In this document: piece by piece, positions 1 through 64,000 of the stretch
How the letters are laid out: each line of letters starts with the position of its first letter
Position numbering within the stretch: the first letter of the stretch is position 1
DNA from: Trypanosoma brucei
Lineage: Eukaryota
Length of the DNA stretch: 64,000 bases
Assembly: GCA_000002445.1 (NCBI GenBank)
Contig: AE017150.2
Coordinates: 480,001 to 544,000 of the forward strand
Direction of reading: 5' to 3'
Program-made: the position numbers and the translations under genes
The notes under the pieces: generated by a model
The model's input: the letters and a program-made list of their open reading frames with translations, nothing else
What the model was told of the DNA's origin: nothing
Databases searched by the model: none

Positions 1-608
1 CGGTGAACTGCAGAGGGGCAACACCACATTCACATGTACGCACAAATATACAAAAAAATATATGTTTATTTATTCAAACATCCACCCACAACGCATCTAC
101 AGGTAAGGGGGAGGAAATGTGACGGATAAGCGCTTTCAGTTAAATACAATTCCACTCCTATCCGCATTCATTCGGTGCTTGTCGCTGATGGTTACTGCGT
201 TTCTACTGCGCGGCTCCGTCGCGTCCTCCCTCTTCCACTCCTCACGAAAGTATTCCGTGCATCCCGTGAGGTGTGTGTGTGTTTTAGTATGAAAAGCTGT
301 AGGTAACTAATGCACTACAAACCTTAAAAAAACGACAACAACAAAAAAAAAGTCAAACGCTATGAAAGAAAGTTTCTCCTAGAAAAGTAAAAAAAACGTG
401 GGAGAGAGCAGGTGGGGGATGACTTTGGCACAAAAGCCAAGATGCACCCGCAATTACACTCGCATTCGGGGGCAGTTTTTATATTAGTTCACGTCTTTCG
501 ACACCAACTTCACCTAATCAGTAAATTGCAGCCTGATCCTGCGTTTCCTACACTCTCGTTCCTCCTCTGGACCATTTTGTGTGTTGTTTTGTTGGGTCGA
601 GCCCTCCT

Positions 609-2150
609 TTATTCCTTCTTCGGCTCACTTTTCGGTTTTTTCCCGTCACCCTTCTCCGCTCCGCTCCCTGCCTCATCTTTCGCTTTCTTACCCTTCGCAT
701 CCACCTGTTTGGCAGCAGTGCGCTTTGCCAAGTTCTCTTCCACAAGCGCGTCGAACTTACCATTTGCCTTGTCGAACAACGCCGTTACCAACTTATCGTA
801 CTTTTCCAGTGCATCCAGCGCATCCTGATAAAGAGTCGTGGCGGATGTGACATCTCCACTTCCGCTGGTTCCGGTGCCACCACTATGGTATGCGCTGCTG
901 TGGGAAACACCGTGAGACCCATCAGAAGTGCCATCTCCCTTCTGCTTGGCTTTTTCTCGCTTCGCGTCTTGTTCATCGAAAACTACCACGCACTGATGCT
1001 GCTGGTCCACGATCCCTGCCAGCTTCTTGTCAAGGATGAGCTGGGACACCTGTGACTCCACGGTTTCCACATCAAGCTTCAGAAGCTCCGCAAGATATGA
1101 TATCTGCACTCGGCTGTACGGCTCCAACAGCTTCAGCAGGTGTCCCTCAAGCAGACTCTTATACATCTCAGAGAGCTGACGCTGAAGCACTTCGTCCTCA
1201 AGAAATGGCGCGTTCTTATTTTCTTGCATGATGCGATTGAATAGGTGTGTGTCCTGGCTGTTGTATGCATCCGCGACGCCATGGAGAGCGACCATATCAG
1301 CTCCTTTGTATTCCAGCACATTCTTTGAGCTCAGCAGCGCAGAAAGCTCATCCGGGCTATTAGTGGCAATCTTAGCGAGAATCATATAATGTAGTGCTTT
1401 ACGTGCTTGCCGCGCTTGGTCACCTAACTGGTGGAAGCCCTCGAAAGCCTCATACAAGTAAGAAAAAGCCGTCTTCGCGTCATGCTCTTCGGCATGCAGG
1501 ACGCCACTTTGCAGGTCAATTTCCGCTTGAGCCAGCGGCGGGCAATATATGCTGTTCGCATTAGTTCGTGCCGCCACAAGGGCTGCACGAGCACGTGAAA
1601 TATTGCGAATGGAATAGTAGATGTGACTCTCTAGTAGGTGAATATCAAGCAGAAGAGCTCTGTCATCAAGACGACGGACCTCTCGCAGCAGCGCCTGAAG
1701 CGTCGTGAGAGCCTCCTGCCGTTCATTGCGCGCAAATTGCACTTCTGCAAGGCGGTGCTGGAGCCGCTGCCGGAGAAAAGTACGTTTCTCCTGACGGGCC
1801 CACGCGATCATGTCGCGGCACACTTCCATCTGCCGGTCAAGTGACGCTCCACTGTTGAGAATTAGATCGAACATCTTGCGCACCATGCGAGTTGCCTTCG
1901 CCTTGGGAAGCAGAGCAAAGAAAGACCGAATGGCAGACAAGAGTTGCACAAGCATGTCAGTTTGCTTCTCCACGCTAAGAATCTCCGCCAGGCGATAAAT
2001 CGCGCGCTCCTTTGCTCGGAGACCAATTGCGTCATCCGCCGTGACATCCGTCGAGACAATGTCTTCAAGCACTCCCCGTGCTTCCGTCCGCCGCCCGTCC
2101 GCAATAAAGTCCTCTGCTGTGTCCCAAAGTGAGTCCAAATCCTTTTCCAT
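609..2150 (-). CDS. RPN6: 26S proteasome regulatory (lid) non-ATPase subunit RPN6/PSMD11, PCI-domain protein, with Gly/Ser-rich insert and Lys-rich C-terminal tail
   Basis: Genuine ATG at 2148-2150 (cat on the plus strand). 513 aa. The C-terminal PCI region ILDKKLAGIVDQQHQCVVVFDE and terminal helix TLYQDALDALEKYDKLVTALFDKA align to human PSMD11 [22 protein letters not shown] and [24 protein letters not shown]. The N-terminal half is a helical TPR-like repeat region. Confidence 0.75.
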   Translation of the reverse strand: MEKDLDSLWDTAEDFIADGRRTEARGVLEDIVSTDVTADDAIGLRAKERAIYRLAEILSVEKQTDMLVQLLSAIRSFFALLPKAKATRMVRKMFDLILNSGASLDRQMEVCRDMIAWARQEKRTFLRQRLQHRLAEVQFARNERQEALTTLQALLREVRRLDDRALLLDIHLLESHIYYSIRNISRARAALVAARTNANSIYCPPLAQAEIDLQSGVLHAEEHDAKTAFSYLYEAFEGFHQLGDQARQARKALHYMILAKIATNSPDELSALLSSKNVLEYKGADMVALHGVADAYNSQDTHLFNRIMQENKNAPFLEDEVLQRQLSEMYKSLLEGHLLKLLEPYSRVQISYLAELLKLDVETVESQVSQLILDKKLAGIVDQQHQCVVVFDEQDAKREKAKQKGDGTSDGSHGVSHSSAYHSGGTGTSGSGDVTSATTLYQDALDALEKYDKLVTALFDKANGKFDALVEENLAKRTAAKQVDAKGKKAKDEAGSGAEKGDGKKPKSEPKKE

Positions 2151-2752
2151 CGTGACGCCGGTGATAACCCCCTAGTGGCTTTTCACTATGCGCGTTTTGA
2201 TCGCTTTATTGATCCTTTGAAAATTTCAGACTTTCTGTTCCTTTGTTTGCTGTTGTGCGCCTATCGCCGCGCAGGTTTGTTCTCCGTCCGTCGCGGTAGC
2301 AAGCTCTTACCTTTATCTACCGTTTCCACGCTTTCAGTTTCTTTACCTAATTCCAGTACTTCTTCACTTTGCTGTTTTCTTTTTTTTTTTTTTCAAAGGA
2401 TGTCCGCCAAGGGATTAGGAACAGGTTATAAGGACAAAGGAATCGGGTGAAAAATTGTGTGGTGCAAAACGAGAGAAAAAAAAAGCGTTGAGAAAATGAC
2501 TGACAAACGGAGATAGGGCGGTGAACAGGCAGCAACTCCTGATAACGAAAAAGAATACAGTTGAGGGAAAATACGGTGGGACGCGCGTGGTACGTTTAAT
2601 CAAAAATTCCACCGACACGAATGGAAGAGAATCAGTGGAGTAAACTTCGCAAGATATTCTTCCCCGCCCGGCCATTGCGATATGCCACCTACCAGTGTCG
2701 ACCACGACATGAGCCGCAATAAAAAAGTTGACAGCCCATTGCCATCCGTTTA

Positions 2753-4051
2753 TTATCCGACACGCTGCCGTTTTGTCCTTTCCTTCACCGCTTCAGATAT
2801 TGCTATATATGGCGCCTGCAGAGGTGGCTGAACGGGCGGCAGTACAACATCAGACTCACCACGGTCGTAGCACATATCAGCATCATAACCAGTCAAGTCT
2901 CCACAGGCCAGGAAAGGTACGATAACAGATTCTACTGCGTATGCCTCATCAACTATATCAGTAACACCACTATGATGCAATTCACCATTGTTAACATTGT
3001 CGGATGACATGCGCTGCGCATCCACAGCGGCTAAGTGCAGTGCTGGGGCAGCGGGTGTGAAGCAACTCGTTGTCTGCGTAAGTGGCCGCTCGAATGACGG
3101 CTGGTAGGATGCAGGCGGGTCGTAGTTTTGGCACACCATAAAAGCCTCCATCGAGGCGTTGCGCGATGACTTTGGTTTCGCGATGGTCACTTGACGGAAA
3201 AAAACTTCTGCTTTGGCGACAAGAAACGGCGTGTTGGGGCCGCGGAACATCTTTGTCACAAACGTACCGCCGCGCCGGAGCACAAATGTCGTGATGTTAA
3301 GTGCGGCGAGCAGCAGATGGTGCTGAAGATACTCGTCAAGCTCGTGCATACCGGTAACATCGGGAGCGCCGTCGCACACCACCAAATCCGCCTTTCGCCC
3401 GGCGACGGGTCGCGTCGAAGCGCCCGCATCCCCACCGTTCCTATCGTCGTTATTATTACTATTATTGTTATTGTTGTCACCATCCACACATTCAGAAGCA
3501 TTATTACGTTCATTCATGAGCCCTACACCGCAATCCGACCTCTGCTGACTACTCTTTCCCTCCTCGCTGACGTTATTGCCGCGACCGTTATTAAAATCAT
3601 TAATTGCGCCTGCTGTCGAGAGTGCCGTGGCGTCTGAGCATTCGGGAACAGAAGAGGAATCACCGTTAAGCAACCGAATGATTTCGCGCGCCGTCCACTC
3701 ACTCGTGATATCGCCTTGCAACAGCTGGACGCCGTCTATTGGCATCATCTCCTGCAGGTCCACCGCAACAATGCGAGGGCGCTGGGATGCTTCAGAGTTT
3801 ATGGCTTCGTCTCCTTCACACGCTTCTGCTGCACTTCCCGGTTGACTGCCGCACAGATGGTTGGAAAGCACTTGTGACCAGCTTCCTGGGGCTGCACACA
3901 GATCCACAACACCAGTACGTATTTCCTCACGCCGAAGAATCCCAAATTCTTCATGCAGTTGCAGCAACTTGTACGCGCTACGCGCTCGGTAACCTTCTTC
4001 TTTCGCTTTGCGATAGTAGATGTCCCGCTTGTCCTTTGAAGCACGACCCAT
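2753..4051 (-). CDS. FtsJ/Trm7-type tRNA (anticodon-loop) 2'-O-ribose methyltransferase, with a ~100-aa Asn/Asp-rich insertion in the methyltransferase core
   Basis: ATG at 4049-4051. The N-terminus MGRASKDKRDIYYRKAKEEGYRARSAYKLLQL...VVDLCAAPGSWSQVL matches the yeast Trm7/human FTSJ1 N-terminus almost residue for residue. The K-D-K-E catalytic elements are present (DLVVCDGAPDVTG, TFVTKMFRG, AKPKSSRNASMEAF). Confidence 0.8.
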   Translation of the reverse strand: MGRASKDKRDIYYRKAKEEGYRARSAYKLLQLHEEFGILRREEIRTGVVDLCAAPGSWSQVLSNHLCGSQPGSAAEACEGDEAINSEASQRPRIVAVDLQEMMPIDGVQLLQGDITSEWTAREIIRLLNGDSSSVPECSDATALSTAGAINDFNNGRGNNVSEEGKSSQQRSDCGVGLMNERNNASECVDGDNNNNNSNNNDDRNGGDAGASTRPVAGRKADLVVCDGAPDVTGMHELDEYLQHHLLLAALNITTFVLRRGGTFVTKMFRGPNTPFLVAKAEVFFRQVTIAKPKSSRNASMEAFMVCQNYDPPASYQPSFERPLTQTTSCFTPAAPALHLAAVDAQRMSSDNVNNGELHHSGVTDIVDEAYAVESVIVPFLACGDLTGYDADMCYDRGESDVVLPPVQPPLQAPYIAISEAVKERTKRQRVG

Positions 4052-5138
4052 TGTTTTGCTACACGTGGAAGTATGCTAGTGTGTTAAATCGATTATTCTC
4101 GTCGTACCAACCCTCAGTACGCCCTGCTTTCGATATCTGTATATGTGTGTATGAGCTGAGATGCCACAATTTTTGGCGAAAACCCTTGCCGTTTTTTTTT
4201 TCTACTCTTCACGAAGATAACTACAACACCCCCACAGGTTTGAATTTCTTTCCCTTATTTTCCTTTCTTTTTTTTTATTTCTGTTGACGTTATCTTCACT
4301 TTCCGCCTTCCCTGTTCTTTTTTGGGGTACGGAACTAACCTCACCGTTCGAGGCTAAAATTTGGGGTAAAGGGGATGGAAAGAAATGAAAAAGAAGAGAA
4401 AAAACCTGCAGGTAAACGTTAAGACCAGTCCTCGCATGAATCAACCCGGTTGAACTTCTGCAATTCCTCTCTTGTGTGCAACTTGTGCACGTGGGTATAT
4501 TCCGGTTATCACCCCTCCAGATATAACAAGATTAAAAGGAAGAAAAAAAAGACGGAAAAAGAGGCTGGTAGGAATCTCACTTTGTGCCTTCCCGGCAGTT
4601 TGTAATAAACAACTCATAGTAATAATAATGATAATGATGATGATGATGATAAAAATAAAAATAATGGAGAAAATAAAGTTGAACCTCCACAGTAAGTTCA
4701 CCTCAGACTCAAGCCGCACATGCGAAAAGGATCCACTTGCGGCCAACACCACATCTTTGGCCTTTTCAAATCCCTTCACTTTCATTCCACCCCCACCCAT
4801 TCATTACTGCAACAACTCTTCCTTCTTCCATCTGTCCGTTATTTACGGTTAGCGCACAATCCCTCCTTACAAAAGGAGGCAACAACAACAAACAAACAAA
4901 AGGCAATAAGGCCTAACGGTGGTGCGCAGCATTACCGCAGGCGCATCGTGTCCGGCATCACATTTTCGCTTTCTCTTTTGCGCAACTGTTCCCCAACCCA
5001 CCACTCTTTGCTTTATATTTCTATACTCTCCATACACCTTCTGGTGTGGAGATATGTGTAGCACAATGTTTGTGGAAGGGAAGCGTGTCCAAATAAACTG
5101 AGGCCCCTTAGTGAAGTTCCTTTAATCTATTATTTATT

Positions 5139-5161
5139 ATTATATATATATATATATATAT
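5139..5161. repeat. (TA)n microsatellite
   Basis: tatatatatatatatatatata in the Trm7-UBC9 intergenic region. Confidence 0.9.
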
Positions 5162-6393
5162 TTCTCCTTCCCCCGTAATCTTGAAGCCACGTCATTGAGG
5201 CACAAGAATGAAGCAAGTTTGATATAAATGCAGTAGACTTAAACACAGTGAAGTGTGTCTGTGTGCGTAAGAAAGAGAAATAGAACAGAATTGGGTTCAT
5301 TTACTAGCACCATACCCTGCGCCTCCTCTCTTTTTTTCTCTTCTCACTTTCTCTCCTTTCACCACCGTTACAACACCCGCATATGAATATATGCACGAGG
5401 GACACACCGCACAAACGAAGAAAAAAGGAAGAAAATGCAAATGACCGTACGTGAATTATCAATACATAGGATATATGTGTACACACGTTTTACATAAGCA
5501 TATATATAAACTACGTGTGTGAAGGGGTCGCACCGTACCGCACATTTAATTACCCCCATTCCTCATCATAACACGTTGCACAGCTTCGTGACAAAACCTG
5601 CCCACCTAATTGCTGTTCAAACGAACAACCCAAATAAAACATAACCGAGATCAGCGCTGACGAACAAAGCCGCAGCCTTCACAATCAGTTGACAGTTATA
5701 AAAATAGAAGGATGGTGCAGGGTGGAAAATAGGCGGGCGAACTGTGACCTGCCACAAAAGAATGAAAGAAACAAAAGAAGAAAAAAAGGGAGAACACCAA
5801 ACAAGAATGACAATAGCAATCCTCCTTCAAACAGGTGCACACATCGTTATTTCCCCTTCCCATTCAACCACTCATCCCCTTCATTCCCATCAATATCCCA
5901 GAGGAAAAAGCAACAGGACCTCCAGGGCACGCACAAATAAAGGCCAGTCGTTACCTTCCCCTCCCTTAACATAGAAGAAAAAAAAATGAAGAAAACAAAA
6001 AGAAAAATAGAAAACCATTCCGGTGTTTTTGTTCCCCATCCTTGGAACCTTTGTTATCGTGCCACACGTTTCGACTCTTTCACTCCTAATAGTGCCCTTT
6101 CCCCCCTTTTCTTCATGTCATATCCTTCTTTCATTTTCTTGTCTCACGGCCCACAACTTGTTTGGACGCTTTCCCCCACTCTCGCCCGCCGAATGCTTTC
6201 CTCCTTCTTTCAGCACAACTCCCGCTCACACTATCACTTCGCGGTAGCTTGCATGTGAACCATACCTGATATCTTTGAACGCACAAATATAGAAAAACAC
6301 GCGCTTCCTTATTCTCTTTGTTTCTTCACCCTTCTAGCCTGCTAAGGTGAGTATTATAAAACTTTAAATGTGTTTATTAGTCAACGTGCTTGC

Positions 6394-6990
6394 TTATACC
6401 CGCTTCCGGTGGTGCTTCGCCACCTCCTGCCGCACGCGTTCTTCATACTCTTGACGATCACGCGTGTACACACGAAATGGCTCTTCCTGAGCGGGGTCGT
6501 TGATGTTTGGGTTGTCCAGGAGCTCCTGTATCGCCAGTAGTATTTGCTTAATTGTAATACTCGGCCGCCAGTCCTTCTCCTCGTTGAGAATGGAAAGACA
6601 TACCGTTCCACTCGGGTAGACGTTGGGGTGAAAAAGTACCGGGTTAAACACACATTTAGGCGGCTTTGTCGGGTAATCCTCTGAAAAGTGGAGAAAGAGA
6701 CGGAACTCACCACCTTCAAACGGAGTGCCTGGCTTCCCCGGTATTCCTGCTTCCCACTCAAGCAAGTCCAAGCCACCAGAGTTGTCGCCAGCAGTTTGGC
6801 TACTGCCACTCCCCTGATGCGTTTGGGGGGCCGCTGATGACTTGGCCAGCGCAGTAAGGACATTATTCGGTTGTTGATGCTGCACACTTTTGATTTCCCG
6901 CGGTTTCGCCCAAAAGCCAAAAGGTCGCTCCTTACGCCATGCTTTGCGCTCCTCTCGTAGGCGTGACTGAGCTAAAGATAGCCCGGACAT
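6394..6990 (-). CDS. UBC9: SUMO-conjugating enzyme E2 (UBC9)
   Basis: ATG at 6988-6990. 198 aa. It contains the UBC fold with the [15 protein letters not shown] active-site Cys motif. It also has the UBC9-specific N-terminus [11 protein letters not shown] and the C-terminal [25 protein letters not shown] kinetoplastid-type insertion sits between beta1 and beta2. Confidence 0.9.
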
Positions 6991-7441
6991 GATACGTCAG
7001 ACTTATTCGCTTTGTGATATGCGGCTCTGCAAAGTGGCCCGCTTCGTCTGATGACCTGCGCCGCTTGAGCGATTTCCTCACCTTACCAACTGTTTCTTAG
7101 TTGCAGTGTAGAGTACGGTTCACGTAAAAAGGTTCAGCAACGAGAGGAGGATATTTAGAAATGGAAGTTAAGGTCGCATTGGGTTTCTTTAATCAACCAA
7201 AGAAGGGTGGGGGGGAGGGGAGGGGTTCCGAGTTACTCATTGAACGTAGATCCAGAGCTTTAGGAGATTCAATCCAACAACTGTGAGAGAATGCGTGTCA
7301 GCACCCCTTTCCCTCGTCGCCGCTCATCCATTCCATTCTCCCATCGTTTGCTTGCTTTCTATTTCGGTGCGACACTGGTATCCCCGCTGCCCTTTCCTTC
7401 ATTGTTTCATCTCCAACCCAAAGTTTCCGCCGAAACTCCTT

Positions 7442-9943
<2,502 letters not shown>

Positions 9944-11050
9944 CTAGGGCTGCGCGCCCCGGTAAATGTATTGCCCAGTGCTTTCAGCACCGCCTCCGCC
10001 TCCTCTCTTTCAAAGTGAAAATGTGTTACTGCTGCTTTTCCTTCATATGTTTCTCTTATCTACATTATTATTATTATATTCCATTTCTGTCACTCACAAA
10101 CGAATAGATGTGAAAAATTTTCTCATACTCTCCTTGCGCCCTGTTACTTTTCTTTCTTAGCACAAAATCCCACACCCGGCCCTCCCTCTTCCCTGCCGCT
10201 AAACGACAACAATAGCAACAGTAGCCACAACAATAGCAATCGCAATGATGATAATAACAAATGTGCAAACAAACAAAGAGATGCGCGGTACTGAAGTGTG
10301 CACGACAAATGGGAGCATCCACCGGTATTATTATCACCAACAAGGACACCAAGCGCAGCCATAATAAGACGAACGCACAAATGTGCGATCACACTCACTT
10401 ACTCAATTAAATACTTATTTACGTTTCCAACAGCGTTCATTTGCTCTCCCCAGTGTGTCACTCTGATGTGAAGAAAGACGATGGGGTCACGAGGGGGGAA
10501 AATAAAAAGGAACAAAGTCCGAAGAATTAAAAAGAAAAAGGGAGCATCTCTATGAGGTTGTTAACAGCGACTCGGTGAATAAATTTCCCTCCCACGTTAA
10601 CAGCTTCTTTCCATTACTCCCTGAACCAGCGGCAACCAATAAGGCGTACCGTGAAAAACCACGCACGAATGGCGACAACATATCATCCAACGAGTGGGAC
10701 AAATGAAATTCAAGAAAAAAAATCATCGTATATGAATACCTATGTACTTGTATAGAGACAAAAAAGGTAGTGGTCCATATTCCCTCTCCCTCTCTCTCTC
10801 TCTCACACAGCATATTTCGAAAAAAAAAACCCACTATATATGTGAAAAAGAAAAATAGTTAAATGCTTTTTCATTCACCTGCTACCGACCTCGTAGCTCT
10901 TTTCCTTTTTCTTCCATTATAATACTTCTCACCCATACCACAATTGCGCACATTTTTGAAATATTTAACGTATGATCAACCCGTGCATGCGTAAAAACAG
11001 CAATCAATAAAATACTTTTACTCCCTTCTACTACAACTCCCTAACGCCAT

Positions 11051-11881
11051 TTAATTGGTATTACGTGCTGCGGATTGTCCCATCTGCAACACTGCTTCAT
11101 TTGGCAGCTCTTCCTCTTTCCCTGTAACAGTCATAATCCAGAAGGAAATATCCTCTTTGGTCTTCATGAACACCACAACACATATTAGAAAGCCACCGAT
11201 GCCCACCATGATAATGGTTGAAATGGTACTTTCGTGGCAGAACTGACCAATACTGCAAGGAGGGTCCAGCCTCTTATACGGGACATTTTTCAAATTTTCC
11301 CCAATAAATATAGCCTGCGAGCTAAACGCAAGCATATCATTTCTTTTGGTGATGGGATGGAGCACTTCCGCAAGTGATACCATGCATTTAGTGGGAAACT
11401 TAATGGGGTCGTGTCTATTGTCAGAACTTCGCCTTCGGATTCTGTGTGCGTTTGTGTTCCACTCCATTGACGCACCAAAGTACAAACCGTATGCATAAAG
11501 GTTTTTGCGAAAGCTTATTTGCTCCTCTAGCAAGGAGATATCGCATTGCTTGTTGAGAGGACCACCATACGCGTCCCGTACGATCCAGAATTGTTTGCAG
11601 AAGCACCTTGAAAGATCCTCCAGTATGGCTTTGGTGATTTCATCCATGGTGCGTCTTGTAACCACTGCAAAATACCGTATTGAGGGACCCATAAGTATAA
11701 GTGAGGAATTAACACTGTCTTTTCTCTTTGCGCTTTCATCGCTGGTATTCGGTCCAGTTTCCGGTACAAGTCCCGAGTCTTCGGTTTCCTCCGCATCATC
11801 ATCTTCATCCGGCGGGTCAGCCGAAGTCACGCCCATGAGGTAAATTAGAACAATGGCCGCTGCGAAGTAGCGACTTGACAT
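11051..11881 (-). CDS. Hypothetical type-I membrane protein (signal peptide, acidic ectodomain, single C-terminal TM helix)
   Basis: The ORF-track start is TTG, and the first ATG is at 11879-11881 (MSSRYFAAAIVLIYLMGVTSA looks like a signal peptide). A C-terminal hydrophobic segment ISTIIMVGIGGFLICVVVF is followed by a short tail. The rest is non-repetitive and complex. No family was recognised. Confidence 0.5.
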   Translation of the reverse strand: MSSRYFAAAIVLIYLMGVTSADPPDEDDDAEETEDSGLVPETGPNTSDESAKRKDSVNSSLILMGPSIRYFAVVTRRTMDEITKAILEDLSRCFCKQFWIVRDAYGGPLNKQCDISLLEEQISFRKNLYAYGLYFGASMEWNTNAHRIRRRSSDNRHDPIKFPTKCMVSLAEVLHPITKRNDMLAFSSQAIFIGENLKNVPYKRLDPPCSIGQFCHESTISTIIMVGIGGFLICVVVFMKTKEDISFWIMTVTGKEEELPNEAVLQMGQSAARNTN

Positions 11882-12454
11882 GATATTGAGCACGAACCAA
11901 ACCAGAAATTCAGCAGAATACAAAGGTATACGGGTGGTAATGAATGCCGACCAAAATAACCTCCCGTCCCCGACTCACTTATCCCGTTGCTAAACCTTCC
12001 CACTGAGAATAATTTCTTTCGGAGCGAGCATAAAACAAAGTAACAATAACAACAACAACAACAGCAACAACAAAGAAAGTACAAGAAAGAAACCACAGGG
12101 AGAATTATTCTCTTTGTGCAGGAGTCAAATTGTATACAAAAAAAAGTACCTAAAAAGGCAATAAATATAAAACTAGAAAAAAAATAATTAACATTTCGAT
12201 CACTGGCCAACTTTCATCAACCTGTTAAATAACTCCCAAGCTTTCAGGGCAGGATTGGTAACTGCTTTTACAGATCAGTGTCCCCAAAGCCGCAATGAGG
12301 TTGCTTATCAGTTACGACATTAAAGAACAGATACACACGCCCACACACCACACGACGAAAGGAGAAAACAGAGGGCAAGTGATGCTTTCCCAATTTCATT
12401 CGGTTCATTCACCCCCTCCCCTCCGGTGTGGGTGTGTTGGATCGAAATACGGCG

Positions 12455-13300
12455 TTAAGTGTATAACGTGCGGCGAAAGCGGTGTCTTCGCCTGTGCTCC
12501 CGCCACCAACGCCATCCCAACCCCATTAAAACTCCAGCTCCTAAACCCCCCAAGTGGGCGGCGTGGCCAACAGTTTCGCCAGGTCCCCACCACCACCCCC
12601 ATCCCGTACCTGATGATCCCGATGTGGGTTTTCCCCCGAGTGTTGCGGTAGCGAGTTTGAAGACCTCCAAAGCAGCTGCCATCCACACAGTAATCCAAGT
12701 GCCCCTGTAGGCTGCTCCAAACCCATGAATCGCGTATCCACCAGCGCTGGCTCCACACATGAAGGATGTATCCACCCGGTGCTTTCCCACACTGTACGTT
12801 ACACTACCAACCCAACTGTCAAACTGTGACTTAAGGGTGGAGAAGATACCTTCCTCTTCTTCATGAAAGAAACCGATGAGACCCTTCACAGAGAACATTC
12901 CCTTCCATCTCTTCCACTTCAACTGCGCGTAGTCAAAAAGCAGCTGCCCAGCAACACCGCTGACGCCCCCAATAATGAGAACGGCGGTTGCGCCAGCGGC
13001 CTCCTTGATGCTTTTCCACATGCCGCGGTCCGCTACACCGATCTGAAAGCAATCTTCCCCGAGCTCTAAGAGTGTGCACAATAGCAGCATCACGTTTCCC
13101 ACAAAGTGTTCATCAGAAGCATGCACAAACATATGCGTTACGAGGACAAGCGGGTTACGCTTAAATGCCGAGACGGAAAAGCCATAGTCCTGCACACGTG
13201 CCAGGCACTGAAAAGGAGTTGGCCACTTTCCATCCGCAAAATGGACAAGCAAGCAAATCCATACGGGCGTCAGGCGGATTGCTATGCATGTGGGAATCAT
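12455..13300 (-). CDS. Rhomboid-like intramembrane serine protease
   Basis: The ORF-track start is TTG, and the first ATG is at 13298-13300. The TM2 signature is LVTHMFVHASDEHFVGNVMLLL (the rhomboid H..F.H...H...N motif). The catalytic-Ser motif is MCGASAGGYAIHGF (GxSx) and the catalytic-His TM motif is HAAHLGGLGAGVLMG (AHxGG). Multiple hydrophobic helices are present. Confidence 0.6.
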   Translation of the reverse strand: MIPTCIAIRLTPVWICLLVHFADGKWPTPFQCLARVQDYGFSVSAFKRNPLVLVTHMFVHASDEHFVGNVMLLLCTLLELGEDCFQIGVADRGMWKSIKEAAGATAVLIIGGVSGVAGQLLFDYAQLKWKRWKGMFSVKGLIGFFHEEEEGIFSTLKSQFDSWVGSVTYSVGKHRVDTSFMCGASAGGYAIHGFGAAYRGTWITVWMAAALEVFKLATATLGGKPTSGSSGTGWGWWWGPGETVGHAAHLGGLGAGVLMGLGWRWWREHRRRHRFRRTLYT

Positions 13301-14284
13301 CACCGTCCCTGAGAAGTCACACAAATGCTCCCTCGCAACAATTCACGTCGTCTTCTTCCCGTGCGCCACTCGAGTCGGCGCAGCGCGACGAGTTCCTTTC
13401 ACTTGGCGTGCAATTTAGTAATGAAGCACACCCAAACCCCTAAAGGAACAACAACGGACCTGTTAGGGTAAATGTCCCAGCTCCGTCCCACTGCACGCCA
13501 CCGTTCCTAACCTTCGTTTCACAAAACCCCCTCTTTTTTCCCCCCTCACCAGTATTGAGGCAACTGGGAGACTGACGTAGCCGACAGCAGAGACGGCAAG
13601 AGCTGGTTAGTTGAAGCCTTCACACACGGGTTAACACTGCGCGATCATCAACAACTACAACCTAGTTTCCGTACAAGCACACGAGGCCCACAAAAACAAC
13701 CACCAGACGGTAAGCAAAAGTCAAAGAATGAGAAGAAGTTCGTACAAAGCACTCTGAACGTAGGAAAAAACATGGAAGGGAAGGCAGTAAAGCAAGAAAA
13801 AAAGTGCAAAATGCGGGCGGCCACGCTAGACCAAGTAATTGTGTCAACACACAGATGCTAAAGTGAACAATCAAAAGACACTAGAAGAAGTGTGGGATGT
13901 GTTCACAGGTAACAGTCGAACGACAGAGATGAAAGGAAAACAAACGGATCAAAGGATGAAAAGTGGAAAGGCGAGAGGCGAATAGGGATTGTTGGCTCCC
14001 TCTTCCCAGGTGGCGAAAACATGTTCACTTAAAGTCTTTTTGACTTTTTCTACACCGTACTAGAACCCCCTTTAACTTAACCAGTAGCCATATAAAGAAT
14101 CATATATTAAAATACCTACAATCTGCTACAGCCGAAGAGTGAAGCAGTACAACAGACACGATTATATTTATGTCCACGTGACCCAACGCAACAGCAGAAA
14201 AGGGGGAAAAGCTGCTTAAGTCGAGCAGTTAACGGTGCGCAAATTGACACAGGCACATCAACTGCAAAGATCAGCATGTTCGCT

Positions 14285-15097
14285 CTACGAATGGGTAATA
14301 AGGACACCGGGTTTGAGGCTCTTATCCACTGTCACCGCAACAGTCCAGTTATCAATGAGTTTCGCAATATACACTGCTGCCCATTCAAGTTTCTTGTTTA
14401 CACGCGCCTTGAGCACGTTGCCCTTCACCAGAACACAGTCTGCTTCCACACCAACAACACCTGTCCATGGCTGGCCACGTCCGCACACAACCTCAGCACC
14501 AACAACGACACGATGGGGGCACTTTGGCACACGAGCAGTGATACTGGTGGTGTATGTGTTGAGTTTATTTGTGCGGACGGCTGCCGTGTAACCGCAGCGC
14601 GCGTAGCGGCACGAAGCAGTCCAATCACAGTTGCCTTTTGCTCCCAAATTGTAGAGAGCACCGCAGCCAACGCTGCAGTATGGCCCGATAGCTGTACCAG
14701 CACCAACTTCCAACGTTTTTTTCGTCAGTTTTTCATGCAGGGAAAGGAGACCCTGAAAGTTTCCTTCATGGCTCACCTCGTAGTTCCCATTTTTGTTCAC
14801 CACACCCTCAATTTTGTGGCCTTTATAGTGGTACGTCACAGTTCCAGTGACATTTGAGGTAGATGTTGCGTACGTGCCCTTCAAGGCCGCACCGCACTGA
14901 CTGATCGTATATTCCAGATCTGTTGAAAATGCGCCATCGGATGTGACGGTGGGGTTCAGGATGAGTTTATCCTTGGGACCTTTGAACTTGGACTCCAGTT
15001 TCCACTTTTGCGCACTGCTGTAGTTCTTTGTCAGTAGGTCTTTCGCATCCTTGTGGTAGTCCTTATACAGGACGAGGGATTTTGCAGGTGCAAACAT
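14285..15097 (-). CDS. VDAC: Mitochondrial outer-membrane porin VDAC (copy 1 of a tandem pair)
   Basis: ATG at 15095-15097. 270 aa. The N-terminal helix LYKDYHKDAKDLLTKNYS parallels the VDAC DLGKSARDVFTKGY motif. It shows the alternating hydrophilic/hydrophobic pattern of a beta-barrel. The C-terminal KVNKKLEWAAVYIA...SLKPGVLITHS parallels human VDAC KVNKKLETAVNLAW...TLKPGIKLTLSA. Confidence 0.8.
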   Translation of the reverse strand: MFAPAKSLVLYKDYHKDAKDLLTKNYSSAQKWKLESKFKGPKDKLILNPTVTSDGAFSTDLEYTISQCGAALKGTYATSTSNVTGTVTYHYKGHKIEGVVNKNGNYEVSHEGNFQGLLSLHEKLTKKTLEVGAGTAIGPYCSVGCGALYNLGAKGNCDWTASCRYARCGYTAAVRTNKLNTYTTSITARVPKCPHRVVVGAEVVCGRGQPWTGVVGVEADCVLVKGNVLKARVNKKLEWAAVYIAKLIDNWTVAVTVDKSLKPGVLITHS

Positions 15098-15600
15098 CCT
15101 TGTAACGGAAAGTTGTTTGAATAATAAAGAATATTAGCTAGTGACGATAAGGGTGTGGTAAAATAGATGGAAAGGGGGAAACGAGAGGCTTGAGCGACAG
15201 GTCACACGACAGGTGTAAGAAGTCATGTGGAAATAATTTGTATTGCGTGTCCACATGTGTACCTTACGTAACTGTGGACCAACGTAGTCGTAATAAAGGG
15301 CTGAATTCCTAATTGCTAAGTTTGCACGGTAAATACAATGCGCGTTTATACATATAGATGCTGCTAAGTGTTTTTGCCCCCCGGGCTTCCATCCCCCCTG
15401 GCAGAGCTGCCGATACAATCCATCCTAACGCTCGATAAAACATAGGTGGAAGCTCGACGAATACCCACCCTATTATTGGCTCCGTTCTTGTCCATGTTAC
15501 CCAACTTTGGCGGTAAATTGCTGGTACACCGAAAACGAACAAACAAACAATAAAAAAATACGTTCAAAGAAAAAAAAAATAAAGTAATATAGTAAACGAT

Positions 15601-16413
15601 CTACGAATGGGTAATAAGGACACCGGGTTTGAGGCTCTTATCCACTGTCACCGCAACAGTCCAGTTATCAATGAGTTTCGCAATATACACTGCTGCCCAT
15701 TCAAGTTTCTTGTTTACACGCGCCTTGAGCACGTTGCCCTTCACCAGAACACAGTCTGCTTCCACACCAACAACACCTGTCCATGGCTGGCCACGTCCGC
15801 ACACAACCTCAGCACCAACAACGACACGATGGGGGCACTTTGGCACACGAGCAGTGATACTGGTGGTGTATGTGTTGAGTTTATTTGTGCGGACGGCTGC
15901 CGTGTAACCGCAGCGCGCGTAGCGGCACGAAGCAGTCCAATCACAGTTGCCTTTTGCTCCCAAATTGTAGAGAGCACCGCAGCCAACGCTGCAGTATGGC
16001 CCGATAGCTGTACCAGCACCAACTTCCAACGTTTTTTTCGTCAGTTTTTCATGCAGGGAAAGGAGACCCTGAAAGTTTCCTTCATGGCTCACCTCGTAGT
16101 TCCCATTTTTGTTCACCACACCCTCAATTTTGTGGCCTTTATAGTGGTACGTCACAGTTCCAGTGACATTTGAGGTAGATGTTGCGTACGTGCCCTTCAA
16201 GGCCGCACCGCACTGACTGATCGTATATTCCAGATCTGTTGAAAATGCGCCATCGGATGTGACGGTGGGGTTCAGGATGAGTTTATCCTTGGGACCTTTG
16301 AACTTGGACTCCAGTTTCCACTTTTGCGCACTGCTGTAGTTCTTTGTCAGTAGGTCTTTCGCATCCTTGTGGTAGTCCTTATACAGGACGAGGGATTTTG
16401 CAGGTGCAAACAT
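15601..16413 (-). CDS. VDAC: Mitochondrial outer-membrane porin VDAC (copy 2, nucleotide-identical CDS)
   Basis: The 270-aa translation is identical to the ORF at 14285-15097. ATG at 16411-16413. Confidence 0.8.
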   Translation of the reverse strand: MFAPAKSLVLYKDYHKDAKDLLTKNYSSAQKWKLESKFKGPKDKLILNPTVTSDGAFSTDLEYTISQCGAALKGTYATSTSNVTGTVTYHYKGHKIEGVVNKNGNYEVSHEGNFQGLLSLHEKLTKKTLEVGAGTAIGPYCSVGCGALYNLGAKGNCDWTASCRYARCGYTAAVRTNKLNTYTTSITARVPKCPHRVVVGAEVVCGRGQPWTGVVGVEADCVLVKGNVLKARVNKKLEWAAVYIAKLIDNWTVAVTVDKSLKPGVLITHS

Positions 16414-16787
16414 CCTTGTAACGGAAAGTTGTTTGAATAATAAAGAATATTAGCTAGTGACGATAAGGGTGTGGTAAAATAGATGAAAAGAAAGGGGGAA
16501 ACGAGAGGCTTGAGCGACAGGTCACACGACAGGTGTAAGAAGTCATTATTTATGCAGTGTGACAATTTCCGTTGGCCGAACGGTCCCAACTGTTCTCGAC
16601 AAGCGTCCTCCGAGTGTTATCTGTTGAATGTACAAAGGTAATCTGGCACCGAATAGTTGATTGGCGAGTAGACGGCACTGCATTGCGTGATCTGGGAGCG
16701 CCGCACCGGAAGTGGGCTCAGGCACAAACTGCGAGGTGCCGCGGCACATTTTTGCTATTGCACCGATTTGAAAGGAACGAACTCATT

Positions 16788-16797
16788 GGGGGGGGGG
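16788..16797. repeat. G10 homopolymer (further G10 at 24150-24159)
   Basis: ttggggggggggccg. These are poly-C in the transcribed orientation and lie in intergenic regions of the minus-strand cluster. Confidence 0.85.
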
Positions 16798-17928
16798 CCG
16801 TCGAGAACCTTGCGATATAAGGTGGAGCTTTCGGGCGTAAAAGCTGCTAATGTGCAGTCACCCATACGAAAAAAAATAAAAAATAAACCACCCTTTTTGC
16901 CTCACAAGTATGTTCAAATCGGCAGAAAGTCGGGGACTAAACATGCACCACCGAAAGAACGCACACGATCTTCATAAAATCAGTGGTGTCATCATCCCAC
17001 CCATCTTTCTGCAGTACAAGTAATGGTGGTGGAAGAGATGATGGTAGCGTCACTTTAAAGTAGAAGCGCTATTTAGTTCCGTCGCGAGCTAGTGTGAAAG
17101 TAAAAATACAAAAGGATCATGTGAGTATTCAAGTCCCGACACTCACGTTGGGCACACATGTCTGCGGCATCTCCAGTACTTTTTCCCCATCAAAACAACA
17201 CCCATCTTCGTGCGCCGACGCGCGGGCGGAAGCACATCTAAGAACATCACGCGTTTGTGTGTTTGTACGCAATACGGCGTGCACGTGAGTGCCGAATGAA
17301 AGAAACTTCAGAAAGGATAAGGGGCACAAAGGAATCATTGCAGTGAATAAAACAAAAAAAAAGAGTAATGATGGCAGATGACATTTTGTGGGTGTGAGAC
17401 GAACAGGGCAAGAACTAAAAAAATAAAACGGGAAGGATCGTTACCCCCGCGTTGGAGTCGTATGGTGTGTATGTTTGCTCTTAATAATAAGTACCACAGC
17501 CGTTTGGACACTTACCCAAACAGTCACGGCCGCTGAACTTCCATGTAGTGAGACCATCACGCCTTCCTGTGGGTCCACTTCCCTTGTTGAAACCGTTCTT
17601 AATGTTAGTAGCCTGAATACATTCTAACGTGCGGGCACGCAAGAGCGAGAAAACAAAACATCTTCCGCGAAACAACGTTGCCCGCAGCTCGTGGTGCACC
17701 CGTAGCGCAAACCAACAAACAGTGCGCATTTAATAATTTGGACAATTGCCACATGCGCTAGTCAAGCATATACGTAAACAACCGCAGCATGAACCAATCA
17801 ACCATGCCTCTTGATGACTAAACACATGCGAAGCACTCGAGCAAGCAGTTTACCGGTCCTCGCGTATTCATTGAGGCAGTGCCGGGGCTGTGATCGATAC
17901 CGTTCTGATGAAACTTCAACTGTGAGCC

Positions 17929-20241
17929 TCACATAGGGTCCGAAACACCGTGCCTGCGGGATCTATGTACTGCAGCCTCTTGAAGTACCTGCCGAAGTAA
18001 CAGCAAACCGTAGGGAATCAAACGCGCCTCTCCTGCACCCGGCGCTGCGTGGGATGCCCTGTCACCCCCTAACGCATCAGGTTCCTCGCCGCCAGTTTCT
18101 TGTGCGTAGTTGGGCACTGAACCACTTAAGCCCGTGAGTGTCCTACTGCCCCTGGCGCCGGCAACATTCGTTGAAAAAGCAGGAGCATATATGTCTTCAG
18201 TTTTGTGCAGAAGTGGCTGCGGTTGAAACGCCGCCGTCACTTCATTTGTGGCCTTGCAGGTGCCGCCTTCAAATGGATGTTCGGTAAGTTCACCGGATGC
18301 TGGAAAGAGTCGTGCATAAGTCGGTGGCAACGGAGCAGCGGAACATGACGAGGGTGGCTGCTCCCGGCCACGATTACCGCTCTTGTCATCCGCATCATCG
18401 GCAGGGCCGCTTTGACCTCGACCTTCTCTGCCACGCTGCGTCGAGCCGCCTACTGAAATCGGGGGTGCCGTGTGCGCTTCCCACGGGTGTGAGGTGGTGC
18501 TCTCCCCGCTTTGCTTGCTCACCGAAGCGGGACCCGCGCTCGCTCCCGTGGCTTCTGTGAGCGTAGAGCCTCCACACGTTCCTATGTCATCATCGGTTAC
18601 TATGGTGCTTACGCCAGCAGCAAGTGGGCATGATGTGCGCGATGCCGCACCAGCGTAGGAGTCTTGCAGGGTGCTGGACTTCAAACCGGCGTGATCAGCA
18701 TTAATGGCGCCGGCACATTGACGCGTAGTGGGGGGGAGGGCCGTTATCTTGGACAACATCGAGCGGTTTAATGGACCGTCATCCTTTTGCCCTGTGAGCA
18801 TCGGCGACTTTGCACAACCAACGTCGACCATCTCGATTAGTTGGCTAGGGGCCTTCAATTCGCCTTCACTTTCATCCACCAAGTCCCCTCGAGTTACAGG
18901 TGAACTGGAAACCTCTTTGCCCAAGACTGGTGTCACGGGCGTAACGGTTGCACTAACGGACACGTGTGAGTGGGGTGCCTCCTCTACATCGTGCATACTT
19001 CTTTCCTCTTTACTGCAAAAGTCTGTCCCAGATATGGAAACGACACCGTCTTCAGTGCGAAAAAGACTTTCAACGGTGTCTTCTGCGGCCGCATTGGGTG
19101 AGGGTTCGTGCAGTGATGCTTCTAGCTTATCAGTCGGTAAACGGGGGCCGTTCAACACCTCCCCACGTGGCTGCTCGCGCTGTTTACCCCACCAACACTG
19201 CAGATCACCAACTTCACCGTTATGATAACGGTGAACATTTTTACTATTGCTATAGTCAGCACTTCTTCCAACGTCACTGCTGTCGGTTCTGTCGCCGCCC
19301 CTCCCGTTCTCATGTAATGCCATTTCGCCCGCCGTACTGCACAACGAAAAGGTGGTGCCATCAGCGGGAAGTTCTTCACTGCAATGGATAGGTTCTCTCT
19401 GCCCTTTACACCCTCCTTGTTGCACGTCTAAGCAAGGTGGGCTGTCAACCAGTTCAGTTTGCGTATCGCTTTCAGCAGCCTCGGGCACTTTCAAGTTATC
19501 CACTGTCTCGGAGGCGCTGACCTTCCCATTAGTGTCGTGACCTTTACTGAGAGCCATTTCATCCCCGCACGTTAGCGGCCGTCCTGTCTCTTCTCCTATT
19601 CTCCTGCCCGACATCAGCCCACTCGTGGCCCCGTCACTGTGTTCAATGTTGGTAGTCAATCTCCCTTTGTTCGTCTCGGGTCCGGCCGCAGGATAGCCGT
19701 CTTTACCCTTAGCCTCACCAAAGCCCTCGTCTCGTGCTGTTGGCGGTTCCTCCATGAGGGTTTCGTCATTCCATATAATTCCCCTCGTGCGATTTCTGGA
19801 GGGCGGGGCGCGTCCACCGGAGGGAGTAGATGATTTTTTAGGAGAGTTAGGAGTTGTGCAGTCCGTAACCTCCCCATGAAGACCCAGGAAACGAACCCGT
19901 CGGTGAACAGCACTTTCCAAATCAACCCACTGCGAGTCCGCTACGGAAACAACCGCGGATAGAATGATTTGTAAACACGCAACCTTTTCAGCTACTTGAT
20001 CATTGCACACGTTCACCTCTCCTCCTACACAGGGCGACGAAGCGCAGAGGGTGGCGAGAGAGTCAACCACACCAATGGCCCGTCGAACCGCTGCGAGAGC
20101 CTCTTCCGATGGATTACCAAAATCGCCGCTGTAAGGTCCTTCAATATGCGGCTCGGATGGAAGTGAAAGAGGAGCTGGGGATGAACCCGCCGCGGCGGTA
20201 CACTGTCTTTGATATCGTTCGTAGTGTGGTTGCCCTGACAT
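17929..20241 (-). CDS. Hypothetical low-complexity (Ser/Gly/Thr/Pro-rich) protein
   Basis: Long minus-strand ORF. The ORF-track start at 20430 is GTG. In-frame ATGs are at 20427 and 20241 (MSGQPHYERYQRQC). The stretch between them is pyrimidine-rich on the coding strand (FLCLPTHFLFPP), which looks like a splice-acceptor tract, so I prefer 20241. No recognisable domain. Confidence 0.5.
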   Translation of the reverse strand: MSGQPHYERYQRQCTAAAGSSPAPLSLPSEPHIEGPYSGDFGNPSEEALAAVRRAIGVVDSLATLCASSPCVGGEVNVCNDQVAEKVACLQIILSAVVSVADSQWVDLESAVHRRVRFLGLHGEVTDCTTPNSPKKSSTPSGGRAPPSRNRTRGIIWNDETLMEEPPTARDEGFGEAKGKDGYPAAGPETNKGRLTTNIEHSDGATSGLMSGRRIGEETGRPLTCGDEMALSKGHDTNGKVSASETVDNLKVPEAAESDTQTELVDSPPCLDVQQGGCKGQREPIHCSEELPADGTTFSLCSTAGEMALHENGRGGDRTDSSDVGRSADYSNSKNVHRYHNGEVGDLQCWWGKQREQPRGEVLNGPRLPTDKLEASLHEPSPNAAAEDTVESLFRTEDGVVSISGTDFCSKEERSMHDVEEAPHSHVSVSATVTPVTPVLGKEVSSSPVTRGDLVDESEGELKAPSQLIEMVDVGCAKSPMLTGQKDDGPLNRSMLSKITALPPTTRQCAGAINADHAGLKSSTLQDSYAGAASRTSCPLAAGVSTIVTDDDIGTCGGSTLTEATGASAGPASVSKQSGESTTSHPWEAHTAPPISVGGSTQRGREGRGQSGPADDADDKSGNRGREQPPSSCSAAPLPPTYARLFPASGELTEHPFEGGTCKATNEVTAAFQPQPLLHKTEDIYAPAFSTNVAGARGSRTLTGLSGSVPNYAQETGGEEPDALGGDRASHAAPGAGEARLIPYGLLLLRQVLQEAAVHRSRRHGVSDPM

Positions 20242-20795
20242 GGTCTTTAGAACGATTCTTCCCCTCCTGTTTACACCAGAAACTGCCTTTACCAAGGGTA
20301 TCCACGTGCATGGGGGAAAAAGGAAATGAGTGGGCAAGCATAAGAAGAAACTCAACCGAGAGTCTTTGTGTGCCAGAGCATAAAATAAGTGTGTGAACAA
20401 CAAAGTGCGACACATACAAACGAGCATCACATACCAACAGTTTTATACGTCTGTTTATCAATAACTCGGACTTTAATCACAGCGACTGTGTCATACGCCA
20501 TAACCCAGCGGTAACGACGCTGGCAGGGGAGTTAGTAGAGTACTGCGCCGTGCTGCTCCGCAGCAACCTCTCCACGCCAATGACGACCCCCTTCCCCGTA
20601 AAGACCTACCCATGCACACTTACCAGTTTCGATCAGCGGAAAGGCCACATTACTTTGTAAAAGCGATGCGCACAATGACAACAACAGCAAAAAAGTGTGA
20701 ACTTACGGCAACAAGCTAAACTCGAAAGAGTCTTGTTCCTCGCCCCTCACCCACCTCTTTCCGTTTTACGACGTGCCACAAGGGTGCCACAATTG

Positions 20796-21335
20796 TCATT
20801 CCCTTTTAACCCTCCCTACATCCGGTGTCTGCGGCTGCAGGAAATCCATGGCAGTACTTAGATGCTCATCGATGGCAGTGAACGGGTCTGCTACAAAGGC
20901 AGGCATCTGTGTGACTTGATCAAAGAGGGCCAACTCCTCTCGTGCCGTATTCATGCGGTTTGTTGCCGCCGTGATCCGAGAATTCGACTCGATTACACGA
21001 GAGGCAACCCTCGCTGCCGCGCGGCGTGTCTGCGCCTGCGGGCTTCTCTTACCCCGTCGACTAGAGTTAGTTCCTGTGCCGTGAGACGGTCCAGATGGTT
21101 TACCACCTTCTTTCAGCACGACGGTGGATGCAGAAGTTGCAGCGACCTTATTAGCCTTGCCGGTACTTACTTTTTTCCCCTCACGTCGTTCCTTCTTTGC
21201 CCCGGTTGTGCCGCCGACTAGTCTTGACGGCTTCATTTTTTCGGTTACTGCAGTTTTGGAGCGGTCACCAACGGATTTATTGTCGGCTTGCTTTACCGCT
21301 GGCCTCCGGGGCCCCTGAGAACGAGGCTTCACCAT
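20796..21335 (-). CDS. Hypothetical basic protein (Lys/Arg/Ser/Thr-rich disordered N-terminus, acidic/hydrophobic C-terminal ~50 aa)
   Basis: ATG at 21333-21335. 179 aa. The composition suggests a nuclear or nucleic-acid-binding protein. No motif recognised. Confidence 0.45.
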   Translation of the reverse strand: MVKPRSQGPRRPAVKQADNKSVGDRSKTAVTEKMKPSRLVGGTTGAKKERREGKKVSTGKANKVAATSASTVVLKEGGKPSGPSHGTGTNSSRRGKRSPQAQTRRAAARVASRVIESNSRITAATNRMNTAREELALFDQVTQMPAFVADPFTAIDEHLSTAMDFLQPQTPDVGRVKRE

Positions 21336-21835
21336 TTGCTAAGAGTCTCATCAGATGTTTTGAGTAGGTAGGGACATGAGAGTGGAGAAAGGGGTTGAAA
21401 GCAAGTATGGGTTGTGACTGCTGCATGCTGCACATATGCACGAGAGAGCATCGAGTTCAGCATTAGTAGTGGTTGAACTCCAATCGTGTCCTTCCAGCCG
21501 TAGGAGCCGTGGGAAAGCGCTGTAGTCGGACCCACTTCACCTTTGGCCGTTCAAAGGAAACTTTAAACAAGTGAGCGTAGTTCAAATAAATCCAAAAGAT
21601 GAAAGGAAGTTACAAAGCGGCAACCAAGCTATACGGAGGCGACCCTGACGGAAAGTGGGTGTTTGTGAAGAAAGGCTAAAAGAGGGGTATTAAAATAAAA
21701 TATACATCCATCGGATGAAAAGGCTGTGAAGAACAAAGAAAAATAGGCAAACAGGGTACTGTGTCAACCTTGTCCACACCCTGCTGAGCCAAAAAAGGAA
21801 AGATAGGCGAGTGCCGTTGTTTCCGCCCTTTTCGC

Positions 21836-23563
21836 TCACCAAAAAACGCGGAGCAGGCCATATTTCATTGCTTCCGCTAGCGCTTGTGGTGACTCGGTTA
21901 CGCGACGCCCACGGAGTAGAAACGACGACCTCGGCAGCGGTGCCCACACCTCAGCCAGTTTGAGTACGCCATCAGAAGATTGCACCTCCCCGCTGTTCTG
22001 CAACTGTTTGCTATTTCTACTCTCTTTACGCTGCGACGCACCGCAGCTCAGGAAGCGGAGGTGATTCGTGTGAGGGTGGTCACGAGAGCCTTGCTGTGGC
22101 TGCATATTGGTTGTTTCTAGTAGCTGCTCAGCAACAACTAACTTCTCAGAAGCGGTTAATGCGGTGCCGGAAGCATAATAATATAAAATAGTGGAAAGTG
22201 ACCCCATTAGGGCGCCCTTTGCTTGACTTTGTGGGAAAAAATTAGCGCGCAACGTGCGACACAACGACTGCCGTGCCCACAAAAGGGGTGCAACAGCATC
22301 ACGTGCCGCGTCAGCGACACTGGTACGATGCCCTATTGTTGCTTCTTCAGTTTGTGGCCACAATGTGGTATGTGGCTTGCACAGCCACTCATGGTGATCC
22401 GTTCCTGTATTGAAGCGAAGCGCAAAAAATGTGCTCTCACAGCAAGGGCGGATGATCCACACGCCCACACCCACACTATCGCTGGATGCGAACCTTGGTT
22501 CCCTTTCTGCCTCATCAGCGCCAGATGAAAAGTTATCCCCGCCTTTGTGAGTCCTAAACGGGGTGTCAGCAGCGGAGTTTTGGTGCGATAGGCAGTGTGG
22601 ACACGACAGCTCACCGTTTCTTTGCTGTCGACGGATGTGAGAAGCAAAGTCTTTCAAGTTCAACGTCTCCGTGCCGGGATCGGTCAACCCCGGAATGTGG
22701 TGCAGCACCGCAACATGTTGAAGCCATACGGGGTGGTTTGACATCTTCTTTTCCTTCTCGGAATGGCGCTTGGTGCTGTTACTCTTGTTGCGGCTGGCGA
22801 TGATGCCGCCGCGGTGAGGCCACCCTTTATCAGAGCGGCGGAAACCACCGAACTCCCGCAGGAAGCCGCCGTCTTCCATGACAGCACGTGCCATACCCGT
22901 TTGGCATCTTCTCGTCATTTGGCTGTCCGGAAGAAGGAAACGTGGTGGAATGAAAATATTGTACACGGCGGGGGTAACAAATATCTTTGGAACGCCATTC
23001 GACCCCCCAGTGATCCTACTGTTGAAATCGCTGACCTTCTTTTCTCCACATTCCGCTTGAATGGAGGTGCTAACTCTTTGCAACTGGACGCGCTCCCACG
23101 GGATCGGTTGGCAGCACGCGCGCAGTCGGCCAACCGTAATAAATGCATGGCTTCGTGCACTGTCACGAGTACCTAACGGGATCGGGCCCCTCTTATTGAT
23201 ATCATCGGCGTTGTGGACGGCACGGGCTACTTTTACTTCTTCCGCTGCTCGTTTTGGGGGAAATATTATCTCCAACCGCTCTAATATAGTGGAGGGTGTA
23301 AGAACTATTTCACTGCAGCGCCTCTCGCCGCGAACTGCAAGACGTGGCGGCAAGGTATATGTGTTGACCGTTTCACGCATCTCGGCTTTGACGGTGTGGT
23401 CGGTTTTTGAAGTCGGTACCTTCCCGCGGTCGTTGGGCGGCGGCTTTGAGTCCAACAATGTGAAGGAGTGGAGCGGTACCACGCGCAGATGTGAAAATAT
23501 CGATTTCAGCAGAGCGGTGGAGCGCTGCAAGAACAGTGGCGGCGAGCGCAAAAGGCCACACAT
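21836..23563 (-). CDS. Hypothetical protein, 575 aa
   Basis: ATG at 23561-23563. A long non-repetitive ORF in the same orientation as the surrounding cluster. The true start may be an internal Met. No family recognised. Confidence 0.5.
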   Translation of the reverse strand: MCGLLRSPPLFLQRSTALLKSIFSHLRVVPLHSFTLLDSKPPPNDRGKVPTSKTDHTVKAEMRETVNTYTLPPRLAVRGERRCSEIVLTPSTILERLEIIFPPKRAAEEVKVARAVHNADDINKRGPIPLGTRDSARSHAFITVGRLRACCQPIPWERVQLQRVSTSIQAECGEKKVSDFNSRITGGSNGVPKIFVTPAVYNIFIPPRFLLPDSQMTRRCQTGMARAVMEDGGFLREFGGFRRSDKGWPHRGGIIASRNKSNSTKRHSEKEKKMSNHPVWLQHVAVLHHIPGLTDPGTETLNLKDFASHIRRQQRNGELSCPHCLSHQNSAADTPFRTHKGGDNFSSGADEAEREPRFASSDSVGVGVWIIRPCCESTFFALRFNTGTDHHEWLCKPHTTLWPQTEEATIGHRTSVADAARDAVAPLLWARQSLCRTLRANFFPQSQAKGALMGSLSTILYYYASGTALTASEKLVVAEQLLETTNMQPQQGSRDHPHTNHLRFLSCGASQRKESRNSKQLQNSGEVQSSDGVLKLAEVWAPLPRSSFLLRGRRVTESPQALAEAMKYGLLRVFW

Positions 23564-24176
23564 GAGAGGGCGACAGAAATGCCGTTCCCCTGCTACTCAA
23601 GCACTTGTCTTAAGCACGTGGGAAAGAAGAGTTTGGTTTTGCATGGATGTGTCGTAATGGAAAATAAGTATGGTAGAAGCAATCGTGTGAACAGGTTACT
23701 AATCGAATAAGCATGAGGGTTCACTTGATGAGTCTACATAGTTGGACTGAGTTATACAGAAAAAAAGGGAAGGAAGAAAAAAAGATACACTCACTGCACT
23801 AACTACAATGTGTGTCATCCATCCGTACCAAAATACACTGCCACTCACATGAAAGCATGATTGCCGTAAGATGGTGACACGCATATCCCAGCCCCTTAAA
23901 CCCCTTAAATGCCTATGGGAAAGGGAGACCGCGGCAGTCTTATTGACCAAAGATAGACGTACGATAGATGTCAACGGCCCCCTTTGAAGCAGCCAAGCAA
24001 GCAACTGGACAATGATGACGATCGGCTACCGCGCAGTGAACGCTGTAAAAACAACACTCTGGGGACCCGCCGCATAAAATAGGTACGAAACGAATAGGTA
24101 ACAGAACCAAAGGTGTAGACGACGTTGAGAACTGCGATAAAATGACAGAGGGGGGGGGGTAAGGAAAGGGCTACCA

Positions 24177-24677
24177 TTATTCGTCATCGTCATCAGCAGA
24201 GTTGTTCTTCTCCCCGTTGCTCCAAAGATCTGTGCTTACCCCTTGGCGACGGACCAGTTCTTCGACATACTCTGATGAAGGAATTTCATCCCTTAACTGA
24301 TTGAGCGAGGGCAAAATGCGATCCAATTGTGATGCACTCGGTGGATCCAAATCTGCGGGGAAGCACTCCGAGTTGCTATCACTAAATAAAGCGCGGCCCT
24401 TTGTTTCTGCGGCATCGGGTGTGATGTTCCTCCCATGAGGTGAAGGGAGTGTCTTTTTGTTTTGAAAAACTGACCGCCGGGAATCAGTAAATGCGACAGC
24501 CTGGATATTTGCTATCATTGCCATGGCAGCGAGGGGTCGGTATGAGGGACCTCCAGCCCCACCACATGTCGAAAATTCCACTACTCCATTGCAAGAGGAA
24601 GAGGCAGTTGAGGATGAACGTATTCGGAGGCGGCGCACGCCTAAGGCAAGAATCCTTTCAGAGGTACGCGGAGACAT
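24177..24677 (-). CDS. Hypothetical protein, ~166 aa
   Basis: The ORF-track start at 24710 is TTG, and the first ATG is at 24675-24677 (MSPRTSERIL). Complex composition with an acidic C-terminus (SADDDDE). It sits in the correct orientation between flanking genes. No homology recognised. Confidence 0.4.
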   Translation of the reverse strand: MSPRTSERILALGVRRLRIRSSSTASSSCNGVVEFSTCGGAGGPSYRPLAAMAMIANIQAVAFTDSRRSVFQNKKTLPSPHGRNITPDAAETKGRALFSDSNSECFPADLDPPSASQLDRILPSLNQLRDEIPSSEYVEELVRRQGVSTDLWSNGEKNNSADDDDE

Positions 24678-26480
24678 CGCGAAAGAGGGTCGCCCGCGGT
24701 TGCAAACCAAAGCTTAACTTCTAAAGGCAGGTGTCTTCGTTCTGCACACACAAAAACAAATGGCACCGCACGCCTAAGTCAGTTACCACCAAACAGCTGA
24801 TGTGTGACCACAATTTTTGTATCTACCTCACCCCACTTCCCACCTACGGACGAATTACCACAAAAATGTCACCTACGACTTTGGGTTCGAGAGGGTCAGT
24901 CTGAAAAAGGAAGACAAACGAGTAAAAATAAGAGAGAAGTGATGGAAACAAGGAAGAAAAGCGATTAAAAGGTAGTGGCTCCGAAGTGCACTTTACTCAT
25001 GCACATCTCAGGCCATTTCCCCTATTTACTGCCCCCAGAAATGCAAAGTCACGCTCCCAGAGCTCCCAGAGAACCCGAGTCTCTGGAATAAACAACGGCA
25101 CGCATACCAGAACACGGGATAACCATCGACCATTCGTTACTGCTCGCAGAAGCAACAAGCACCACTTCCCCACTCGTTACTGTGACCCATCCACTTCACT
25201 GACATTTGTACCAGTGAGGATTGCCGCTTTTAACAAAAGTGGCAAGGATACCGTACCGCACTGAGGACGTTGCCACACATAACCGAACTCCGAAGAGCTT
25301 TTTCCTTTTAATTATTCCTGACCGCAGTGACGACTGTGGCAAATACAATCGTACTTCATACAACAGAGGCGGCAAAGCGGGGCGCTGGGTTTTGGCAGAC
25401 TCCCGTTCGGGCAGTCAGTAGCCGTGCTGGTTTGCGTAACACCGGCACGCACGCGGATAAAACAAAAGCCGAGCATGCATAAAGAAGTGGTTGCAAGCCT
25501 TGCACGGCCGCATGCCTCTAAGAACCTGACGATATGGGAGTTTTTTCAGAGGACCCCATCCAATGAGCTCTCTCAGGTGTTGATGTGAAGTTTCCCCCTA
25601 TTATTCCTGTTCCTGTTCGTGTTCCCACTCTTTCCCACATTTTCCATCTGGCTTTGCGCATGAATTCAAGAAAGTGTACACGTATCAATGCGCCGCAGAG
25701 CCGCAACCGCACGGGACCTCACGCAACTGGCACACTGCGGGCATTAGCGCACAAAAGACAACACATCCCCTTCTCGACGTGAACCGCCTCGTCTCACCAA
25801 ACATATGTTAAAACCTTTTTTTTTAACAAAAAGAAAATACGTCGCAGGAGGTGTTCTGAAAAGAATGAGGGAAACAAATATTTCCCTGCTGTATTGCCCA
25901 TTTAGCGACTTCCGCAGAGTTGGTGGGTGCAACAGTAAATCAAGCAAAGATGCGCACGCAGATGTGCGTTGTCCTTGCTGCACACTTCATTGGGGAGATG
26001 CCCATTACAACAACCTGTTTCGTTTAGCTGGGTATATCGATGGCAAGATTTATGATTCTCTCTTGTTCCTTTCCATATTCTTACATCAGAGCAACAAGAG
26101 ATCAGACTGCTAAGAAGAGGGAGTCATGACGGAAAAGTAAGGCATTTATTAGTAACGATAAGGGAGAATACGGGAACATGTCTTACGAGGCAATGCCATA
26201 ACGATCGTCAAGTGACAGTGACAGTGGCACAACGTGTTAGGGAAGGGGGAAACAATCCGTTAATTTGCAGAAATAGCGGACGCCTAACAGGAATACAATC
26301 AACAACAAGTGGGGCCGGGTGGGGAAAGAAATAGTAAAGCGAGCGAAGGGAAAGAAAATAGAAGGGTACACGATTAATAACAAAAGGAAAAAAAAACACC
26401 AACAACTCGAAAATAGAAAGGTGTAAGTGAAAAAAAAGGTAAAACACTAGTTCGCCAACAAGTACAAGCAACACACGGGT

Positions 26481-26720
26481 AGAGGAGGGGGGGGGGGGTA
26501 AACGAACGAACACTTCACACCATACTTGTACTTACATAAGGAAGCACGGCAACCCTTTTGATGGTTTCCACCTGCCAAAACTTTCCCCCAGCACCTACAC
26601 ATTTTTCCCCCTCCCACGCTCCCAGTATCACACTGCATCTCGCCCTTCTCTCCCCTGTGTTCATTCCCATTGCTACAATAGGTGACGGGAAATACATTAG
26701 TAGAGGAGGGGGGGGGGGGG
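26481..26720. repeat. Pair of near-identical G12-13 homopolymer tracts with a shared gtagaggagg prefix, ~220 bp apart (direct repeat)
   Basis: gggtagaggaggggggggggggggtaaacg at 26478-26505 and agtagaggagggggggggggggaggagg at 26700-26728. They are poly-C on the coding (minus) strand of this cluster. Confidence 0.85.
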
Positions 26721-27089
26721 AGGAGGAAGCACACCAAACAAGCAAAACAAACACGGATGGAAGATCAAGGAACAAATTACCCAAGCACACTATTGGGATA
26801 AGTTAGCAAATTAACAAAAAACAAATTTAAGAAGAGATCAAAACTTTTTTAACGGTTAGTTTCACCCACTTTTCTCGAGTCCTTCAGTTCCTTCCCTCAT
26901 TATTCTTTCATAAGCCTGCCTTTTGCTTCCCTACGCTCTTGTCATCATTATCCAATCGCCATTCTCTCCGCTGTTTTGCCCCCTGTTACTTTAATACCGC
27001 TTCAACACATGAATGCACAATATTAACCGCGCTAGCCACAAAAAAAAAAAGTATCCCTAGGAACCTCATGTAAAGGGCACGGGCACTCA

Positions 27090-30000
27090 CTACGATTGCG
27101 CGCTTGGTGAGCCTCTTATGCTGAGGGGTGAAACTTCGCGAGGGCCGGCGCGAGTTGTCGCTTGATGCTGTTCCATACAGCTTAACACGGAAAGTTGCAT
27201 TGACTTGCCGCAGGTACGCGAGCCTATTCCTGTAGCTTGCGACTGGAAGAACGCTGCACCACCACTACCACTGGAGGGTGACGGGCCGGCGACATTGCCT
27301 CCTGGTGCGACGTTTCTAGGCCGTGTGGTTTGGAAGCAACCTGACGAACGCTTGTTGGCGGTTGCTAACACTCCAGCCGTCGCCGACGATGACTGGAAGT
27401 TGGAGCTGCAAGTTGTTGTCCGGTAACGTCTGCCACATACAGGTCGGGCGGTCATTGGTGTAGCAGACTGAGTCGTAGTAACATTACCATTACATCCACC
27501 GCTTACGGCGAGGCGAATTCCAACTTTTGTTGCTTGACCTACAAGGGCAAACGTTAATGATTGCGACGGCTTTGTCCCTGACTCGCCACGGGATGGTGAG
27601 AAGTGACAACCATCGCGCCGTCTGTCCTTCCCCCGTTCGTGAACGGGCGTGTTACGGGGGACATGTTTCTCTGTGGACTTCTCCACGTGAGGCGTGGCTG
27701 CATAAGTGACGGGTGCCCCGGGGGACACGATGGTTGTCGTGGGTGCTTCAAGTGGAACACTCGCGGGAACTGGCACACGTCCGGCTGTTTTTACACACGC
27801 AACTACCGGAGCAGCTGCTCCATTGGAATTGTTCACCTTCCGCGACACAGTAGCAAGGTTCTTCGTGCGATCTTTCCACCGTGCAAATTGCCGACGCCGT
27901 CCACGTTTTTGCTGCTCATTTTGTTTTGAGGGTGAGGTTAATTCCTTACTATCTGCTAAGCCAAGCGTACTATGGCTTTGATTTAGCTTTATGGAGATCT
28001 TCCCGGAATCCTGGACCATGAGCTTTTGGAGTAGCGACGCCACCACACTCGTCGTGCGATGATAAGAAAGCGTTGTCGAGCGTGGGGTTCGTTTAAGAAG
28101 CACGTGAGGTGCAGATCGTGTCCCTTTGCTTGATCCCCACGAACGGCGGCAGCTACCCCCGCTGTTGGGTAGATGGTCTTCGGGTTCAATCGAGCCGAGT
28201 GCTGGTAGCAGCATCTTGTGATCATCGTTGTATCTGTCATCATCAGGGCTTGCCTCACCGGTAGTTCCTCTGTTTGAAGAATCACAGTAGCTGACAATAC
28301 TGTATTCGTTCACATCATTCAGTTCCCCAGTCGGCTCGCATGCAGCTCGTTCACCGTCACTGGAAACCTTACCGCTTTCCTTGACGATATTGTTATCTAA
28401 CGTCCTGCTACTGCTAGGGGTGGACAGAGACCGAAGTGATCTTCCTGTTTGATTCCCTACGCGGGGTGTAATGGTGAGGTCAACTTCAGCTGCAGTACGG
28501 GATCTCTTGGACTTCTCAACGTTAGGGCTCATACTGGCCGGACTATAGGCTGTGCAATCGTCATTGGTGCTACTGCCGCTCCCACTGGTAGCGTGTGGAG
28601 CCCTCCTTGGCTTGTGCTTCTCCGCGCGCGCATCCCCCGTGCCCGTTGCTGCGCTTTGCTGGTTCTGCTGGTGCTGCTTCCGCTCTTCAAGCGCCTCAAA
28701 GTTAGTAACACGGATCTGCTCGAGTTGCTCGAGCCGTTCAGCCAAGTTCCAACCATCACCCGCAGCGCTACTGCCCCCGGCTAAACGCTTTGACCGCTTG
28801 TATGAACTTCTCGAAGCACAGCGCCGTGAAGTACGCCATCTAGACATGAGTGGGGCAAAGAGCCGCTGTCGGTGCTGCATTGAGTGGTGCGACTGGAACC
28901 GGCTATCGGGCTCACCAAAGTCATCACCACTACCCTCTCCATCGTCTGCGAAATCGTTGAAGTCTTCGTAAAAATCATCACTGCCTTCACCTCCGCTGCT
29001 CAGAGCGACATCTTCATAGTTTCTCTTCAGCGTACGATTTGGCACCGTGGGTGGCCTGTGCATAATTTGAACCGGTGGGGCACTGGGTGCTTTCACATCG
29101 TCAAGTAGCGGTTGTGTATCACGCGGAGAAGACCTATTTAGGGAGGCTAAATTGCCCTTCAGCGAAGGGTCACGTCCCTTTTCGACACGTATGTCCGAAT
29201 CCATGCTCTCCGATGGGTGCGGAAATATATCGCTTTCACCACTTCCCACCCTCGCATGAGTTGAAAGACTCCGCTGCTGTTGGATACAAGCCAACGAGTC
29301 TACGCTATGCATCGAGGATGTGCCATGCTCCTTCCCTCCATCAAGCACCCCGGAGCTGTTCCACGTGAAAGTCGAGACCGTTAATTCTCTAGCCTCATCA
29401 CGGCTTCGCGTTAGGGGAAAGTGCTGTTGGTACGTGGTCGGTGAATTTGACATCCTCGACAGATGCTGTGGTGGCGCACTACTGCGTGTTGAGGATCCAC
29501 GTACGGAGATACAAGTTGACGACGGGGTCTCCAGAGCAAGAGACAATGGTCGTGAGAGAGGGGACAATACAACGCTAACTTGACTCCCAGCCCGCTCGCA
29601 GGACGCTGCTCGGTTGGAAACCAGTGGTGTTGCAGACACCAAAGCACCTAATGCAACAGGCGATAACCTAGGTGACGTCGAATTTGAAGCAAATGCGGAA
29701 ACGTACTGTGAGACAGTAATGCCCGTGTCCTGGGTGAGAAAAGTATTGACTCCATCAACTGTTACACTTTCCTGTGAATTAAGCGGCAATTGCTCTTCGC
29801 CTTGTCGGTAGGACTCCTCTGTTCCATTGAAGTCGTGCGACACCGTTTTTTCCCCGTCGTATTTCATCTCGCGATACCGCGAGACCTGATCGACACATGG
29901 GTATGTGAAACTGACGTTACCTATCTGGTGCAGCGAAAGTGATGTCGTGTTGTTCGCAGATGAGTCACCATCCCCTTCCATAAGGTCCAGCAAGTTTTCG

Positions 30001-30263
30001 GTTCCTTTCCGCTTTCCTGTAGCGGCTGCTGGCTCTACCCCCATGGCAGATGACTCAGCACCTGATTTAGCTGGTTCCTCTCCCTCGTGTTCTAAGAGGG
30101 AGTGAAAGCGAGGGCCAGCGTCTGATTTGGGCGACGAAACGTGCCCTACGTTAGTCCCGACATACAAATCAAACGCCAACTGGGGATCACCTTCCGTAGA
30201 AACCCTGTCAATTAGAGGATGTTCTTTGTCATTCGCAGAGGACGGATTCCTCTTTCGAGGCAT
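27090..30263 (-). CDS. Hypothetical Ser-rich low-complexity protein, ~1057 aa; first gene of the minus-strand cluster
   Basis: The ORF-track start at 30275 is TTG, and the first ATG is at 30261-30263 (MPRKRNPSSANDKEH). A very long ORF with Ser/Thr/Gly-rich disordered composition. No domain recognised. Confidence 0.5.
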   Translation of the reverse strand: MPRKRNPSSANDKEHPLIDRVSTEGDPQLAFDLYVGTNVGHVSSPKSDAGPRFHSLLEHEGEEPAKSGAESSAMGVEPAAATGKRKGTENLLDLMEGDGDSSANNTTSLSLHQIGNVSFTYPCVDQVSRYREMKYDGEKTVSHDFNGTEESYRQGEEQLPLNSQESVTVDGVNTFLTQDTGITVSQYVSAFASNSTSPRLSPVALGALVSATPLVSNRAASCERAGSQVSVVLSPLSRPLSLALETPSSTCISVRGSSTRSSAPPQHLSRMSNSPTTYQQHFPLTRSRDEARELTVSTFTWNSSGVLDGGKEHGTSSMHSVDSLACIQQQRSLSTHARVGSGESDIFPHPSESMDSDIRVEKGRDPSLKGNLASLNRSSPRDTQPLLDDVKAPSAPPVQIMHRPPTVPNRTLKRNYEDVALSSGGEGSDDFYEDFNDFADDGEGSGDDFGEPDSRFQSHHSMQHRQRLFAPLMSRWRTSRRCASRSSYKRSKRLAGGSSAAGDGWNLAERLEQLEQIRVTNFEALEERKQHQQNQQSAATGTGDARAEKHKPRRAPHATSGSGSSTNDDCTAYSPASMSPNVEKSKRSRTAAEVDLTITPRVGNQTGRSLRSLSTPSSSRTLDNNIVKESGKVSSDGERAACEPTGELNDVNEYSIVSYCDSSNRGTTGEASPDDDRYNDDHKMLLPALGSIEPEDHLPNSGGSCRRSWGSSKGTRSAPHVLLKRTPRSTTLSYHRTTSVVASLLQKLMVQDSGKISIKLNQSHSTLGLADSKELTSPSKQNEQQKRGRRRQFARWKDRTKNLATVSRKVNNSNGAAAPVVACVKTAGRVPVPASVPLEAPTTTIVSPGAPVTYAATPHVEKSTEKHVPRNTPVHERGKDRRRDGCHFSPSRGESGTKPSQSLTFALVGQATKVGIRLAVSGGCNGNVTTTQSATPMTARPVCGRRYRTTTCSSNFQSSSATAGVLATANKRSSGCFQTTRPRNVAPGGNVAGPSPSSGSGGAAFFQSQATGIGSRTCGKSMQLSVLSCMEQHQATTRAGPREVSPLSIRGSPSAQS

Positions 30264-33200
30264 GTGACTGTACAAATAATAAGGGACAACCTCTTGCCGG
30301 AGGTGGCAGCAACAACACTATAATCGCTTTTCTTCCTGTCTATTAAGGTACACCAAAGAAATCTGTCGCAACACAGCCTAATTTGAACGTAGAACCGGAG
30401 GCTTACCACCCAACGTCACGCGCTTCCGTATATATATTTTGTGCCGTATACGAGGGTGGTAAAAGGGTGAAGGGGATCAAATCAGCGACAGTGACTGTAA
30501 TATACAATATCTTGTTACCCCTAGAACCCACTCCCCCCTCCTTCAGGCCTGCAAGTACAAATGCTTAAACTTTGCGCTTTACAAACGCTTAGCTGGATCC
30601 GAGATCCTCTTCCCTTAATACCTCCTACGCTATACAAAAGCTATAGGGTGCAAAACTTACGACTTTTTGCTGCTGACGTGTTGAACAAAAAATGAAAGGT
30701 GCATAGAGAAGACATCGACTTGCAGTGTTCGAAGAAAGATATTGTTAAAAAACAGTTGACTCATTTTATATTTTAGAATACTCCCCACGTGCATATTCTG
30801 CGCTCTTGCCAGTGCGGTGATACGACCAAAAACCCACAATAAGTCACAACACAGACCATCTGATGTGACGAGACATCAATGTCCTGACCCTGTGTAGAAA
30901 CAACAGGGTCGGGTGTTTGACCACTAGTCTCTCAAAACTCCTCCAAGCAATGACACGGAACACAAATGAACAGTTGGAACGGTTGAACACATCAGCTCTT
31001 CTACCCAACATATATTTCATATGAGCAAGTGTCCAGTAATTCACTCAGTAGTTAGGCCGCGGCTGTTGAGACGAAAGAGCTCCTTATCCAACCGATCGTT
31101 CCGTTGATAAAGAGGAAACATTCTACCTTGAGATGCCGCTAGTGATCCTGGTCGGCTGGGACGCCCCTTTTGCGCAGGATATAGTTGACCCCTTATATGG
31201 AATGTATAGTTCAACGGCCGGTAAAGAGCAGCGGCATACGCAGGATTCAATTGAAGCGCAGCCGCTGCCTCATCCATATTGAAGCGACCTCGACGGTCAC
31301 GCGAGCCTAGAGGGTAGTCACGCCAGCTGCTCCACAAAAATCGTGTCCTCTGGTACATTTAACTAAGCTAGCGCAGACGTTAGGATATTTGAGCGACACC
31401 CCTTACGATGTACAGTCCGTCAGGGAAACCCAATTCTATTACACTTCCCTGGATTTACCAAGTACACGACACCTATGTTCACCCTAAGAGTCCCAGAGAA
31501 GTACAGAGCACAGTGGAAGGACTTGTTAAATGTTAAGAACAGTAAGAAGACCGTCGTATCGTCATCAAGCGGAACGCACGTGGGGTAATGCAAAGACCAG
31601 GGTAAGGGTAAACAGAGCCTGAACAGCTATTTCGAGACAGCTTTTCAACTCAATAACAATACATCGACGTACAGACACCACCAATGGCCCCCCCTGGTAG
31701 CAGAGTCACGACTGCAAACAACAGGAGAAGTTCCAACACTGTCAATCATTAGGGGAGAGGGCAAGTAGACCGACCGTAAAATCTACAGCATGTAACGCCG
31801 TACGGTCGATGCAACGTATCGTTCACACTAGGAAGAGGATCTGAATCCAATGAGGAACACCCGCCAACAGCATCACGCGGGGTAAAGCCCATCAAACCAT
31901 AGTCCAAGATGGCAATGATGCCAGCGCCAGCAGAGACGCGCAAGCCAACCACACACTTGATTAGTTTCAGAGAAGTCAGGTCTTCCAAAGGCATGTTACA
32001 GGTCACAGCAGCTGCGACGCGGGAAGGGAGGTACCAAGGAGCTCACGGCGGACATTTTTTACCACCAATAAACAATTAATCAAAACTGGCCATACAGACA
32101 AACAGAGCCATTACAACCAGTAGCATGCTGCCTGACAGCGGAAGACAGCAATACAAGGGCAATCACAAATTTAAACAGAAGCGCGTATCTCCACAAAAAG
32201 ACACATCATCAGGATGTCATCCAAGCAGTCATGAAAGCAGCTTCGAGAGAGTAAAGGAAATAGCAATTCGAAAACCCCCATGCAGCGAGTTAAGCGGGGA
32301 ATAATGCTGTGGTATGCAGGAAATGGGGTTGAGACAAACAGATCCATCCAAAGCGGTAGTAAACAATGGAAGAGCAGGGACACTGCATGCCCAGTAAAGG
32401 TTGCCTTAAACATACTACTGGTGTATAAAAAACAATACAATATACAACACTGTGGTCGGTTACGTTTACATTATTCGCTACCAACGGTGAACCGACGCCG
32501 ATAGACGATCAATGACTAGAACTCGGCTAAAAGTAGTGCCAACTAGGGAACATACCCACCAAATAGACGTCATCAAACAAGCAAACACGAAGAGTGTGGC
32601 ATACGGTGAGAAGTGACGGCCGCTGCGCCGTCATGCCATCCAACTAAAGGAGTGTTGAAAGGCACTTTGGAACATGGTCGATCGCAGAAAAGAAGGGTTC
32701 TTTTATCCCATCTGTTAGTGTTTCCTGCAGAGCAGAATATGCGGGAATACAGACAGCAGCTTGGTATCCGACTGCAGTTAGTTGGCAGAAGCGACCTCAG
32801 ATACTTGATTGAGGCGGTCTCGCAGGATGCAGTGAGAAACTATCGCTTAAGGAGTCAGCTCCACTTTCCACCAAGAAACTGTCAACCCACATCCCGTCAC
32901 TTCGTAACAACGGTGCTGTGGAAGACAGTACCAAATCTTCACTGCCACTAAAAAAATGCACGGAAAGAGAGAGAGGCCTCTGTAGCCGTTTCAACTTTGT
33001 CGATGCCATCAATGCTACTTTCAAACCTGGCGGTACAGAATACTACCAATAAACTCAGCATATTCACGACATTTCTTAACCACAAGCAATATTTCACTGC
33101 TTAGTGCCAGCATTAAAGCATCCCTCTGGCCTTAAATATCGTGCGTTGCCGCACCTTCGTTCTTGGTTATGCAGTAGCACTCAACTTCTGCTGCCCTGAC

Positions 33201-34300
33201 CCACCCTGGTGGCCCAGAACACAAAACAAATGGCGCTCTCTTAGTGCGGCTACTTGCTGTGCGTGAAGGTATACTCGTTCTGCGGACTGCCGTTTCATCG
33301 GATTGTTTCCATGAGGTTGCAACACTTCCATTGCCGCATTTTCCACAATTTTATTCGCTTGCTGTCGTCTCTATTGACGATACTGTGCTCGATCGATGTG
33401 GTCGTCAGCAGCTGGAGTACTCAAGCCATGTGCCTTCCTGAAGCGCGACGTGGAAGGCGCCTGCACGAACACACACACCGGTCAACTACGGCCCACCAAA
33501 ACTCTCTCTTATTCGATCGCATGCTCTTTCACGAGAAGTGGTGCAGCATTTCTACACTTCCAACTGTACTCCGCTTTAGGTAGAAACAACGATGTGCGGC
33601 CGCGTTAAGGTCATTGTCACAGCGAAATGAAGTTGCCCCATCGAACGGGTTGTAGATTGCAGTAGCAACGGGTGCCAAAAGCGCCACGAAGTTAACTTCA
33701 CGAGGGGAAGGAAACGAGTTAAGTCCCTCAAGCTTTTCACTGCCTGCCCGCAGGGTTGTTTCCGCTGAAAAAGAGGGTTCGAACGCCGACCCCGCGGTTC
33801 AGCCTTTACTTTTTGCTGCAACAGGCGTCAAAAACTGATGCAATAACTCATTTGGAACTTCGAGCGGGTTGAACGCGGTGGCTAACAGAAGGCGAAGGCA
33901 ACCGGCTTACGTGTATCAAGCGCCAGATGGGCACCACCCAGTTTCCTTATCCCACATACCAACGATCCATTGACGCACTTCGGTGCAACAGGTCACTCGC
34001 GCTCATTTTGCCATTGCTTCGTCCGCGCTGCACAAGACGCTTACAACAGGAATCGTTCCTTACTTACCTTTCCATACGTTTAGTCCACGCATACCTTGGC
34101 GGGGCCTTTTCCACCCACTTTCTCAAATGTGTCAGCGTCCCCGATTGACCGTCTAACCCCACCTTGGCCTCTTCTTTGTCTTGTCCCCCTTTACATGCGC
34201 TTGGGTTCTGTGCGTTGGCATGTCATCCGTTGCAGCACTGAGCCTGTTCTAACTGGCAGAAGCGCCGCCCGCTGCACTTTCTGACTCTATCGCAGCTTTT
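30264..34300 (-). promoter_or_regulatory. Left half of the divergent strand-switch region; A+C-rich on the plus strand (G+T-rich in the direction of minus-strand transcription); putative dispersed Pol II start zone for the minus-strand cluster
   Basis: No ORF over ~105 aa on either strand. The composition is the reverse of the right half. The position lies between divergently oriented first genes. GT-rich start regions are described for T. brucei Pol II units. Confidence 0.45.
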
Positions 34301-37300
34301 GATATCACAGCTCCAGCCGACGTAGACCCTCGGTCCTTGCTGTTTGGATTCATGCATTTCGTGGGTAAGGGTCGCAGGACTTCTGCGCCTGGTTTCAAAT
34401 CTTCCAGCCTAAACAGCTTGGAGCGGCGGCGTTCCAGTCGTCCCCAAGGCGCCAACCCTCGCACCGCATCCTCACTTACCCCGCAGCCAGTGTGAGATAA
34501 CACAAGGGGCTCGTACTGTAGCAGTAGGGGAAGTTCCTTGCACTTTATGTATTAGTTGCTGCTCGGCTCTCCCTTGTGTGTCCGCCCCTCTGCTGCGTAT
34601 GTTTGTCTAGGGAATTTTGTCCCATACGTGTTGTCTGCGGCGCAGTCGTCGCGGTGCCCTTTGTGCCAGCGTTGACGAAAGGAACGTTTCATCACCCACA
34701 GCCTCTTTTATCATATCGTCGGTCGGGTGCTTATTGTTGGTGTGCGACGGAGTCCACGGTGTGTGGGCACACTTCCTCTGAGGCCGGCTGCGTCTGTACC
34801 ATGGCCCGCTCTTTGGCCAAGGAGCACCGGTTTGCTGTAAATTATGCGCAGTTTACGCCGTTGCGTCATGGTTGGAGGTTGCCAGCTCCTGTTGCCGTCG
34901 GTCTGGTGCCTTTCGTCGTCTTAAAAATCGTCTGCGTCTCAGGGGGCCGGCTTCGCTGTTTTTTGATTTGGTCTCGCTGTGGGGCTACCGGGCCCTTTGG
35001 GTGCAGTATATGTGATATTTCCTCCAGTCCGCGCTCCGCGAGCTTGTTTGATGGGTATGGCGTTGCCTGCGCCCTCTTGTCCGTAGGCATTGGTGCCCTC
35101 CCTTGTCACGGCGGCTGGCCACCTTCGCTACATACGTTGTGATTGTTTAGTGCTTCAGGTTCTGCAGTATATCAAGGTCTGGGCTGGGTTATGCGGGCGC
35201 GGCCTCGTTTGTGCGGCGTCCGACTCGATTGGGCCACTTGGGGTGCGTGGAGCCGCGTACGATATATGGTGGTTTGCTTAGTAAGGATCGTCGTGCCTCC
35301 TTTTAAGTATTTCTAGCGGTCAGCCCCATACAGCGCCTTCGTGGTTGCCTGGAGAAACCACCATCGGCTTTGTGCACGTTCTTGGCGCAGCTCTCTGCGT
35401 GTGTTCCTGGAAGGCGTGTGTTTGGCGTATCATGTCTTTGAGCAGTTGTTCGTTTGTCTTGGGGACTTTGACTGCAACTTTGGCAAATGTGCTCTTTCCT
35501 TTTGGTGGCATTTTTTTTGTATATCTCTGGGCCGGATGTTGTACTTCTACTTTGCTTTTTCTTCCCCCATGGCAGTCGTTTTAAGACTTGACTGAGGAGA
35601 TTGACCTCGTGCGCTTGGTAGTTTCTTAGTGACCTGTTTTCTAATTGTTGAATGGCTTTCTCTTACCCAGATGTGTGCGTTGTGACAGCGAGCGGCTGTT
35701 ACATTATGATGAAGTCGTTGTTTCCTTAGAAGTGAATCACGAGATGGACTCCCGACTGAACCATTTTGGTGGAGTCGAGATGTTCTTTATTTTAAATTAT
35801 TTTTATCAATCTTTTCTTTTGCCGACTCGCAGCACTTGTACTACTCGTGCTTGCGGACTCTAGGAAAGAGGGGAAATTTCGTTTCGGGTTGTTCTGTAGA
35901 AGATTGTACGATAGCATCCTAAATATTCCTTATGGCTGTTGGGTAACCGCCATGGTGCATTGTTTTGTGTGATTAAAAGCGCATTGATCTCCGCAGTGTT
36001 CTCTATTTCTTGTTTTGGTTAATAATGCCTCCTTTTTGTTGTACCCGTGGCTTTTTTTGTTTGAGAGGGATTTAACGCTTTTTTCCACAGTGTGTACTGT
36101 CGTGTGTGTGTGAAAGCCGACGTTCCACCATTGCCCCCGTGATGTGACCTCCGTTTTCCCCCTTTGAGAGCATTATGTGCACATTTGCGGGGAGTCAACG
36201 TTTTTTTGGCGTGGGTAAATGTTTAGGTGTAAATATTTTGGTATTGCGATTGAAGGACGGAGGTTGCCTCGCTGTGTTCGGAAGCCTGATTTACACTGTC
36301 AACAACTTACAGGACCCTCAATAGTCGTCGGAGTGCGTGACCAAGCTACAGTGCACGCCTTTTGCTGTTGTACTTCCTTGTATTGCAGGGCAACCAGGAT
36401 ACTTACACGGTTTAGTAGACAGCCCTTTGTGTGGCGTGTGACAGAGGGCTGAAAAGCTACCTTCGATCCGTTTTGAAGGAATGGACGTGCTTCACGGAGG
36501 GTTTCGTCTTTTAAATCCCCCTTTCGAACTCGTTTAAAGCTTTTTCCATAGAGTGTTATGTTGCCCTTGCTATGCTTCTTTTATTACTTTTACCGGCAGT
36601 GGTATGCGTTTTATCTTTTCTCCTTTAGTGACTTCCGCTCCTACGTAGCGTGGGGAAGTTACAGTATCTTCATAATGTGTGGATATGGTGGTTGCTTTTC
36701 TTTCAAATCTTTTCCGTTAGGCATGTGTCTCGGTTTTTTCGTCGTGCCTCTGAGTGCGATCGCTGTTGCCACTATTTCCAATCCTTTTCAAAAGCCGAAT
36801 GAAATAATTGGTCGTGCTGTTTGCACTTTTCCTGTATGCATAGGTCGCTAACAACCTACTAACCCCTTGTCATCTCGTTTGTGTTGCAGTGTAAAACTTG
36901 CTGTGTTGGTGCTCGGTCTGTGATTGCGGCTGCTGGCCCGTTTGCTTCACTAACTGGTGACGGCTGTCGGGACACACATGCCGAGGAGTAAACGTATAAG
37001 CTTGTATCTTGTTTTGTGCTTTCGGAATTTTCGTGAATTCCTTTCTTCCTTTCGCACCTTCTCTGACTATTTTCCTCTATTGTGTTCCAACAGCACCGAG
37101 AAGAGGTGTTGCTGCAACTCCCTGCATGCACATGGACGACGGCGTTGTTTTTCTTTTCCATCAATATTCTTCCAGTGGTATTTCTCCGCTCGGACCGTGG
37201 TTGTATTTGGTTGTACTGAAAGGTGATGGAGGTTACACACACCACTCTTTTGTATAGTTATGTAACCGTGGCAACTGCGGGGAGCCCTGCTGGTAATTTG

Positions 37301-39904
37301 TTTTGGTTGCTAATGGGGGTTGTCTTATACGTTTTTTTCTTTGCACGGGATATGGTTATTCGTGTAATCTTTGTTTTCGGCTACTGCCCTTATTTCTGTT
37401 TCCTGCGCCACTCGTCTCTGTTGGAAGTTGCACGGGGCGACAGGACCAGTTTTGGTAAGATGGGTCGTGGACCTTTCGGGGTTATCTCCGTTTCACAACT
37501 GGTGGATCGCGATAGTAATATATATGCCTGCTGTTCTTTTTTTTTATCTTTGACAATAGAATCGAAATCCTTACTTGTATCGGTATAGATTCTTTTTACA
37601 AATTTCCATTTCCGTCTCTGCTTGTGTTCTTAGTTCCTGTTTTTGCATTTCGGTGATGCAGGTGCGTCGGTGCGCACTTCGTGCCGATCATCCAGCGGCC
37701 GGCTCTACCTGATTTTTTGAATCAGACATGCTCTTCGTAATGTTTGGTCATTGTTTGGCAGTGTAGTGTACTTCGTGAGATAGGTACGATCTTTTGTTTT
37801 CGTAGTAACGCTTTCCCTATGTTCTCCGATACGGTGTAATACTTGGAATCGGTTGTGTGCTTTATGTTTGCCACTGTAGCGAAGCACTGGGTGATGGTTG
37901 GGGTGTAAAAATATGTTATGGGATCCGTCAAGTTGCTTTGTATTTGTTAATTTCCGTATGGGAGGATGTTGCTCAATGTGGCTGATACTTTGTGGTCTCT
38001 TGATTTTGTTGTTCGCATGGGCCGACGTCGCCGAGGGAGCAGTAACCCATCGTGACGCTGCGTGTGTGTGATGATTGCACGGAGGGAAAGACTTTCGTGT
38101 TAGTTTCCTTCGTAGGGCTCATATCGTACTTCCGTGTATTGTTCTTTATATTGTGATCCTAATTTCTGTAACATCTATTGGCTCGCACTCCCTCTTTTTA
38201 TTTGTTTCTCCGGGGATTTTTTTTAACTTTCCTCTGCTGGTGGACCCTTTGAGTGCAACGCAGACTGTTGTGATGATGCCGGTGGGGTTTGAGAATGGGA
38301 AGAAGATGCCTCCGGGGAGAGTAGTTGAGCGACTATTTTTGGCTCTTTCGGATTGCATCTACCCTAATTCTTTGTGGGGTTCCACTTAATTCTGCTCTCC
38401 GTTGCTTCGAAGAAACTTCCTTTCTGGCACGCTAATGTTCAGCGTCAGCTTTGTGGCGCCTTTATTAACGGCACTTTGTGCTACCCTTGGTCCGTGTTTC
38501 TGTACTATTCTTCTTTACTGCACGAGCGTGCAGTGTCGCTCTGTCGGACATTACAACATATGCTATGCATATCGTCTCCAGTTTTTTCTTCGTGTATTTA
38601 CGGGCTGGTTGAGGGGGCCTTTTCGATGTAACTTTATTCGTTTTCTGACGCTTTTTCACAGGTGCTTGAGAGTCACCGACAATTTGTCCATCCGATACAT
38701 ATCTTTCGTTTCCTGAAGCCTTTTTTCTTCAAAAAAAAAGGCTGATTAACTGGGTTGTGCTTGTTCATCCGTCATTTGGGATCTAGCTCTTCTTTTACGT
38801 TTTAACGAGCTGTGTTAGGTCGGTATATCTTGAGAGTATGGTGTGCTTGGCGTGTAGTTGGGAGGATCAGGGAGGTGTTTTTGTTTGTGTCCATTAACTA
38901 ATCGGCTTGCTCGGTTTTGTTGTTTTGCGCAGAAGAAGCATGGTGTTGCTGGGTTGTGTGAGTCGGATGCATGCGAGTGATGAAGCAATGAAGACAGTTT
39001 AGAAGAGGTCTATGAGAATATGTTACTGTGTTTATTGCTCCGCCACTATACTTTGTTAATGATAATGGACACAACGGTAACTATGGGGCAGTTACCAACT
39101 CCCTTAGGTCAGATTGGTTTACTGCTTATTTCGCTGTGCGCATCCCGATTGTTGAAGCGCACTTTCTTCATTTGTGCATATCATTTTCCGAAAATCGAGG
39201 GAGCATTGTCAACCGTTTTTTTGTTACGGCTAGTACGGCGACATCAAGTTGGTATGAAGCTATCTAAATGAAGGTGATCGCAATGAAAGCAGAGGACGGG
39301 TGGCCGACGATGCCCATTTGGGAAATGCGTTCTCACTCATTCGTTCTTTCCACTAGGGCTTTCTGCGGTTGATTTCCTCTATTTGTGGGTTACTTGAAAT
39401 CAATTTCCACATTTTTATACCTTTTTGCAAACGTGTGACATCCACCTGCTGTATGCGTCCACCTGAAGTTAGTCCAGACACTTAAGTTAACATTGATGTA
39501 CATTTTCTACCTCTTTCATTGCTTTACCTTGTTACATTCATTAAGCACATTGCTGTGTGGCTCACAGCAGGGGCCTTGTGCAAACAGAAATAGCTCCCGT
39601 TTTCTGTGATAGGAGGCAATAAGGTGTGAGTCAAAGTTCGGGGAGATTGGGTTCTGCTTCCCGATAGGACCCGCCTCTAGCGCAGTTTGGTGTTAAAAGA
39701 TCTTGTCGAAGGAATTTGTACTGGTTGAGGAAGAGGAGTTGTTGGCTTGAGATATACAACAGCTGTTTACCGCATTTGCACATTCTGAACAGGCGTGCCT
39801 GTGGCCCATAAGCAAGGAATTGCTCACGGTATTCTCTGGAGGGGTACCTTTCTATTTCCGGGCTGATAGGCGCTTTTTCGTTCAGCCACTTAACGTCCCC
39901 CGTG
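34301..39904 (+). promoter_or_regulatory. Right half of the divergent strand-switch region; strongly G+T-rich and A-poor on the plus strand for ~5.5 kb; putative dispersed Pol II start zone for the plus-strand cluster
   Basis: Visible T/G excess over A/C on the plus strand from ~34.5 kb to the first ATG at 39905 (runs such as gtttgtgtg, ttttggtt, gttgtt). No ORF over ~190 aa, and those present are T/G-codon artefacts (F/L/V/C/G-rich). Confidence 0.5.
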
Positions 39905-42900
39905 ATGCTCAAAGTTGCTCCGAGTGAGTTGCAGTTTGGCACGCTGGCGGTGAATGAGACACCCGCGTATTGTCGTTTCTGTGTTCAGAACGCTGACACA
40001 CATGAATCTTTATCGGTGAAGTTGACGGCTGCGACTTATTCATCTTGCGTCCGCTTCCAGCTTTGCGACGACGCACTGCTAGTAGACGACGATGACGCTG
40101 ATGGTGGTGGCATGTACGGATCTTGGCAATGCTCCGACACACTAGGGCCAACGCCGAAGTTTTACAACGCTGCCTACGATAGTATTAATTTGATTGAACT
40201 ACTTGAACTTCACCCGAACGAAGCACGAGAGATCATTGCTATCTTTAGTCCCGATCCTGAGGTATTTCCCAATGTTGTGGAGCGTACGGCACCGACACTG
40301 GTGAGTGGTACCATTCAACTGACGTCTACTTCACTCCCAAGAGCAACCCCGGCGCGTTCACTAACGTGGAGCGACGATGTGGGTTGCGTCACCTCCTCGT
40401 GTGCGCCGTCTCCCCTGCTTTGCGCTGGTGACAAAGGCTGCTCGCCTCTATTTTCCTCGCAACCTACACCGCTGTCCCGCACTGCGGACGGTACGTTAAA
40501 GAGCAAAACAGTTACATCAGCCAACCGCGGCTTTCTTCACGCCGCCGTCCGGTCGGAGACTCTGACCCTCCCATTCAGTGCCACCGTGTTTCTTTCTGCA
40601 TTCACTGTGTCTGTGTCAGAGCTCCAGGCAACGATGGCTCCCAGTAGAACGCACCTGATGGGATTCAAAATAACGAATATTTCACCGCTTCCGCTGCAGC
40701 TCGTCATTCGTATGCAAACGATGCCCCACAAAAACGTTGAATTAACTGTCTGTGAAGAAGACCAGTTCGAAGTGTCACTGATCGGACGGGTGTTAGTGCT
40801 TGATGGCCATGCCTCGATGAATTTCACTGTCATCGTCCGCACTGCTGCTGTTTCCGAACTGGCCGGTAGTGGCGCGATAATGAAACGGTTTTGTCACCGC
40901 ACTGTTCTTCAATGTGATAATCTTCGTGATGCACGCAACTCAGAGCTTATATCGGTTAATGTGAATGTTGTGCCTGAGCACCTTCAGAAACCCCTGGTTA
41001 GCGTGGCTGACCCCTACCTCGACTTCGGTGCTGTGTACCGAGGTACGCGGGTTGTGCGGGAGGTGAGTATTTGCAATGTTAGCCGTGAAGATTTAACGGT
41101 GCGCTTGCTTAACCCCCGGCCACCGCACTGCGAAGGTGTACTAACCCTTGTTCGTGGTGCCAGAAGTGAAGCTAGTGGCGGGAAGGACATAAAGAGCGTA
41201 AAAAATAGTACCCCTGTTAAGATCACTGACAAGAAGAAGAGTAGCACCGCTGTCGTAGGACCATACGATAACATTGTACCTGCTGATGAGCTCGTAATGG
41301 CAGCTCAGAAGGGCTCATTGCAGGTTGGCGTCATGTACGTTGCGTCCACGGACTCAGAGTATAAAGGGACCGCGAACCTCAAGTTTGAACTGGATTTCGT
41401 CATCACAGGATATGAGAGTGGTGCCAATAGCAGCAGGCGTGAGCAACGTGTGGTTGTTCGGTGTGTAGCGACACTCTTTACGAGCACCATCGTGGCTCCG
41501 CTAACTAATATCAACTTCGGAGACTGTCCTGTTGGCCAGACACGCCGGGTCACATTTCATATTGAGAACCCTTCGCTACTACCAACTACCATCAACGTGC
41601 AGCTTCGAAGTAAAATTGTCTCTATTGAAGGGGTGCCCGCGCGGCTCTCCGAAACGGGCGCACCTGAAACAGTCGGGGAGTTTTCCATTGCGCCTCAGAG
41701 CAGTCTGCCTTTGACGTTGCGGATGACCCCACAACGTGTCAATCCAACGTACTGCAAGCAGCTTACTGTTGTAAACGTATCAAATCCTGCGGAGGACCGT
41801 CTCATATTAACCATTGAGGCAAATAACATGCAACCCGCCGACATGGAGCTTCATAATGAATTCTATACGTGTGAGAGTCGGCCCCTGTGCTACGAGGATG
41901 GAGTGAACAAAACTAGGGACGGGGCTAGTGGTGGTAGCAGTATTGAAGCGGATGAACGTAGCGGTGGTGGTGCAGCACCGCTGCGTGCTATTGCAAGTGT
42001 TCCGCTTTTTGTTGCCTACAGGCTGCTGTCGAGGGTGAACTATCCTCTCGAGCTGCAGCTTTCTACGACAGGTGCGGAGATTGGTACATTTTGTTTGGAG
42101 GGGATGCCGTCGGCGGACTGGGAGGCACTTGCTGTGGAGCTGCACTCATGCTGTTGCTTTGGCGGCGAGGATACGGCTAGTAAATTGGCACCTGAGCGTG
42201 CGGAGGAGGTGCGAGACGGAGTAATGCGTGCGTTGAATAACCACGCTATGTCTGTAAGTTCGGTGGTACTGGAACCGCGAGGCAGCACCACTTTGTATGC
42301 CTGTATTCTGCGAAATTCAATTGGCGGCGTGGACGCTGTGACAAAGGAGGATGGTATTAATATAGGCATAGAGCACGTCGAACTGCGGCGTTTTATGCGG
42401 CTTTCGTACCGGGTTTGTTCCACACGCTTTGAACTGGGCGGCCAGAGGGCTAAACACTTCGGAGAGGTAAATGTCGGTGAGCGGAGGTCTACAAAGGTGC
42501 CCATCACCAATCAGTGCAATTCTCTGTTGCTTCTACGCGTGACGAAGTCACGAAGTGTTATGGCTGGCTATATTCGTGTGGATGGCTCAGATCGCAATTC
42601 TATTTACTTTCGCATTCGTCCGTTCGCTACGAAAGAACTGGAACTAACCTTTTCTCCGGGGCTGAAGGGGAGCCTTGAGGAACGTATTCAGTTTGTTAAT
42701 ATCCTCAACCCTGGCAACGAAGTTGTAATTACTGTAAAGGCTACTGTCACTAAGGCCGAAACTTTCGATGTAAGCCCTGATTCGTGGAGCTTTGGTCTCG
42801 TTTCCGTGCCAATGCTTCAGCCGGTTACTAGTGGCGTCGCAACAAACGTCAGAGGATCGACTTTAGTGGCGGGAAAGGGAAACGGAGGTGCTGGCAATGA

Positions 42901-45900
42901 CGATAGTAGCCGCCAAGTGGCTCGCGTCGGAGCCCGTTTCACTGTGTCTAACACAAGTAGCGCGCGCCGTGCCTTGCGGCTGAAGCTTGACACCACGGTT
43001 AGTAACAGCAGTGTGGGTGGAGGAAATGAAAATGCCCATTGCCCATTGGAGCGTTTTTTCAGGTTTGAGGGGATTGATGTTCGGCTGCAGCTGGAGATGG
43101 AACGGGGTGGCGCGTCTTCCGGTTCTTCCCGGAAGCTGGAGGAAAAGATTGAGAAACTCGAGCAAAAGTTGAAGATATATCGTCGTAAGAACAAGGTTGA
43201 TAAAGTTGCTGCTGCAGTGCGCCAGATTGAGGAGCTTAAACGCGCACTGATGGGCGAGGTTGTGGATATCAACACACTTGAGCCTGACGATGGTGACACA
43301 AAGAGTAGAGATCCCCAACAACAACGACTTCAGGACTTGAAGTCCCCCCGTGAAACCCCCGAAGGCGAGGACGAGAAGTTTGCAGCCTCCAAGGTGCGGT
43401 TGCAGGAGCACGGTGAGCTCCTCTCAATGCTTCTTCGGGATGGGATTGCGTTATCCGAAATGAATGCTGGGGAATCAATTATTCTCGTGCTGGGGATTAC
43501 ATGCACCCGGACGGCTGAGCACATTCCGGCAGCACAAAGTGGCATTTTAACTTTTGTGCTGTACGAGGCAAACGACACGGAGGCAAGCAGAACCATACCT
43601 GTCGATATAACACTTGTGCGTGTAGAGGGGGAAGCAGACATCGGAACAGTGGTAGGAGGGGAGAGGCCGTTGGCCCATGCGGGCAAAGCTGGTGGAGGAT
43701 CAAGCACCGATGCAAATTTGCCGGGGATACTGCCGCCGACGCCTCGTTCTCCGTCACGTCCAGGGAGCGACAACCCATCGCCGATGCAGGCTCCTCCAGA
43801 AACATCAGGAGGAGCCGCACAACTGACGCGACCAGGACCAGCCTCACAGTGTGATTCCACCTCGTTTATATCACTTGAGCTGGGTGATGTTGTGGGAGTA
43901 TCATCTTTCATGTGCTTTCCAATGATTTCATTAAACAACTGCGTTGTGCAAGAACGGTGTGATTTTACATTTTACGTGCGCACTACTATGGACACCTCGA
44001 TTGTAGTACTTGAGCCCTTTCGATGTTGCGGCCCCGGTGTCGTTACCAGCGGTAGCTACGGTGGGTGTATGGATGCCATGGTTGATGCCTGTGGAGCTAT
44101 GGATGACCGTGAGATTTGTAAGGGATCAGCGGCTGTTAGCCACATGGCGACCGCCAGGGTTGTTGGTGAAGAAATGTCGGCCCTTTCAGGGCCTTGCTCT
44201 ACGTTGAGAGCGACAGTAAGAACTTTGGATGCGTCTTTCAGGTTTTCTCGACGGAGGGGTGCTCTCCACTCGCGACAGCCGCTTTCCATCAACGTTCAGT
44301 GCACACCGAGTAGCGGTGGTCCGCAACGCTACTTTATCCCCGTCGCAAACCTTCAGGACGAGGGCAACGTGACTTACCTCGTGGTGAGCCTTAATCCATC
44401 GCCAGTGGATGATGGATGCCTGCTTAAAGTGGCTCCAAGCACTTTGAGCATGCGCGACATCGTCCTGCCATGTGACACTGCTCTTTTGGACGTCCAATCG
44501 TTTGCTGTGCGTAGCCATGTAGGCCGGCCGCATGCGTTACTTATTCGATCAACTAGGCCGGCACTTGTCAGACTGTTCGAGGACGCCAAATGTAGCGTCC
44601 CACTGAAAAACCCCGTTAGGTGCTCATTTTCCGAGAAACTTAAAGTTTACGTGCAGCTTCGCCCAAGCGAACATTCTCGAAAGCATGCAAGTCGAGTGGT
44701 GACCGCCGGCATACTCATTGAGGCTATAGTCTCTACCCGGGGCCTCGACTGTGGGCATAGTGGTGACCCTATTCACGGAGGTCAGTGCGGTTATGCTATT
44801 CTCGCGCATTCCGTTGTCCGCGTGTCTGCACGCATTGGCAGCGGTGAACTGGTGTTGCGTGAATCATTTATCGATATGGGCTCCGTGGCTCCTCACTGTC
44901 ATCAGGCCCAAACCACTCTAACTGTGTGGAACCCCTCCGACTGCTTTGAGGTGCGGGCTCGGTTGGTTGCCTCCATGCCGCTTACCGGCATTGGCATTCC
45001 CGAAATTACCCTCCCCCCGGGTGGTAAGGTTGATGTGCCCATAACGTTGCATATTCCGACTCCGGGACTTGTCCGTGAGTCGATATCTTTGCATAATCTT
45101 AGCTGCAAGCAGAAGACGCTGAGTGTGCGACTTAATGTGTTGAGACTTGATGAAGCGATATCAGTAAGCGTCGTCCCATATGAAGTCCAGATGCAGGGAG
45201 AAGCGCTGCTGCATTCAACCGCGGTTCATCCCGGATGTGCTCAGGATGGTTGTGGTGTCGTAGCTTTCCCCACCGCTGCTGTTGTATGTGGGGAGGGCGG
45301 TGTGTTTCGCCTCCATAACCCCGTGGTTAGCACCGCCATGCATGTGACAAACAACAGCATGAGGAGCCTCATTCTTATAGCAAGGAGCAGCGCCCCATTT
45401 GTTTTCGGGCATCCTGATACCACTTTGCAGCTGTCGGGAGTGCCACCGTATCACGAAGATGGCTTCGTTTCTATGTACCTGCCCTCTCCACCCGATTCTT
45501 ATCCCTCTTCTTTGGCTGAGACGGAGACAGAGACGGAGGCCGAGGCGGAGATGAAACCGCTTTCACATTCGTATACCCGCGGTCGTCTGCTGCTTGATGC
45601 GCGTCACACACAGGCGGTCGCGTGGACGCTTACATCGACTCCGCCGTTTACTCTAAAGCAGAAGCAGCGGCTGCTGCGACACGAGCTGGTAACAGTGGAG
45701 GTCGCAGCGTACATCTACGTTGGTCAAGTCGTGGAGGAAACGACAGGTTTTCCATTTAATGACATGATGTTCTCGGCGGTGCGGCCCTTGCCAATGGCGG
45801 AGCAGTGCGTTCTCGTACCAAAGTTTTTGCTTAACTTCGCGGTGAGCGAAGGCCGCGTGGAACCATCCGTTATTGACCTGGGCGTTGTTGTTGTGAATAA

Positions 45901-48900
45901 GGGCCACGTGGGTAGTAGTCCGCTAACGTCATCCACCGCGGAAGTCCCTGCGAAGCAAACTGATGTATTGTGCAAAAACGAAGTCGATGTCCCAAAATTG
46001 CGACGGCAAGCTGAAATATCAACAGCCACTGCACCACGTGCGGAGAGAAAGGATGGAAACAACCTAAATCATGCCATATCAATACGGTTGGTGAACTCTT
46101 CTTTTGTTTTGCCTTTGAACTTAAGCGTGGAGTGTGAACCCACGGTGAGGTTTGCGAGCAACCGTGTGACGGTACCTCCTGGTCAAACCGTTGTGGTGGA
46201 GGCTGTGCTCGTTCCGAAGCTGATCCAGTCTGAGGGGCCATTTCGTCTTTCCGTTTACTTCGTGAATGAACAGAATCCAGAGAATGACATGGTTGTCTGC
46301 GTCACGGGCCAATACTACCAAAAGTCGTTTAGGCTTTCATGGGACGGAGTCGTTGATGGCCGCAAGGAGTCGCTGTCGATGCAACCGCTTCGTTTGGAAG
46401 ACATATCCACCGCTACTTCGGCCGTTCTCTCTCAAACAAAAATCACAATGACGGCCGTAGAGCCAAACATTGAGGTTGGAGTACGGGCAGTTGTGAATCC
46501 AGAGCTTGAAGGTGTTATTCAGCTTCAGGCACTGCAGTATGACGCCTCTTCCACCCTGCAGAGCGTTATATTTGGCCAAGTGCCACTGCTGGCCATGGCT
46601 GGAAACACCAATCCCAACAGCGACAGCGTCGCTGGTGTGTCTGTTAACAGTGGTGGAGCCCCTGGCAACGGTGGGAGCAACAATGGCAGTGGGTTAACGG
46701 CTGGCGCTGTGGGCACGGGCTCGAATACTGGTGGAATAACTCCGGTCGGTGCCGATTCTGGGGGCGCTTTACCCGCTGTGGGTGTGGCGGGCAGCGCTGG
46801 AGGTCCGCTGAATGCAGGTTGTGGTTGTGCCGCAGACAATCCTGCAGCGCCGTCAGTCCCAGGAAGGGGCGTAGTGGTTTGCTCAAAGGATCATCAACAA
46901 TTTCGGTTGCGTTGCGTACTTGTTAAGGAGGATTTTCCAGTGTTGGCGGGTGTTTTCTTCGGGCAGCGAAAGCATAAACACACGGCCGATATTCTTCGCG
47001 AGAGACAGGGCCTAACATTCACCAAGCTTGAGGAGTTAAAGTCGCAACGTTCCGCGGTATCCCAAACGATGTGGTTAGGAACACTCCACTTCTCGAATGA
47101 GGTGACGGGAGGTGATGAGGAGGTGCAAATATTTAGTTCACTTAGCGCGTTCTGCACTTTCAAGGTATCGTCCAAACTGGTGCTCCGGCCACGGTGCTCC
47201 TTGACTTCGGGATCCGCCGTGGACGGTGCAACTGCAGTAGCACATGTGGGGACGGCGACAGTAGCTCCCGAGGCGATGTACGTTTATGAAGGTGAGTTGG
47301 TTGTCTCAAATCTCTGCCAGGAGCACGTTGTAAGGCTTTCCATCACCCCGTTGCTAAATTGTGGACATCACGACGGTGTCGTTCTTCAGTGCGTATCGTG
47401 TGAAGGATCCAAGGATACGGCAGGGATGTCTGCGGATGATGCCTCTGCGACGGGAAATAGCAATAATTTCGCCAGCAGTGACATTGGTTACGGTGACGGT
47501 GCTAACCTTGCTGATGTATGTACGAAAAATGACTCACGGGCGTCCCTACCAGTTTCTAGTAGTGCTCATCTACCAGAATTACCGCAAACAAACGTGAAGT
47601 CCCCTGGTACCGCCTCACAATCAACGGTAATAATGCCGATATCTCCTCAGAATACCGTGCGTGTGCGGGTGTTGCTTTGCATAGACAGAGCGCGTAACAA
47701 ATCGAGTGTTGAACAGGGCGCTGGATTGGCCCTGTTTGATGAAGCCGTTGCGTGCAGCTTCGCTGCCGTTCGTATCTCACTTGCGCCGGCAGATGATAAC
47801 GACCGAGAGAAGGAGCAGCAACAAAAGCAGCAAGAACAACTTACCAGGCAACCCTTTCGACGTGCGGATTCCTCTGGTGTTTTGGCTAGTGGAAATTCTG
47901 GCTCCGTTTCTTACAAAGCCGTAAAGGACAACATCTCGGAAGGAGAGAAGGGGGTTGCAGCAGACAGGGAGGACACTGCAGTAGGGAATGCTGCCCCACC
48001 CGGGAGCAACCCGTTGGATGTAACACCCGATGTTAAACCTGACCGCCCCGAGATCCTCTCTTCGCAGCTCACACGGTCCCACACTGTGCTCTCCCTTAGC
48101 GGCAACTGCACCGAAGTGCGCGACTGCACGGGGGTGTACACCTCTAGCTTTTCTTTCAGCAAGGACTCCGTGCCCACTACAGACATCACTATCACTAATC
48201 ACCTCAGTGACGGTGCGGTTGAGTATGCCGTTGCTGTCATTTCCCAAGGCCCACAGCCATGGTTGCTTCTTCCAGTTTCCACCGCTGTGCTGGAACCTGG
48301 GGAGACCCAACCACTTCGGCTCAACATTCTCTCCACAGATGCTGGTTCGTTCGTTGGTCACGTGAGCATCAGCAGTGGTATCACCCCTGGAAAGCTAATC
48401 CTGTTGAAATTGAATGCTGAGGTGTTCCTTCCCACTGCGGGGGAGGGTCTGTTTGAAATTCTTACTTCCAATGGGCAGCGTCTCTCTAGCGGAATGGAGA
48501 AAGATATTTTCGTTGGGAGGCTCTTTGGGGACAAAACTCACCGTGCCCGCGTGGCCCTTGAGATTGTGAACCGCTCCTCTGTTCCTCTTGAGTTCCCTGT
48601 GAGTGTGGGGAAGTCGATGCGCATGGAATACATAAGTGCTCCGGGGGAGGAGGTGAGCTCAGCAATAATGAGGAACAATATCTCCGATACCGCAGGTGGC
48701 CGCGACGTTGATCTGAAAACTGGCCCACGCACCGCGAAGGAAGCCGATGAGGAGGATAGCAAGCAGCAGGAACAACGCGGAGCTTACAATGATGGTGACA
48801 GGGGTTCCGGTAACGTGCCTGGTGCCTCTCATCCCCGGTGTTCCGTCCGACTTCTCGTGTGTCATTTACACAGCGTGTCGGCGATGCGTGGCGAGCGATA

Positions 48901-50194
48901 CTTTGTTGTTGACCCAAAGTCTCGACTGAAGGTGGCCTTTTTGTTGGTGTGTGATCACCTACAGTTACCAGGGGGTCTTTCAGCATCCGGTGAGGCTGAG
49001 GTGGTGCTGACTTGCAAGCAGGCCCGTGACGCACGATACGTGTTTAAGACATACTTCCGTGTCTGTAGACCTTCTTTCTCCGTGCAGAGGGAGCAGCTTT
49101 TCACTCAGGTGGAGAACTACACGGTTGCCCTTGCGGTGACTAATCTTAACCCTCAGGAGTCTCTAATTTTGTTCCGGACCGCTTCACCCGTGCTCGTTGT
49201 CCAAGTTCCGACTGAGCAAGAAGGGGAGGACCCAGGCTGTGCTCTGATTACTATTGCAGGTGGGGCGACCGCGTTTTTTAACGTTCGGCTTGACATTTCG
49301 CGGCTTGCTTCCTTGTACAACTGGAGTAAGTCGGGAAATAACAGCGGCAACGGTGATGATACCGCTAACTGTGATGTGGATACTTTGTTGCAACCGTTGT
49401 CTGAGCATGGCGTGCTACTCAATGTCCGCAACCCAAGTGAACACGTTCGAGTGGAGTTTTGCTTTTTCCCGTCCACGACTGTTCAGGGACCTTCCGCCTC
49501 GTCCTTGTCAGCTGCGGCGGTGGCAGCGGTGTACCCTGTTTCGCAGTCGATCAAGTTGTCGCGCCGACTCAACTGCGAAAAGCGGCTGTACCGCTTTGTT
49601 CAAGAGTTTTCACGTGTGTTGTCCGAAGTATCAGAGTTTCTTCTACCAGAGATACAGGAGCATGCCTCTCTTGAGGGGTTTCTCCTTTCACCAACTGTAA
49701 ATGATGGCACGAGTGGTGGGACTACGACGGGTCGCGGCTCCGGATTCGGTAACAATTGGAATAATGGTGATAGTACTCATGGAGGCGCTGTTGGAAGTGG
49801 TGGTAGCACTGCTGGAGCTGCCAGTCATGAGAGTGTCAGTGGCGCAGGGCATCCGGGTCGGAAGGACAGTTTGGAGGGGAGGGAGGAGGGAGATGAGGAT
49901 AACCGTGTGAGTTTGTTGGAGGATCGAATGCCTTCCTCTCAACGCTCCCACTGCTGGCGGGCTCTTCATGGGTTATTAGTGGACCTTTCTTGGTTGGTGG
50001 AGGAGCTTGTGTATTACTCCATTATGCTCAGTAACTCCAGGGCCATCGAAGCGTACGGCGTCTTTCTTGCAACGTCGGTTAGCGGTCATCCACTGCTACG
50101 TCTCTGGCGGCAACACCGGAAGAAGTTGCCCCCAGCGTTGCCCCTTGCAATCTTCGAACAATTCCTCGAGGCAATCGATGCCCTCCCTTGTTGA
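39905..50194 (+). CDS. Giant (~3429 aa) protein built of tandem ASH/MSP(PapD-like) beta-sandwich modules with a central coiled coil; hydin/CFAP-like putative flagellar protein
   Basis: The ORF-track start at 39902 is GTG, and ATG is at 39905 (MLKVAPSELQFGTL). Many modules carry the ASH-type signature hydrophobic-x-FG-x-V-x-x-G...h-x-h-x-N-x-S/G, for example LQFGTLAVNETPAYCRFCVQN, LDFGAVYRGTRVVREVSICNVS, INFGDCPVGQTRRVTFHIENPS, HFGEVNVGERRSTKVPITNQCN, IDMGSVAPHCHQAQTTLTVWNPS and IDLGVVVVNKGHVGSS. A coiled coil KLEEKIEKLEQKLKIYRRKNKVDKVAAAVRQIEELKRAL sits at ~43.1-43.25 kb. Gly/Ser/Asn-rich linkers are present. Confidence 0.7.
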   Translation: MLKVAPSELQFGTLAVNETPAYCRFCVQNADTHESLSVKLTAATYSSCVRFQLCDDALLVDDDDADGGGMYGSWQCSDTLGPTPKFYNAAYDSINLIELLELHPNEAREIIAIFSPDPEVFPNVVERTAPTLVSGTIQLTSTSLPRATPARSLTWSDDVGCVTSSCAPSPLLCAGDKGCSPLFSSQPTPLSRTADGTLKSKTVTSANRGFLHAAVRSETLTLPFSATVFLSAFTVSVSELQATMAPSRTHLMGFKITNISPLPLQLVIRMQTMPHKNVELTVCEEDQFEVSLIGRVLVLDGHASMNFTVIVRTAAVSELAGSGAIMKRFCHRTVLQCDNLRDARNSELISVNVNVVPEHLQKPLVSVADPYLDFGAVYRGTRVVREVSICNVSREDLTVRLLNPRPPHCEGVLTLVRGARSEASGGKDIKSVKNSTPVKITDKKKSSTAVVGPYDNIVPADELVMAAQKGSLQVGVMYVASTDSEYKGTANLKFELDFVITGYESGANSSRREQRVVVRCVATLFTSTIVAPLTNINFGDCPVGQTRRVTFHIENPSLLPTTINVQLRSKIVSIEGVPARLSETGAPETVGEFSIAPQSSLPLTLRMTPQRVNPTYCKQLTVVNVSNPAEDRLILTIEANNMQPADMELHNEFYTCESRPLCYEDGVNKTRDGASGGSSIEADERSGGGAAPLRAIASVPLFVAYRLLSRVNYPLELQLSTTGAEIGTFCLEGMPSADWEALAVELHSCCCFGGEDTASKLAPERAEEVRDGVMRALNNHAMSVSSVVLEPRGSTTLYACILRNSIGGVDAVTKEDGINIGIEHVELRRFMRLSYRVCSTRFELGGQRAKHFGEVNVGERRSTKVPITNQCNSLLLLRVTKSRSVMAGYIRVDGSDRNSIYFRIRPFATKELELTFSPGLKGSLEERIQFVNILNPGNEVVITVKATVTKAETFDVSPDSWSFGLVSVPMLQPVTSGVATNVRGSTLVAGKGNGGAGNDDSSRQVARVGARFTVSNTSSARRALRLKLDTTVSNSSVGGGNENAHCPLERFFRFEGIDVRLQLEMERGGASSGSSRKLEEKIEKLEQKLKIYRRKNKVDKVAAAVRQIEELKRALMGEVVDINTLEPDDGDTKSRDPQQQRLQDLKSPRETPEGEDEKFAASKVRLQEHGELLSMLLRDGIALSEMNAGESIILVLGITCTRTAEHIPAAQSGILTFVLYEANDTEASRTIPVDITLVRVEGEADIGTVVGGERPLAHAGKAGGGSSTDANLPGILPPTPRSPSRPGSDNPSPMQAPPETSGGAAQLTRPGPASQCDSTSFISLELGDVVGVSSFMCFPMISLNNCVVQERCDFTFYVRTTMDTSIVVLEPFRCCGPGVVTSGSYGGCMDAMVDACGAMDDREICKGSAAVSHMATARVVGEEMSALSGPCSTLRATVRTLDASFRFSRRRGALHSRQPLSINVQCTPSSGGPQRYFIPVANLQDEGNVTYLVVSLNPSPVDDGCLLKVAPSTLSMRDIVLPCDTALLDVQSFAVRSHVGRPHALLIRSTRPALVRLFEDAKCSVPLKNPVRCSFSEKLKVYVQLRPSEHSRKHASRVVTAGILIEAIVSTRGLDCGHSGDPIHGGQCGYAILAHSVVRVSARIGSGELVLRESFIDMGSVAPHCHQAQTTLTVWNPSDCFEVRARLVASMPLTGIGIPEITLPPGGKVDVPITLHIPTPGLVRESISLHNLSCKQKTLSVRLNVLRLDEAISVSVVPYEVQMQGEALLHSTAVHPGCAQDGCGVVAFPTAAVVCGEGGVFRLHNPVVSTAMHVTNNSMRSLILIARSSAPFVFGHPDTTLQLSGVPPYHEDGFVSMYLPSPPDSYPSSLAETETETEAEAEMKPLSHSYTRGRLLLDARHTQAVAWTLTSTPPFTLKQKQRLLRHELVTVEVAAYIYVGQVVEETTGFPFNDMMFSAVRPLPMAEQCVLVPKFLLNFAVSEGRVEPSVIDLGVVVVNKGHVGSSPLTSSTAEVPAKQTDVLCKNEVDVPKLRRQAEISTATAPRAERKDGNNLNHAISIRLVNSSFVLPLNLSVECEPTVRFASNRVTVPPGQTVVVEAVLVPKLIQSEGPFRLSVYFVNEQNPENDMVVCVTGQYYQKSFRLSWDGVVDGRKESLSMQPLRLEDISTATSAVLSQTKITMTAVEPNIEVGVRAVVNPELEGVIQLQALQYDASSTLQSVIFGQVPLLAMAGNTNPNSDSVAGVSVNSGGAPGNGGSNNGSGLTAGAVGTGSNTGGITPVGADSGGALPAVGVAGSAGGPLNAGCGCAADNPAAPSVPGRGVVVCSKDHQQFRLRCVLVKEDFPVLAGVFFGQRKHKHTADILRERQGLTFTKLEELKSQRSAVSQTMWLGTLHFSNEVTGGDEEVQIFSSLSAFCTFKVSSKLVLRPRCSLTSGSAVDGATAVAHVGTATVAPEAMYVYEGELVVSNLCQEHVVRLSITPLLNCGHHDGVVLQCVSCEGSKDTAGMSADDASATGNSNNFASSDIGYGDGANLADVCTKNDSRASLPVSSSAHLPELPQTNVKSPGTASQSTVIMPISPQNTVRVRVLLCIDRARNKSSVEQGAGLALFDEAVACSFAAVRISLAPADDNDREKEQQQKQQEQLTRQPFRRADSSGVLASGNSGSVSYKAVKDNISEGEKGVAADREDTAVGNAAPPGSNPLDVTPDVKPDRPEILSSQLTRSHTVLSLSGNCTEVRDCTGVYTSSFSFSKDSVPTTDITITNHLSDGAVEYAVAVISQGPQPWLLLPVSTAVLEPGETQPLRLNILSTDAGSFVGHVSISSGITPGKLILLKLNAEVFLPTAGEGLFEILTSNGQRLSSGMEKDIFVGRLFGDKTHRARVALEIVNRSSVPLEFPVSVGKSMRMEYISAPGEEVSSAIMRNNISDTAGGRDVDLKTGPRTAKEADEEDSKQQEQRGAYNDGDRGSGNVPGASHPRCSVRLLVCHLHSVSAMRGERYFVVDPKSRLKVAFLLVCDHLQLPGGLSASGEAEVVLTCKQARDARYVFKTYFRVCRPSFSVQREQLFTQVENYTVALAVTNLNPQESLILFRTASPVLVVQVPTEQEGEDPGCALITIAGGATAFFNVRLDISRLASLYNWSKSGNNSGNGDDTANCDVDTLLQPLSEHGVLLNVRNPSEHVRVEFCFFPSTTVQGPSASSLSAAAVAAVYPVSQSIKLSRRLNCEKRLYRFVQEFSRVLSEVSEFLLPEIQEHASLEGFLLSPTVNDGTSGGTTTGRGSGFGNNWNNGDSTHGGAVGSGGSTAGAASHESVSGAGHPGRKDSLEGREEGDEDNRVSLLEDRMPSSQRSHCWRALHGLLVDLSWLVEELVYYSIMLSNSRAIEAYGVFLATSVSGHPLLRLWRQHRKKLPPALPLAIFEQFLEAIDALPC

Positions 50195-50879
50195 ACAGAA
50201 CCGTCAGTTAGGCACAAGTCCGCTGTGTAAGGTCGGTATTGAGCGTTTGTTGAGGTGATATGATGCTGCGTCAAGGGATTATATGCGTACATATATATAT
50301 ATATTTATGTACATGTGTCTGTGTATTTAAATGCAAACACGTATGTGCTGCGTTCTTTTAGTTGCTTTAGGCATTTGCCGGGTAGGGGTGTGATCCCCGG
50401 TTGAAGTCTCGCAAAGACGAGTCTTTACGCTATCCTCGAACCACTGTGTATGTATGTGTTTGGGTATGTAGCACCACGGGGTTACTGTGGGAGAGGGATG
50501 CCAAAAATGAAAATGCATATTTTTCCGTGCTTAACGTGGTTTGTAGCACCTTTTCCTTCCTAGCCAGTAATCTTTTTCCCCCTTTTGGATACCTCCCGTT
50601 CTTCTTATCACGTTGGTGAGGCGCATAGCCGCATAAACAAGTGTAGCGGCTGGGGTTGCAGACGTGTGACGGTGGCGGTTTTTTTTTTCCTTCCTGTGAG
50701 GCACTATGTGCTGCGGTTGGAGCTGCTCACGTTGCCATCCCTCCCTGCTGCAGCTTCTTATTGTTGAAATCTCACTTGGACAACAATCCTCTGCGTCCTT
50801 TCTTATCGTTTCCCCTGCTAGCCAAAAGTGGCACGGTTCCTCCCCCTAGTGAGCTCACTGTATTTGTCGGCGGTGATAT

Positions 50880-51432
<553 letters not shown>

Positions 51433-51550
51433 GAGATGCAAGGAAGCGAGCGTAATACTTAAAAAAAAAAATAATAATAAGGGGAAGGCAAACCAGAGAA
51501 AAATGAATAGAGGGGGTGAGGTAATTGTTTTATGGGGATACAAGAGGGTA

Positions 51551-51571
51551 GTGTGTGTGTGTGTGTGTGTG
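51551..51571. repeat. (TG)n microsatellite followed by a G-rich stretch in the H4 3' region
   Basis: gtgtgtgtgtgtgtgtgtgtg then agggggggaggaggagggg. Confidence 0.9.
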
Positions 51572-53444
51572 AGGGGGGGAGGAGGAGGGGAGGGAAAACA
51601 ATGAGTAAGAAAAAGGAAGTGAGTGAAAGAAGGATGATCTTGGAAAGTGGGGTTGTGTAGTAAAGGGAAGGTTTATCTATCATTTCTCTTTCTTTCTTTT
51701 TTTCTTTGCATCTTGTCACTGTTGGCACACCTTCGGTGAGTAGGAATTGCATATGTTTGTGTGTGTGTGGGTCTGTTACATATGGCGCGTCAACCCGTAG
51801 GTTAAAGACGTGGCGCAAATGTGATAACTGTGAGTGACTCTGTGTTTTCCTCCCTTCTTTATTCCCTCCTCACGAAGTGGTTGCTGTGCCTGTTCAGTGA
51901 TTGAATCGTAAGTTGTATGGAGTAGTGAACGTTGCCTGTAAGTGAACCAACCGGAAAGAAGGGATTGGAAAGGCGGCGCGGTTTTGCAATTCAGGTACAT
52001 AGCTTAGGATATGTTGCGATGTTGCGCAGGAGGTTCCTTCTTTTTTTTTTTTCATTTTTGTTGGAAGGGAAGGGGGCGGGTAGTGGAGGAAAGAATAACG
52101 AGAACCGCAAAGATGTAGTTATAACAGCATAGCGGTTAGTTTTGTTGATTTGACTCCCCAACTTGTAACGATCGGAGCCCCTGGTTTGGCACCCGTGTCT
52201 TCCTCATCCAAACGAAACATCAGGGAGATGTTGCGAGTTAAAGAAGGGGCGATGGAAAAGAAAAAAGAAAAAGAAAAAAAAATAACAACGGTAGAAGAGG
52301 AGGTACGAGTCTGCACACATAACTATGTTGAAAAGGGGGACTGGAGACACAGTGAAGGATTTTTTTGTGCATATAAACATAAAGGAGATTGTAGTTTGCA
52401 TCTGCGCATGCAACACATTCGGCTGATTTCCAATTATGTGTTTCTGCGCTGCATCATTGTTGTTGGGGTAGGTCTTACCATATCCTCCGTAGTCAAGGCA
52501 GCTTCTTTTCCTTTTCCTTTCCCTTCCCTTCCCTTTTTTTACTTTTTTCTTTTGCTCAAATGCTTGCGAATGTATATATGTATATATATATATGTTTGCA
52601 TCTGATTCTCTCAGCGTATCTCTCTCTTCTCCGGCTTGTATCTGTGTTTTTGTTTTTTTTTTGTACGTCATTTGCTCCATTATTTTACCATTTCAATCAA
52701 GGCCAATCTGTTGAAAGCAGGAGATGTTTGTTTATGTGTGTGTGAGGTGCGGCAGGTAGTGGTTGTGGCATTACAAATGCGTGTGTCTGTTTTACATACG
52801 AGTGCCCTCGACGTGGTAATAATTATCATCATTATCACAATGTCACCACTTGTGTTCCTGGCTTACTTTTCATTCCGTTGGCACTATGGTGTAAAACATG
52901 CGTACATATGTATATATATATATAGATGTGTGTGTATTTGTATGTGCGGGCACGTGGACTCGCACACCCATTGGTGTCGTAGGCCTCGCTACCTCCACTT
53001 TCTCTCACTTCTGCTTCTTTAAACATGGCAAGTTGTTTGTAATTTTATTCTTTAATTACTTGTGGTCATTGTTTGTTTCCCTTACCTGCTGCCCTGCGAG
53101 AGGAAACATATATTTCCTTCATCTAATTTATTCTCATGCGTACATATATATATATATATATATATAGATGTGTGTGTATCTCTTCTTTTTTTCTTTTCTT
53201 TTCTTTTTTTTATCAGGGGGTTCGAGCAGTGGGGAGTATATCCGGCAGCCCGTCCGTGAGTGCGTTAAAAGTATACGTTTTGGCGTACGTAGTTGTTTGC
53301 CTGCCCATACTGCCTCCCACTCTCTTGCCTAGTATAAATATAAATATTTATATATACTTGTGCATATATTTATATAAATACACACGTTTTAGTTTTCCTG
53401 AGCAGGAAGTAGTGATTTCATAGTGGACCCGCCGGCGCATTGCT

Positions 53445-53629
53445 GTGCAAGTTTATTTGGGGGAGGGGAAGGTTAGATTTCTTTTTTTTTTTTTGAAAAA
53501 AAAAGAAGAGAAGGTAGTCCCCTCCGCTCTCTGCGCGTTCTCTAGTTTGTATCATTATTTTCATCCCTTGTCTTGCTTTGTTGTTCGATTGGTCACTCTA
53601 AGTCTTTACGTACGAGCAGGTGACCACCC
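53445..53629 (+). promoter_or_regulatory. Polypyrimidine tract plus AG: candidate trans-splice acceptor region for the kinase gene
   Basis: A T-run at 53471-53496 is followed by further pyrimidine-rich sequence (ctccgctctctgcgcgttctctagtttgtatcattattttcatcccttgtcttgctttgttgttcg) ending immediately before the ATG at 53630. Confidence 0.45.
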
Positions 53630-56600
53630 ATGCCCTTCGCGGCAAATGTTGTACAGAATACCAATGATCATAGTCACACTGGTGATAAAGGCAATGAAGG
53701 CGACATTGTGAAGGTGGGGGAAGGCGTGAGTTTACAATCGAGTACGTTGGACATCGTCAAATCAGTTGGTGAGGGAAGCGCCGCGGGTGAGGCTCCAGGC
53801 ACTTCTTTTCGCACCATTGCGGCTGGTGCGATGGGTAGCCGTGCGAAAGGCGCATGGGAGGTAACATCAACTTCAGGGAAACCCACGACAAGTTCAGAAA
53901 AAGGCGACACGGCGGGCTTTGCGGAGTCCCCAGGGAATAATCCCAACTTTCTTAGGTCGCCACTTCAGCGTGTGTTAGTGCCGAAGACGAGTTCGAGAGG
54001 AACAAATAGACTCGACGGCAGGAACCCATTGGGGGAAGGTGCGGTGCGCAAAGATGGTGACAAGTCCAGTGGTAGTTGTGTTAAACCAAGCGTCAATGGT
54101 GACAACAAATGTGATACTATTGGGAGTCTTGCACGCCGTGCACCACCAGGGCTTACGATGGGACGTAGCGAACTTGGCAGTGCGAGGGATGAGTGGCCTG
54201 TGCAGTCTCCAAGAGGCGTGTGGCCCCATCCAGCGCTCAGTGGTAAAAGTAGTCCAAACTTTTATGGGAGCCCCGTGAATACTTCGACACGGGCTCCCTT
54301 TTTTTCACCACTGCCGGCTGCTGCTCTTCCCCCTAGTAACACAGTTCCTGGCACATTAAAGCGTCAACTATACAATGTAGATACCGCGAATGAGGAAATG
54401 ATGATGCCGAACAACAGTTTCGCCAGTACCATCGTCACCAGTGGTAGTCGATGTGATAATAGAGACCCTGCCTTTTCGGATTGTGGAGAAGCTGGAATCT
54501 TTACGCCTAAGCGTGTGGGACGTGATTCAAGGTCAGCGACACCGACCCGGTGGTATAACACATCATTTCATGGTAATTATGCGGGAGGTCCCATGAGAAG
54601 GACGAGTACAGCGGAACGTGGGAAGTTGTCAGCGGCGAATGAGCAGAATGGGGAGAGACGGGAAGTGCAGAGCGCGACGGTGAGTCCCGGATTGGGACCG
54701 ACTACTGTCGAGGTTTATGATACCTCTATTTCTTCTAGAACTGGAAACGCTATCAAGGAGCAAAGGTCACTTTCACCCAACGTGCAGCCGGCTTGTTTCT
54801 ATCCCATCAACTGGAGCAGCTGCCCTTCGAGAGATAATGATGATAGTAACGCAGGGGATCGCATCTCCGTCCCTGGTGCGGTGTTGGTGCCCGTTGACTC
54901 CGATGCCACAAATCGTGATCCCCAGGAAGGTGCACCCACTAATAGTTGTCAACTTCATAATCACTGCCTTAATCGCACAGATTCCGAGTGGTGGTTCAAG
55001 GACCCCACGATTTTCTTGCTCAATGTCAATCTCATAAAACTACTCGAGTTGAGGGAGGAGATGGAAAGACTAAATGAACAACGGAGTGTGGATCGACCGC
55101 ATTCTGCATATGAAAGAAGGGGAAGGGAGGCGTCACTGCACTCTTCCCACTCCATTATGCTCGCCGGCATGCTCGAAAAACTGGAGTCTATTCAGTTCCA
55201 AATAGCATACTCTATTTTGGACATCAAAAACGTGTTGTTAAAGCACCATTTCGCGAAATGGTCAAATACGGGGGTTCGAGATTGTGTTTCGAACGTTGTC
55301 TCAGCGTGGGATGCACACGGGCCAGCCTCTAAGGAATTTAAGGAAGCATCCTACATTCTTCTAGACCTGGTTTCAGCCGAAGAGCGTGGAAGCATCACAT
55401 ACACCAACGTTCACCGCATGTGGAATGCCCTTGGTACCAGCCGCACCGCATCGTGTGCCGCTACTGCATTCTGTTTTGTGTCACTTCTCTGCTTCGTGGT
55501 TGTCGCTGCGGCTGGCACACTTCCCGGTTGGGTTTGTGCAGCCGTGGCTTCTATCGGTGCGCTTCTTATGGTTTCCGTCGTTACGATTACGTCGGTACAG
55601 CTGCACTACAGCTCCGTTTCCGCACGTGTCTGGGGATTCAGCCACAATGAGATGTTAAAGCGTGTAGAGGCCGTTCAACAAAACCTCTACGATGGGGGAG
55701 AGGGGGCGACGGGCGTGCCCGTTGGATATAGTGATTTAGTTGCAGTGCAAAAAGCACCGGGCAGTAGCTCCACCTGTTTCCAACTGGGCAAGACCAGCTC
55801 CCAGGGGCATATGTTACCTCAACAAGATGCACCGCGGGATGATTGCGCCAGGGACTGCGGGCCGCTCTCGTCCAGAAATTCCTTTTACTCGCGTAGCCAG
55901 TTAAGGATACCAAATGATACCACTGGGATCTTACGTAAAGTCCCATCCATGTCAAATGTGAAGTGCTCTTCGGGTGCAAGTAATGGTGCTATTAGCAGTG
56001 GGAGGAGCGAGAAGCAGGCAGGTTCCTTGAGAGATTCGTCTCCCTGCCTGCGCAGGGCTGATCGTCAAGAGAATGATTGGTGGAATCAACCGGCTGGGGG
56101 CCGCTGGAATGATGATTCCTTCAATCGGTGCTCTCCTATGGAGCGGGTTCCCGTGGGCCATGCAGACAATCCATTGGTTGCCGGTGGCTCTGGGAGGGAG
56201 TGGCAAGAGGCATTGAGTGAACAGAAGAGAGAGTGCGACACTGCCGTTCGGAAGCAAATTGGTCGTCGTCAATCCGTTGATGGTGACAGGGCAGCCGCCA
56301 ATGTTCTGGCGGTACCCTCTGAGTTCAATCACGGAGAAGAGAGGCCCAGACAATTCCGTGGCGCACAACGCCCCCAATCGAGGGGAGTAGACAGTGAAGT
56401 AGAGCGAATGTTGCGCGACGCCGCCTCCAAGGCCGCTTTAAATTCGGCATACGTTGCCCCTATGAACATTTTTTCCGATGAAGCGTCACCAGGTTCTTCG
56501 CTGCTTCTTACGTCGGCTACGGGTATGCAGGGCAACCTCCTCGGCACAGGCTCCGATGGACTTCCTATTACTGCATTCGTGTACTGCCTGGACGATGTGG

Positions 56601-58135
56601 TTGCCAGCACACTTTTGGCCAACCTCTGGAATCGGAGCATTTATGTAATGCAGCGAAGCGGGCTAGAGGATATCGATATGACATATAAATCCTGTGCAGT
56701 ACAGACCAAGGTAATTCTTGTACACGCTCCAGATGTGGATGGCGCGCATTTGGACGTCGTGCTATCGTGGATGAAGGGAGGTGAGCGTTTAGTGTTCTTT
56801 TTTGCCTCGTCGTCGGAGTTTATTCCTTCATGTATTCCTAAAGCGTCGCAGTTAGTGCTTCCACTAACATCCCACGACATTGGACGGCTCTTTTCCTCCT
56901 CTCTCACGGATGAGATGGCCTCAAAGAGTTTGTTTGGTCTCTCTCGTAATCTTCAGATTCCCTCTTACACGTTGGGGCGTCGGTTAGGCGGTGGGGCGTT
57001 TGGTGCCGTCTTTGAGGCGACGATGGACGATCTCAACGGGCGCTGCGCCGTGAAGGTAATGTGTCTTCGTGGGAATAAGCGTGACAACGGTGCTCGTAAT
57101 AACGGTAAGGGTGTTCGGATGCCAGAGGTTGTGCGGGAGATTGAGGTCATGCGTATGTTGAACCACCCAAACCTTGTGCGATACCTTTTCTGCAATTGGG
57201 ACGGCAAATGTGTGTCTATATTCATGGAATTGTGCCCTGGTGGGACGCTGAGTGATGCCATTACCAATGGGGACATACAGGGAGCGGATCATATTATTAG
57301 TATACTTCGTGATGTCATCAACGGTGTGGTGTACCTGCACGATCATCACATCACCCATCGCGACCTTAAACCGGAAAACATACTATTCCGTGACGGCCGT
57401 GCGAAGGTGTCTGACTTCGGTACAGCTGTTCAAAGAGATTCGGGGCTAAAAAATACGCGAGGAACTCTTGCGTACATGGCGCCGGAAGTGCTCCTCGGTG
57501 AGCCGTATGGCAAGGCATGTGATGTGTGGTCTATTGGTTGTATTGTTGCCGAGGCCTTAGGTATTTCAACTAACTGCAGCAACAAATGTGCTGCTCAAGA
57601 CGCTCAGCATCAGAAACAACAGCGGCCTGTAACCGATCAGCAGTTCTCACCAACAAATCAGGGACTGGCGGAGTTGTGTGAGAGGTATCGCACGATGGAT
57701 GAAAGGGAAACACGTGTGTTCGACTGTGATGATCCAACTGTATGTGATTTTCTTCAGCATTGCCTGCACCGTAACCCGGAGAAACGGCCCAGTCCAAAGG
57801 AGTTGCTGGAGCATCCCCTTTTGAATGCCCGGTGTGGCTCAGCTGTTTGGGAGTGGGTGGAGTCCGTAATTGCTCGTCAGCGTGCCATGCCGCTTCGCCG
57901 CAGGACCTCCACCGTTATTTTGACTTCCGTGGCTGTAAATAAAGGTGCCGGAATTGGCCGTGATGATGATACCGATGGGGCGGATGGAATGGGTGGTGGT
58001 GAAGGTGGTGGGTTGCATACCACATATATTTCCCGTGTTGCGTCTATGAGTGCCGCATCATTGCAGTCCATAAGTGAGGAGGGTCAAAATAGCGCCTCGT
58101 GGGGTACTTCATTTGGTGATCAGGGAGTTGTTTAG
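53630..58135 (+). CDS. Large (1501 aa) putative membrane-anchored Ser/Thr protein kinase: long N-terminal low-complexity region, two predicted TM helices mid-protein, C-terminal STE-like kinase domain
   Basis: ATG at 53630. The kinase subdomains are LGGGAFGAVFEA...CAVKVM (G-loop/VAIK-like), HRDLKPENILF (catalytic loop), VSDFGTA (DFG), GTLAYMAPEVL (APE, STE-type GTxxYMAPEV) and DVWSIGCIV. A hydrophobic stretch AFCFVSLLCFVVVAAAGTLPGWVCAAVASIGALLMVSVVTITSV lies at nt ~55470-55600. Confidence 0.75.
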   Translation: MPFAANVVQNTNDHSHTGDKGNEGDIVKVGEGVSLQSSTLDIVKSVGEGSAAGEAPGTSFRTIAAGAMGSRAKGAWEVTSTSGKPTTSSEKGDTAGFAESPGNNPNFLRSPLQRVLVPKTSSRGTNRLDGRNPLGEGAVRKDGDKSSGSCVKPSVNGDNKCDTIGSLARRAPPGLTMGRSELGSARDEWPVQSPRGVWPHPALSGKSSPNFYGSPVNTSTRAPFFSPLPAAALPPSNTVPGTLKRQLYNVDTANEEMMMPNNSFASTIVTSGSRCDNRDPAFSDCGEAGIFTPKRVGRDSRSATPTRWYNTSFHGNYAGGPMRRTSTAERGKLSAANEQNGERREVQSATVSPGLGPTTVEVYDTSISSRTGNAIKEQRSLSPNVQPACFYPINWSSCPSRDNDDSNAGDRISVPGAVLVPVDSDATNRDPQEGAPTNSCQLHNHCLNRTDSEWWFKDPTIFLLNVNLIKLLELREEMERLNEQRSVDRPHSAYERRGREASLHSSHSIMLAGMLEKLESIQFQIAYSILDIKNVLLKHHFAKWSNTGVRDCVSNVVSAWDAHGPASKEFKEASYILLDLVSAEERGSITYTNVHRMWNALGTSRTASCAATAFCFVSLLCFVVVAAAGTLPGWVCAAVASIGALLMVSVVTITSVQLHYSSVSARVWGFSHNEMLKRVEAVQQNLYDGGEGATGVPVGYSDLVAVQKAPGSSSTCFQLGKTSSQGHMLPQQDAPRDDCARDCGPLSSRNSFYSRSQLRIPNDTTGILRKVPSMSNVKCSSGASNGAISSGRSEKQAGSLRDSSPCLRRADRQENDWWNQPAGGRWNDDSFNRCSPMERVPVGHADNPLVAGGSGREWQEALSEQKRECDTAVRKQIGRRQSVDGDRAAANVLAVPSEFNHGEERPRQFRGAQRPQSRGVDSEVERMLRDAASKAALNSAYVAPMNIFSDEASPGSSLLLTSATGMQGNLLGTGSDGLPITAFVYCLDDVVASTLLANLWNRSIYVMQRSGLEDIDMTYKSCAVQTKVILVHAPDVDGAHLDVVLSWMKGGERLVFFFASSSEFIPSCIPKASQLVLPLTSHDIGRLFSSSLTDEMASKSLFGLSRNLQIPSYTLGRRLGGGAFGAVFEATMDDLNGRCAVKVMCLRGNKRDNGARNNGKGVRMPEVVREIEVMRMLNHPNLVRYLFCNWDGKCVSIFMELCPGGTLSDAITNGDIQGADHIISILRDVINGVVYLHDHHITHRDLKPENILFRDGRAKVSDFGTAVQRDSGLKNTRGTLAYMAPEVLLGEPYGKACDVWSIGCIVAEALGISTNCSNKCAAQDAQHQKQQRPVTDQQFSPTNQGLAELCERYRTMDERETRVFDCDDPTVCDFLQHCLHRNPEKRPSPKELLEHPLLNARCGSAVWEWVESVIARQRAMPLRRRTSTVILTSVAVNKGAGIGRDDDTDGADGMGGGEGGGLHTTYISRVASMSAASLQSISEEGQNSASWGTSFGDQGVV

Positions 58136-58508
58136 GAATATATGTAAAAGGGAAGAAGGGAGGGACGGCAGCGGCAGCGGCAGCGGCATTGGCATTGGCA
58201 TTGGCGATGACGGTGAAGGTTATGATGATGATGATGGTTGTGGAGCCAACAGTGAATGTAAGGGGAGAAAGGAATTTTATAAACGTGAGTGTGTATGTGC
58301 TTCCACTGGTGTATTTCTTTGTGAGACTTGGGGATTTTTCTGGGTTTCCCTCTCTTTTTTTTTTTGGTTTCGTAGGTGTTTTTGTGCGTACATAAATATA
58401 TGTGTTTTTTTCTTCCTTTTTGCGCTTTTTGGCAGTATTTGAGTTCCCAGGGTGTTTTTTAGTGTGTGTGTGGGTGGGCGACATGTAAAAAAAATATCAA
58501 TGAACAAG

Positions 58509-58533
<25 letters not shown>
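58509..58533. repeat. (TA)n microsatellite
   Basis: tatatatatatatatatatatatat. Confidence 0.9.
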
Positions 58534-58539
<6 letters not shown>

Positions 58540-59632
58540 CGTATATATGTTTTGTTGTATATATATGTATATTTATACATAATTTATATATACTTGTATT
58601 TGCGTGGGTGTTTGTGCTTCTCTCTTTGTTCGCTTGCTTGTTGTTTGTTTGCTTTTTTTTTCTTTGTTTGGGGAAGAGGGTAATCGTTTTTTTTGTTTTT
58701 TTGACGTGGCAGGGTGTGATGAAGCGCTGTGATGTTTTTGTTTTACTTTAAACCCTTTCCCTATCCCTTCTGCTTTTTGTGGGCGTGTTTCTTTGTTGGC
58801 GTTTGACAACCATTCGTTATGCTCAACAAGTTCATTCTAGTTATAATTCTCAGAGTGAGCGAGCAATATTCCGTCACTTTCGGGGGTTCTTTTTTTTTTT
58901 TTTGGTTTGGTTATTTTTATTTGGTAATATTTCTTTCCTTCTTTCTTTCTTTCCCCCTCCTTCCTCTTTATTCCAAAAGTTCTCGCCTTTTTTATTTCAT
59001 TTTCTTAGTTTAGCGCAGGCCGTTGCATGTGCACCACCGGAACAAAAAAAAATCAACAGAAAATAAAGATCAAGTAAATAAAACGAAAAAGAAAATAAGA
59101 GAGAGAAAAAAAACGGTAAGGCAAAAAGAAAAAAAACCAAGTTATAAGGAGGGAGCACACATAGAAATATTTACGCACATACAATTTTACCGCCCTTCTT
59201 CTTAATTTTTTCCCTTCTATCCATGTGCTTAATCATCTTATTTGGCTTCTAGTTCTTAGTTCTGTTCGTTTACTTTACTTTACTTTCTTTTTCCCCTTTC
59301 TTTCTTTCTGTTTTTGAATTTGTCTCTCAGAGTTCCATTTTTTTTTTTTATCTTTTATGTTCACATTTCACTCTCCCTCTCTTTAGCGCAGGGTGAAGTG
59401 TGCATTTGTGTGTATTTGTATGTATGGGAGAAACCAACCAACCAACCAATTAAAATATATAAACAAACAAAATAAAAAAGATATTCCGTTGCTACAAGTT
59501 CCGTTCAGCGCCTTTTTTTTGTTTTTGTTTCGTTACTGTTTGTATAATCTCGCTTGTTAATGGTGTGCATGTGTGCAGTTTTAAGGAAACGGTGGGGTCG
59601 CGCGGATTCGTGCGTGTCGTGTGTAATTTCTT

Positions 59633-59663
<31 letters not shown>

Positions 59664-60274
59664 TTGGTCTCTTTATATATCATATGTATTAATTTGAGTG
59701 AACGAAAACAAAACAAAACAGAACGAGAAGGGGGAGGGGAGGGGAGGGAGAACAAAAGAACAACAACACCAATGAAAAAAAAAAAGAAAAGAAAAGAAAT
59801 AAAGGAAGAAAGAAAGAGAAAAAACAACAACAACAACAACAACACGTAAATTGCTGACGTGTATGTCATTTTTCTTCTCTGCATGAATTATCTCCATTGA
59901 ACTTTTCTTCAATATTAACACATAAATGTTTATATATGTTTATATATAAGTTAATGTGTTATAAATATGTATGAATATATAAATATATGAATGTTTCATT
60001 TCATCATCTTTGCATGTTTAGGCAACACCAAGCATAAAAAGGGAGAAGCTGAAGCCGAAAAGAAAAAAGAAAGAAAAGTAAAAAAGCAAAAAAAAAGTAA
60101 TTTAAAAAGCGCGTTTCAATATGTTAGATATAGCAATGATAGTACGGATAATAACAACATTATGTCAACACATTCATATATAAATGAATAAATAAAAATA
60201 TTTATATATATGCAAGGTCTAAGGAAGGTCAGCGAACACGACAATATTAATGCAGGAGGATGATGCTGATGAAA

Positions 60275-60304
60275 CAAACAACAACAACAACAACAACAAC
60301 AACA
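60275..60304. repeat. (AAC)n microsatellite
   Basis: aacaaacaacaacaacaacaacaacaacaa. Similar AAC runs occur at 59824-59844 and 12044-12073. Confidence 0.9.
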
Positions 60305-61345
60305 AAAAGAAAGATGCAATGGCGGTGACGGGAACCGAAAGCAAAGAAAAGAAAAAATACCCCAACAATTTGGTGATTGCGTGCAGGAAATTGCAGATGC
60401 GTATGAGCGATTACATCTCCAGAAACATATATTATATTAATCCAGTTGAATGATGGACTTTACAACTTATCTTAACAAAATTTTTATATTTTTATATTTA
60501 TTAAGTTGTAATAATGTTGATAATAACGTTATATTGATGTGGAAGACCGTCTCTTCATTCATAACAAAATTTATCATTCCGTGTTAAAACTTCAACGAAT
60601 GGAGGAACGCCCCTTCAAAAATAAATAAATAATAATAATAATAATAAAAGGGGTGGTGGTGGTGGTGGTTTGTGGAAAAGGGAGGGGGAAGAAATAATAA
60701 ATGAATGAATGAACTAATAGTTATTAGTTTATGTGTCAGCTTTGTTTGCTTTTTTCCCCCTTTCTGTTTTCCTCTTTTTTTTTTCCTCCTCACTTTACTT
60801 TACTTCACTTTACTTTACTATTTTTTTTCTTCGTTTGCCTTTTGCTCTTTTTTTTTTTGCATTTCTACGTGTTGAAATGTTTCATTAATGGAAGTTGCCA
60901 TCAAAATTCTTCTTCTGCTTTTAACAATTTCTGTTTTACATCCTTTTCATTTATCTACATTTCCTTTGTCTTTTTTTTTTCTTTCTCTGGTTCCACCTAA
61001 AAGGGTTTTAATTTTAACTCTTTGCACATATTTTGCTTCTTTTCTTTCTTTCTTTCTTTTTTCCCCCTTTTTGTCGTCTTGTTTTTTTTTTCTTCTCATT
61101 GAACAATACTTGTTGACAAATAAATCAGCTTTAATACACACAATAGCAAAGCTGAAAGCAAACAACACATACATATTATACATATACATACTCACGTAAA
61201 AAAAAAAAAAGAAGGAAGGCAGGAAAGAAGAGGAAAAACAAAAACAAAAACAAAAAAGACAACAGACTCAAAACAAAACAAAACAACACCAACAACACCA
61301 ATAACAAAGAAGAGGAAGAAAGAAAGAAAAAAAAAAGAGGAAATT

Positions 61346-61723
61346 ATGCCCGTTATTGTTGTAAACCTCGTATTTAACCCCCCAGAGGTATCATTGATTG
61401 GTAAAGGCCTCTCCACCTCCATCATGAATCGTCTTGAAAGCGAACTCATCGTGCGAACCACCACCAGCCGTCCCGTCACCGCCAGCATGGGAACTGAAGG
61501 GCCACTTTTTGTACAAAACCCCAACGGCTGCCCGGCTGGAGCGGAGGTTTGGCGCCTCACAATTCCCAACCATTACTGCGATGATTTGGCCAAATGTGCC
61601 TTTTTTGGATCAGTCATCAGCGTTATGGAAGGTGATGGATGGTCACTTGTTTGCAGCAGTGCCACCACTACTTCTGGTGATGGGAAGGAAATCTCACGCT
61701 TCTTCTTTTCACGTAGGGCTTAA
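61346..61723 (+). CDS. Small hypothetical protein (125 aa), orphan ORF of complex composition
   Basis: ATG at 61346. MPVIVVNLVFNPPEVSLIGKGLSTSIMNRLESELIVRTTTSRPVTASMGTEGPLFVQNPNGCPAGAEVWRLTIPNHYCDDLAKCAFFGSVISVMEGDGWSLVCSSATTTSGDGKEISRFFFSRRA. It is the only non-repetitive ORF in ~6 kb of low-complexity DNA. A polypyrimidine tract at ~60740-61090 then a purine-rich leader precede it. Confidence 0.4.
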   Translation: MPVIVVNLVFNPPEVSLIGKGLSTSIMNRLESELIVRTTTSRPVTASMGTEGPLFVQNPNGCPAGAEVWRLTIPNHYCDDLAKCAFFGSVISVMEGDGWSLVCSSATTTSGDGKEISRFFFSRRA

Positions 61724-62959
61724 GGGAAATTATACATGAGTGAATGAATGAATGAAGGAATATATATTTATATTTGTATATATTTGTATATATTTGTATA
61801 TATTTGTAGTATCTCTCTCTTTTTTTTCCTTTTTCCTTTTTCCTTTCTTCTTCCTCTTCTCCCTTTCGCTCTCTCATTTTTTCTCTCTCCCCCTCCCTCT
61901 TTTACACTCACACCCATACGCTTATGCTTACGCTTACACACACGGACGCACGCACATGCTTCCGTGCATGCATATATAACTCATTATATACATTGTACAT
62001 ATATGACTCATTATACACACATTATATATATATATATATATACATCAGGTGCTTTTGCAAACAAATATGTATATTTGTAAAAAGAAAAGAAAAGAAAAAT
62101 CAACAGAAGTTTGTAAATAGCAGTGCATGTACATAAAATACGTACATGCGCATATATATATATATATAATGTGTGTATAATGTATATATGTACAATGTAT
62201 ATGTGTGTGCGTGTATGTATATAAATATATAAATATATAAATATATATGTATGTATTAGTTGGGTGTGTTTGCCCTGTTTAGCGGTAAAACAAAGGAAAA
62301 GAAAGAAAAAGAAAAGAAAAAAAAAGAATATATATATATATATATATATATTATAAATATTGAAGTGTAGAGAGCAAAAAGGTGCATGTGTGTTGAAGAG
62401 GAGGAAAAAAAAAAGAAAAAGGGTGAAAGTGAAGGAAGCGGGGAGGAGGAAAAAAAAAAGCAGCTGAAATGATGTTTGTTTGTTTGTTTGTCTATCATTT
62501 TATGTATTTTTTGTTTTTGTAGTTTTGCTTACCTAATTACAAGCGGAAGTGGATGACCAGACATGAAACAAACGAAAATGTAAATATAAATGAAATGAAA
62601 TGAAAGATAACAACAACGGCAACAATAACAAACAACAACGGACAGCGGCAGTAACAAGAAATGTTTAGGAGGTTAGTGTAATATAACTAAGAAAAAAAAA
62701 AAGGAAGAAAAAAAAAGAAAAAGGCGTGTGAGTGTTTGGAGAAATTATTGGGATTATATGATAGAGGGAAACTGTACACCTGACATCCGCCTAATCATCA
62801 TTGTTGCAACATATGTGTTATTTGTACGTATATTTTAGTGGGCATATGAACTTTTCAATTGTGTACGAAATATTCCTTTTTGTTTTTTTTTCCTTTTTTT
62901 TCCTTTTTATAAAAAAAAAAAATAATGTTTGCCGCGTTGGGTTAAGTTGAGGCGTGTTG

Positions 62960-62961
<2 letters not shown>

Positions 62962-62996
<35 letters not shown>
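62962..62996. repeat. (TA)n microsatellite, ~35 bp
   Basis: A direct tatatat... run. Confidence 0.95.
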
Positions 62997-63000
<4 letters not shown>

Positions 63001-64000
63001 GTATATTTATGTCTTTGTTATGTCTTTGTTTGTTTGTTTGTGTGTGCTTTTTTTTTTTTTACTGCTTCACTAACTGAAAGAAATGACGTTGCGGAATGGC
63101 GTTTAAATGTGGAAGAAGTCGTGATGAACAAATTTTTTTTTTAAATTTCTTTTCTTTTCATCTAAACGAGAAAAAAAAAGAAGAAAAGTGACAGCGACAA
63201 ATGCAACAGAAATAAAGTGAAGTAAATTAAAATAAAATGCACCCAAGCAACTGCGCCCGCGCAAAGAAAAGAATTAAAAAAGAAAGGAAAGAGAGGGGAA
63301 AAATAAAATAAAAAGGAAAGCAAATAAAAGAAAAAAAAATATATATAAAAGATGGAAAAAGACAGTGACGCGCAGGAGAAGGCCATAAAGGTGAAATTTA
63401 GGGAGTGTTAATAATTATTACTAATTATCATTATTTTTATCATTATTATTTTCCTTTAAAAAAAAAATAAAGGGAAGGGACAAAAAAGGCGAAGTAAAAT
63501 AATTTTTTTTTGTTTTCTAAAAAAAAAAAGGAAAAGACGGAAATGAATGGGAGAAACTTTAAGTGGATCAATACGTGGGCGATGAAATATTCCACACCGG
63601 CTCATGTATTTCTCGTTGGTGCGTGTGAACAAAAAGAAAAAAAGAAGGAAAACAAAAATAAAAAAAGAAGGAAAGGCATGAGGTGGTCGCAATTTTTCAT
63701 CCATTTGCTTTTTCCTCCTTTTCCATCTTCTTCCCTTCTTTTTTTTTCTTCCATTTTTTTATTTTATTACATTTTATTTTATTTTCTCTTTCCCATGCAT
63801 TATACCAGTTTTGCTCGCTCGCGTAATCCCTCACATTTTATTCCACATATTTATTTATATTTTATAATTTCACTTCCATCCCATTCTGACCATTTCTAAT
63901 TTTGTTCTCTCTCTCTCTCTCTTTTGTTTTTTTTTCTTATTTGGTTCGCATATTCATTGTTTTCTTTTCTTTTTTTTACACGGCTACCGCAACATTGTGA

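What the first reader, a model, noticed from the sequence alone, without database searches (positions are those of the whole stretch)
14284..16546. Perfectly identical tandem VDAC gene pair (1316-bp period) with different 3' flanks
The two 813-bp CDSs and ~130 bp of 5' flank are identical wherever I compared them by eye, apart from a single 4-bp indel in the 5' flank. The 3' flanks (the future 3' UTRs) are unrelated. This implies a very recent duplication or ongoing gene conversion that homogenises the coding region while allowing copy-specific 3' UTR regulation, a common trypanosome strategy for stage-specific expression. Identical copies are also easily collapsed in assemblies.
Basis: seen in the sequence. 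Interest (0 to 1): 0.5.

Follow-up and report, generated by a model that had tools for sequence, protein, structure and literature searches.

The report
Known tandem trypanosome VDAC gene pair
These are the two already annotated, head-to-tail copies of the mitochondrial outer-membrane channel gene VDAC of Trypanosoma brucei (Tb927.2.2510 and Tb927.2.2520), kept identical by recombination between the copies, as in many trypanosome gene arrays, so the finding is real but ordinary.

Summary
Two 813-bp ORFs on the minus strand (14285-15097 and 15601-16413) are 100% identical. Their 129/133-bp 5' flanks differ only by one 4-bp indel. Identity stops 1-4 nt after the stop codon.

The protein is the T. 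brucei VDAC. The match to the eukaryotic porin Pfam family is only just above threshold. The AlphaFold model has an N-terminal helix plus 19 strands, with TM 0.85 to human VDAC1. The sequence is 100% identical to the T. brucei-group protein.

Published splice and poly(A) coordinates fit the window at a constant offset of 480,000. That places the window at chromosome 2, 480,001-544,000, of strain TREU927, and identifies the genes as Tb927.2.2510 (downstream) and Tb927.2.2520 (upstream).

The same locus, upstream of a rhomboid-like gene, holds 2 copies in T. b. gambiense, 4 in T. cruzi and 2 in T. rangeli. Copies are near-identical within a genome but 22-39% different between species. The T. cruzi and T. 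rangeli spacers are homologous. This indicates an old array under concerted evolution, not a recent duplication.

Both copies have distinct, experimentally mapped 3' UTRs (293 and 472 nt). Only the upstream one carries two UAUUUUUU (RBP10) motifs. Copy-specific regulation is therefore plausible but unproven.

Novelty: already known. Interest: low.

The parts
15601..16413 (-). Upstream VDAC coding sequence (first in the direction of transcription), 270 aa plus stop; equals Tb927.2.2520
   Evidence: ORF. Identical to the other copy. Pfam Porin_3. 100% identical to the T. brucei-group VDAC. The gene name follows from the coordinate offset of 480,000 to Kolev 2010 Tables S4/S12.
14285..15097 (-). 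Downstream VDAC coding sequence, 270 aa plus stop; equals Tb927.2.2510
   Evidence: as for the upstream copy.
16414..16546 (-). Shared 5' block of the upstream copy (133 nt). It holds the polypyrimidine tract, the AG trans-splice acceptor at 16455-16454 and the 40-nt 5' UTR at 16453-16414. The extra TTTT of the 4-bp indel lies at about 16486-16489.
   Evidence: Repeat limits; sequence. The predominant splice acceptor site 496453 with a 40-nt 5' UTR in Kolev 2010 Tables S4/S12 matches window 16453.
15098..15226 (-). Shared 5' block of the downstream copy (129 nt). It holds the polypyrimidine tract, the AG acceptor at 15139-15138 and the 40-nt 5' UTR at 15137-15098.
   Evidence: The predominant splice acceptor site 495137 with a 40-nt 5' UTR matches window 15137.
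15308..15600 (-). 3' UTR of the upstream copy (293 nt, unique sequence). It has two UAUUUUUU motifs at 15581-15574 and 15560-15553, and the 17-nt island at 15505-15489.
   Evidence: Predominant poly(A) site 495308 and 3' UTR of 293 nt in Kolev 2010 Table S13. Motif positions. Island.
15227..15307 (-). Untranscribed or processed spacer between the poly(A) site of the upstream copy and the start of the shared 5' block of the downstream copy
   Evidence: Defined by the poly(A) site and the repeat limit. It has no similarity to the outer flanks.
13813..14284 (-). 3' UTR of the downstream copy (472 nt, unique sequence). It has no UAUUUUUU motif. The 17-nt island lies at 14187-14171.
   Evidence: Predominant poly(A) site 493813 and 3' UTR of 472 nt in Kolev 2010 Table S13. 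Motif scan. Island.
12455..13324 (-). Downstream neighbour, a rhomboid-like gene (Tb927.2.2500). It serves as the conserved synteny anchor for the VDAC array across trypanosomatids and is not part of the repeat.
   Evidence: ORF. A rhomboid-like gene follows the VDAC copy or array in T. cruzi, T. rangeli and Angomonas.

Best explanation
This is the annotated tandem pair of VDAC (mitochondrial outer-membrane porin) genes of Trypanosoma brucei brucei TREU927, chromosome 2: Tb927.2.2520 upstream and Tb927.2.2510 downstream, both on the minus strand inside one polycistronic transcription unit.

The pair is the T. brucei version of an old tandem VDAC array that sits upstream of a rhomboid-like gene throughout the genus Trypanosoma. 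Recombination between the copies (gene conversion and/or cycles of unequal crossing-over) keeps one block identical. The block comprises the polypyrimidine tract, the splice acceptor, the 40-nt 5' UTR and the CDS. Sequence outside the block has diverged beyond recognition.

The immediate effect is two doses of one abundant mRNA body and protein in an organism that has no gene-specific promoters. Each copy necessarily ends in its own 3' UTR. The internal copy uses the spacer, and the last copy uses the flank that leaves the array.

Shown: the identity, the gene identity, the synteny, the species-wise clustering of copies, and the mapped UTRs. Inferred: the recombination mechanism, dosage as the selective reason, and any difference in regulation.
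For: Identity and limits of the repeat.

Protein identity:
- Pfam Porin_3 at 28.9 bits against a cutoff of 28.4.
- 100% identical to a protein named VDAC in the T. brucei group, 74% to T. congolense, 64% to T. cruzi.
- AlphaFold2 model with pLDDT 88.6, an N-terminal helix and 19 strands.
- Best PDB matches are human VDAC1 5xdn (TM 0.85), mouse VDAC1 and yeast porin.

Gene identity:
- Papers list Tb927.2.2510 and Tb927.2.2520 as T. brucei VDAC.
- Kolev 2010 Tables S4/S12/S13 give splice sites 495137 and 496453 (5' UTR 40 nt each) and poly(A) sites 493813 and 495308. These equal window 15137, 16453, 13813 and 15308, with the AG and ATG exactly where the sequence has them.

Age of the array and homogenisation:
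- T. b. gambiense has the same two copies and spacer, with 2 synonymous copy-specific differences.
- Three T. cruzi long-read assemblies have 4 copies with a period of about 1311 bp, differing by 0-2 nt.
- T. rangeli has 2 copies differing by 18 nt.
- Between species, CDS distance is 0.22 (T. cruzi versus T. rangeli) and 0.35-0.39 (T. brucei versus the others), and copies cluster by species.
- The unique part of the T. cruzi spacer aligns colinearly with the T. rangeli spacer (score 40, z about 20). The array therefore predates that split.
- The 5' limit of the shared block is similar in all three: about 116, 125 and 129-133 nt before the ATG.
- All 18 T. rangeli differences lie in CDS positions 217-597, with both ends identical (P about 1e-6 if positions were uniform). 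This mosaic is typical of conversion.
- The 4-nt indel state is shuffled among lineages: T. b. brucei long/short, T. b. gambiense long/long, T. equiperdum short.
- Non-coding divergence between T. b. brucei and T. b. gambiense is 0.5-0.9% in the flanks but 0 in the shared 5' block.

General pattern and dosage:
- Jackson 2007 documents concerted evolution and curtailed or different terminal UTRs in T. brucei tandem arrays.
- The pair gives about 63 mRNAs per procyclic cell (Kolev 2010 Table S6).
Against: No conversion event was observed directly in T. brucei.

With zero differences between the copies, the T. brucei data alone also fit a recent copy-and-insert of the 946-bp block 374 bp upstream.

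The spacer of T. brucei could not be shown to be homologous to the T. cruzi or T. rangeli spacers. The only similarity lies in the shared 5' block and in U-rich, low-complexity stretches.

T. congolense and T. vivax loci, which would date the T. brucei pair, were not obtainable.

T. theileri shows one copy in its main contig.

Angomonas has two very different copies, 28.5% identical, so homogenisation is not universal at this locus.

The Pfam score is only just above threshold, and a sequence search of the PDB finds nothing. The VDAC assignment therefore rests on the fold and on cited experiments (Pusnik 2009, Singha 2009) that I could not read.
Confidence: 0.87

Rival explanations
1. Very recent duplication. 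The 946-bp block (5' signals plus CDS) was copied only shortly ago in the T. brucei lineage, and the copies are identical simply because there has been no time to diverge. No ongoing homogenisation is needed.
For: There are zero substitutions in 946 nt. The layout U-a-A-B-a-A-D (U upstream flank, a shared 5' block, A coding sequence, B spacer, D downstream flank) is what insertion of a copy of a+A 374 bp upstream would give. That would explain why the spacer resembles neither flank.
Against: The same two copies with the same spacer and flanks exist in T. b. gambiense, so the pair is at least as old as that split. Flank divergence across that split is 0.5-0.9%.

Syntenic arrays with a similar period and a similar 5' limit exist in T. 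cruzi and T. rangeli. There the array demonstrably predates speciation, yet the copies are near-identical.

The indel state differs among copies and lineages in a way that needs exchange between copies.
Confidence: 0.08
2. Sub-functionalised pair. Beyond dosage, the two copies are kept because their different 3' UTRs give different regulation. The upstream copy (Tb927.2.2520) is repressed in bloodstream forms through RBP10 binding to its two UAUUUUUU motifs and is induced in procyclic forms. The downstream copy (Tb927.2.2510) escapes RBP10 and gives basal expression. Selection for distinct UTRs would then explain why identity stops at the stop codon.
For: - Two different 3' UTRs are really used (293 and 472 nt).
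- UAUUUUUU occurs twice within 50 nt of the stop of the upstream copy, is conserved in T. b. gambiense, and is absent from 960 nt after the downstream copy.
- RBP10 binds procyclic-specific mRNAs through this motif (PMC5568443). The motif is enriched in 3' UTRs of procyclic-enriched mRNAs (PMC1636420).
- VDAC mRNA was enriched 3.16x and 2.88x in the RBP10-bound fraction and flagged as up in procyclic polysomes (S2 Table).
- VDAC mRNA is up-regulated in procyclic forms (PMC5879877) and is bound by ZC3H39/40 (PMC6648352).
Against: All published counts examined are on the identical CDS and cannot separate the copies; the two genes get near-identical numbers.

In a two-copy array, different 3' flanks arise from geometry alone, with no selection needed (Jackson 2007).

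In T. cruzi and T. rangeli the shared 3' stretch is 45-78 nt, so the end at the stop codon is not general.

The motif is common: 9.6% of all 3' UTRs carry it, and there are 16 on the minus strand of this window.
Confidence: 0.3
3. Assembly artefact. One real gene was duplicated in silico, or a longer array was collapsed to two copies.
For: Identical repeats are error-prone in assembly. T. equiperdum shows one copy, and T. grayi and T. vivax contigs break at the gene. T. cruzi has four copies.
Against: An independent T. b. gambiense assembly has two copies, each with a private SNP. Poly(A) sites have been mapped in both unique 3' flanks and a splice site before each copy. The spacer is unique sequence joined to both copies. 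A copy number above two cannot be excluded from the sequence alone.
Confidence: 0.03

Closest known systems
[quoted passage not shown] 2009, Singha et al. 2009, as cited in PMC6648352 and PMC5879877)
   Same: They are the same locus. The protein is 100% identical. Splice and poly(A) coordinates published for these two genes fit the window at an offset of 480,000.
   Different: Nothing; this is the known gene pair.
Tandem gene arrays of T. brucei evolving in concert (Jackson 2007, PMC1855330), for example the tubulin, histone, glycerol kinase and PFR (paraflagellar rod) arrays
   Same: Head-to-tail copies lie in one polycistron and the CDS is invariant. Paralogues group by species. The first and last copies have curtailed or different non-coding flanks.
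   Different: There are only two copies, so there is no internal repeat of the spacer to compare. The pair is not named in the main text of that paper. The shared 3' stretch is almost nil, at 1-4 nt.
VDAC arrays of T. cruzi (4 copies) and T. rangeli (2 copies)
   Same: They have the same position upstream of a rhomboid-like gene, a similar period (1311-1326 bp) and a similar 5' limit of the shared block (about 116-125 nt). Copies are near-identical within a genome.
   Different: Copy number differs. The shared 3' stretch is 45-78 nt rather than 1-4 nt. The T. rangeli copies differ by 12 amino acids in the middle of the protein.
Human and mouse VDAC1, and yeast porin (PDB 5xdn, 3emn, 9jvq)
   Same: The predicted fold is an N-terminal helix plus a 19-stranded barrel, with TM 0.83-0.85.
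   Different: Sequence identity is only 14-16%. No sequence-level PDB hit was found. Tom40 structures also match at TM 0.73-0.81, so the fold alone places it in the VDAC/Tom40 superfamily.
RBP10 / UA(U)6 regulon of procyclic-specific mRNAs (Mugo and Clayton 2017, PMC5568443)
   Same: The upstream copy's mapped 3' UTR has two UAUUUUUU motifs. VDAC mRNA was about 3x enriched with RBP10.
   Different: The enrichment is below the paper's 3x-in-both cut-off (2.88x in one replicate). The copy that is bound is unknown. The downstream copy lacks the motif.

Membership tests
Eukaryotic porin / VDAC (Pfam PF01459) | Sequence match to the family profile above the curated threshold | tested here: met
   The score is 28.9 bits against a cutoff of 28.4, E 9.9e-07, covering residues 10-255. 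The margin is narrow. Precomputed PF01459 hits exist on several homologues.
Eukaryotic porin / VDAC (Pfam PF01459) | N-terminal helix followed by a 19-stranded beta-barrel | tested here: met
   The AlphaFold2 model has pLDDT 88.6 and pTM 0.78, with a helix at 16-23 and 19 strands. This is a prediction, not a solved structure.
Eukaryotic porin / VDAC (Pfam PF01459) | Closest solved structures are VDACs rather than Tom40, Mdm10 or bacterial porins | tested here: met
   The top hit is hVDAC1 5xdn_B (E 7.6e-12, TM 0.85). Tom40 entries follow closely at TM 0.73-0.81. Bacterial porins score TM below 0.5.
Eukaryotic porin / VDAC (Pfam PF01459) | Location in the mitochondrial outer membrane and metabolite channel function | not testable with these tools
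   This is stated in PMC6648352, citing Pusnik et al. 2009. The primary papers are not in the library.
Trypanosomatid tandem gene array under concerted evolution | Head-to-tail copies on one strand within one polycistronic unit | tested here: met
   Both copies are on the minus strand, 503 bp apart, within a run of minus-strand ORFs from 609 to 30275.
Trypanosomatid tandem gene array under concerted evolution | The array is syntenic across species while paralogues cluster by species | tested here: met
   Arrays lie upstream of a rhomboid-like gene in T. b. gambiense, T. cruzi and T. rangeli. The NJ (neighbour-joining) tree and distance matrix are. The T. cruzi and T. rangeli spacers are homologous.
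Trypanosomatid tandem gene array under concerted evolution | Direct footprints of exchange between copies (mosaic tracts, shuffled variants) | tested here: inconclusive
   The T. rangeli differences are confined to CDS 217-597. The 4-nt indel state differs among copies and lineages. In the window itself there are no differences left to analyse.
RBP10 (UA(U)6) target mRNAs | UAUUUUUU in the mapped 3' UTR | tested here: met
   The upstream copy has two motifs, at +20 and +41 after the stop, inside the 293-nt UTR. The downstream copy has none in 960 nt, so the feature is not met for that copy.
RBP10 (UA(U)6) target mRNAs | Physical binding by RBP10 and repression in bloodstream forms, per copy | not testable with these tools
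   The published pull-down gives 3.16x and 2.88x for the pair, counted on the shared CDS. The two copies cannot be separated.

The most novel reading that the evidence does not exclude
The two identical VDAC genes are a dosage switch written in their 3' UTRs. Tb927.2.2520 carries two RBP10 sites close to the stop codon and would be silenced in bloodstream forms and switched on in procyclic forms. Tb927.2.2510 lacks such sites and would supply the basal level. Selection for this division of labour would hold the edge of the homogenised block at the stop codon. The 17-nt island shared by both UTRs about 95 nt after the stop would be a common regulatory site, for example for ZC3H39/40.
Probability: 0.25. 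Interest if true: 0.35.

Novelty: already known. Interest (0 to 1): 0.1.

Why it matters
It matters little beyond good bookkeeping. The gene pair, its function and its UTR ends are already in the literature and in the reference annotation. Concerted evolution of tandem arrays is a described property of trypanosome genomes.

The practical points are these:
- Reads on the CDS cannot be assigned to either gene, so published per-gene values for Tb927.2.2510 and Tb927.2.2520 are really one value.
- Short-read assemblies tend to lose one copy.
- The unique 3' UTRs give a simple handle to ask whether the copies are regulated differently.

Tried and rejected
- A simple unequal-crossover origin predicts that the spacer resembles the start of the downstream flank or the end of the upstream flank. 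Local alignment against shuffles found nothing significant. Only the 17-nt colinear island emerged. The banded test was chosen after seeing it, so it is suggestive only.
- The island was not found in T. cruzi, T. rangeli, T. theileri or T. grayi loci.
- The T. congolense locus is not on record. T. vivax gives only a 974-bp fragment. The age of the pair within African trypanosomes therefore stays open.
- A profile search of PDB sequences found no hit at E <= 1. The fold search was needed instead.
- The primary VDAC papers (Pusnik 2009, Singha 2009) are not held. Siegel 2010 has no held supplements.
- Splice-site read counts of 62 (Tb927.2.2510) versus 1375 (Tb927.2.2520) in Kolev Table S4 were not used as evidence of unequal expression. 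The sequence downstream of both sites is identical, so assignment of those reads is arbitrary.
- The bacterial promoter/terminator scan gave fewer sites than shuffles and is irrelevant in this eukaryote.
- BLAST of the odd 5' end of contig L003 gave only low-complexity matches.
Full report
**Observation**

The region holds two ORFs on the minus strand, 14285-15097 and 15601-16413. Each is 813 bp including the stop codon and encodes the same 270-aa protein. The two coding sequences have no mismatch.

In register, identity runs from 14284 to 15169 against 15600 to 16485 (offset 1316). It is then interrupted by a 4-bp indel and resumes for 57 nt, 15170-15226 against 16490-16546.

The genes are read from high to low coordinates. 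The copy at 15601-16413 is therefore the upstream one, and the shared non-coding stretch (129 nt in one copy, 133 nt in the other) lies 5' of each ATG. On the 3' side, identity ends one base after the TAG.

The 373-nt unique part of the spacer shows no significant similarity to the flank upstream of the pair or to the flank downstream of it.

One small exception is a colinear 17-nt island present in both 3' flanks about 95 nt after the stop, at 15505-15489 and 14187-14171, matching at 15 of 17 positions. It is found nowhere else in the window. In a banded test that I chose after seeing it, 1 of 1000 shuffles matched it.

**What the genes are**

- The protein matches the Pfam eukaryotic porin family only just above threshold: 28.9 bits against a cutoff of 28.4.
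- It is 100% identical to a protein named voltage-dependent anion-selective channel in the T. brucei group. It is 74% identical to T. congolense and 59-64% to T. cruzi, T. grayi, T. rangeli and T. theileri.
- A sequence profile finds nothing in the PDB.
- An AlphaFold2 model built on 16 homologues is confident (pLDDT 88.6). It has an N-terminal helix and 19 strands.
- Its best structural matches are human VDAC1 (TM 0.85), mouse VDAC1, zebrafish VDAC2 and yeast porin. Tom40 structures follow close behind, and bacterial porins are far behind.
- Papers list Tb927.2.2510 and Tb927.2.2520 as the VDAC genes of T. brucei. One describes VDAC as the main metabolite channel of the outer mitochondrial membrane, citing Pusnik et al. 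2009. I could not read the primary papers.

**Where the window comes from**

Kolev et al. 2010 (PMC2936537) mapped RNA ends in procyclic T. brucei on chromosome 2 of the TREU927 reference (column headers).

| Gene | Predominant splice acceptor | 5' UTR | Predominant poly(A) site | 3' UTR |
|---|---|---|---|---|
| Tb927.2.2510 | 495137 | 40 nt | 493813 | 472 nt |
| Tb927.2.2520 | 496453 | 40 nt | 495308 | 293 nt |

Before seeing these tables I had placed the acceptor AG at window 15139-15138 and 16455-16454, with 40-nt 5' UTRs, from the sequence alone. Subtracting 480,000 from every published coordinate gives these positions and the two ATGs.

The window is therefore chromosome 2, 480,001-544,000, in the same orientation. 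The downstream copy is Tb927.2.2510 and the upstream copy is Tb927.2.2520.

The shared 5' block is the polypyrimidine tract, the splice acceptor and the 5' UTR. The two mature mRNAs are identical from the spliced leader to the stop codon. They differ only in their 3' UTRs, both of which are in use.

**Recent duplication or homogenisation**

*T. b. gambiense.* An independent assembly has the same two copies, the same spacer and the same flanks, 99% identical to the window overall. Its two copies differ from each other at two synonymous sites, one private to each. Flank divergence between the two subspecies is 0.5-0.9%, yet it is zero in the shared 5' block.

*T. cruzi.* Three long-read assemblies carry four tandem copies with a period of about 1311 bp at the same place, directly upstream of a rhomboid-like gene. 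In the error-free assembly examined (L005) the copies differ by 0-2 nt.

*T. rangeli.* It has two copies at the same place, differing by 18 nt.

*Between species.* The coding sequences differ by 22% (T. cruzi versus T. rangeli) and by 35-39% (T. brucei versus the others). All copies group by species. This could also result from independent duplications. However, the unique part of the T. cruzi spacer aligns colinearly with the T. rangeli spacer (score 40 against 11.5 +/- 1.4 in shuffles). The array with its spacer therefore existed before those species split, and the copies have been homogenised since.

*Limits of the shared block.* The 5' limit is similar in all three species: about 116, 125 and 129-133 nt before the ATG. 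The 3' limit varies: 45, about 78 and 1-4 nt after the stop.

*Footprints of exchange.* The 18 differences in T. rangeli all lie between CDS positions 217 and 597, with both ends identical. This is a mosaic expected from conversion tracts entering from the ends. The 4-nt indel in the polypyrimidine tract is long/short in the window, long/long in T. b. gambiense and short in the single T. equiperdum copy. That again suggests exchange between copies.

All of this fits the account of T. brucei tandem arrays by Jackson 2007. That account includes the remark that the first and last copies usually have curtailed or entirely different non-coding flanks.

I conclude that the pair is an old array kept uniform by gene conversion and/or unequal crossing-over. 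I cannot date the pair within African trypanosomes. The T. congolense locus is not on record and T. vivax gives only a fragment.

**Assembly issues**

The T. equiperdum assembly has a single copy joined to the upstream flank of Tb927.2.2520 and the downstream flank of Tb927.2.2510. Either an assembly collapse or a real unequal crossover would give exactly this.

The T. grayi contig ends just after the gene, and the T. vivax gene sits on a 974-bp contig.

The two-copy state of the window is supported by T. b. gambiense and by the mapped RNA ends.

**What the pair does**

The pair yields about 63 mRNAs per procyclic cell, in the range of cytochrome oxidase and ribosomal protein mRNAs (Kolev Table S6). 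In an organism without gene-specific promoters, a second copy doubles the template. This is the usual reading of such arrays.

Whether the two 3' UTRs also give different regulation is open.

Evidence in favour:
- The upstream copy's UTR has two UAUUUUUU motifs 20 and 41 nt after the stop, conserved in T. b. gambiense.
- None occurs in the 960 nt after the downstream copy.
- RBP10 binds procyclic-specific mRNAs through this motif and represses them in bloodstream forms.
- The motif is enriched in 3' UTRs of procyclic-enriched mRNAs.
- VDAC mRNA was enriched 3.16x and 2.88x with RBP10.
- VDAC mRNA rises in procyclic forms and is bound by ZC3H39/40.

Evidence against over-reading:
- Every count I could find is made on the shared CDS, so the two genes receive near-identical numbers.
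- In a two-copy array the 3' flanks must differ for purely geometric reasons.
- The motif is common.

I give this reading about 0.25-0.3.

**Verdict**

The finding is real and correctly described. It is the known VDAC gene pair of T. brucei, and its pattern is the known behaviour of trypanosome tandem arrays. It is not novel and is of low interest. The one testable loose end is copy-specific regulation through the 3' UTRs.

Noticed in passing
L003 1-79 (Logan contig ERR7929164_8574, 959 nt): This contig carries the VDAC CDS (3 mismatches to the window) and the first 30 nt of the Tb927.2.2520-type 3' UTR. Upstream of position -36 it has a different, very pyrimidine-rich 5' flank containing an AAGCTT (HindIII) site. 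That flank matches nothing in the window or the other loci except low-complexity runs. It could be a strain variant, a further copy or an engineered construct.
   Followed up: partly
L012 5355-6182 and 6584-7435 (Angomonas deanei LR877145.1): Angomonas has two tandem VDAC-like ORFs upstream of a rhomboid-like gene, the same synteny as in Trypanosoma. They are only 28.5% identical to each other. This is a diverged pair, where Trypanosoma has a homogenised one. Whether it is the same ancient duplication is open.
   Followed up: partly
L009 3675-4496 and 5001-5822 (T. rangeli): The two T. rangeli VDAC copies differ by 18 nt and 12 aa, all within CDS positions 217-597. The first 216 and last 225 nt and the adjoining flanks are identical. 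This is a mosaic pattern with mostly amino-acid-changing differences.
   Followed up: partly
L002 5872-6814 (T. equiperdum CZPT02000973.1): The assembly has a single VDAC copy with the upstream flank of Tb927.2.2520, the short form of the polypyrimidine indel and the downstream flank of Tb927.2.2510. This is either an assembly collapse or a real deletion by unequal crossover.
   Followed up: partly
window 14171-14187 and 15489-15505 (minus strand): A 17-nt island, GTTGGGTNACNTGGACA, is shared by the two otherwise unrelated 3' UTRs at nearly the same distance from the stop. It is unique in the window and absent from the T. cruzi, T. rangeli, T. theileri and T. grayi loci. It may be residual homology or a common binding site.
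   Followed up: partly
window 17237-17305 (minus strand): Kolev 2010 Table S4 lists splice acceptor sites of a 'novel transcript', Tb2.NT.17, at chr2 497237 and 497305 (96 reads). These lie between the 833-aa ORF (17929-20430) and the upstream VDAC copy. I did not examine what it encodes.
   Followed up: no
window about 30300-39900: All ORFs of 220 aa or more from 609 to 30275 are on the minus strand, and those from 39902 onward are on the plus strand. A divergent strand-switch region, a likely transcription start zone, therefore lies in between.
   Followed up: no
L004 1072-4506 and L006 6320-7106 (T. cruzi long-read assemblies): Some copies of the four-copy T. cruzi VDAC array appear frameshifted in tblastn. 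The equivalent copies in L005 are intact and identical. Uncorrected long-read errors are more likely than pseudogenes.
   Followed up: no

What the first reader, a model, noticed from the sequence alone, without database searches (positions are those of the whole stretch)
30264..39904. 9.6-kb divergent strand-switch region with mirror-image G+T skew meeting near 34.3 kb
The two gene clusters diverge here. The plus strand is A+C-rich and complex from ~30.3 to ~34.3 kb and becomes strongly G+T-rich and A-poor from ~34.5 to 39.9 kb, so each half is G+T-rich on its own coding strand. That is the pattern described for dispersed, GT-rich RNA Pol II start regions with H2A.Z deposition in T. brucei. 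The break point near 33.6-34.5 kb would be the boundary between the two divergent start zones. The region is unusually long and contains no credible protein gene.
Basis: partly seen in the sequence, partly recalled or inferred. Interest (0 to 1): 0.6.

Follow-up and report, generated by a model that had tools for sequence, protein, structure and literature searches.

The report
Known divergent transcription start region, T. brucei
This is the gap between two back-to-back gene clusters on Trypanosoma brucei chromosome 2, already catalogued as a place where RNA polymerase II starts in both directions; the strand bias is real but strong on one side only, and the region is not gene-free or unusually long.

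Summary
The window is T. brucei TREU927 chromosome 2, bases 480,001-544,000. Published splice sites map to it to the base. The finding is the divergent strand-switch region between Tb927.2.2590 and Tb927.2.2650. Kolev et al. 2010 (Table S14) already list both as first genes of "Divergent" Pol II transcription units.

The skew switch is real: cumulative G+T skew has its window-wide minimum at 34,163. It is not a mirror image. The right arm (34.5-39.5 kb) is +0.22, the most skewed 5 kb in the window. The left arm is +0.086 on its own strand, equal to ordinary intergenic DNA (+0.080).

"No credible protein gene" is wrong. ORF 31041-31358 (-) is mitoribosomal protein mL99, 100% identical to PDB 6HIV chain Bg. 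Two published low-abundance spliced transcripts also lie inside: Tb2.NT.19 and Tb2.NT.20.

"Unusually long" is wrong. The other chromosome 2 divergent gaps measure 6.8, 8.0 and at most 13.6 kb, against 8.1 kb here.

Nothing else was found in the gap: no Pfam, PDB, Rfam or tRNA match and no repeat of note.

Verdict: a real but ordinary, already known feature. The GT-rich promoter reading fits the plus arm only and cannot be separated from a by-product of transcription.

The parts
31041..31358 (-). Tb927.2.2590, mitoribosomal large-subunit protein mL99 (105 aa).
   Evidence: 100% identical over 105 aa to mL99, PDB 6HIV/6HIX/6YXY chain Bg (E=1e-68). A second mL99 chain, 7AIH_BF, matches at E=8e-34. 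Cluster members are listed. Kolev Table S4 gives SAS 511483 with a 125-nt 5'UTR, so the ATG is at 511358 = window 31358.
31359..31483 (-). 5' UTR of mL99. The major trans-splice acceptor is at 31483 (66 reads), a minor one at 31472.
   Evidence: Kolev 2010 Table S4. The AG dinucleotide is read directly on the minus strand at 31485-31484.
31610..32279 (-). Tb2.NT.19, a published novel spliced and polyadenylated transcript (669 nt, 0.31 RNA per cell). It coincides with the only clearly A+C-rich (plus-strand) part of the left arm.
   Evidence: Kolev Tables S4 and S7: 512279->511610, SAS at 512240 and 512279. Skew of 31401-32600 is +0.183 on the minus strand.
32280..34163 (-). Low-skew, GC 0.50-0.55 central zone. 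By elimination it must hold the minus-direction start sites and any untranscribed gap between the two start zones. It carries three minus-strand polypyrimidine tracts (32686, 32962, 33702).
   Evidence: Skew of 32601-34163 is -0.048 on the plus strand. No Pfam, PDB or Rfam match. That the start sites lie here is inferred.
34163..34163 (.). Switch point of G+T skew (global minimum of the cumulative curve).
34506..39505 (+). Sustained G+T-rich, A-poor block (+0.224). It is non-repetitive and non-coding, and is the candidate plus-direction dispersed start zone and leader.
   Evidence: There are 16 Wedel 10-mers on the plus strand against 1 on the minus strand, and nine plus-strand polypyrimidine tracts. 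No Pfam or PDB match in any frame, no Rfam match, no repeats of note.
37762..39416 (+). Tb2.NT.20, a published novel spliced transcript (1654 nt, 0.09 RNA per cell). Splice acceptors are at 37762, 38254 and 38819.
   Evidence: Kolev Tables S4 and S7. An AG is read directly before each site.
39546..39904 (+). 5' UTR of Tb927.2.2650. The major splice acceptor is at 39546 (105 reads).
   Evidence: Kolev Table S4. AG at 39544-39545.
39905..50194 (+). Tb927.2.2650 (3429 aa, ASH/HYDIN-like Ig repeats), the first gene of the plus-strand transcription unit.

Best explanation
The interval is the divergent strand-switch region of T. brucei chromosome 2 between Tb927.2.2590 (mL99) and Tb927.2.2650. It is one of the catalogued sites where RNA polymerase II starts two polycistronic units in opposite directions.

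Shown here:
- The minus unit yields Tb2.NT.19, mL99, Tb927.2.2580 and onward, spliced from 32279 leftwards.
- The plus unit yields Tb2.NT.20 and Tb927.2.2650, spliced from 37762 rightwards.
- So minus starts lie right of 32279 and plus starts lie left of 37762.

Inferred: the two zones abut near the skew minimum at about 34.2 kb. Initiation is of the dispersed type described for T. brucei, in H2A.Z/H2B.V/acetylated-H4 chromatin. On the plus side, the roughly 3-kb G+T-rich stretch (34.5-37.8 kb) upstream of the first splice site is the kind of sequence that Wedel et al. 2017 showed can drive directional initiation and H2A.Z deposition.

The minus arm has no such block. G+T richness is therefore not a symmetrical property of this region.
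For: Identity and coordinates:
- Flanking proteins are exact matches to TREU927 entries.
- Three gene starts and six splice sites from Kolev 2010 fall on the right bases, with AG dinucleotides, using window = chromosome 2 coordinate - 480,000 (sequence).

Catalogue entry as a divergent Pol II start region: Kolev Table S14 and text.

Strand indicators flip together:
- cumulative skew minimum at 34163;
- polypyrimidine tract asymmetry;
- Wedel 10-mers 16:1 on the plus arm and 0:4 on the minus arm.

The right arm is the most skewed 5 kb in the window.

Wedel 2017 reports about 10-kb H2A.Z regions, initiation at their 5' ends, and G/T-rich coding-strand 10-mers that drive transcription when inserted between divergent units.

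No alternative content was found in the gap.
Against: - No chromatin or nascent-RNA data for this exact locus were available to me. The start zones are bounded only by the outermost splice sites.
- The hallmark of Wedel's region 1, G runs (G10 is by far the top 10-mer), is absent. There is no G run of 6 or more anywhere in 30.3-39.9 kb.
- Density of the Wedel 10-mers on the plus arm is about 3 per kb. That is close to my estimate of about 3.3 per kb for an average TSR 5' fifth (1,309 hits over 199 TSRs, assuming fifths of about 2 kb). It is lower than in the ordinary intergenic DNA at 50-53 kb, which has 19 hits on the plus strand. So the 10-mers do not set this region apart.
- The minus start zone (32.3-34.2 kb) is functional by the published catalogue yet almost unskewed.
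Confidence: 0.85

Rival explanations
1. The G+T skew is a consequence of transcription, not a promoter code. Non-coding DNA that is transcribed in one direction drifts to G+T richness on the sense strand. Causes would be transcription-coupled mutation bias plus selection for U-rich and polypyrimidine processing signals. The right arm is then simply a long stretch of non-coding sense-strand DNA. This rival is not exclusive of the best explanation; it disputes only the causal role of the skew.
For: - Every intergenic region but one in the window is G+T-rich on its sense strand (mean +0.080, up to +0.20).
- An ordinary 3' UTR (57954-58953) reaches +0.338.
- Four-fold degenerate sites of the plus-unit genes are skewed as well (+0.16 and +0.11), and this is flat along 10 kb of Tb927.2.2650.
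- The minus arm's skewed part coincides with a transcript body (Tb2.NT.19), while the presumed minus start zone is unskewed.
- Wedel 10-mers are as dense in ordinary intergenic DNA as here.
Against: - Wedel 2017 showed that synthetic GT-rich elements drive orientation-dependent reporter expression and H2A.Z deposition, so a causal role is documented elsewhere.
- The 34.5-37.8 kb stretch lies upstream of any mapped splice site and is more skewed than any other long non-coding stretch (+0.22 against +0.13 or less).
- Four-fold sites of minus-unit genes near the region show no skew, so a uniform transcription-coupled bias is not evident.
Confidence: 0.45
2. The central low-skew zone (about 32.6-34.5 kb) additionally serves as an ORC1/CDC6 binding site or replication origin, as at many T. 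brucei divergent strand-switch regions.
For: Tiengwe et al. 2012 report the following: 62 of 88 divergent regions bind ORC1/CDC6, binding is central between the two H4K10ac peaks, and 19 mapped origins centre on divergent regions. The central zone here is distinct in composition (GC 0.50-0.55, no skew).
Against: No locus-specific data were found. There is no sequence signature to test. The asymmetry of skew between the two arms argues against a long-standing symmetric bidirectional origin shaping composition.
Confidence: 0.3
3. The gap hides further genes, decayed genes, retroelement relics or structured RNAs that account for its length and composition.
For: The T. b. gambiense annotation places two more ORF models in the gap. 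Two low-abundance transcripts exist.
Against: - All stop-to-stop segments of 45 aa or more, in six frames of 31359-39904, give no Pfam family and no PDB chain.
- No tRNA, no Rfam match even at E<=1, no tandem or dispersed repeats of note.
- Plus-strand ORFs in the right arm are expected from the lack of A, since stop codons need A.
- Divergence from T. b. gambiense is 7-15 differences per kb across the gap, against 4-6 per kb in coding sequence.
Confidence: 0.07

Closest known systems
Divergent strand-switch regions / divergent transcription start regions (dTSRs) of T. brucei (Siegel 2009; Kolev 2010; Wedel 2017)
   Same: Two polycistronic units point outwards. The gap between first-gene splice sites is about 8 kb. 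There are low-abundance transcripts upstream of the first genes, sense-strand G+T and polypyrimidine bias on either side of a central switch, and no tRNA or other Pol III gene. This very locus is in Kolev's Table S14.
   Different: Nothing categorical. The two arms are unequal in skew, and G runs are absent.
GT-rich dispersed Pol II promoter elements (Wedel et al. 2017, EMBO J 36:2581)
   Same: The plus arm is G+T-rich on the coding strand. Wedel's coding-strand 10-mers occur 16:1 in favour of the plus strand, at roughly the average density of a TSR 5' fifth.
   Different: There are no poly-G runs, few GT-dinucleotide runs, and no enrichment over ordinary intergenic DNA. The minus arm lacks the feature. 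Promoter activity and H2A.Z deposition were not tested for this sequence.
Strand compositional skew at transcription-unit boundaries in trypanosomatids (McDonagh et al. 2000 for L. major, as cited by Wedel 2017)
   Same: G over C and T over A on the coding strand, switching at the divergent region.
   Different: Here the skew is carried mainly by T over A (+0.35 to +0.39), with a small G over C component (+0.06 to +0.14).

Membership tests
T. brucei divergent Pol II transcription start region | Two protein-coding gene clusters transcribed away from each other. | tested here: met
   ORF layout. Splice acceptor strands from Kolev Table S4.
T. brucei divergent Pol II transcription start region | Experimental evidence of initiation (5'-triphosphate RNA enrichment) at the locus. 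| tested here: met
   Both flanking genes are listed as first ORFs of 'Divergent' units in Kolev 2010 Table S14. The paper states that enrichment was seen at every divergent unit. I saw the catalogue entry, not the read track.
T. brucei divergent Pol II transcription start region | Enrichment of H2A.Z, H2B.V, H4K10ac and H3K4me3 in twin peaks. | not testable with these tools
   No ChIP-seq tracks are available here. Siegel 2009 is not held.
T. brucei divergent Pol II transcription start region | No Pol I or Pol III gene, and no centromeric repeat, explains the strand switch. | tested here: met
   No tRNA, no Rfam family, no tandem repeats in 30-40 kb.
GT-rich promoter element (Wedel 2017) | G+T excess on the coding strand, strongest at the 5' end of the start region. 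| tested here: inconclusive
   Met on the plus arm: +0.24 at 34.55-36.0 kb and +0.22 overall. Not met on the minus arm's 5' end: +0.05 at 32.6-34.16 kb.
GT-rich promoter element (Wedel 2017) | Coding-strand 10-mers of Dataset EV1 (G runs, T runs, GT repeats) enriched at least 6-fold over the non-coding strand. | tested here: inconclusive
   The strand ratio is 16:1 on the plus arm and 4:0 on the minus arm. Density is no higher than in ordinary intergenic DNA (19:3 at 50-53 kb). There is no G run of 6 or more.
GT-rich promoter element (Wedel 2017) | Drives orientation-dependent transcription and H2A.Z deposition when tested. | not testable with these tools
   This needs a reporter assay. Wedel's tested fragments come from chromosome 10, not this locus.
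Sequence-specific Pol II promoters (Cordon-Obras et al. 2022) | A defined core promoter motif within the start region. | not tested
   The paper is not held, so the motif was not available to scan.

The most novel reading that the evidence does not exclude
The two arms of this region use different means to start transcription. The plus unit has a 3-5 kb G+T-rich dispersed promoter. The minus unit starts from a compact, unskewed, GC-richer 1.9-kb zone (32.3-34.2 kb) with no GT-rich element. If so, G+T richness is dispensable for Pol II initiation at a natural T. brucei start region, and the long GT-rich block may serve another role, such as directionality, insulation, an R-loop or nucleosome-poor zone, or the Tb2.NT.20 non-coding RNA.
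Probability: 0.15. Interest if true: 0.4.

Novelty: already known. Interest (0 to 1): 0.12.

Why it matters
It matters little beyond a clean confirmation. The locus is a textbook T. brucei divergent transcription start region that was catalogued in 2010, and its composition fits what was described in 2009-2017.

Two points are useful:
- Skew alone does not mark a promoter here. Ordinary UTRs and intergenic DNA are as skewed, and one of the two start zones is unskewed.
- A 105-aa ORF dismissed by eye is a structurally verified mitoribosomal protein. That is a caution against calling long inter-cluster gaps gene-free.

Tried and rejected
- Cross-species comparison failed. The search for homologous proteins with the N-terminal 1200 aa of Tb927.2.2650 returned only a fungal protein. 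With mL99 it returned only its own PDB chain. No T. congolense, T. vivax, T. cruzi or Leishmania locus could be fetched.
- Comparison within Trypanozoon (T. b. gambiense, T. equiperdum OVI, T. b. equiperdum) shows about 1% divergence in the gap. That is too little to reveal conserved blocks.
- Six-frame Pfam and PDB searches of the gap found nothing.
- Rfam at gathering threshold and at E<=1 found nothing. tRNA scan found none. Tandem, direct and inverted repeats gave only short chance-level pairs.
- G-quadruplex motifs: one on the minus strand at 33194 and none on the plus arm. Not pursued.
- Literature: Cordon-Obras 2022 and Siegel 2009 are not held. Wedel's tested TSR fragments are on chromosome 10. 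A search for mL99 together with Tb927.2 gene IDs found nothing.
- Considered and rejected: replication-direction bias as the cause of the arm asymmetry. Four-fold-site skew differs between the two units, but intergenic skew does not differ consistently.
- Considered and rejected: a centromere or retroelement reading. There are no AT-rich arrays and no reverse-transcriptase remnants in 30-40 kb.
Full report
**Where the window comes from.** The gene layout is trypanosomatid: a minus-strand cluster up to about 30.3 kb and a plus-strand cluster from 39.9 kb. Exact protein look-ups place it in the T. brucei group. The left-flank protein (27090-30263, -) equals XP_951558.1, the right-flank protein (39905-50194, +) equals XP_951560.1, and the kinase (53630-58135, +) equals XP_951562.1. 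All are from T. b. brucei TREU927.

Kolev et al. 2010 (PMC2936537) list splice acceptor sites (SAS) with 5'UTR lengths in Tb927_02_v4 coordinates:
- Tb927.2.2580: SAS 510672, UTR 409.
- Tb927.2.2590: SAS 511483, UTR 125.
- Tb927.2.2650: SAS 519546, UTR 359.

These put the three ATGs at 510263, 511358 and 519905. That is window 30263, 31358 and 39905 with a constant offset of 480,000. I checked in the sequence that an AG, or the listed variant dinucleotide, sits directly before the sites at 31483, 32240, 32279, 37762, 38254, 38819 and 39546. The window is therefore Tb927 chromosome 2, 480,001-544,000.

**The observation.** In 200-bp windows the plus strand is strongly G+T-rich from about 34.6 to 39.4 kb (+0.16 to +0.39).

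The right arm 34551-39904 has skew +0.217 (A 18%, T 35%). 34506-39505 is the most skewed 5-kb stretch of the window (+0.224, against +0.132 for the next).

The left arm is different. 30264-34550 read on the minus strand is +0.086. The length-weighted mean of all other sense-strand intergenic DNA in the window is +0.080 (my arithmetic). Only 31.4-32.6 kb is clearly skewed (+0.18), and 32.6-34.5 kb is neutral. 'Mirror image' overstates it.

At 1-kb scale the most skewed piece of the window is an ordinary 3' UTR behind the kinase gene (57954-58953, +0.338). The right arm stands out by its extent, not its intensity.

**What is inside.** ORF 31041-31358 (-), 105 aa, is 100% identical over its whole length to mL99 of the T. 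brucei mitoribosome (PDB 6HIV/6HIX/6YXY chain Bg, E=1e-68). A second PDB mL99 chain, 7AIH_BF, matches at E=8e-34. It is Tb927.2.2590, with a well-used splice site at 31483 (66 reads). The true gap between first genes is therefore 31359-39904.

Kolev's Tables S4 and S7 also place two novel spliced, polyadenylated, low-abundance transcripts in the gap:
- Tb2.NT.19: window 32279->31610, minus strand, 0.31 RNA per cell.
- Tb2.NT.20: window 37762->39416, plus strand, 0.09 RNA per cell.

Nothing else turned up:
- All stop-to-stop segments of 45 aa or more, in six frames of 31359-39904, match no Pfam family and no PDB chain.
- There is no tRNA.
- There is no Rfam match at gathering threshold or at E<=1.
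- There are no tandem arrays and only short chance-level repeats.

The many plus-strand ORFs of 60-188 aa in the right arm are what an A-poor sequence gives, because all stop codons contain A. Two ORF models that the T. b. gambiense annotation places in the gap have no support.

Divergence from T. b. gambiense is 7-15 differences per kb across the gap. Coding sequence shows 4-6 per kb, and the intergenic DNA at 24-26 kb shows 16-19 per kb.

[quoted passage not shown] The paper states that 5'-triphosphate RNA reads were enriched at every divergent transcription unit. So the interval is an already catalogued divergent Pol II start region.

The published splice sites bound the start zones: minus starts lie right of 32279 and plus starts lie left of 37762. 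Three independent strand indicators flip between these bounds:
- the skew minimum at 34163;
- polypyrimidine tracts of 12 nt or more, with three on the minus strand at 32.7-33.7 kb, nine on the plus strand at 35.5-38.7 kb, and only one stray on the opposite strand between 31 and 39 kb;
- the coding-strand 10-mers of Wedel 2017 Dataset EV1, 0:4 (plus:minus) at 30-34 kb and 16:1 at 35-40 kb.

**How it most likely works.** According to Wedel et al. 2017:
- T. brucei Pol II starts over broad regions at the 5' ends of H2A.Z domains about 10 kb wide.
- Every 1.8-kb fragment of two tested start regions had promoter activity.
- G/T-rich coding-strand 10-mers, assembled into synthetic elements, drove orientation-dependent expression and H2A.Z deposition.

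The 34.5-37.8 kb stretch, G+T-rich and upstream of the first plus-strand splice site, fits that description. This step is inferred, not shown, for this locus.

Three observations limit it:
1. The top feature of Wedel's list, G runs, is absent. There is no G run of 6 or more in 30.3-39.9 kb.
2. The 10-mer density on the plus arm is about 3 per kb. That matches my rough estimate for an average start-region 5' fifth: 1,309 hits over 199 regions, about 3.3 per kb if a fifth is about 2 kb. It is lower than in ordinary intergenic DNA at 50-53 kb, which has 19 hits on the plus strand and 3 on the minus.
3. The minus start zone (32.3-34.2 kb) is nearly unskewed.

The main rival, that skew is a by-product of one-directional transcription of non-coding DNA, therefore stays open. 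In its favour:
- All but one of the intergenic regions in the window are sense-strand G+T-rich.
- Four-fold degenerate sites of the plus-unit genes are skewed (+0.16 and +0.11), flat along 10 kb.
- The skewed part of the minus arm is the body of Tb2.NT.19.

A further, non-exclusive role of the central zone as an ORC1/CDC6 binding site is plausible on general grounds. 62 of 88 divergent regions bind ORC1/CDC6 centrally between the acetylation peaks (Tiengwe 2012). It is untested here.

**Length.** Using major splice sites of first genes, the four divergent regions of chromosome 2 measure:
- 7,987 bp (Tb927.2.1600/1680);
- 8,063 bp (this one);
- 6,795 bp (Tb927.2.5080/5120);
- at most about 13.6 kb (Tb927.2.5540/5600).

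The region is typical, not unusually long.

**Verdict.** The feature is already known and ordinary.

The only mildly interesting residue is the asymmetry of the two arms. It suggests that G+T richness is not needed for initiation on the minus side. Public ChIP-seq and 5'-PPP RNA tracks, or reporter assays, would settle that.

**What I could not do.**
- I could not map chromatin or nascent-RNA data.
- I could not scan the Cordon-Obras 2022 promoter motif, because the paper is not held.
- I could not fetch syntenic loci from other trypanosomatids, because the homologue searches returned nothing usable.

Noticed in passing
window 51130-51432 (+): This is the gene for histone variant H4.V (Tb927.2.2670), 100 aa with a histone fold. 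Its splice site at 50972 has 813 reads, the highest count among the sites I saw quoted for this stretch. H4.V is one of the variants that mark Pol II termination regions; here it sits 11 kb downstream of a start region.
   Followed up: yes
window 16788, 24150, 26487, 26708 (+ strand): There are G runs of 10, 10, 12 and 13 nt on the plus strand inside the minus-strand unit. On the coding strand they read as poly-C, the opposite of the coding-strand poly-G enriched at start regions in Wedel's list. The only canonical G4 motif nearby is at 26477.
   Followed up: no
window 58136-64000: This is a very AT-rich stretch (GC 0.28-0.39) with many A and T runs on both strands and TA/TATATA microsatellites. 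It holds the published transcript Tb2.NT.21 (60022-60985, +) and the small gene Tb927.2.2770 (61346-61723, +, no Pfam match). It is much more AT-rich than other intergenic DNA of the window.
   Followed up: partly
CDS of both clusters, e.g. 27090-30263 (-) against 39905-50194 (+): G+T skew at four-fold degenerate sites differs between the two units. Plus-unit genes give +0.16 and +0.11. Minus-unit genes near the switch give about 0 (+0.01 for Tb927.2.2580), and the distal RPN6 gene gives +0.24. This could reflect codon usage, expression level or replication direction.
   Followed up: no
window 14285-15097 and 15601-16413 (-): These are two tandem VDAC/porin genes (Tb927.2.2510 and Tb927.2.2520). 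The exact-sequence look-up of the first copy returned two accessions per genome, so the second copy probably encodes the same 270-aa protein. The two coding sequences also have identical base composition.
   Followed up: partly
L002 3261-3620 and 6217-6558 (about window 37739-38098 - and 34801-35142 +): The T. b. gambiense DAL972 annotation carries two ORF models (119 and 113 aa) inside the strand-switch region. They are not among the gene calls listed for the T. equiperdum OVI locus, and they have no Pfam or PDB support. They are probably spurious ORFs in A-poor sequence.
   Followed up: partly
window 21836-23563 (-): Tb927.2.2550 is annotated as 514 aa in TREU927 but 575-577 aa in T. equiperdum and T. 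b. gambiense. The mapped major splice site (window 23608) lies upstream of both candidate start codons, so it does not decide between them.
   Followed up: no

What the first reader, a model, noticed from the sequence alone, without database searches (positions are those of the whole stretch)
39905..50194. Giant ~3429-aa ORF made of at least 15 ASH/MSP-type modules: hydin/CFAP-class axonemal protein candidate
Repeated ~100-aa units each begin with the hallmark h-x-FG-x-V-x-x-G...N-x-S pattern of ASH (ASPM/SPD2/Hydin) domains, beginning with LQFGTL at residue ~9. They continue through the whole ORF and are interrupted by a coiled coil and Gly/Ser/Asn-rich linkers. Proteins with this architecture, such as hydin, CFAP47, CFAP65 and CFAP74, build central-pair projections of motile cilia. 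It is also the first gene after the start zone of the plus-strand cluster.
Basis: partly seen in the sequence, partly recalled or inferred. Interest (0 to 1): 0.6.

Follow-up and report, generated by a model that had tools for sequence, protein, structure and literature searches.

The report
Giant ASH-repeat protein, not hydin
The 3,429-residue open reading frame is a real, conserved Trypanosoma brucei gene built from a long string of ASH (hydin-type) immunoglobulin-like domains, but it belongs to an unnamed ancient protein family that fungi without flagella also keep, so nothing here shows it is an axoneme protein.

Summary
The ORF (39905-50194, +, 3,429 aa) is real. It is T. brucei TREU927 chromosome 2 protein XP_951560.1, annotated "hypothetical protein, conserved".

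ASH/PapD-like domains are present:
- Pfam finds three above its own thresholds, all in the first 950 residues.
- Profile-profile comparison with ortholog alignments supports 11 modules at 92% probability or more, between residues 9 and 3190, and 3 more probable ones.
- An AlphaFold model adds one further beta-sandwich.
The literal FG...N-x-S motif occurs only 4 times.
- The coiled coil (1073-1116) and two Gly/Ser/Asn linkers are confirmed.

It is not an ortholog of hydin, CFAP47, CFAP65, CFAP74 or Cep192. Sequence matches to those solved chains cover only one or two domains, and TbHydin is a separate gene.

It is instead the trypanosome member of a collinear, eukaryote-wide family in which every member whose source name I looked up is unnamed or "hypothetical". 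Full-size members occur in the aflagellate fungi Mortierella, Umbelopsis and Calcarisporiella. That argues against a purely axonemal role.

The most likely role is a long structural scaffold, but its cellular location is unresolved.

Verdict: the domain call is right and the axonemal function is unsupported. This is a new member of a known kind, of moderate interest.

The parts
39905..50194 (+). Complete coding sequence: 3,429 codons plus stop. It is T. brucei brucei TREU927 chromosome 2 protein XP_951560.1 / AAQ15722.1, 'hypothetical protein, conserved'.
   Evidence: ORF and translation. A 3,429-aa member of the cluster of the 100%-identical hit carries these accessions and sits on a 1,193,948-bp contig. 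Orthologs: T. vivax 59% identity, T. rangeli 48%.
39929..40258 (+). ASH/PapD-like module 1 (residues 9-118).
   Evidence: hhalign 97.4% against a non-kinetoplastid ASH profile; reversed control 2.9%. Iterated HMM 20 bits.
40622..40966 (+). ASH module 2 (residues 240-354).
   Evidence: hhalign 97.1%. Iterated HMM 25 bits.
41018..41350 (+). ASH module 3 (residues 372-482, with an internal insert).
   Evidence: hhalign 97.7%. Weak Pfam PapD-like and Cep192_D2 hits at 363-395.
41510..41839 (+). ASH module 4 (residues 536-645). It is part of the family's conserved core.
   Evidence: Pfam Cep192_D4, ASH and CFAP74_4th. hhalign 98.4%. AF2 beta-sandwich with pLDDT about 80-90. The block profile 455-660 that contains it hits 126 non-kinetoplastid homologs.
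41981..42439 (+). Beta-sandwich with a two-helix insert (residues ~693-845), lying between modules 4 and 5.
   Evidence: AF2 model: strands and helices H234-247 and H259-274 in model numbering, pLDDT mostly about 70-87 apart from a dip to about 55-62 at model residues 231-260. hhalign to ASH gives only 6%, so the fold assignment rests on the model alone.
42452..42754 (+). ASH module 5 (residues 850-950). This is the best-conserved ASH domain of the family.
   Evidence: Pfam Cep192_D4 44 bits, ASH, and HYDIN_VesB_CFA65-like_Ig. hhalign 98.6%. AF2 pLDDT 85-92. The block profile 835-975 hits 129 non-kinetoplastid homologs.
42767..43054 (+). Probable ASH module 6 (residues ~955-1050).
   Evidence: hhalign 50% for 1005-1032. 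The family alignment shows a 'TF.I....DFG ... N.S..R' pattern. The family-profile hit on Chlamydomonas hydin 556-714 spans modules 5 and 6. AF2 confidence is low here.
43121..43252 (+). Short, highly conserved coiled coil (residues ~1073-1116, 'KLEEKIEKLEQKLKIYRRKNKVDK...').
   Evidence: AF2 helices at model residues 569-590 and 594-611. 65% identity among kinetoplastids, the highest of any block. The block profile 1061-1125 hits 115 non-kinetoplastid homologs in a collinear position.
43925..44404 (+). ASH module 7 (residues 1341-1500, with an insert).
   Evidence: hhalign 92.4%. Iterated HMM 23 bits.
44444..44824 (+). ASH module 8 (residues 1514-1640).
   Evidence: hhalign 96.1%.
44870..45184 (+). 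ASH module 9 (residues 1656-1760).
   Evidence: hhalign 98.0%. Iterated HMM 29 bits. The block profile 1645-1760 hits 76 non-kinetoplastid homologs.
45296..45634 (+). Possible ASH module (residues 1798-1910).
   Evidence: hhalign 35% over nearly the full profile length; reversed control 0.7%.
46037..46306 (+). ASH module 10 (residues 2045-2134; the first strand may lie at 1990-2001, before an insert).
   Evidence: hhalign 96.8%. Iterated HMM 32 bits. Weak Pfam fn3_5 hit at 2046-2104.
46595..46774 (+). Gly/Ser/Asn-rich low-complexity linker (residues 2231-2290).
   Evidence: Composition scan: at least 50% G+S+N. Poorly conserved. The first of the two frame breaks in the T. rangeli assembly lies at the end of the equivalent Gly/Ser/Asn/Ala-rich stretch.
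48143..48484 (+). ASH module 11 (residues 2747-2860).
   Evidence: hhalign 96.1%. The block 2715-2910 hits 59 non-kinetoplastid homologs in a collinear position.
48506..48784 (+). Probable ASH module (residues 2868-2960).
   Evidence: hhalign 72% for 2868-2916.
49103..49474 (+). ASH module 12 in order along the protein, the 11th robust one (residues 3067-3190).
   Evidence: hhalign 93.0%; reversed control 0.1%.
49685..49864 (+). Second Gly/Ser/Asn-rich linker (residues 3261-3320).
   Evidence: Composition scan.
49937..50191 (+). Conserved C-terminal block without ASH signal (residues 3345-3429).
   Evidence: 46% identity among kinetoplastids. hhalign to ASH 0.4%. 64.6% identical in T. rangeli. 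Only 4 non-kinetoplastid homologs match.

Best explanation
The ORF is a genuine, conserved T. brucei gene for a soluble 3,429-residue protein.

**Architecture.** It is a chain of at least 11, probably about 15, ASH/PapD-like Ig beta-sandwich domains. The chain is interrupted by one short, highly conserved coiled coil and by low-complexity linkers, and it ends in a small conserved non-ASH block.

**Family.** It is the trypanosome ortholog of an ancient, eukaryote-wide family in which every member whose source name I looked up is unnamed or 'hypothetical'. That family is related to hydin, CFAP65, CFAP74, CFAP47 and Cep192 only through the shared domain type.

**Mechanism (inferred).** Like other multi-ASH giants, it most likely acts as a long, semi-rigid structural scaffold or spacer. 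It would dock on a cytoskeletal, probably microtubule-based, structure through its Ig modules and pair or attach through the invariant coiled coil. Fungi without flagella keep full-length orthologs, so its core job is probably not specific to the axoneme. Its location in the trypanosome cell is unresolved.

**Shown:** the gene, its domains, the family and the non-orthology. **Inferred:** the scaffold role and independence from the flagellum.
For: - **Gene and identity:**
- **ASH domains:** Pfam above its cut-offs. Iterated HMM finds 8 modules with no decoy hits. hhalign finds 11 modules at 92% or more, with reversed controls at most 9.4%.
- **Structure:** the AF2 model of residues 505-1140 shows Ig sandwiches plus a helix at 1073-1115.
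- **No membrane segment:** the maximum Kyte-Doolittle score over 19 residues is 1.7.
- **Family:** 341 homologs at E<1e-3. 47 non-kinetoplastid proteins carry the collinear ASH4-ASH5-coiled-coil signature.
- **Collinearity:** eight to ten blocks recur in the same order in Riccia, Chromosphaera, Diphylleia and diplonemids. A smaller, still collinear set recurs in chytrids, Blastocladiella, Mesostigma and Naegleria. Five to eight blocks recur, also in order, in the aflagellate fungi Mortierella, Umbelopsis and Calcarisporiella.
- **Non-orthology to known ASH giants:** the giant protein, Chromosphaera and Mortierella members have no PDB sequence hits, and the Blastocladiella member has only a 33-bit hydin hit. 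The family profile hits hydin over only 160 residues. TbHydin is Tb927.6.3150.
Against: - No localisation, expression or phenotype data could be retrieved for this gene, so an axonemal location in trypanosomes is not excluded.
- Most taxa that carry the family are flagellated.
- The nearest solved relatives by sequence and fold are all central-apparatus proteins.
- The scaffold mechanism is inferred by analogy only.
- The C-terminal 1,300 residues have only 2-3 confidently assigned modules.
- The single-sequence AF2 model of residues 1301-2230 was uninformative, with pLDDT 32.
- Absence from animals, Dikarya and seed plants was not tested.
Confidence: 0.6

Rival explanations
1. The protein is an axonemal component that builds a central-pair projection, in the way that hydin, CFAP47, CFAP65 and CFAP74 do.
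For: - It has tandem ASH domains.
- The best PDB sequence-profile hit is Chlamydomonas hydin, E 6e-18, followed by FAP74, CFAP65, FAP65, FAP47 and FAP81.
- The top 22 Foldseek hits are all chains of central-apparatus structures.
- The family occurs in many flagellated lineages.
Against: - Matches to those proteins cover only one or two domains. The full-length protein has no PDB hit.
- T. brucei already has its own hydin.
- Full-length collinear orthologs persist in aflagellate Mortierella, Umbelopsis and Calcarisporiella.
- It is not seen among Tb927.2.26xx entries of the held flagellar APEX2 tables, where hydin is listed (weak evidence).
Confidence: 0.2
2. The protein is a centrosome, basal-body or MTOC scaffold comparable to Spd-2/Cep192. 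It would use ASH domains to assemble material around microtubule-organising centres. This would explain why the family is retained in organisms that lack flagella but still have MTOCs.
For: - Cep192_D4 is the best-scoring Pfam model for the T. brucei protein, at 44.4 bits against a cut-off of 35.5, and it hits 10 of 11 family cores.
- Retention in aflagellate fungi is compatible with an MTOC role.
Against: - The SPD-2 domain is defined by ASH4+ASH5 (Pfam Cep192_D4 + D5) packed as an 'extended cradle' (PMC11922060). No Cep192_D5 hit appears in any of the 11 family cores.
- The family profile against the CEP192 chain gives only E 0.15, compared with 6e-18 for hydin.
- HYDIN_VesB_CFA65-like_Ig scores better than Cep192_D4 across the family.
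Confidence: 0.12
3. The protein is a non-cytoskeletal ASH scaffold, for example in membrane trafficking, as with the ASH domains of TRAPPII subunits and OCRL.
For: - Weak Pfam hits to OCRL-like_ASH and TMEM131-type Ig domains appear in family members.
- TRAPPII is among the Foldseek hits at rank 49.
- The taxon distribution is independent of the flagellum.
Against: - These hits are far weaker than those to hydin/CFAP-type domains.
- Pfam finds no catalytic or trafficking domain.
- There is no signal peptide or membrane segment.
Confidence: 0.08

Closest known systems
Hydin (central-pair C2b projection protein; Chlamydomonas 7sqc_F0, mouse 9ijj_4G/4H; T. brucei Tb927.6.3150)
   Same: - It is a giant soluble protein made of many tandem ASH/PapD-like Ig domains.
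- It is the best PDB sequence-profile hit: E 6e-18, family core modules 5 and 6 against hydin residues 556-714.
- Foldseek E is about 1e-18.
   Different: - Similarity is limited to about 160 of 4,929 residues. The full-length protein has no phmmer hit.
- T. brucei has a separate hydin gene.
- This family has a conserved central coiled coil.
- Aflagellate fungi retain this family, and by established knowledge they lack axonemes.
CFAP65 / CFAP74 / CFAP47 / CFAP81 (DLEC1) / CFAP221: multi-ASH central-apparatus proteins
   Different: Each match covers one domain only. There is no collinearity. Pfam finds no calponin-homology domain, which CFAP47 has. The sizes and taxon distributions differ.
Spd-2 / CEP192 (centrosomal PCM scaffold, SPD-2 domain = ASH4+ASH5)
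   Different: - No Cep192_D5 match, and no D1-D8 order.
- Sequence-profile E is only 0.15.
- CEP192 has a long disordered N-terminal half (PMC11922060), whereas here ASH modules start at residue 9.
Uncharacterised eukaryote-wide orthologs (for example Mortierella alpina KAF9968753.1, Umbelopsis nana GAB5587420.1, Riccia fluitans KAL2649598.1, Chromosphaera perkinsii Nk52_evm38s2531, Naegleria gruberi XP_002671222.1)
   Same: Conserved blocks recur in the same order from the N-terminus to about residue 3100. They include the ASH4-ASH5-coiled-coil core, at about 25-35% identity.
   Different: - Lengths vary from 1,100 to 7,750 aa.
- The linkers, several middle blocks and the C-terminal block are specific to kinetoplastids or Euglenozoa.
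- None of these proteins has a described function.

Membership tests
ASH / PapD-like Ig domain superfamily (Pfam PF15780 and related models) | Significant match to ASH-type profile HMMs. | tested here: met
   ASH 32.5 bits (cut-off 27), Cep192_D4 44.4 (35.5), HYDIN_VesB_CFA65-like_Ig 30.6 (25.5), Ig-CFAP74_4th 29.4 (28). Eleven modules at 92% or more by hhalign.
ASH / PapD-like Ig domain superfamily | Ig-like beta-sandwich fold. | tested here: met
   The AF2 model of residues 505-1140 has pLDDT 80-92 in modules 4 and 5. The human HYDIN PapD-like domain superposes at 1.9 Å over 107 residues.
Hydin orthogroup | Collinear, full-length sequence similarity to hydin. | tested here: not met
   The full-length protein has no PDB hit at E<=1. 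The family profile aligns only 160 residues of Chlamydomonas hydin. TbHydin is Tb927.6.3150.
CFAP47 orthogroup | Calponin-homology domain plus ASH domains, with collinear similarity. | tested here: not met
   No CH domain in Pfam scans of the whole protein or of 350-aa pieces. FAP47 E 0.0044 and CFAP47 E 0.6, both single-domain matches.
CFAP65 / CFAP74 orthogroups | Collinear similarity to the ordered Ig domains of CFAP65 or CFAP74. | tested here: not met
   Only single-domain matches: FAP74 34 bits, CFAP65 32 bits. The Pfam hits to CFAP74 1st/4th and CFAP65 4th/7th/8th models fall on the same one or two modules and are not in order.
Spd-2 / CEP192 | SPD-2 domain: two adjacent ASH domains (Cep192_D4 + D5) forming the extended cradle. 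| tested here: inconclusive
Axonemal / central-apparatus proteins (functional class) | Restricted to organisms that build motile axonemes. | tested here: not met
   Collinear orthologs occur in Mortierella, Umbelopsis, Calcarisporiella, Rhizomucor and Coemansia. That these fungi lack flagella is established knowledge and was not tested here.
Axonemal / central-apparatus proteins (functional class) | Localisation to the flagellum or presence in flagellar proteomes. | not testable with these tools
   The TrypTag table held for PMC9981465 is cut at about Tb927.2.2370. The held APEX2 tables list hydin but no Tb927.2.26xx entry other than H4.V. No open-access main text cites any candidate ID from Tb927.2.2590 to 2660.

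The most novel reading that the evidence does not exclude
The gene is the trypanosome member of an unnamed giant ASH-repeat protein family that dates back to the last eukaryotic common ancestor. The conserved function of this family would be independent of the flagellum, since full-length copies persist in Mortierellomycota and Mucoromycota. It might be an MTOC or centrosome-type scaffold that fills the Spd-2/Cep192 role outside animals and amoebozoans.
Probability: 0.12. Interest if true: 0.8.

Novelty: new member of a known kind. Interest (0 to 1): 0.4.

Why it matters
Multi-ASH giants such as hydin are usually taken as signatures of motile cilia. This analysis shows a second, equally large ASH-repeat lineage.
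- It is conserved from trypanosomes to liverworts, ichthyosporeans and zygomycete fungi.
- Every member whose source name I looked up is unnamed or 'hypothetical'.
- It is not tied to having a flagellum.

T. brucei is genetically tractable, so tagging and knockout of this one gene would give the first functional handle on the whole family. It would also test whether ASH arrays have an ancestral role that is not ciliary. For genome annotation, the result is a caution: "many ASH domains" does not by itself mean "axonemal".

Tried and rejected
1. **Whole-protein homolog search.** The search for homologous proteins with the full protein timed out. With pieces or the core alignment it returned almost nothing: a Coemansia protein, a T. 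rangeli fragment and two weak hits. The representative library, by contrast, holds 341 homologs.
2. **Exact-sequence look-ups.** Look-ups of the giant protein and of VDAC found nothing.
3. **Self-HMM.** An HMM built from the four N-terminal modules found no further modules. The domains are too divergent for within-protein detection.
4. **Literal motif counting.** It gives only 4 sites.
5. **Structure prediction.** Single-sequence AlphaFold of residues 1301-2230 gave pLDDT 32 and was not used for fold search. The afdb50 library was unavailable.
6. **PDB sequence searches.** The full protein and the T. brucei + T. rangeli profile gave only noise.
7. **Localisation and proteome look-ups.** The TrypTag supplement is truncated before this gene. 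Three other supplements contain no relevant IDs. No open-access main text mentions candidate IDs Tb927.2.2590-2660.
8. **Readings considered and rejected.**
   - Hydin ortholog: a separate gene exists.
   - CFAP47: no CH domain.
   - Nup210/Pom152-type luminal Ig arrays and TMEM131: no signal peptide or membrane segment.
   - A bona fide Cep192: no D5 match and no cradle signature.
9. **RNA scans.** Rfam and tRNA scans of the window found nothing.
Full report
**Observation.** The window holds one open reading frame at 39902/39905..50194 on the + strand: 3,429 codons from the ATG at 39905, plus the stop. It is by far the longest ORF in the window. T. rangeli has an ortholog that aligns from residue 1, at 48% identity over residues 1-2225. 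T. vivax has one at 59% identity.

**What the locus is.** The neighbours identify a trypanosomatid polycistronic region.
- The minus-strand cluster carries RPN6, an FtsJ methyltransferase and two tandem VDAC porins. The VDAC genes are Tb927.2.2510/2520 in the literature.
- A stretch of about 8.5-9.5 kb without large ORFs follows (about 30.3/31.4-39.9 kb).
- The plus-strand cluster then begins with the giant ORF, followed by the histone H4 variant H4.V (CDS about 51130-51432; Tb927.2.2670) and a 1,501-aa protein kinase.
- The representative library returns a 100%-identical hit over residues 1-1200. A 3,429-aa member of that hit's cluster is T. brucei brucei TREU927 XP_951560.1 / AAQ15722.1, "hypothetical protein, conserved", on a 1,193,948-bp contig. 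UniRef auto-names it "ASH domain-containing protein".
- The 1,057-aa protein Tb927.2.2580 matches the last large minus-strand ORF. The giant gene's ID therefore lies between Tb927.2.2590 and 2660.

**Domain anatomy.** Pfam matches four ASH-type models above their own cut-offs: Cep192_D4, ASH, HYDIN_VesB_CFA65-like_Ig and Ig-CFAP74_4th. These hits fall only at residues ~363-395 (weak), 534-640 and 851-946. Scans of 350-residue pieces find nothing after residue ~1050. The literal "h-x-FG-x-h ... N-x-S" motif occurs 4 times, against 0.6-0.9 expected. An HMM built from the N-terminal modules alone finds no more. Three more sensitive routes gave more:
1. An ASH HMM iterated over the 150 homologs found 8 modules, with no hit in shuffled decoys.
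2. I compared kinetoplastid and family alignments of each conserved block with an ASH profile built only from non-kinetoplastid domains. This gave 92-98.6% probability for eleven modules: 9-118, 240-354, 372-482, 536-645, 850-950, 1341-1500, 1514-1640, 1656-1760, 2045-2134, 2747-2860 and 3067-3190.
   - Three more modules scored 35-72%: 1005-1032, 1798-1910 and 2868-2916.
   - Reversed-sequence controls never exceeded 9.4%.
3. An AlphaFold model of residues 505-1140, built with an 11-sequence alignment (mean pLDDT 69), shows several features:
   - two confident Ig sandwiches (modules 4 and 5);
   - a further sandwich with a two-helix insert at about 693-845;
   - a long helix at 1073-1115.

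So 11 modules are robust and about 15 are plausible. "At least 15" is not proven. Other anatomical points:
- Blocks 2141-2230, 2320-2510, 3150-3260 and the C-terminal 3345-3429 show no ASH signal.
- The coiled coil is the most conserved stretch of the protein, at 65% identity among kinetoplastids.
- Gly/Ser/Asn-rich linkers lie at 2231-2290 and 3261-3320.
- No membrane-spanning segment is predicted.

**The family.** A full HMMER search of 1.84 billion representatives with residues 1-1200 found 341 proteins at E<1e-3.
- Kinetoplastid orthologs share 36-59% identity and are 2,400-5,700 aa long.
- Beyond them, 47 non-kinetoplastid proteins carry the same ordered core: ASH module 4, then ASH module 5, then the coiled coil.
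- Profiles of each T. brucei block recover the blocks 1-150, 200-420, 455-660, 835-975, 1061-1125, 1645-1760, 2715-2910 and 2970-3110 in the same order in many lineages. The fullest sets are in Riccia (liverwort), Chromosphaera (ichthyosporean), Diphylleia and diplonemids. Smaller, still collinear sets occur in Mesostigma, chytrids, Blastocladiella and Naegleria/Willaertia (names).
- Five to eight of these blocks also recur, in order, in fungi that have no flagellum: Mortierella alpina (3,625 aa), Umbelopsis nana (3,067 aa) and Calcarisporiella thermophila (3,327 aa). Shorter forms occur in Rhizomucor and Coemansia.
- Every named member is "hypothetical" or "uncharacterised". One Diplonema entry has an evidently unrelated name.

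**Relation to known ASH proteins.**
- *PDB sequences.* The full protein and the T. brucei + T. rangeli profile have no meaningful PDB sequence match. The Chromosphaera and Mortierella members have none either, and the Blastocladiella member has only a 33-bit hydin hit.
- *Family-core profile.* It does reach the solved central-apparatus proteins: Chlamydomonas hydin E 6e-18, FAP74 1e-7, CFAP65 3e-7, then FAP65, FAP47 and FAP81, with CEP192 at E 0.15. Each match covers only one or two domains. For hydin, that is residues 556-714 of 4,929.
- *Foldseek.* It ranks 22 chains of central-apparatus structures first, then pilins, alpha-2-macroglobulins and TRAPPII.
- *SPD-2 domain test.* The SPD-2 domain is defined as Cep192 ASH4+ASH5 in an "extended cradle" (PMC11922060). 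None of 11 family cores matches Pfam Cep192_D5, and HYDIN_VesB_CFA65-like_Ig scores best across the family.
- *Separate hydin gene.* T. brucei hydin is a different gene, Tb927.6.3150 (PMC2048497).

The protein thus shares the domain class of the hydin/CFAP/Cep192 proteins. It is not a member of any of those orthogroups.

**Function.** What is shown is a soluble, extended, multi-Ig protein with one invariant short coiled coil. It is under long-term conservation across eukaryotic supergroups.
- *Inference.* By analogy with other multi-ASH giants, it is a long structural scaffold or spacer that docks on a cytoskeletal, probably microtubule-based, structure. The coiled coil would serve pairing or attachment.
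- *Against a purely axonemal job.* Full-length retention in aflagellate fungi argues against it.
- *What remains open.* A flagellar location in trypanosomes is not excluded, because I could not obtain localisation data.
  - The TrypTag table held with PMC9981465 is truncated before this gene.
  - The held APEX2 flagellar proteomics tables list hydin, but among Tb927.2.26xx IDs they list only H4.V.
  - No open-access main text cites any candidate ID.
- *Rival readings.* I rate the central-pair reading at about 0.2, a Cep192-like MTOC scaffold at about 0.12, and a trafficking-type ASH scaffold at about 0.08.

**Verdict.** That part is confirmed, although the module count is only partly confirmed. 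The functional label "hydin/CFAP-class axonemal protein" is not supported. The gene is an already catalogued "conserved hypothetical" protein. It belongs to a distinct, ancient, uncharacterised ASH-repeat family, which makes it a new member of a known kind. Interest is moderate. The useful finding is the family's eukaryote-wide distribution without regard to flagella, which T. brucei genetics could turn into a function.

Noticed in passing
window 51130-51432 (+): A histone H4 variant gene lies immediately downstream of the giant ORF ([24 protein letters not shown]...). This is H4.V, cited in the literature as Tb927.2.2670.
   Followed up: partly
window 14285-15097 and 15601-16413 (-): Two tandem 270-aa eukaryotic porin (VDAC) genes, matching the literature's Tb927.2.2510/2520. 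They served to anchor the locus on T. brucei chromosome 2.
   Followed up: partly
window 58136-64000: The ~6 kb after the kinase gene is very AT-rich (GC 0.29-0.35, against about 0.5 elsewhere). It has no ORF of 150 aa or more, only short TA-rich and A-rich tandem repeats, and no Rfam or tRNA hit. Its nature (long intergenic region, UTR or repeat-derived) was not examined.
   Followed up: no
window 30276-39904: An ORF-poor divergent strand-switch region of about 8.5-9.5 kb. The + strand has strongly negative AT skew (T-rich) from about 34 kb. A 105-aa minus-strand ORF at 31041-31358 may be a small gene.
   Followed up: no
L001:2581-13268 (T. rangeli AM80, MKGL01000413.1): The T. rangeli ortholog is annotated as three separate genes (2,274, 559 and 717 aa) in three reading frames. 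The first break lies at the end of a Gly/Ser/Asn/Ala-rich low-complexity stretch; the second, near nt 10977-10990, lies in ordinary coding sequence. Assembly frameshifts are the likely cause rather than a pseudogene.
   Followed up: partly
P0043 (Diplonema papillatum KAJ9462745.1): This 3,162-aa family member is named 'RNA 3prime-terminal phosphate cyclase' in NCBI. The name is at odds with its collinear ASH-repeat architecture, so it is probably a mis-annotation or a gene-model fusion.
   Followed up: no
P0029 (Mesostigma viride, 7,750 aa) and P0017 (5,723 aa, unnamed assembly): Some family members are about twice the T. brucei length. The shared blocks sit at the two ends, which implies large lineage-specific internal expansions.
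   Followed up: no
window 53630-58135 (+): A 1,501-aa protein kinase with a C-terminal kinase domain (residues 1113-1397). A hydrophobic stretch around residues 590-650 was noticed by eye in the translation. It is probably the gene the literature calls Tb927.2.2720, cited in papers on the quorum-sensing pathway and the membrane kinome.
   Followed up: no
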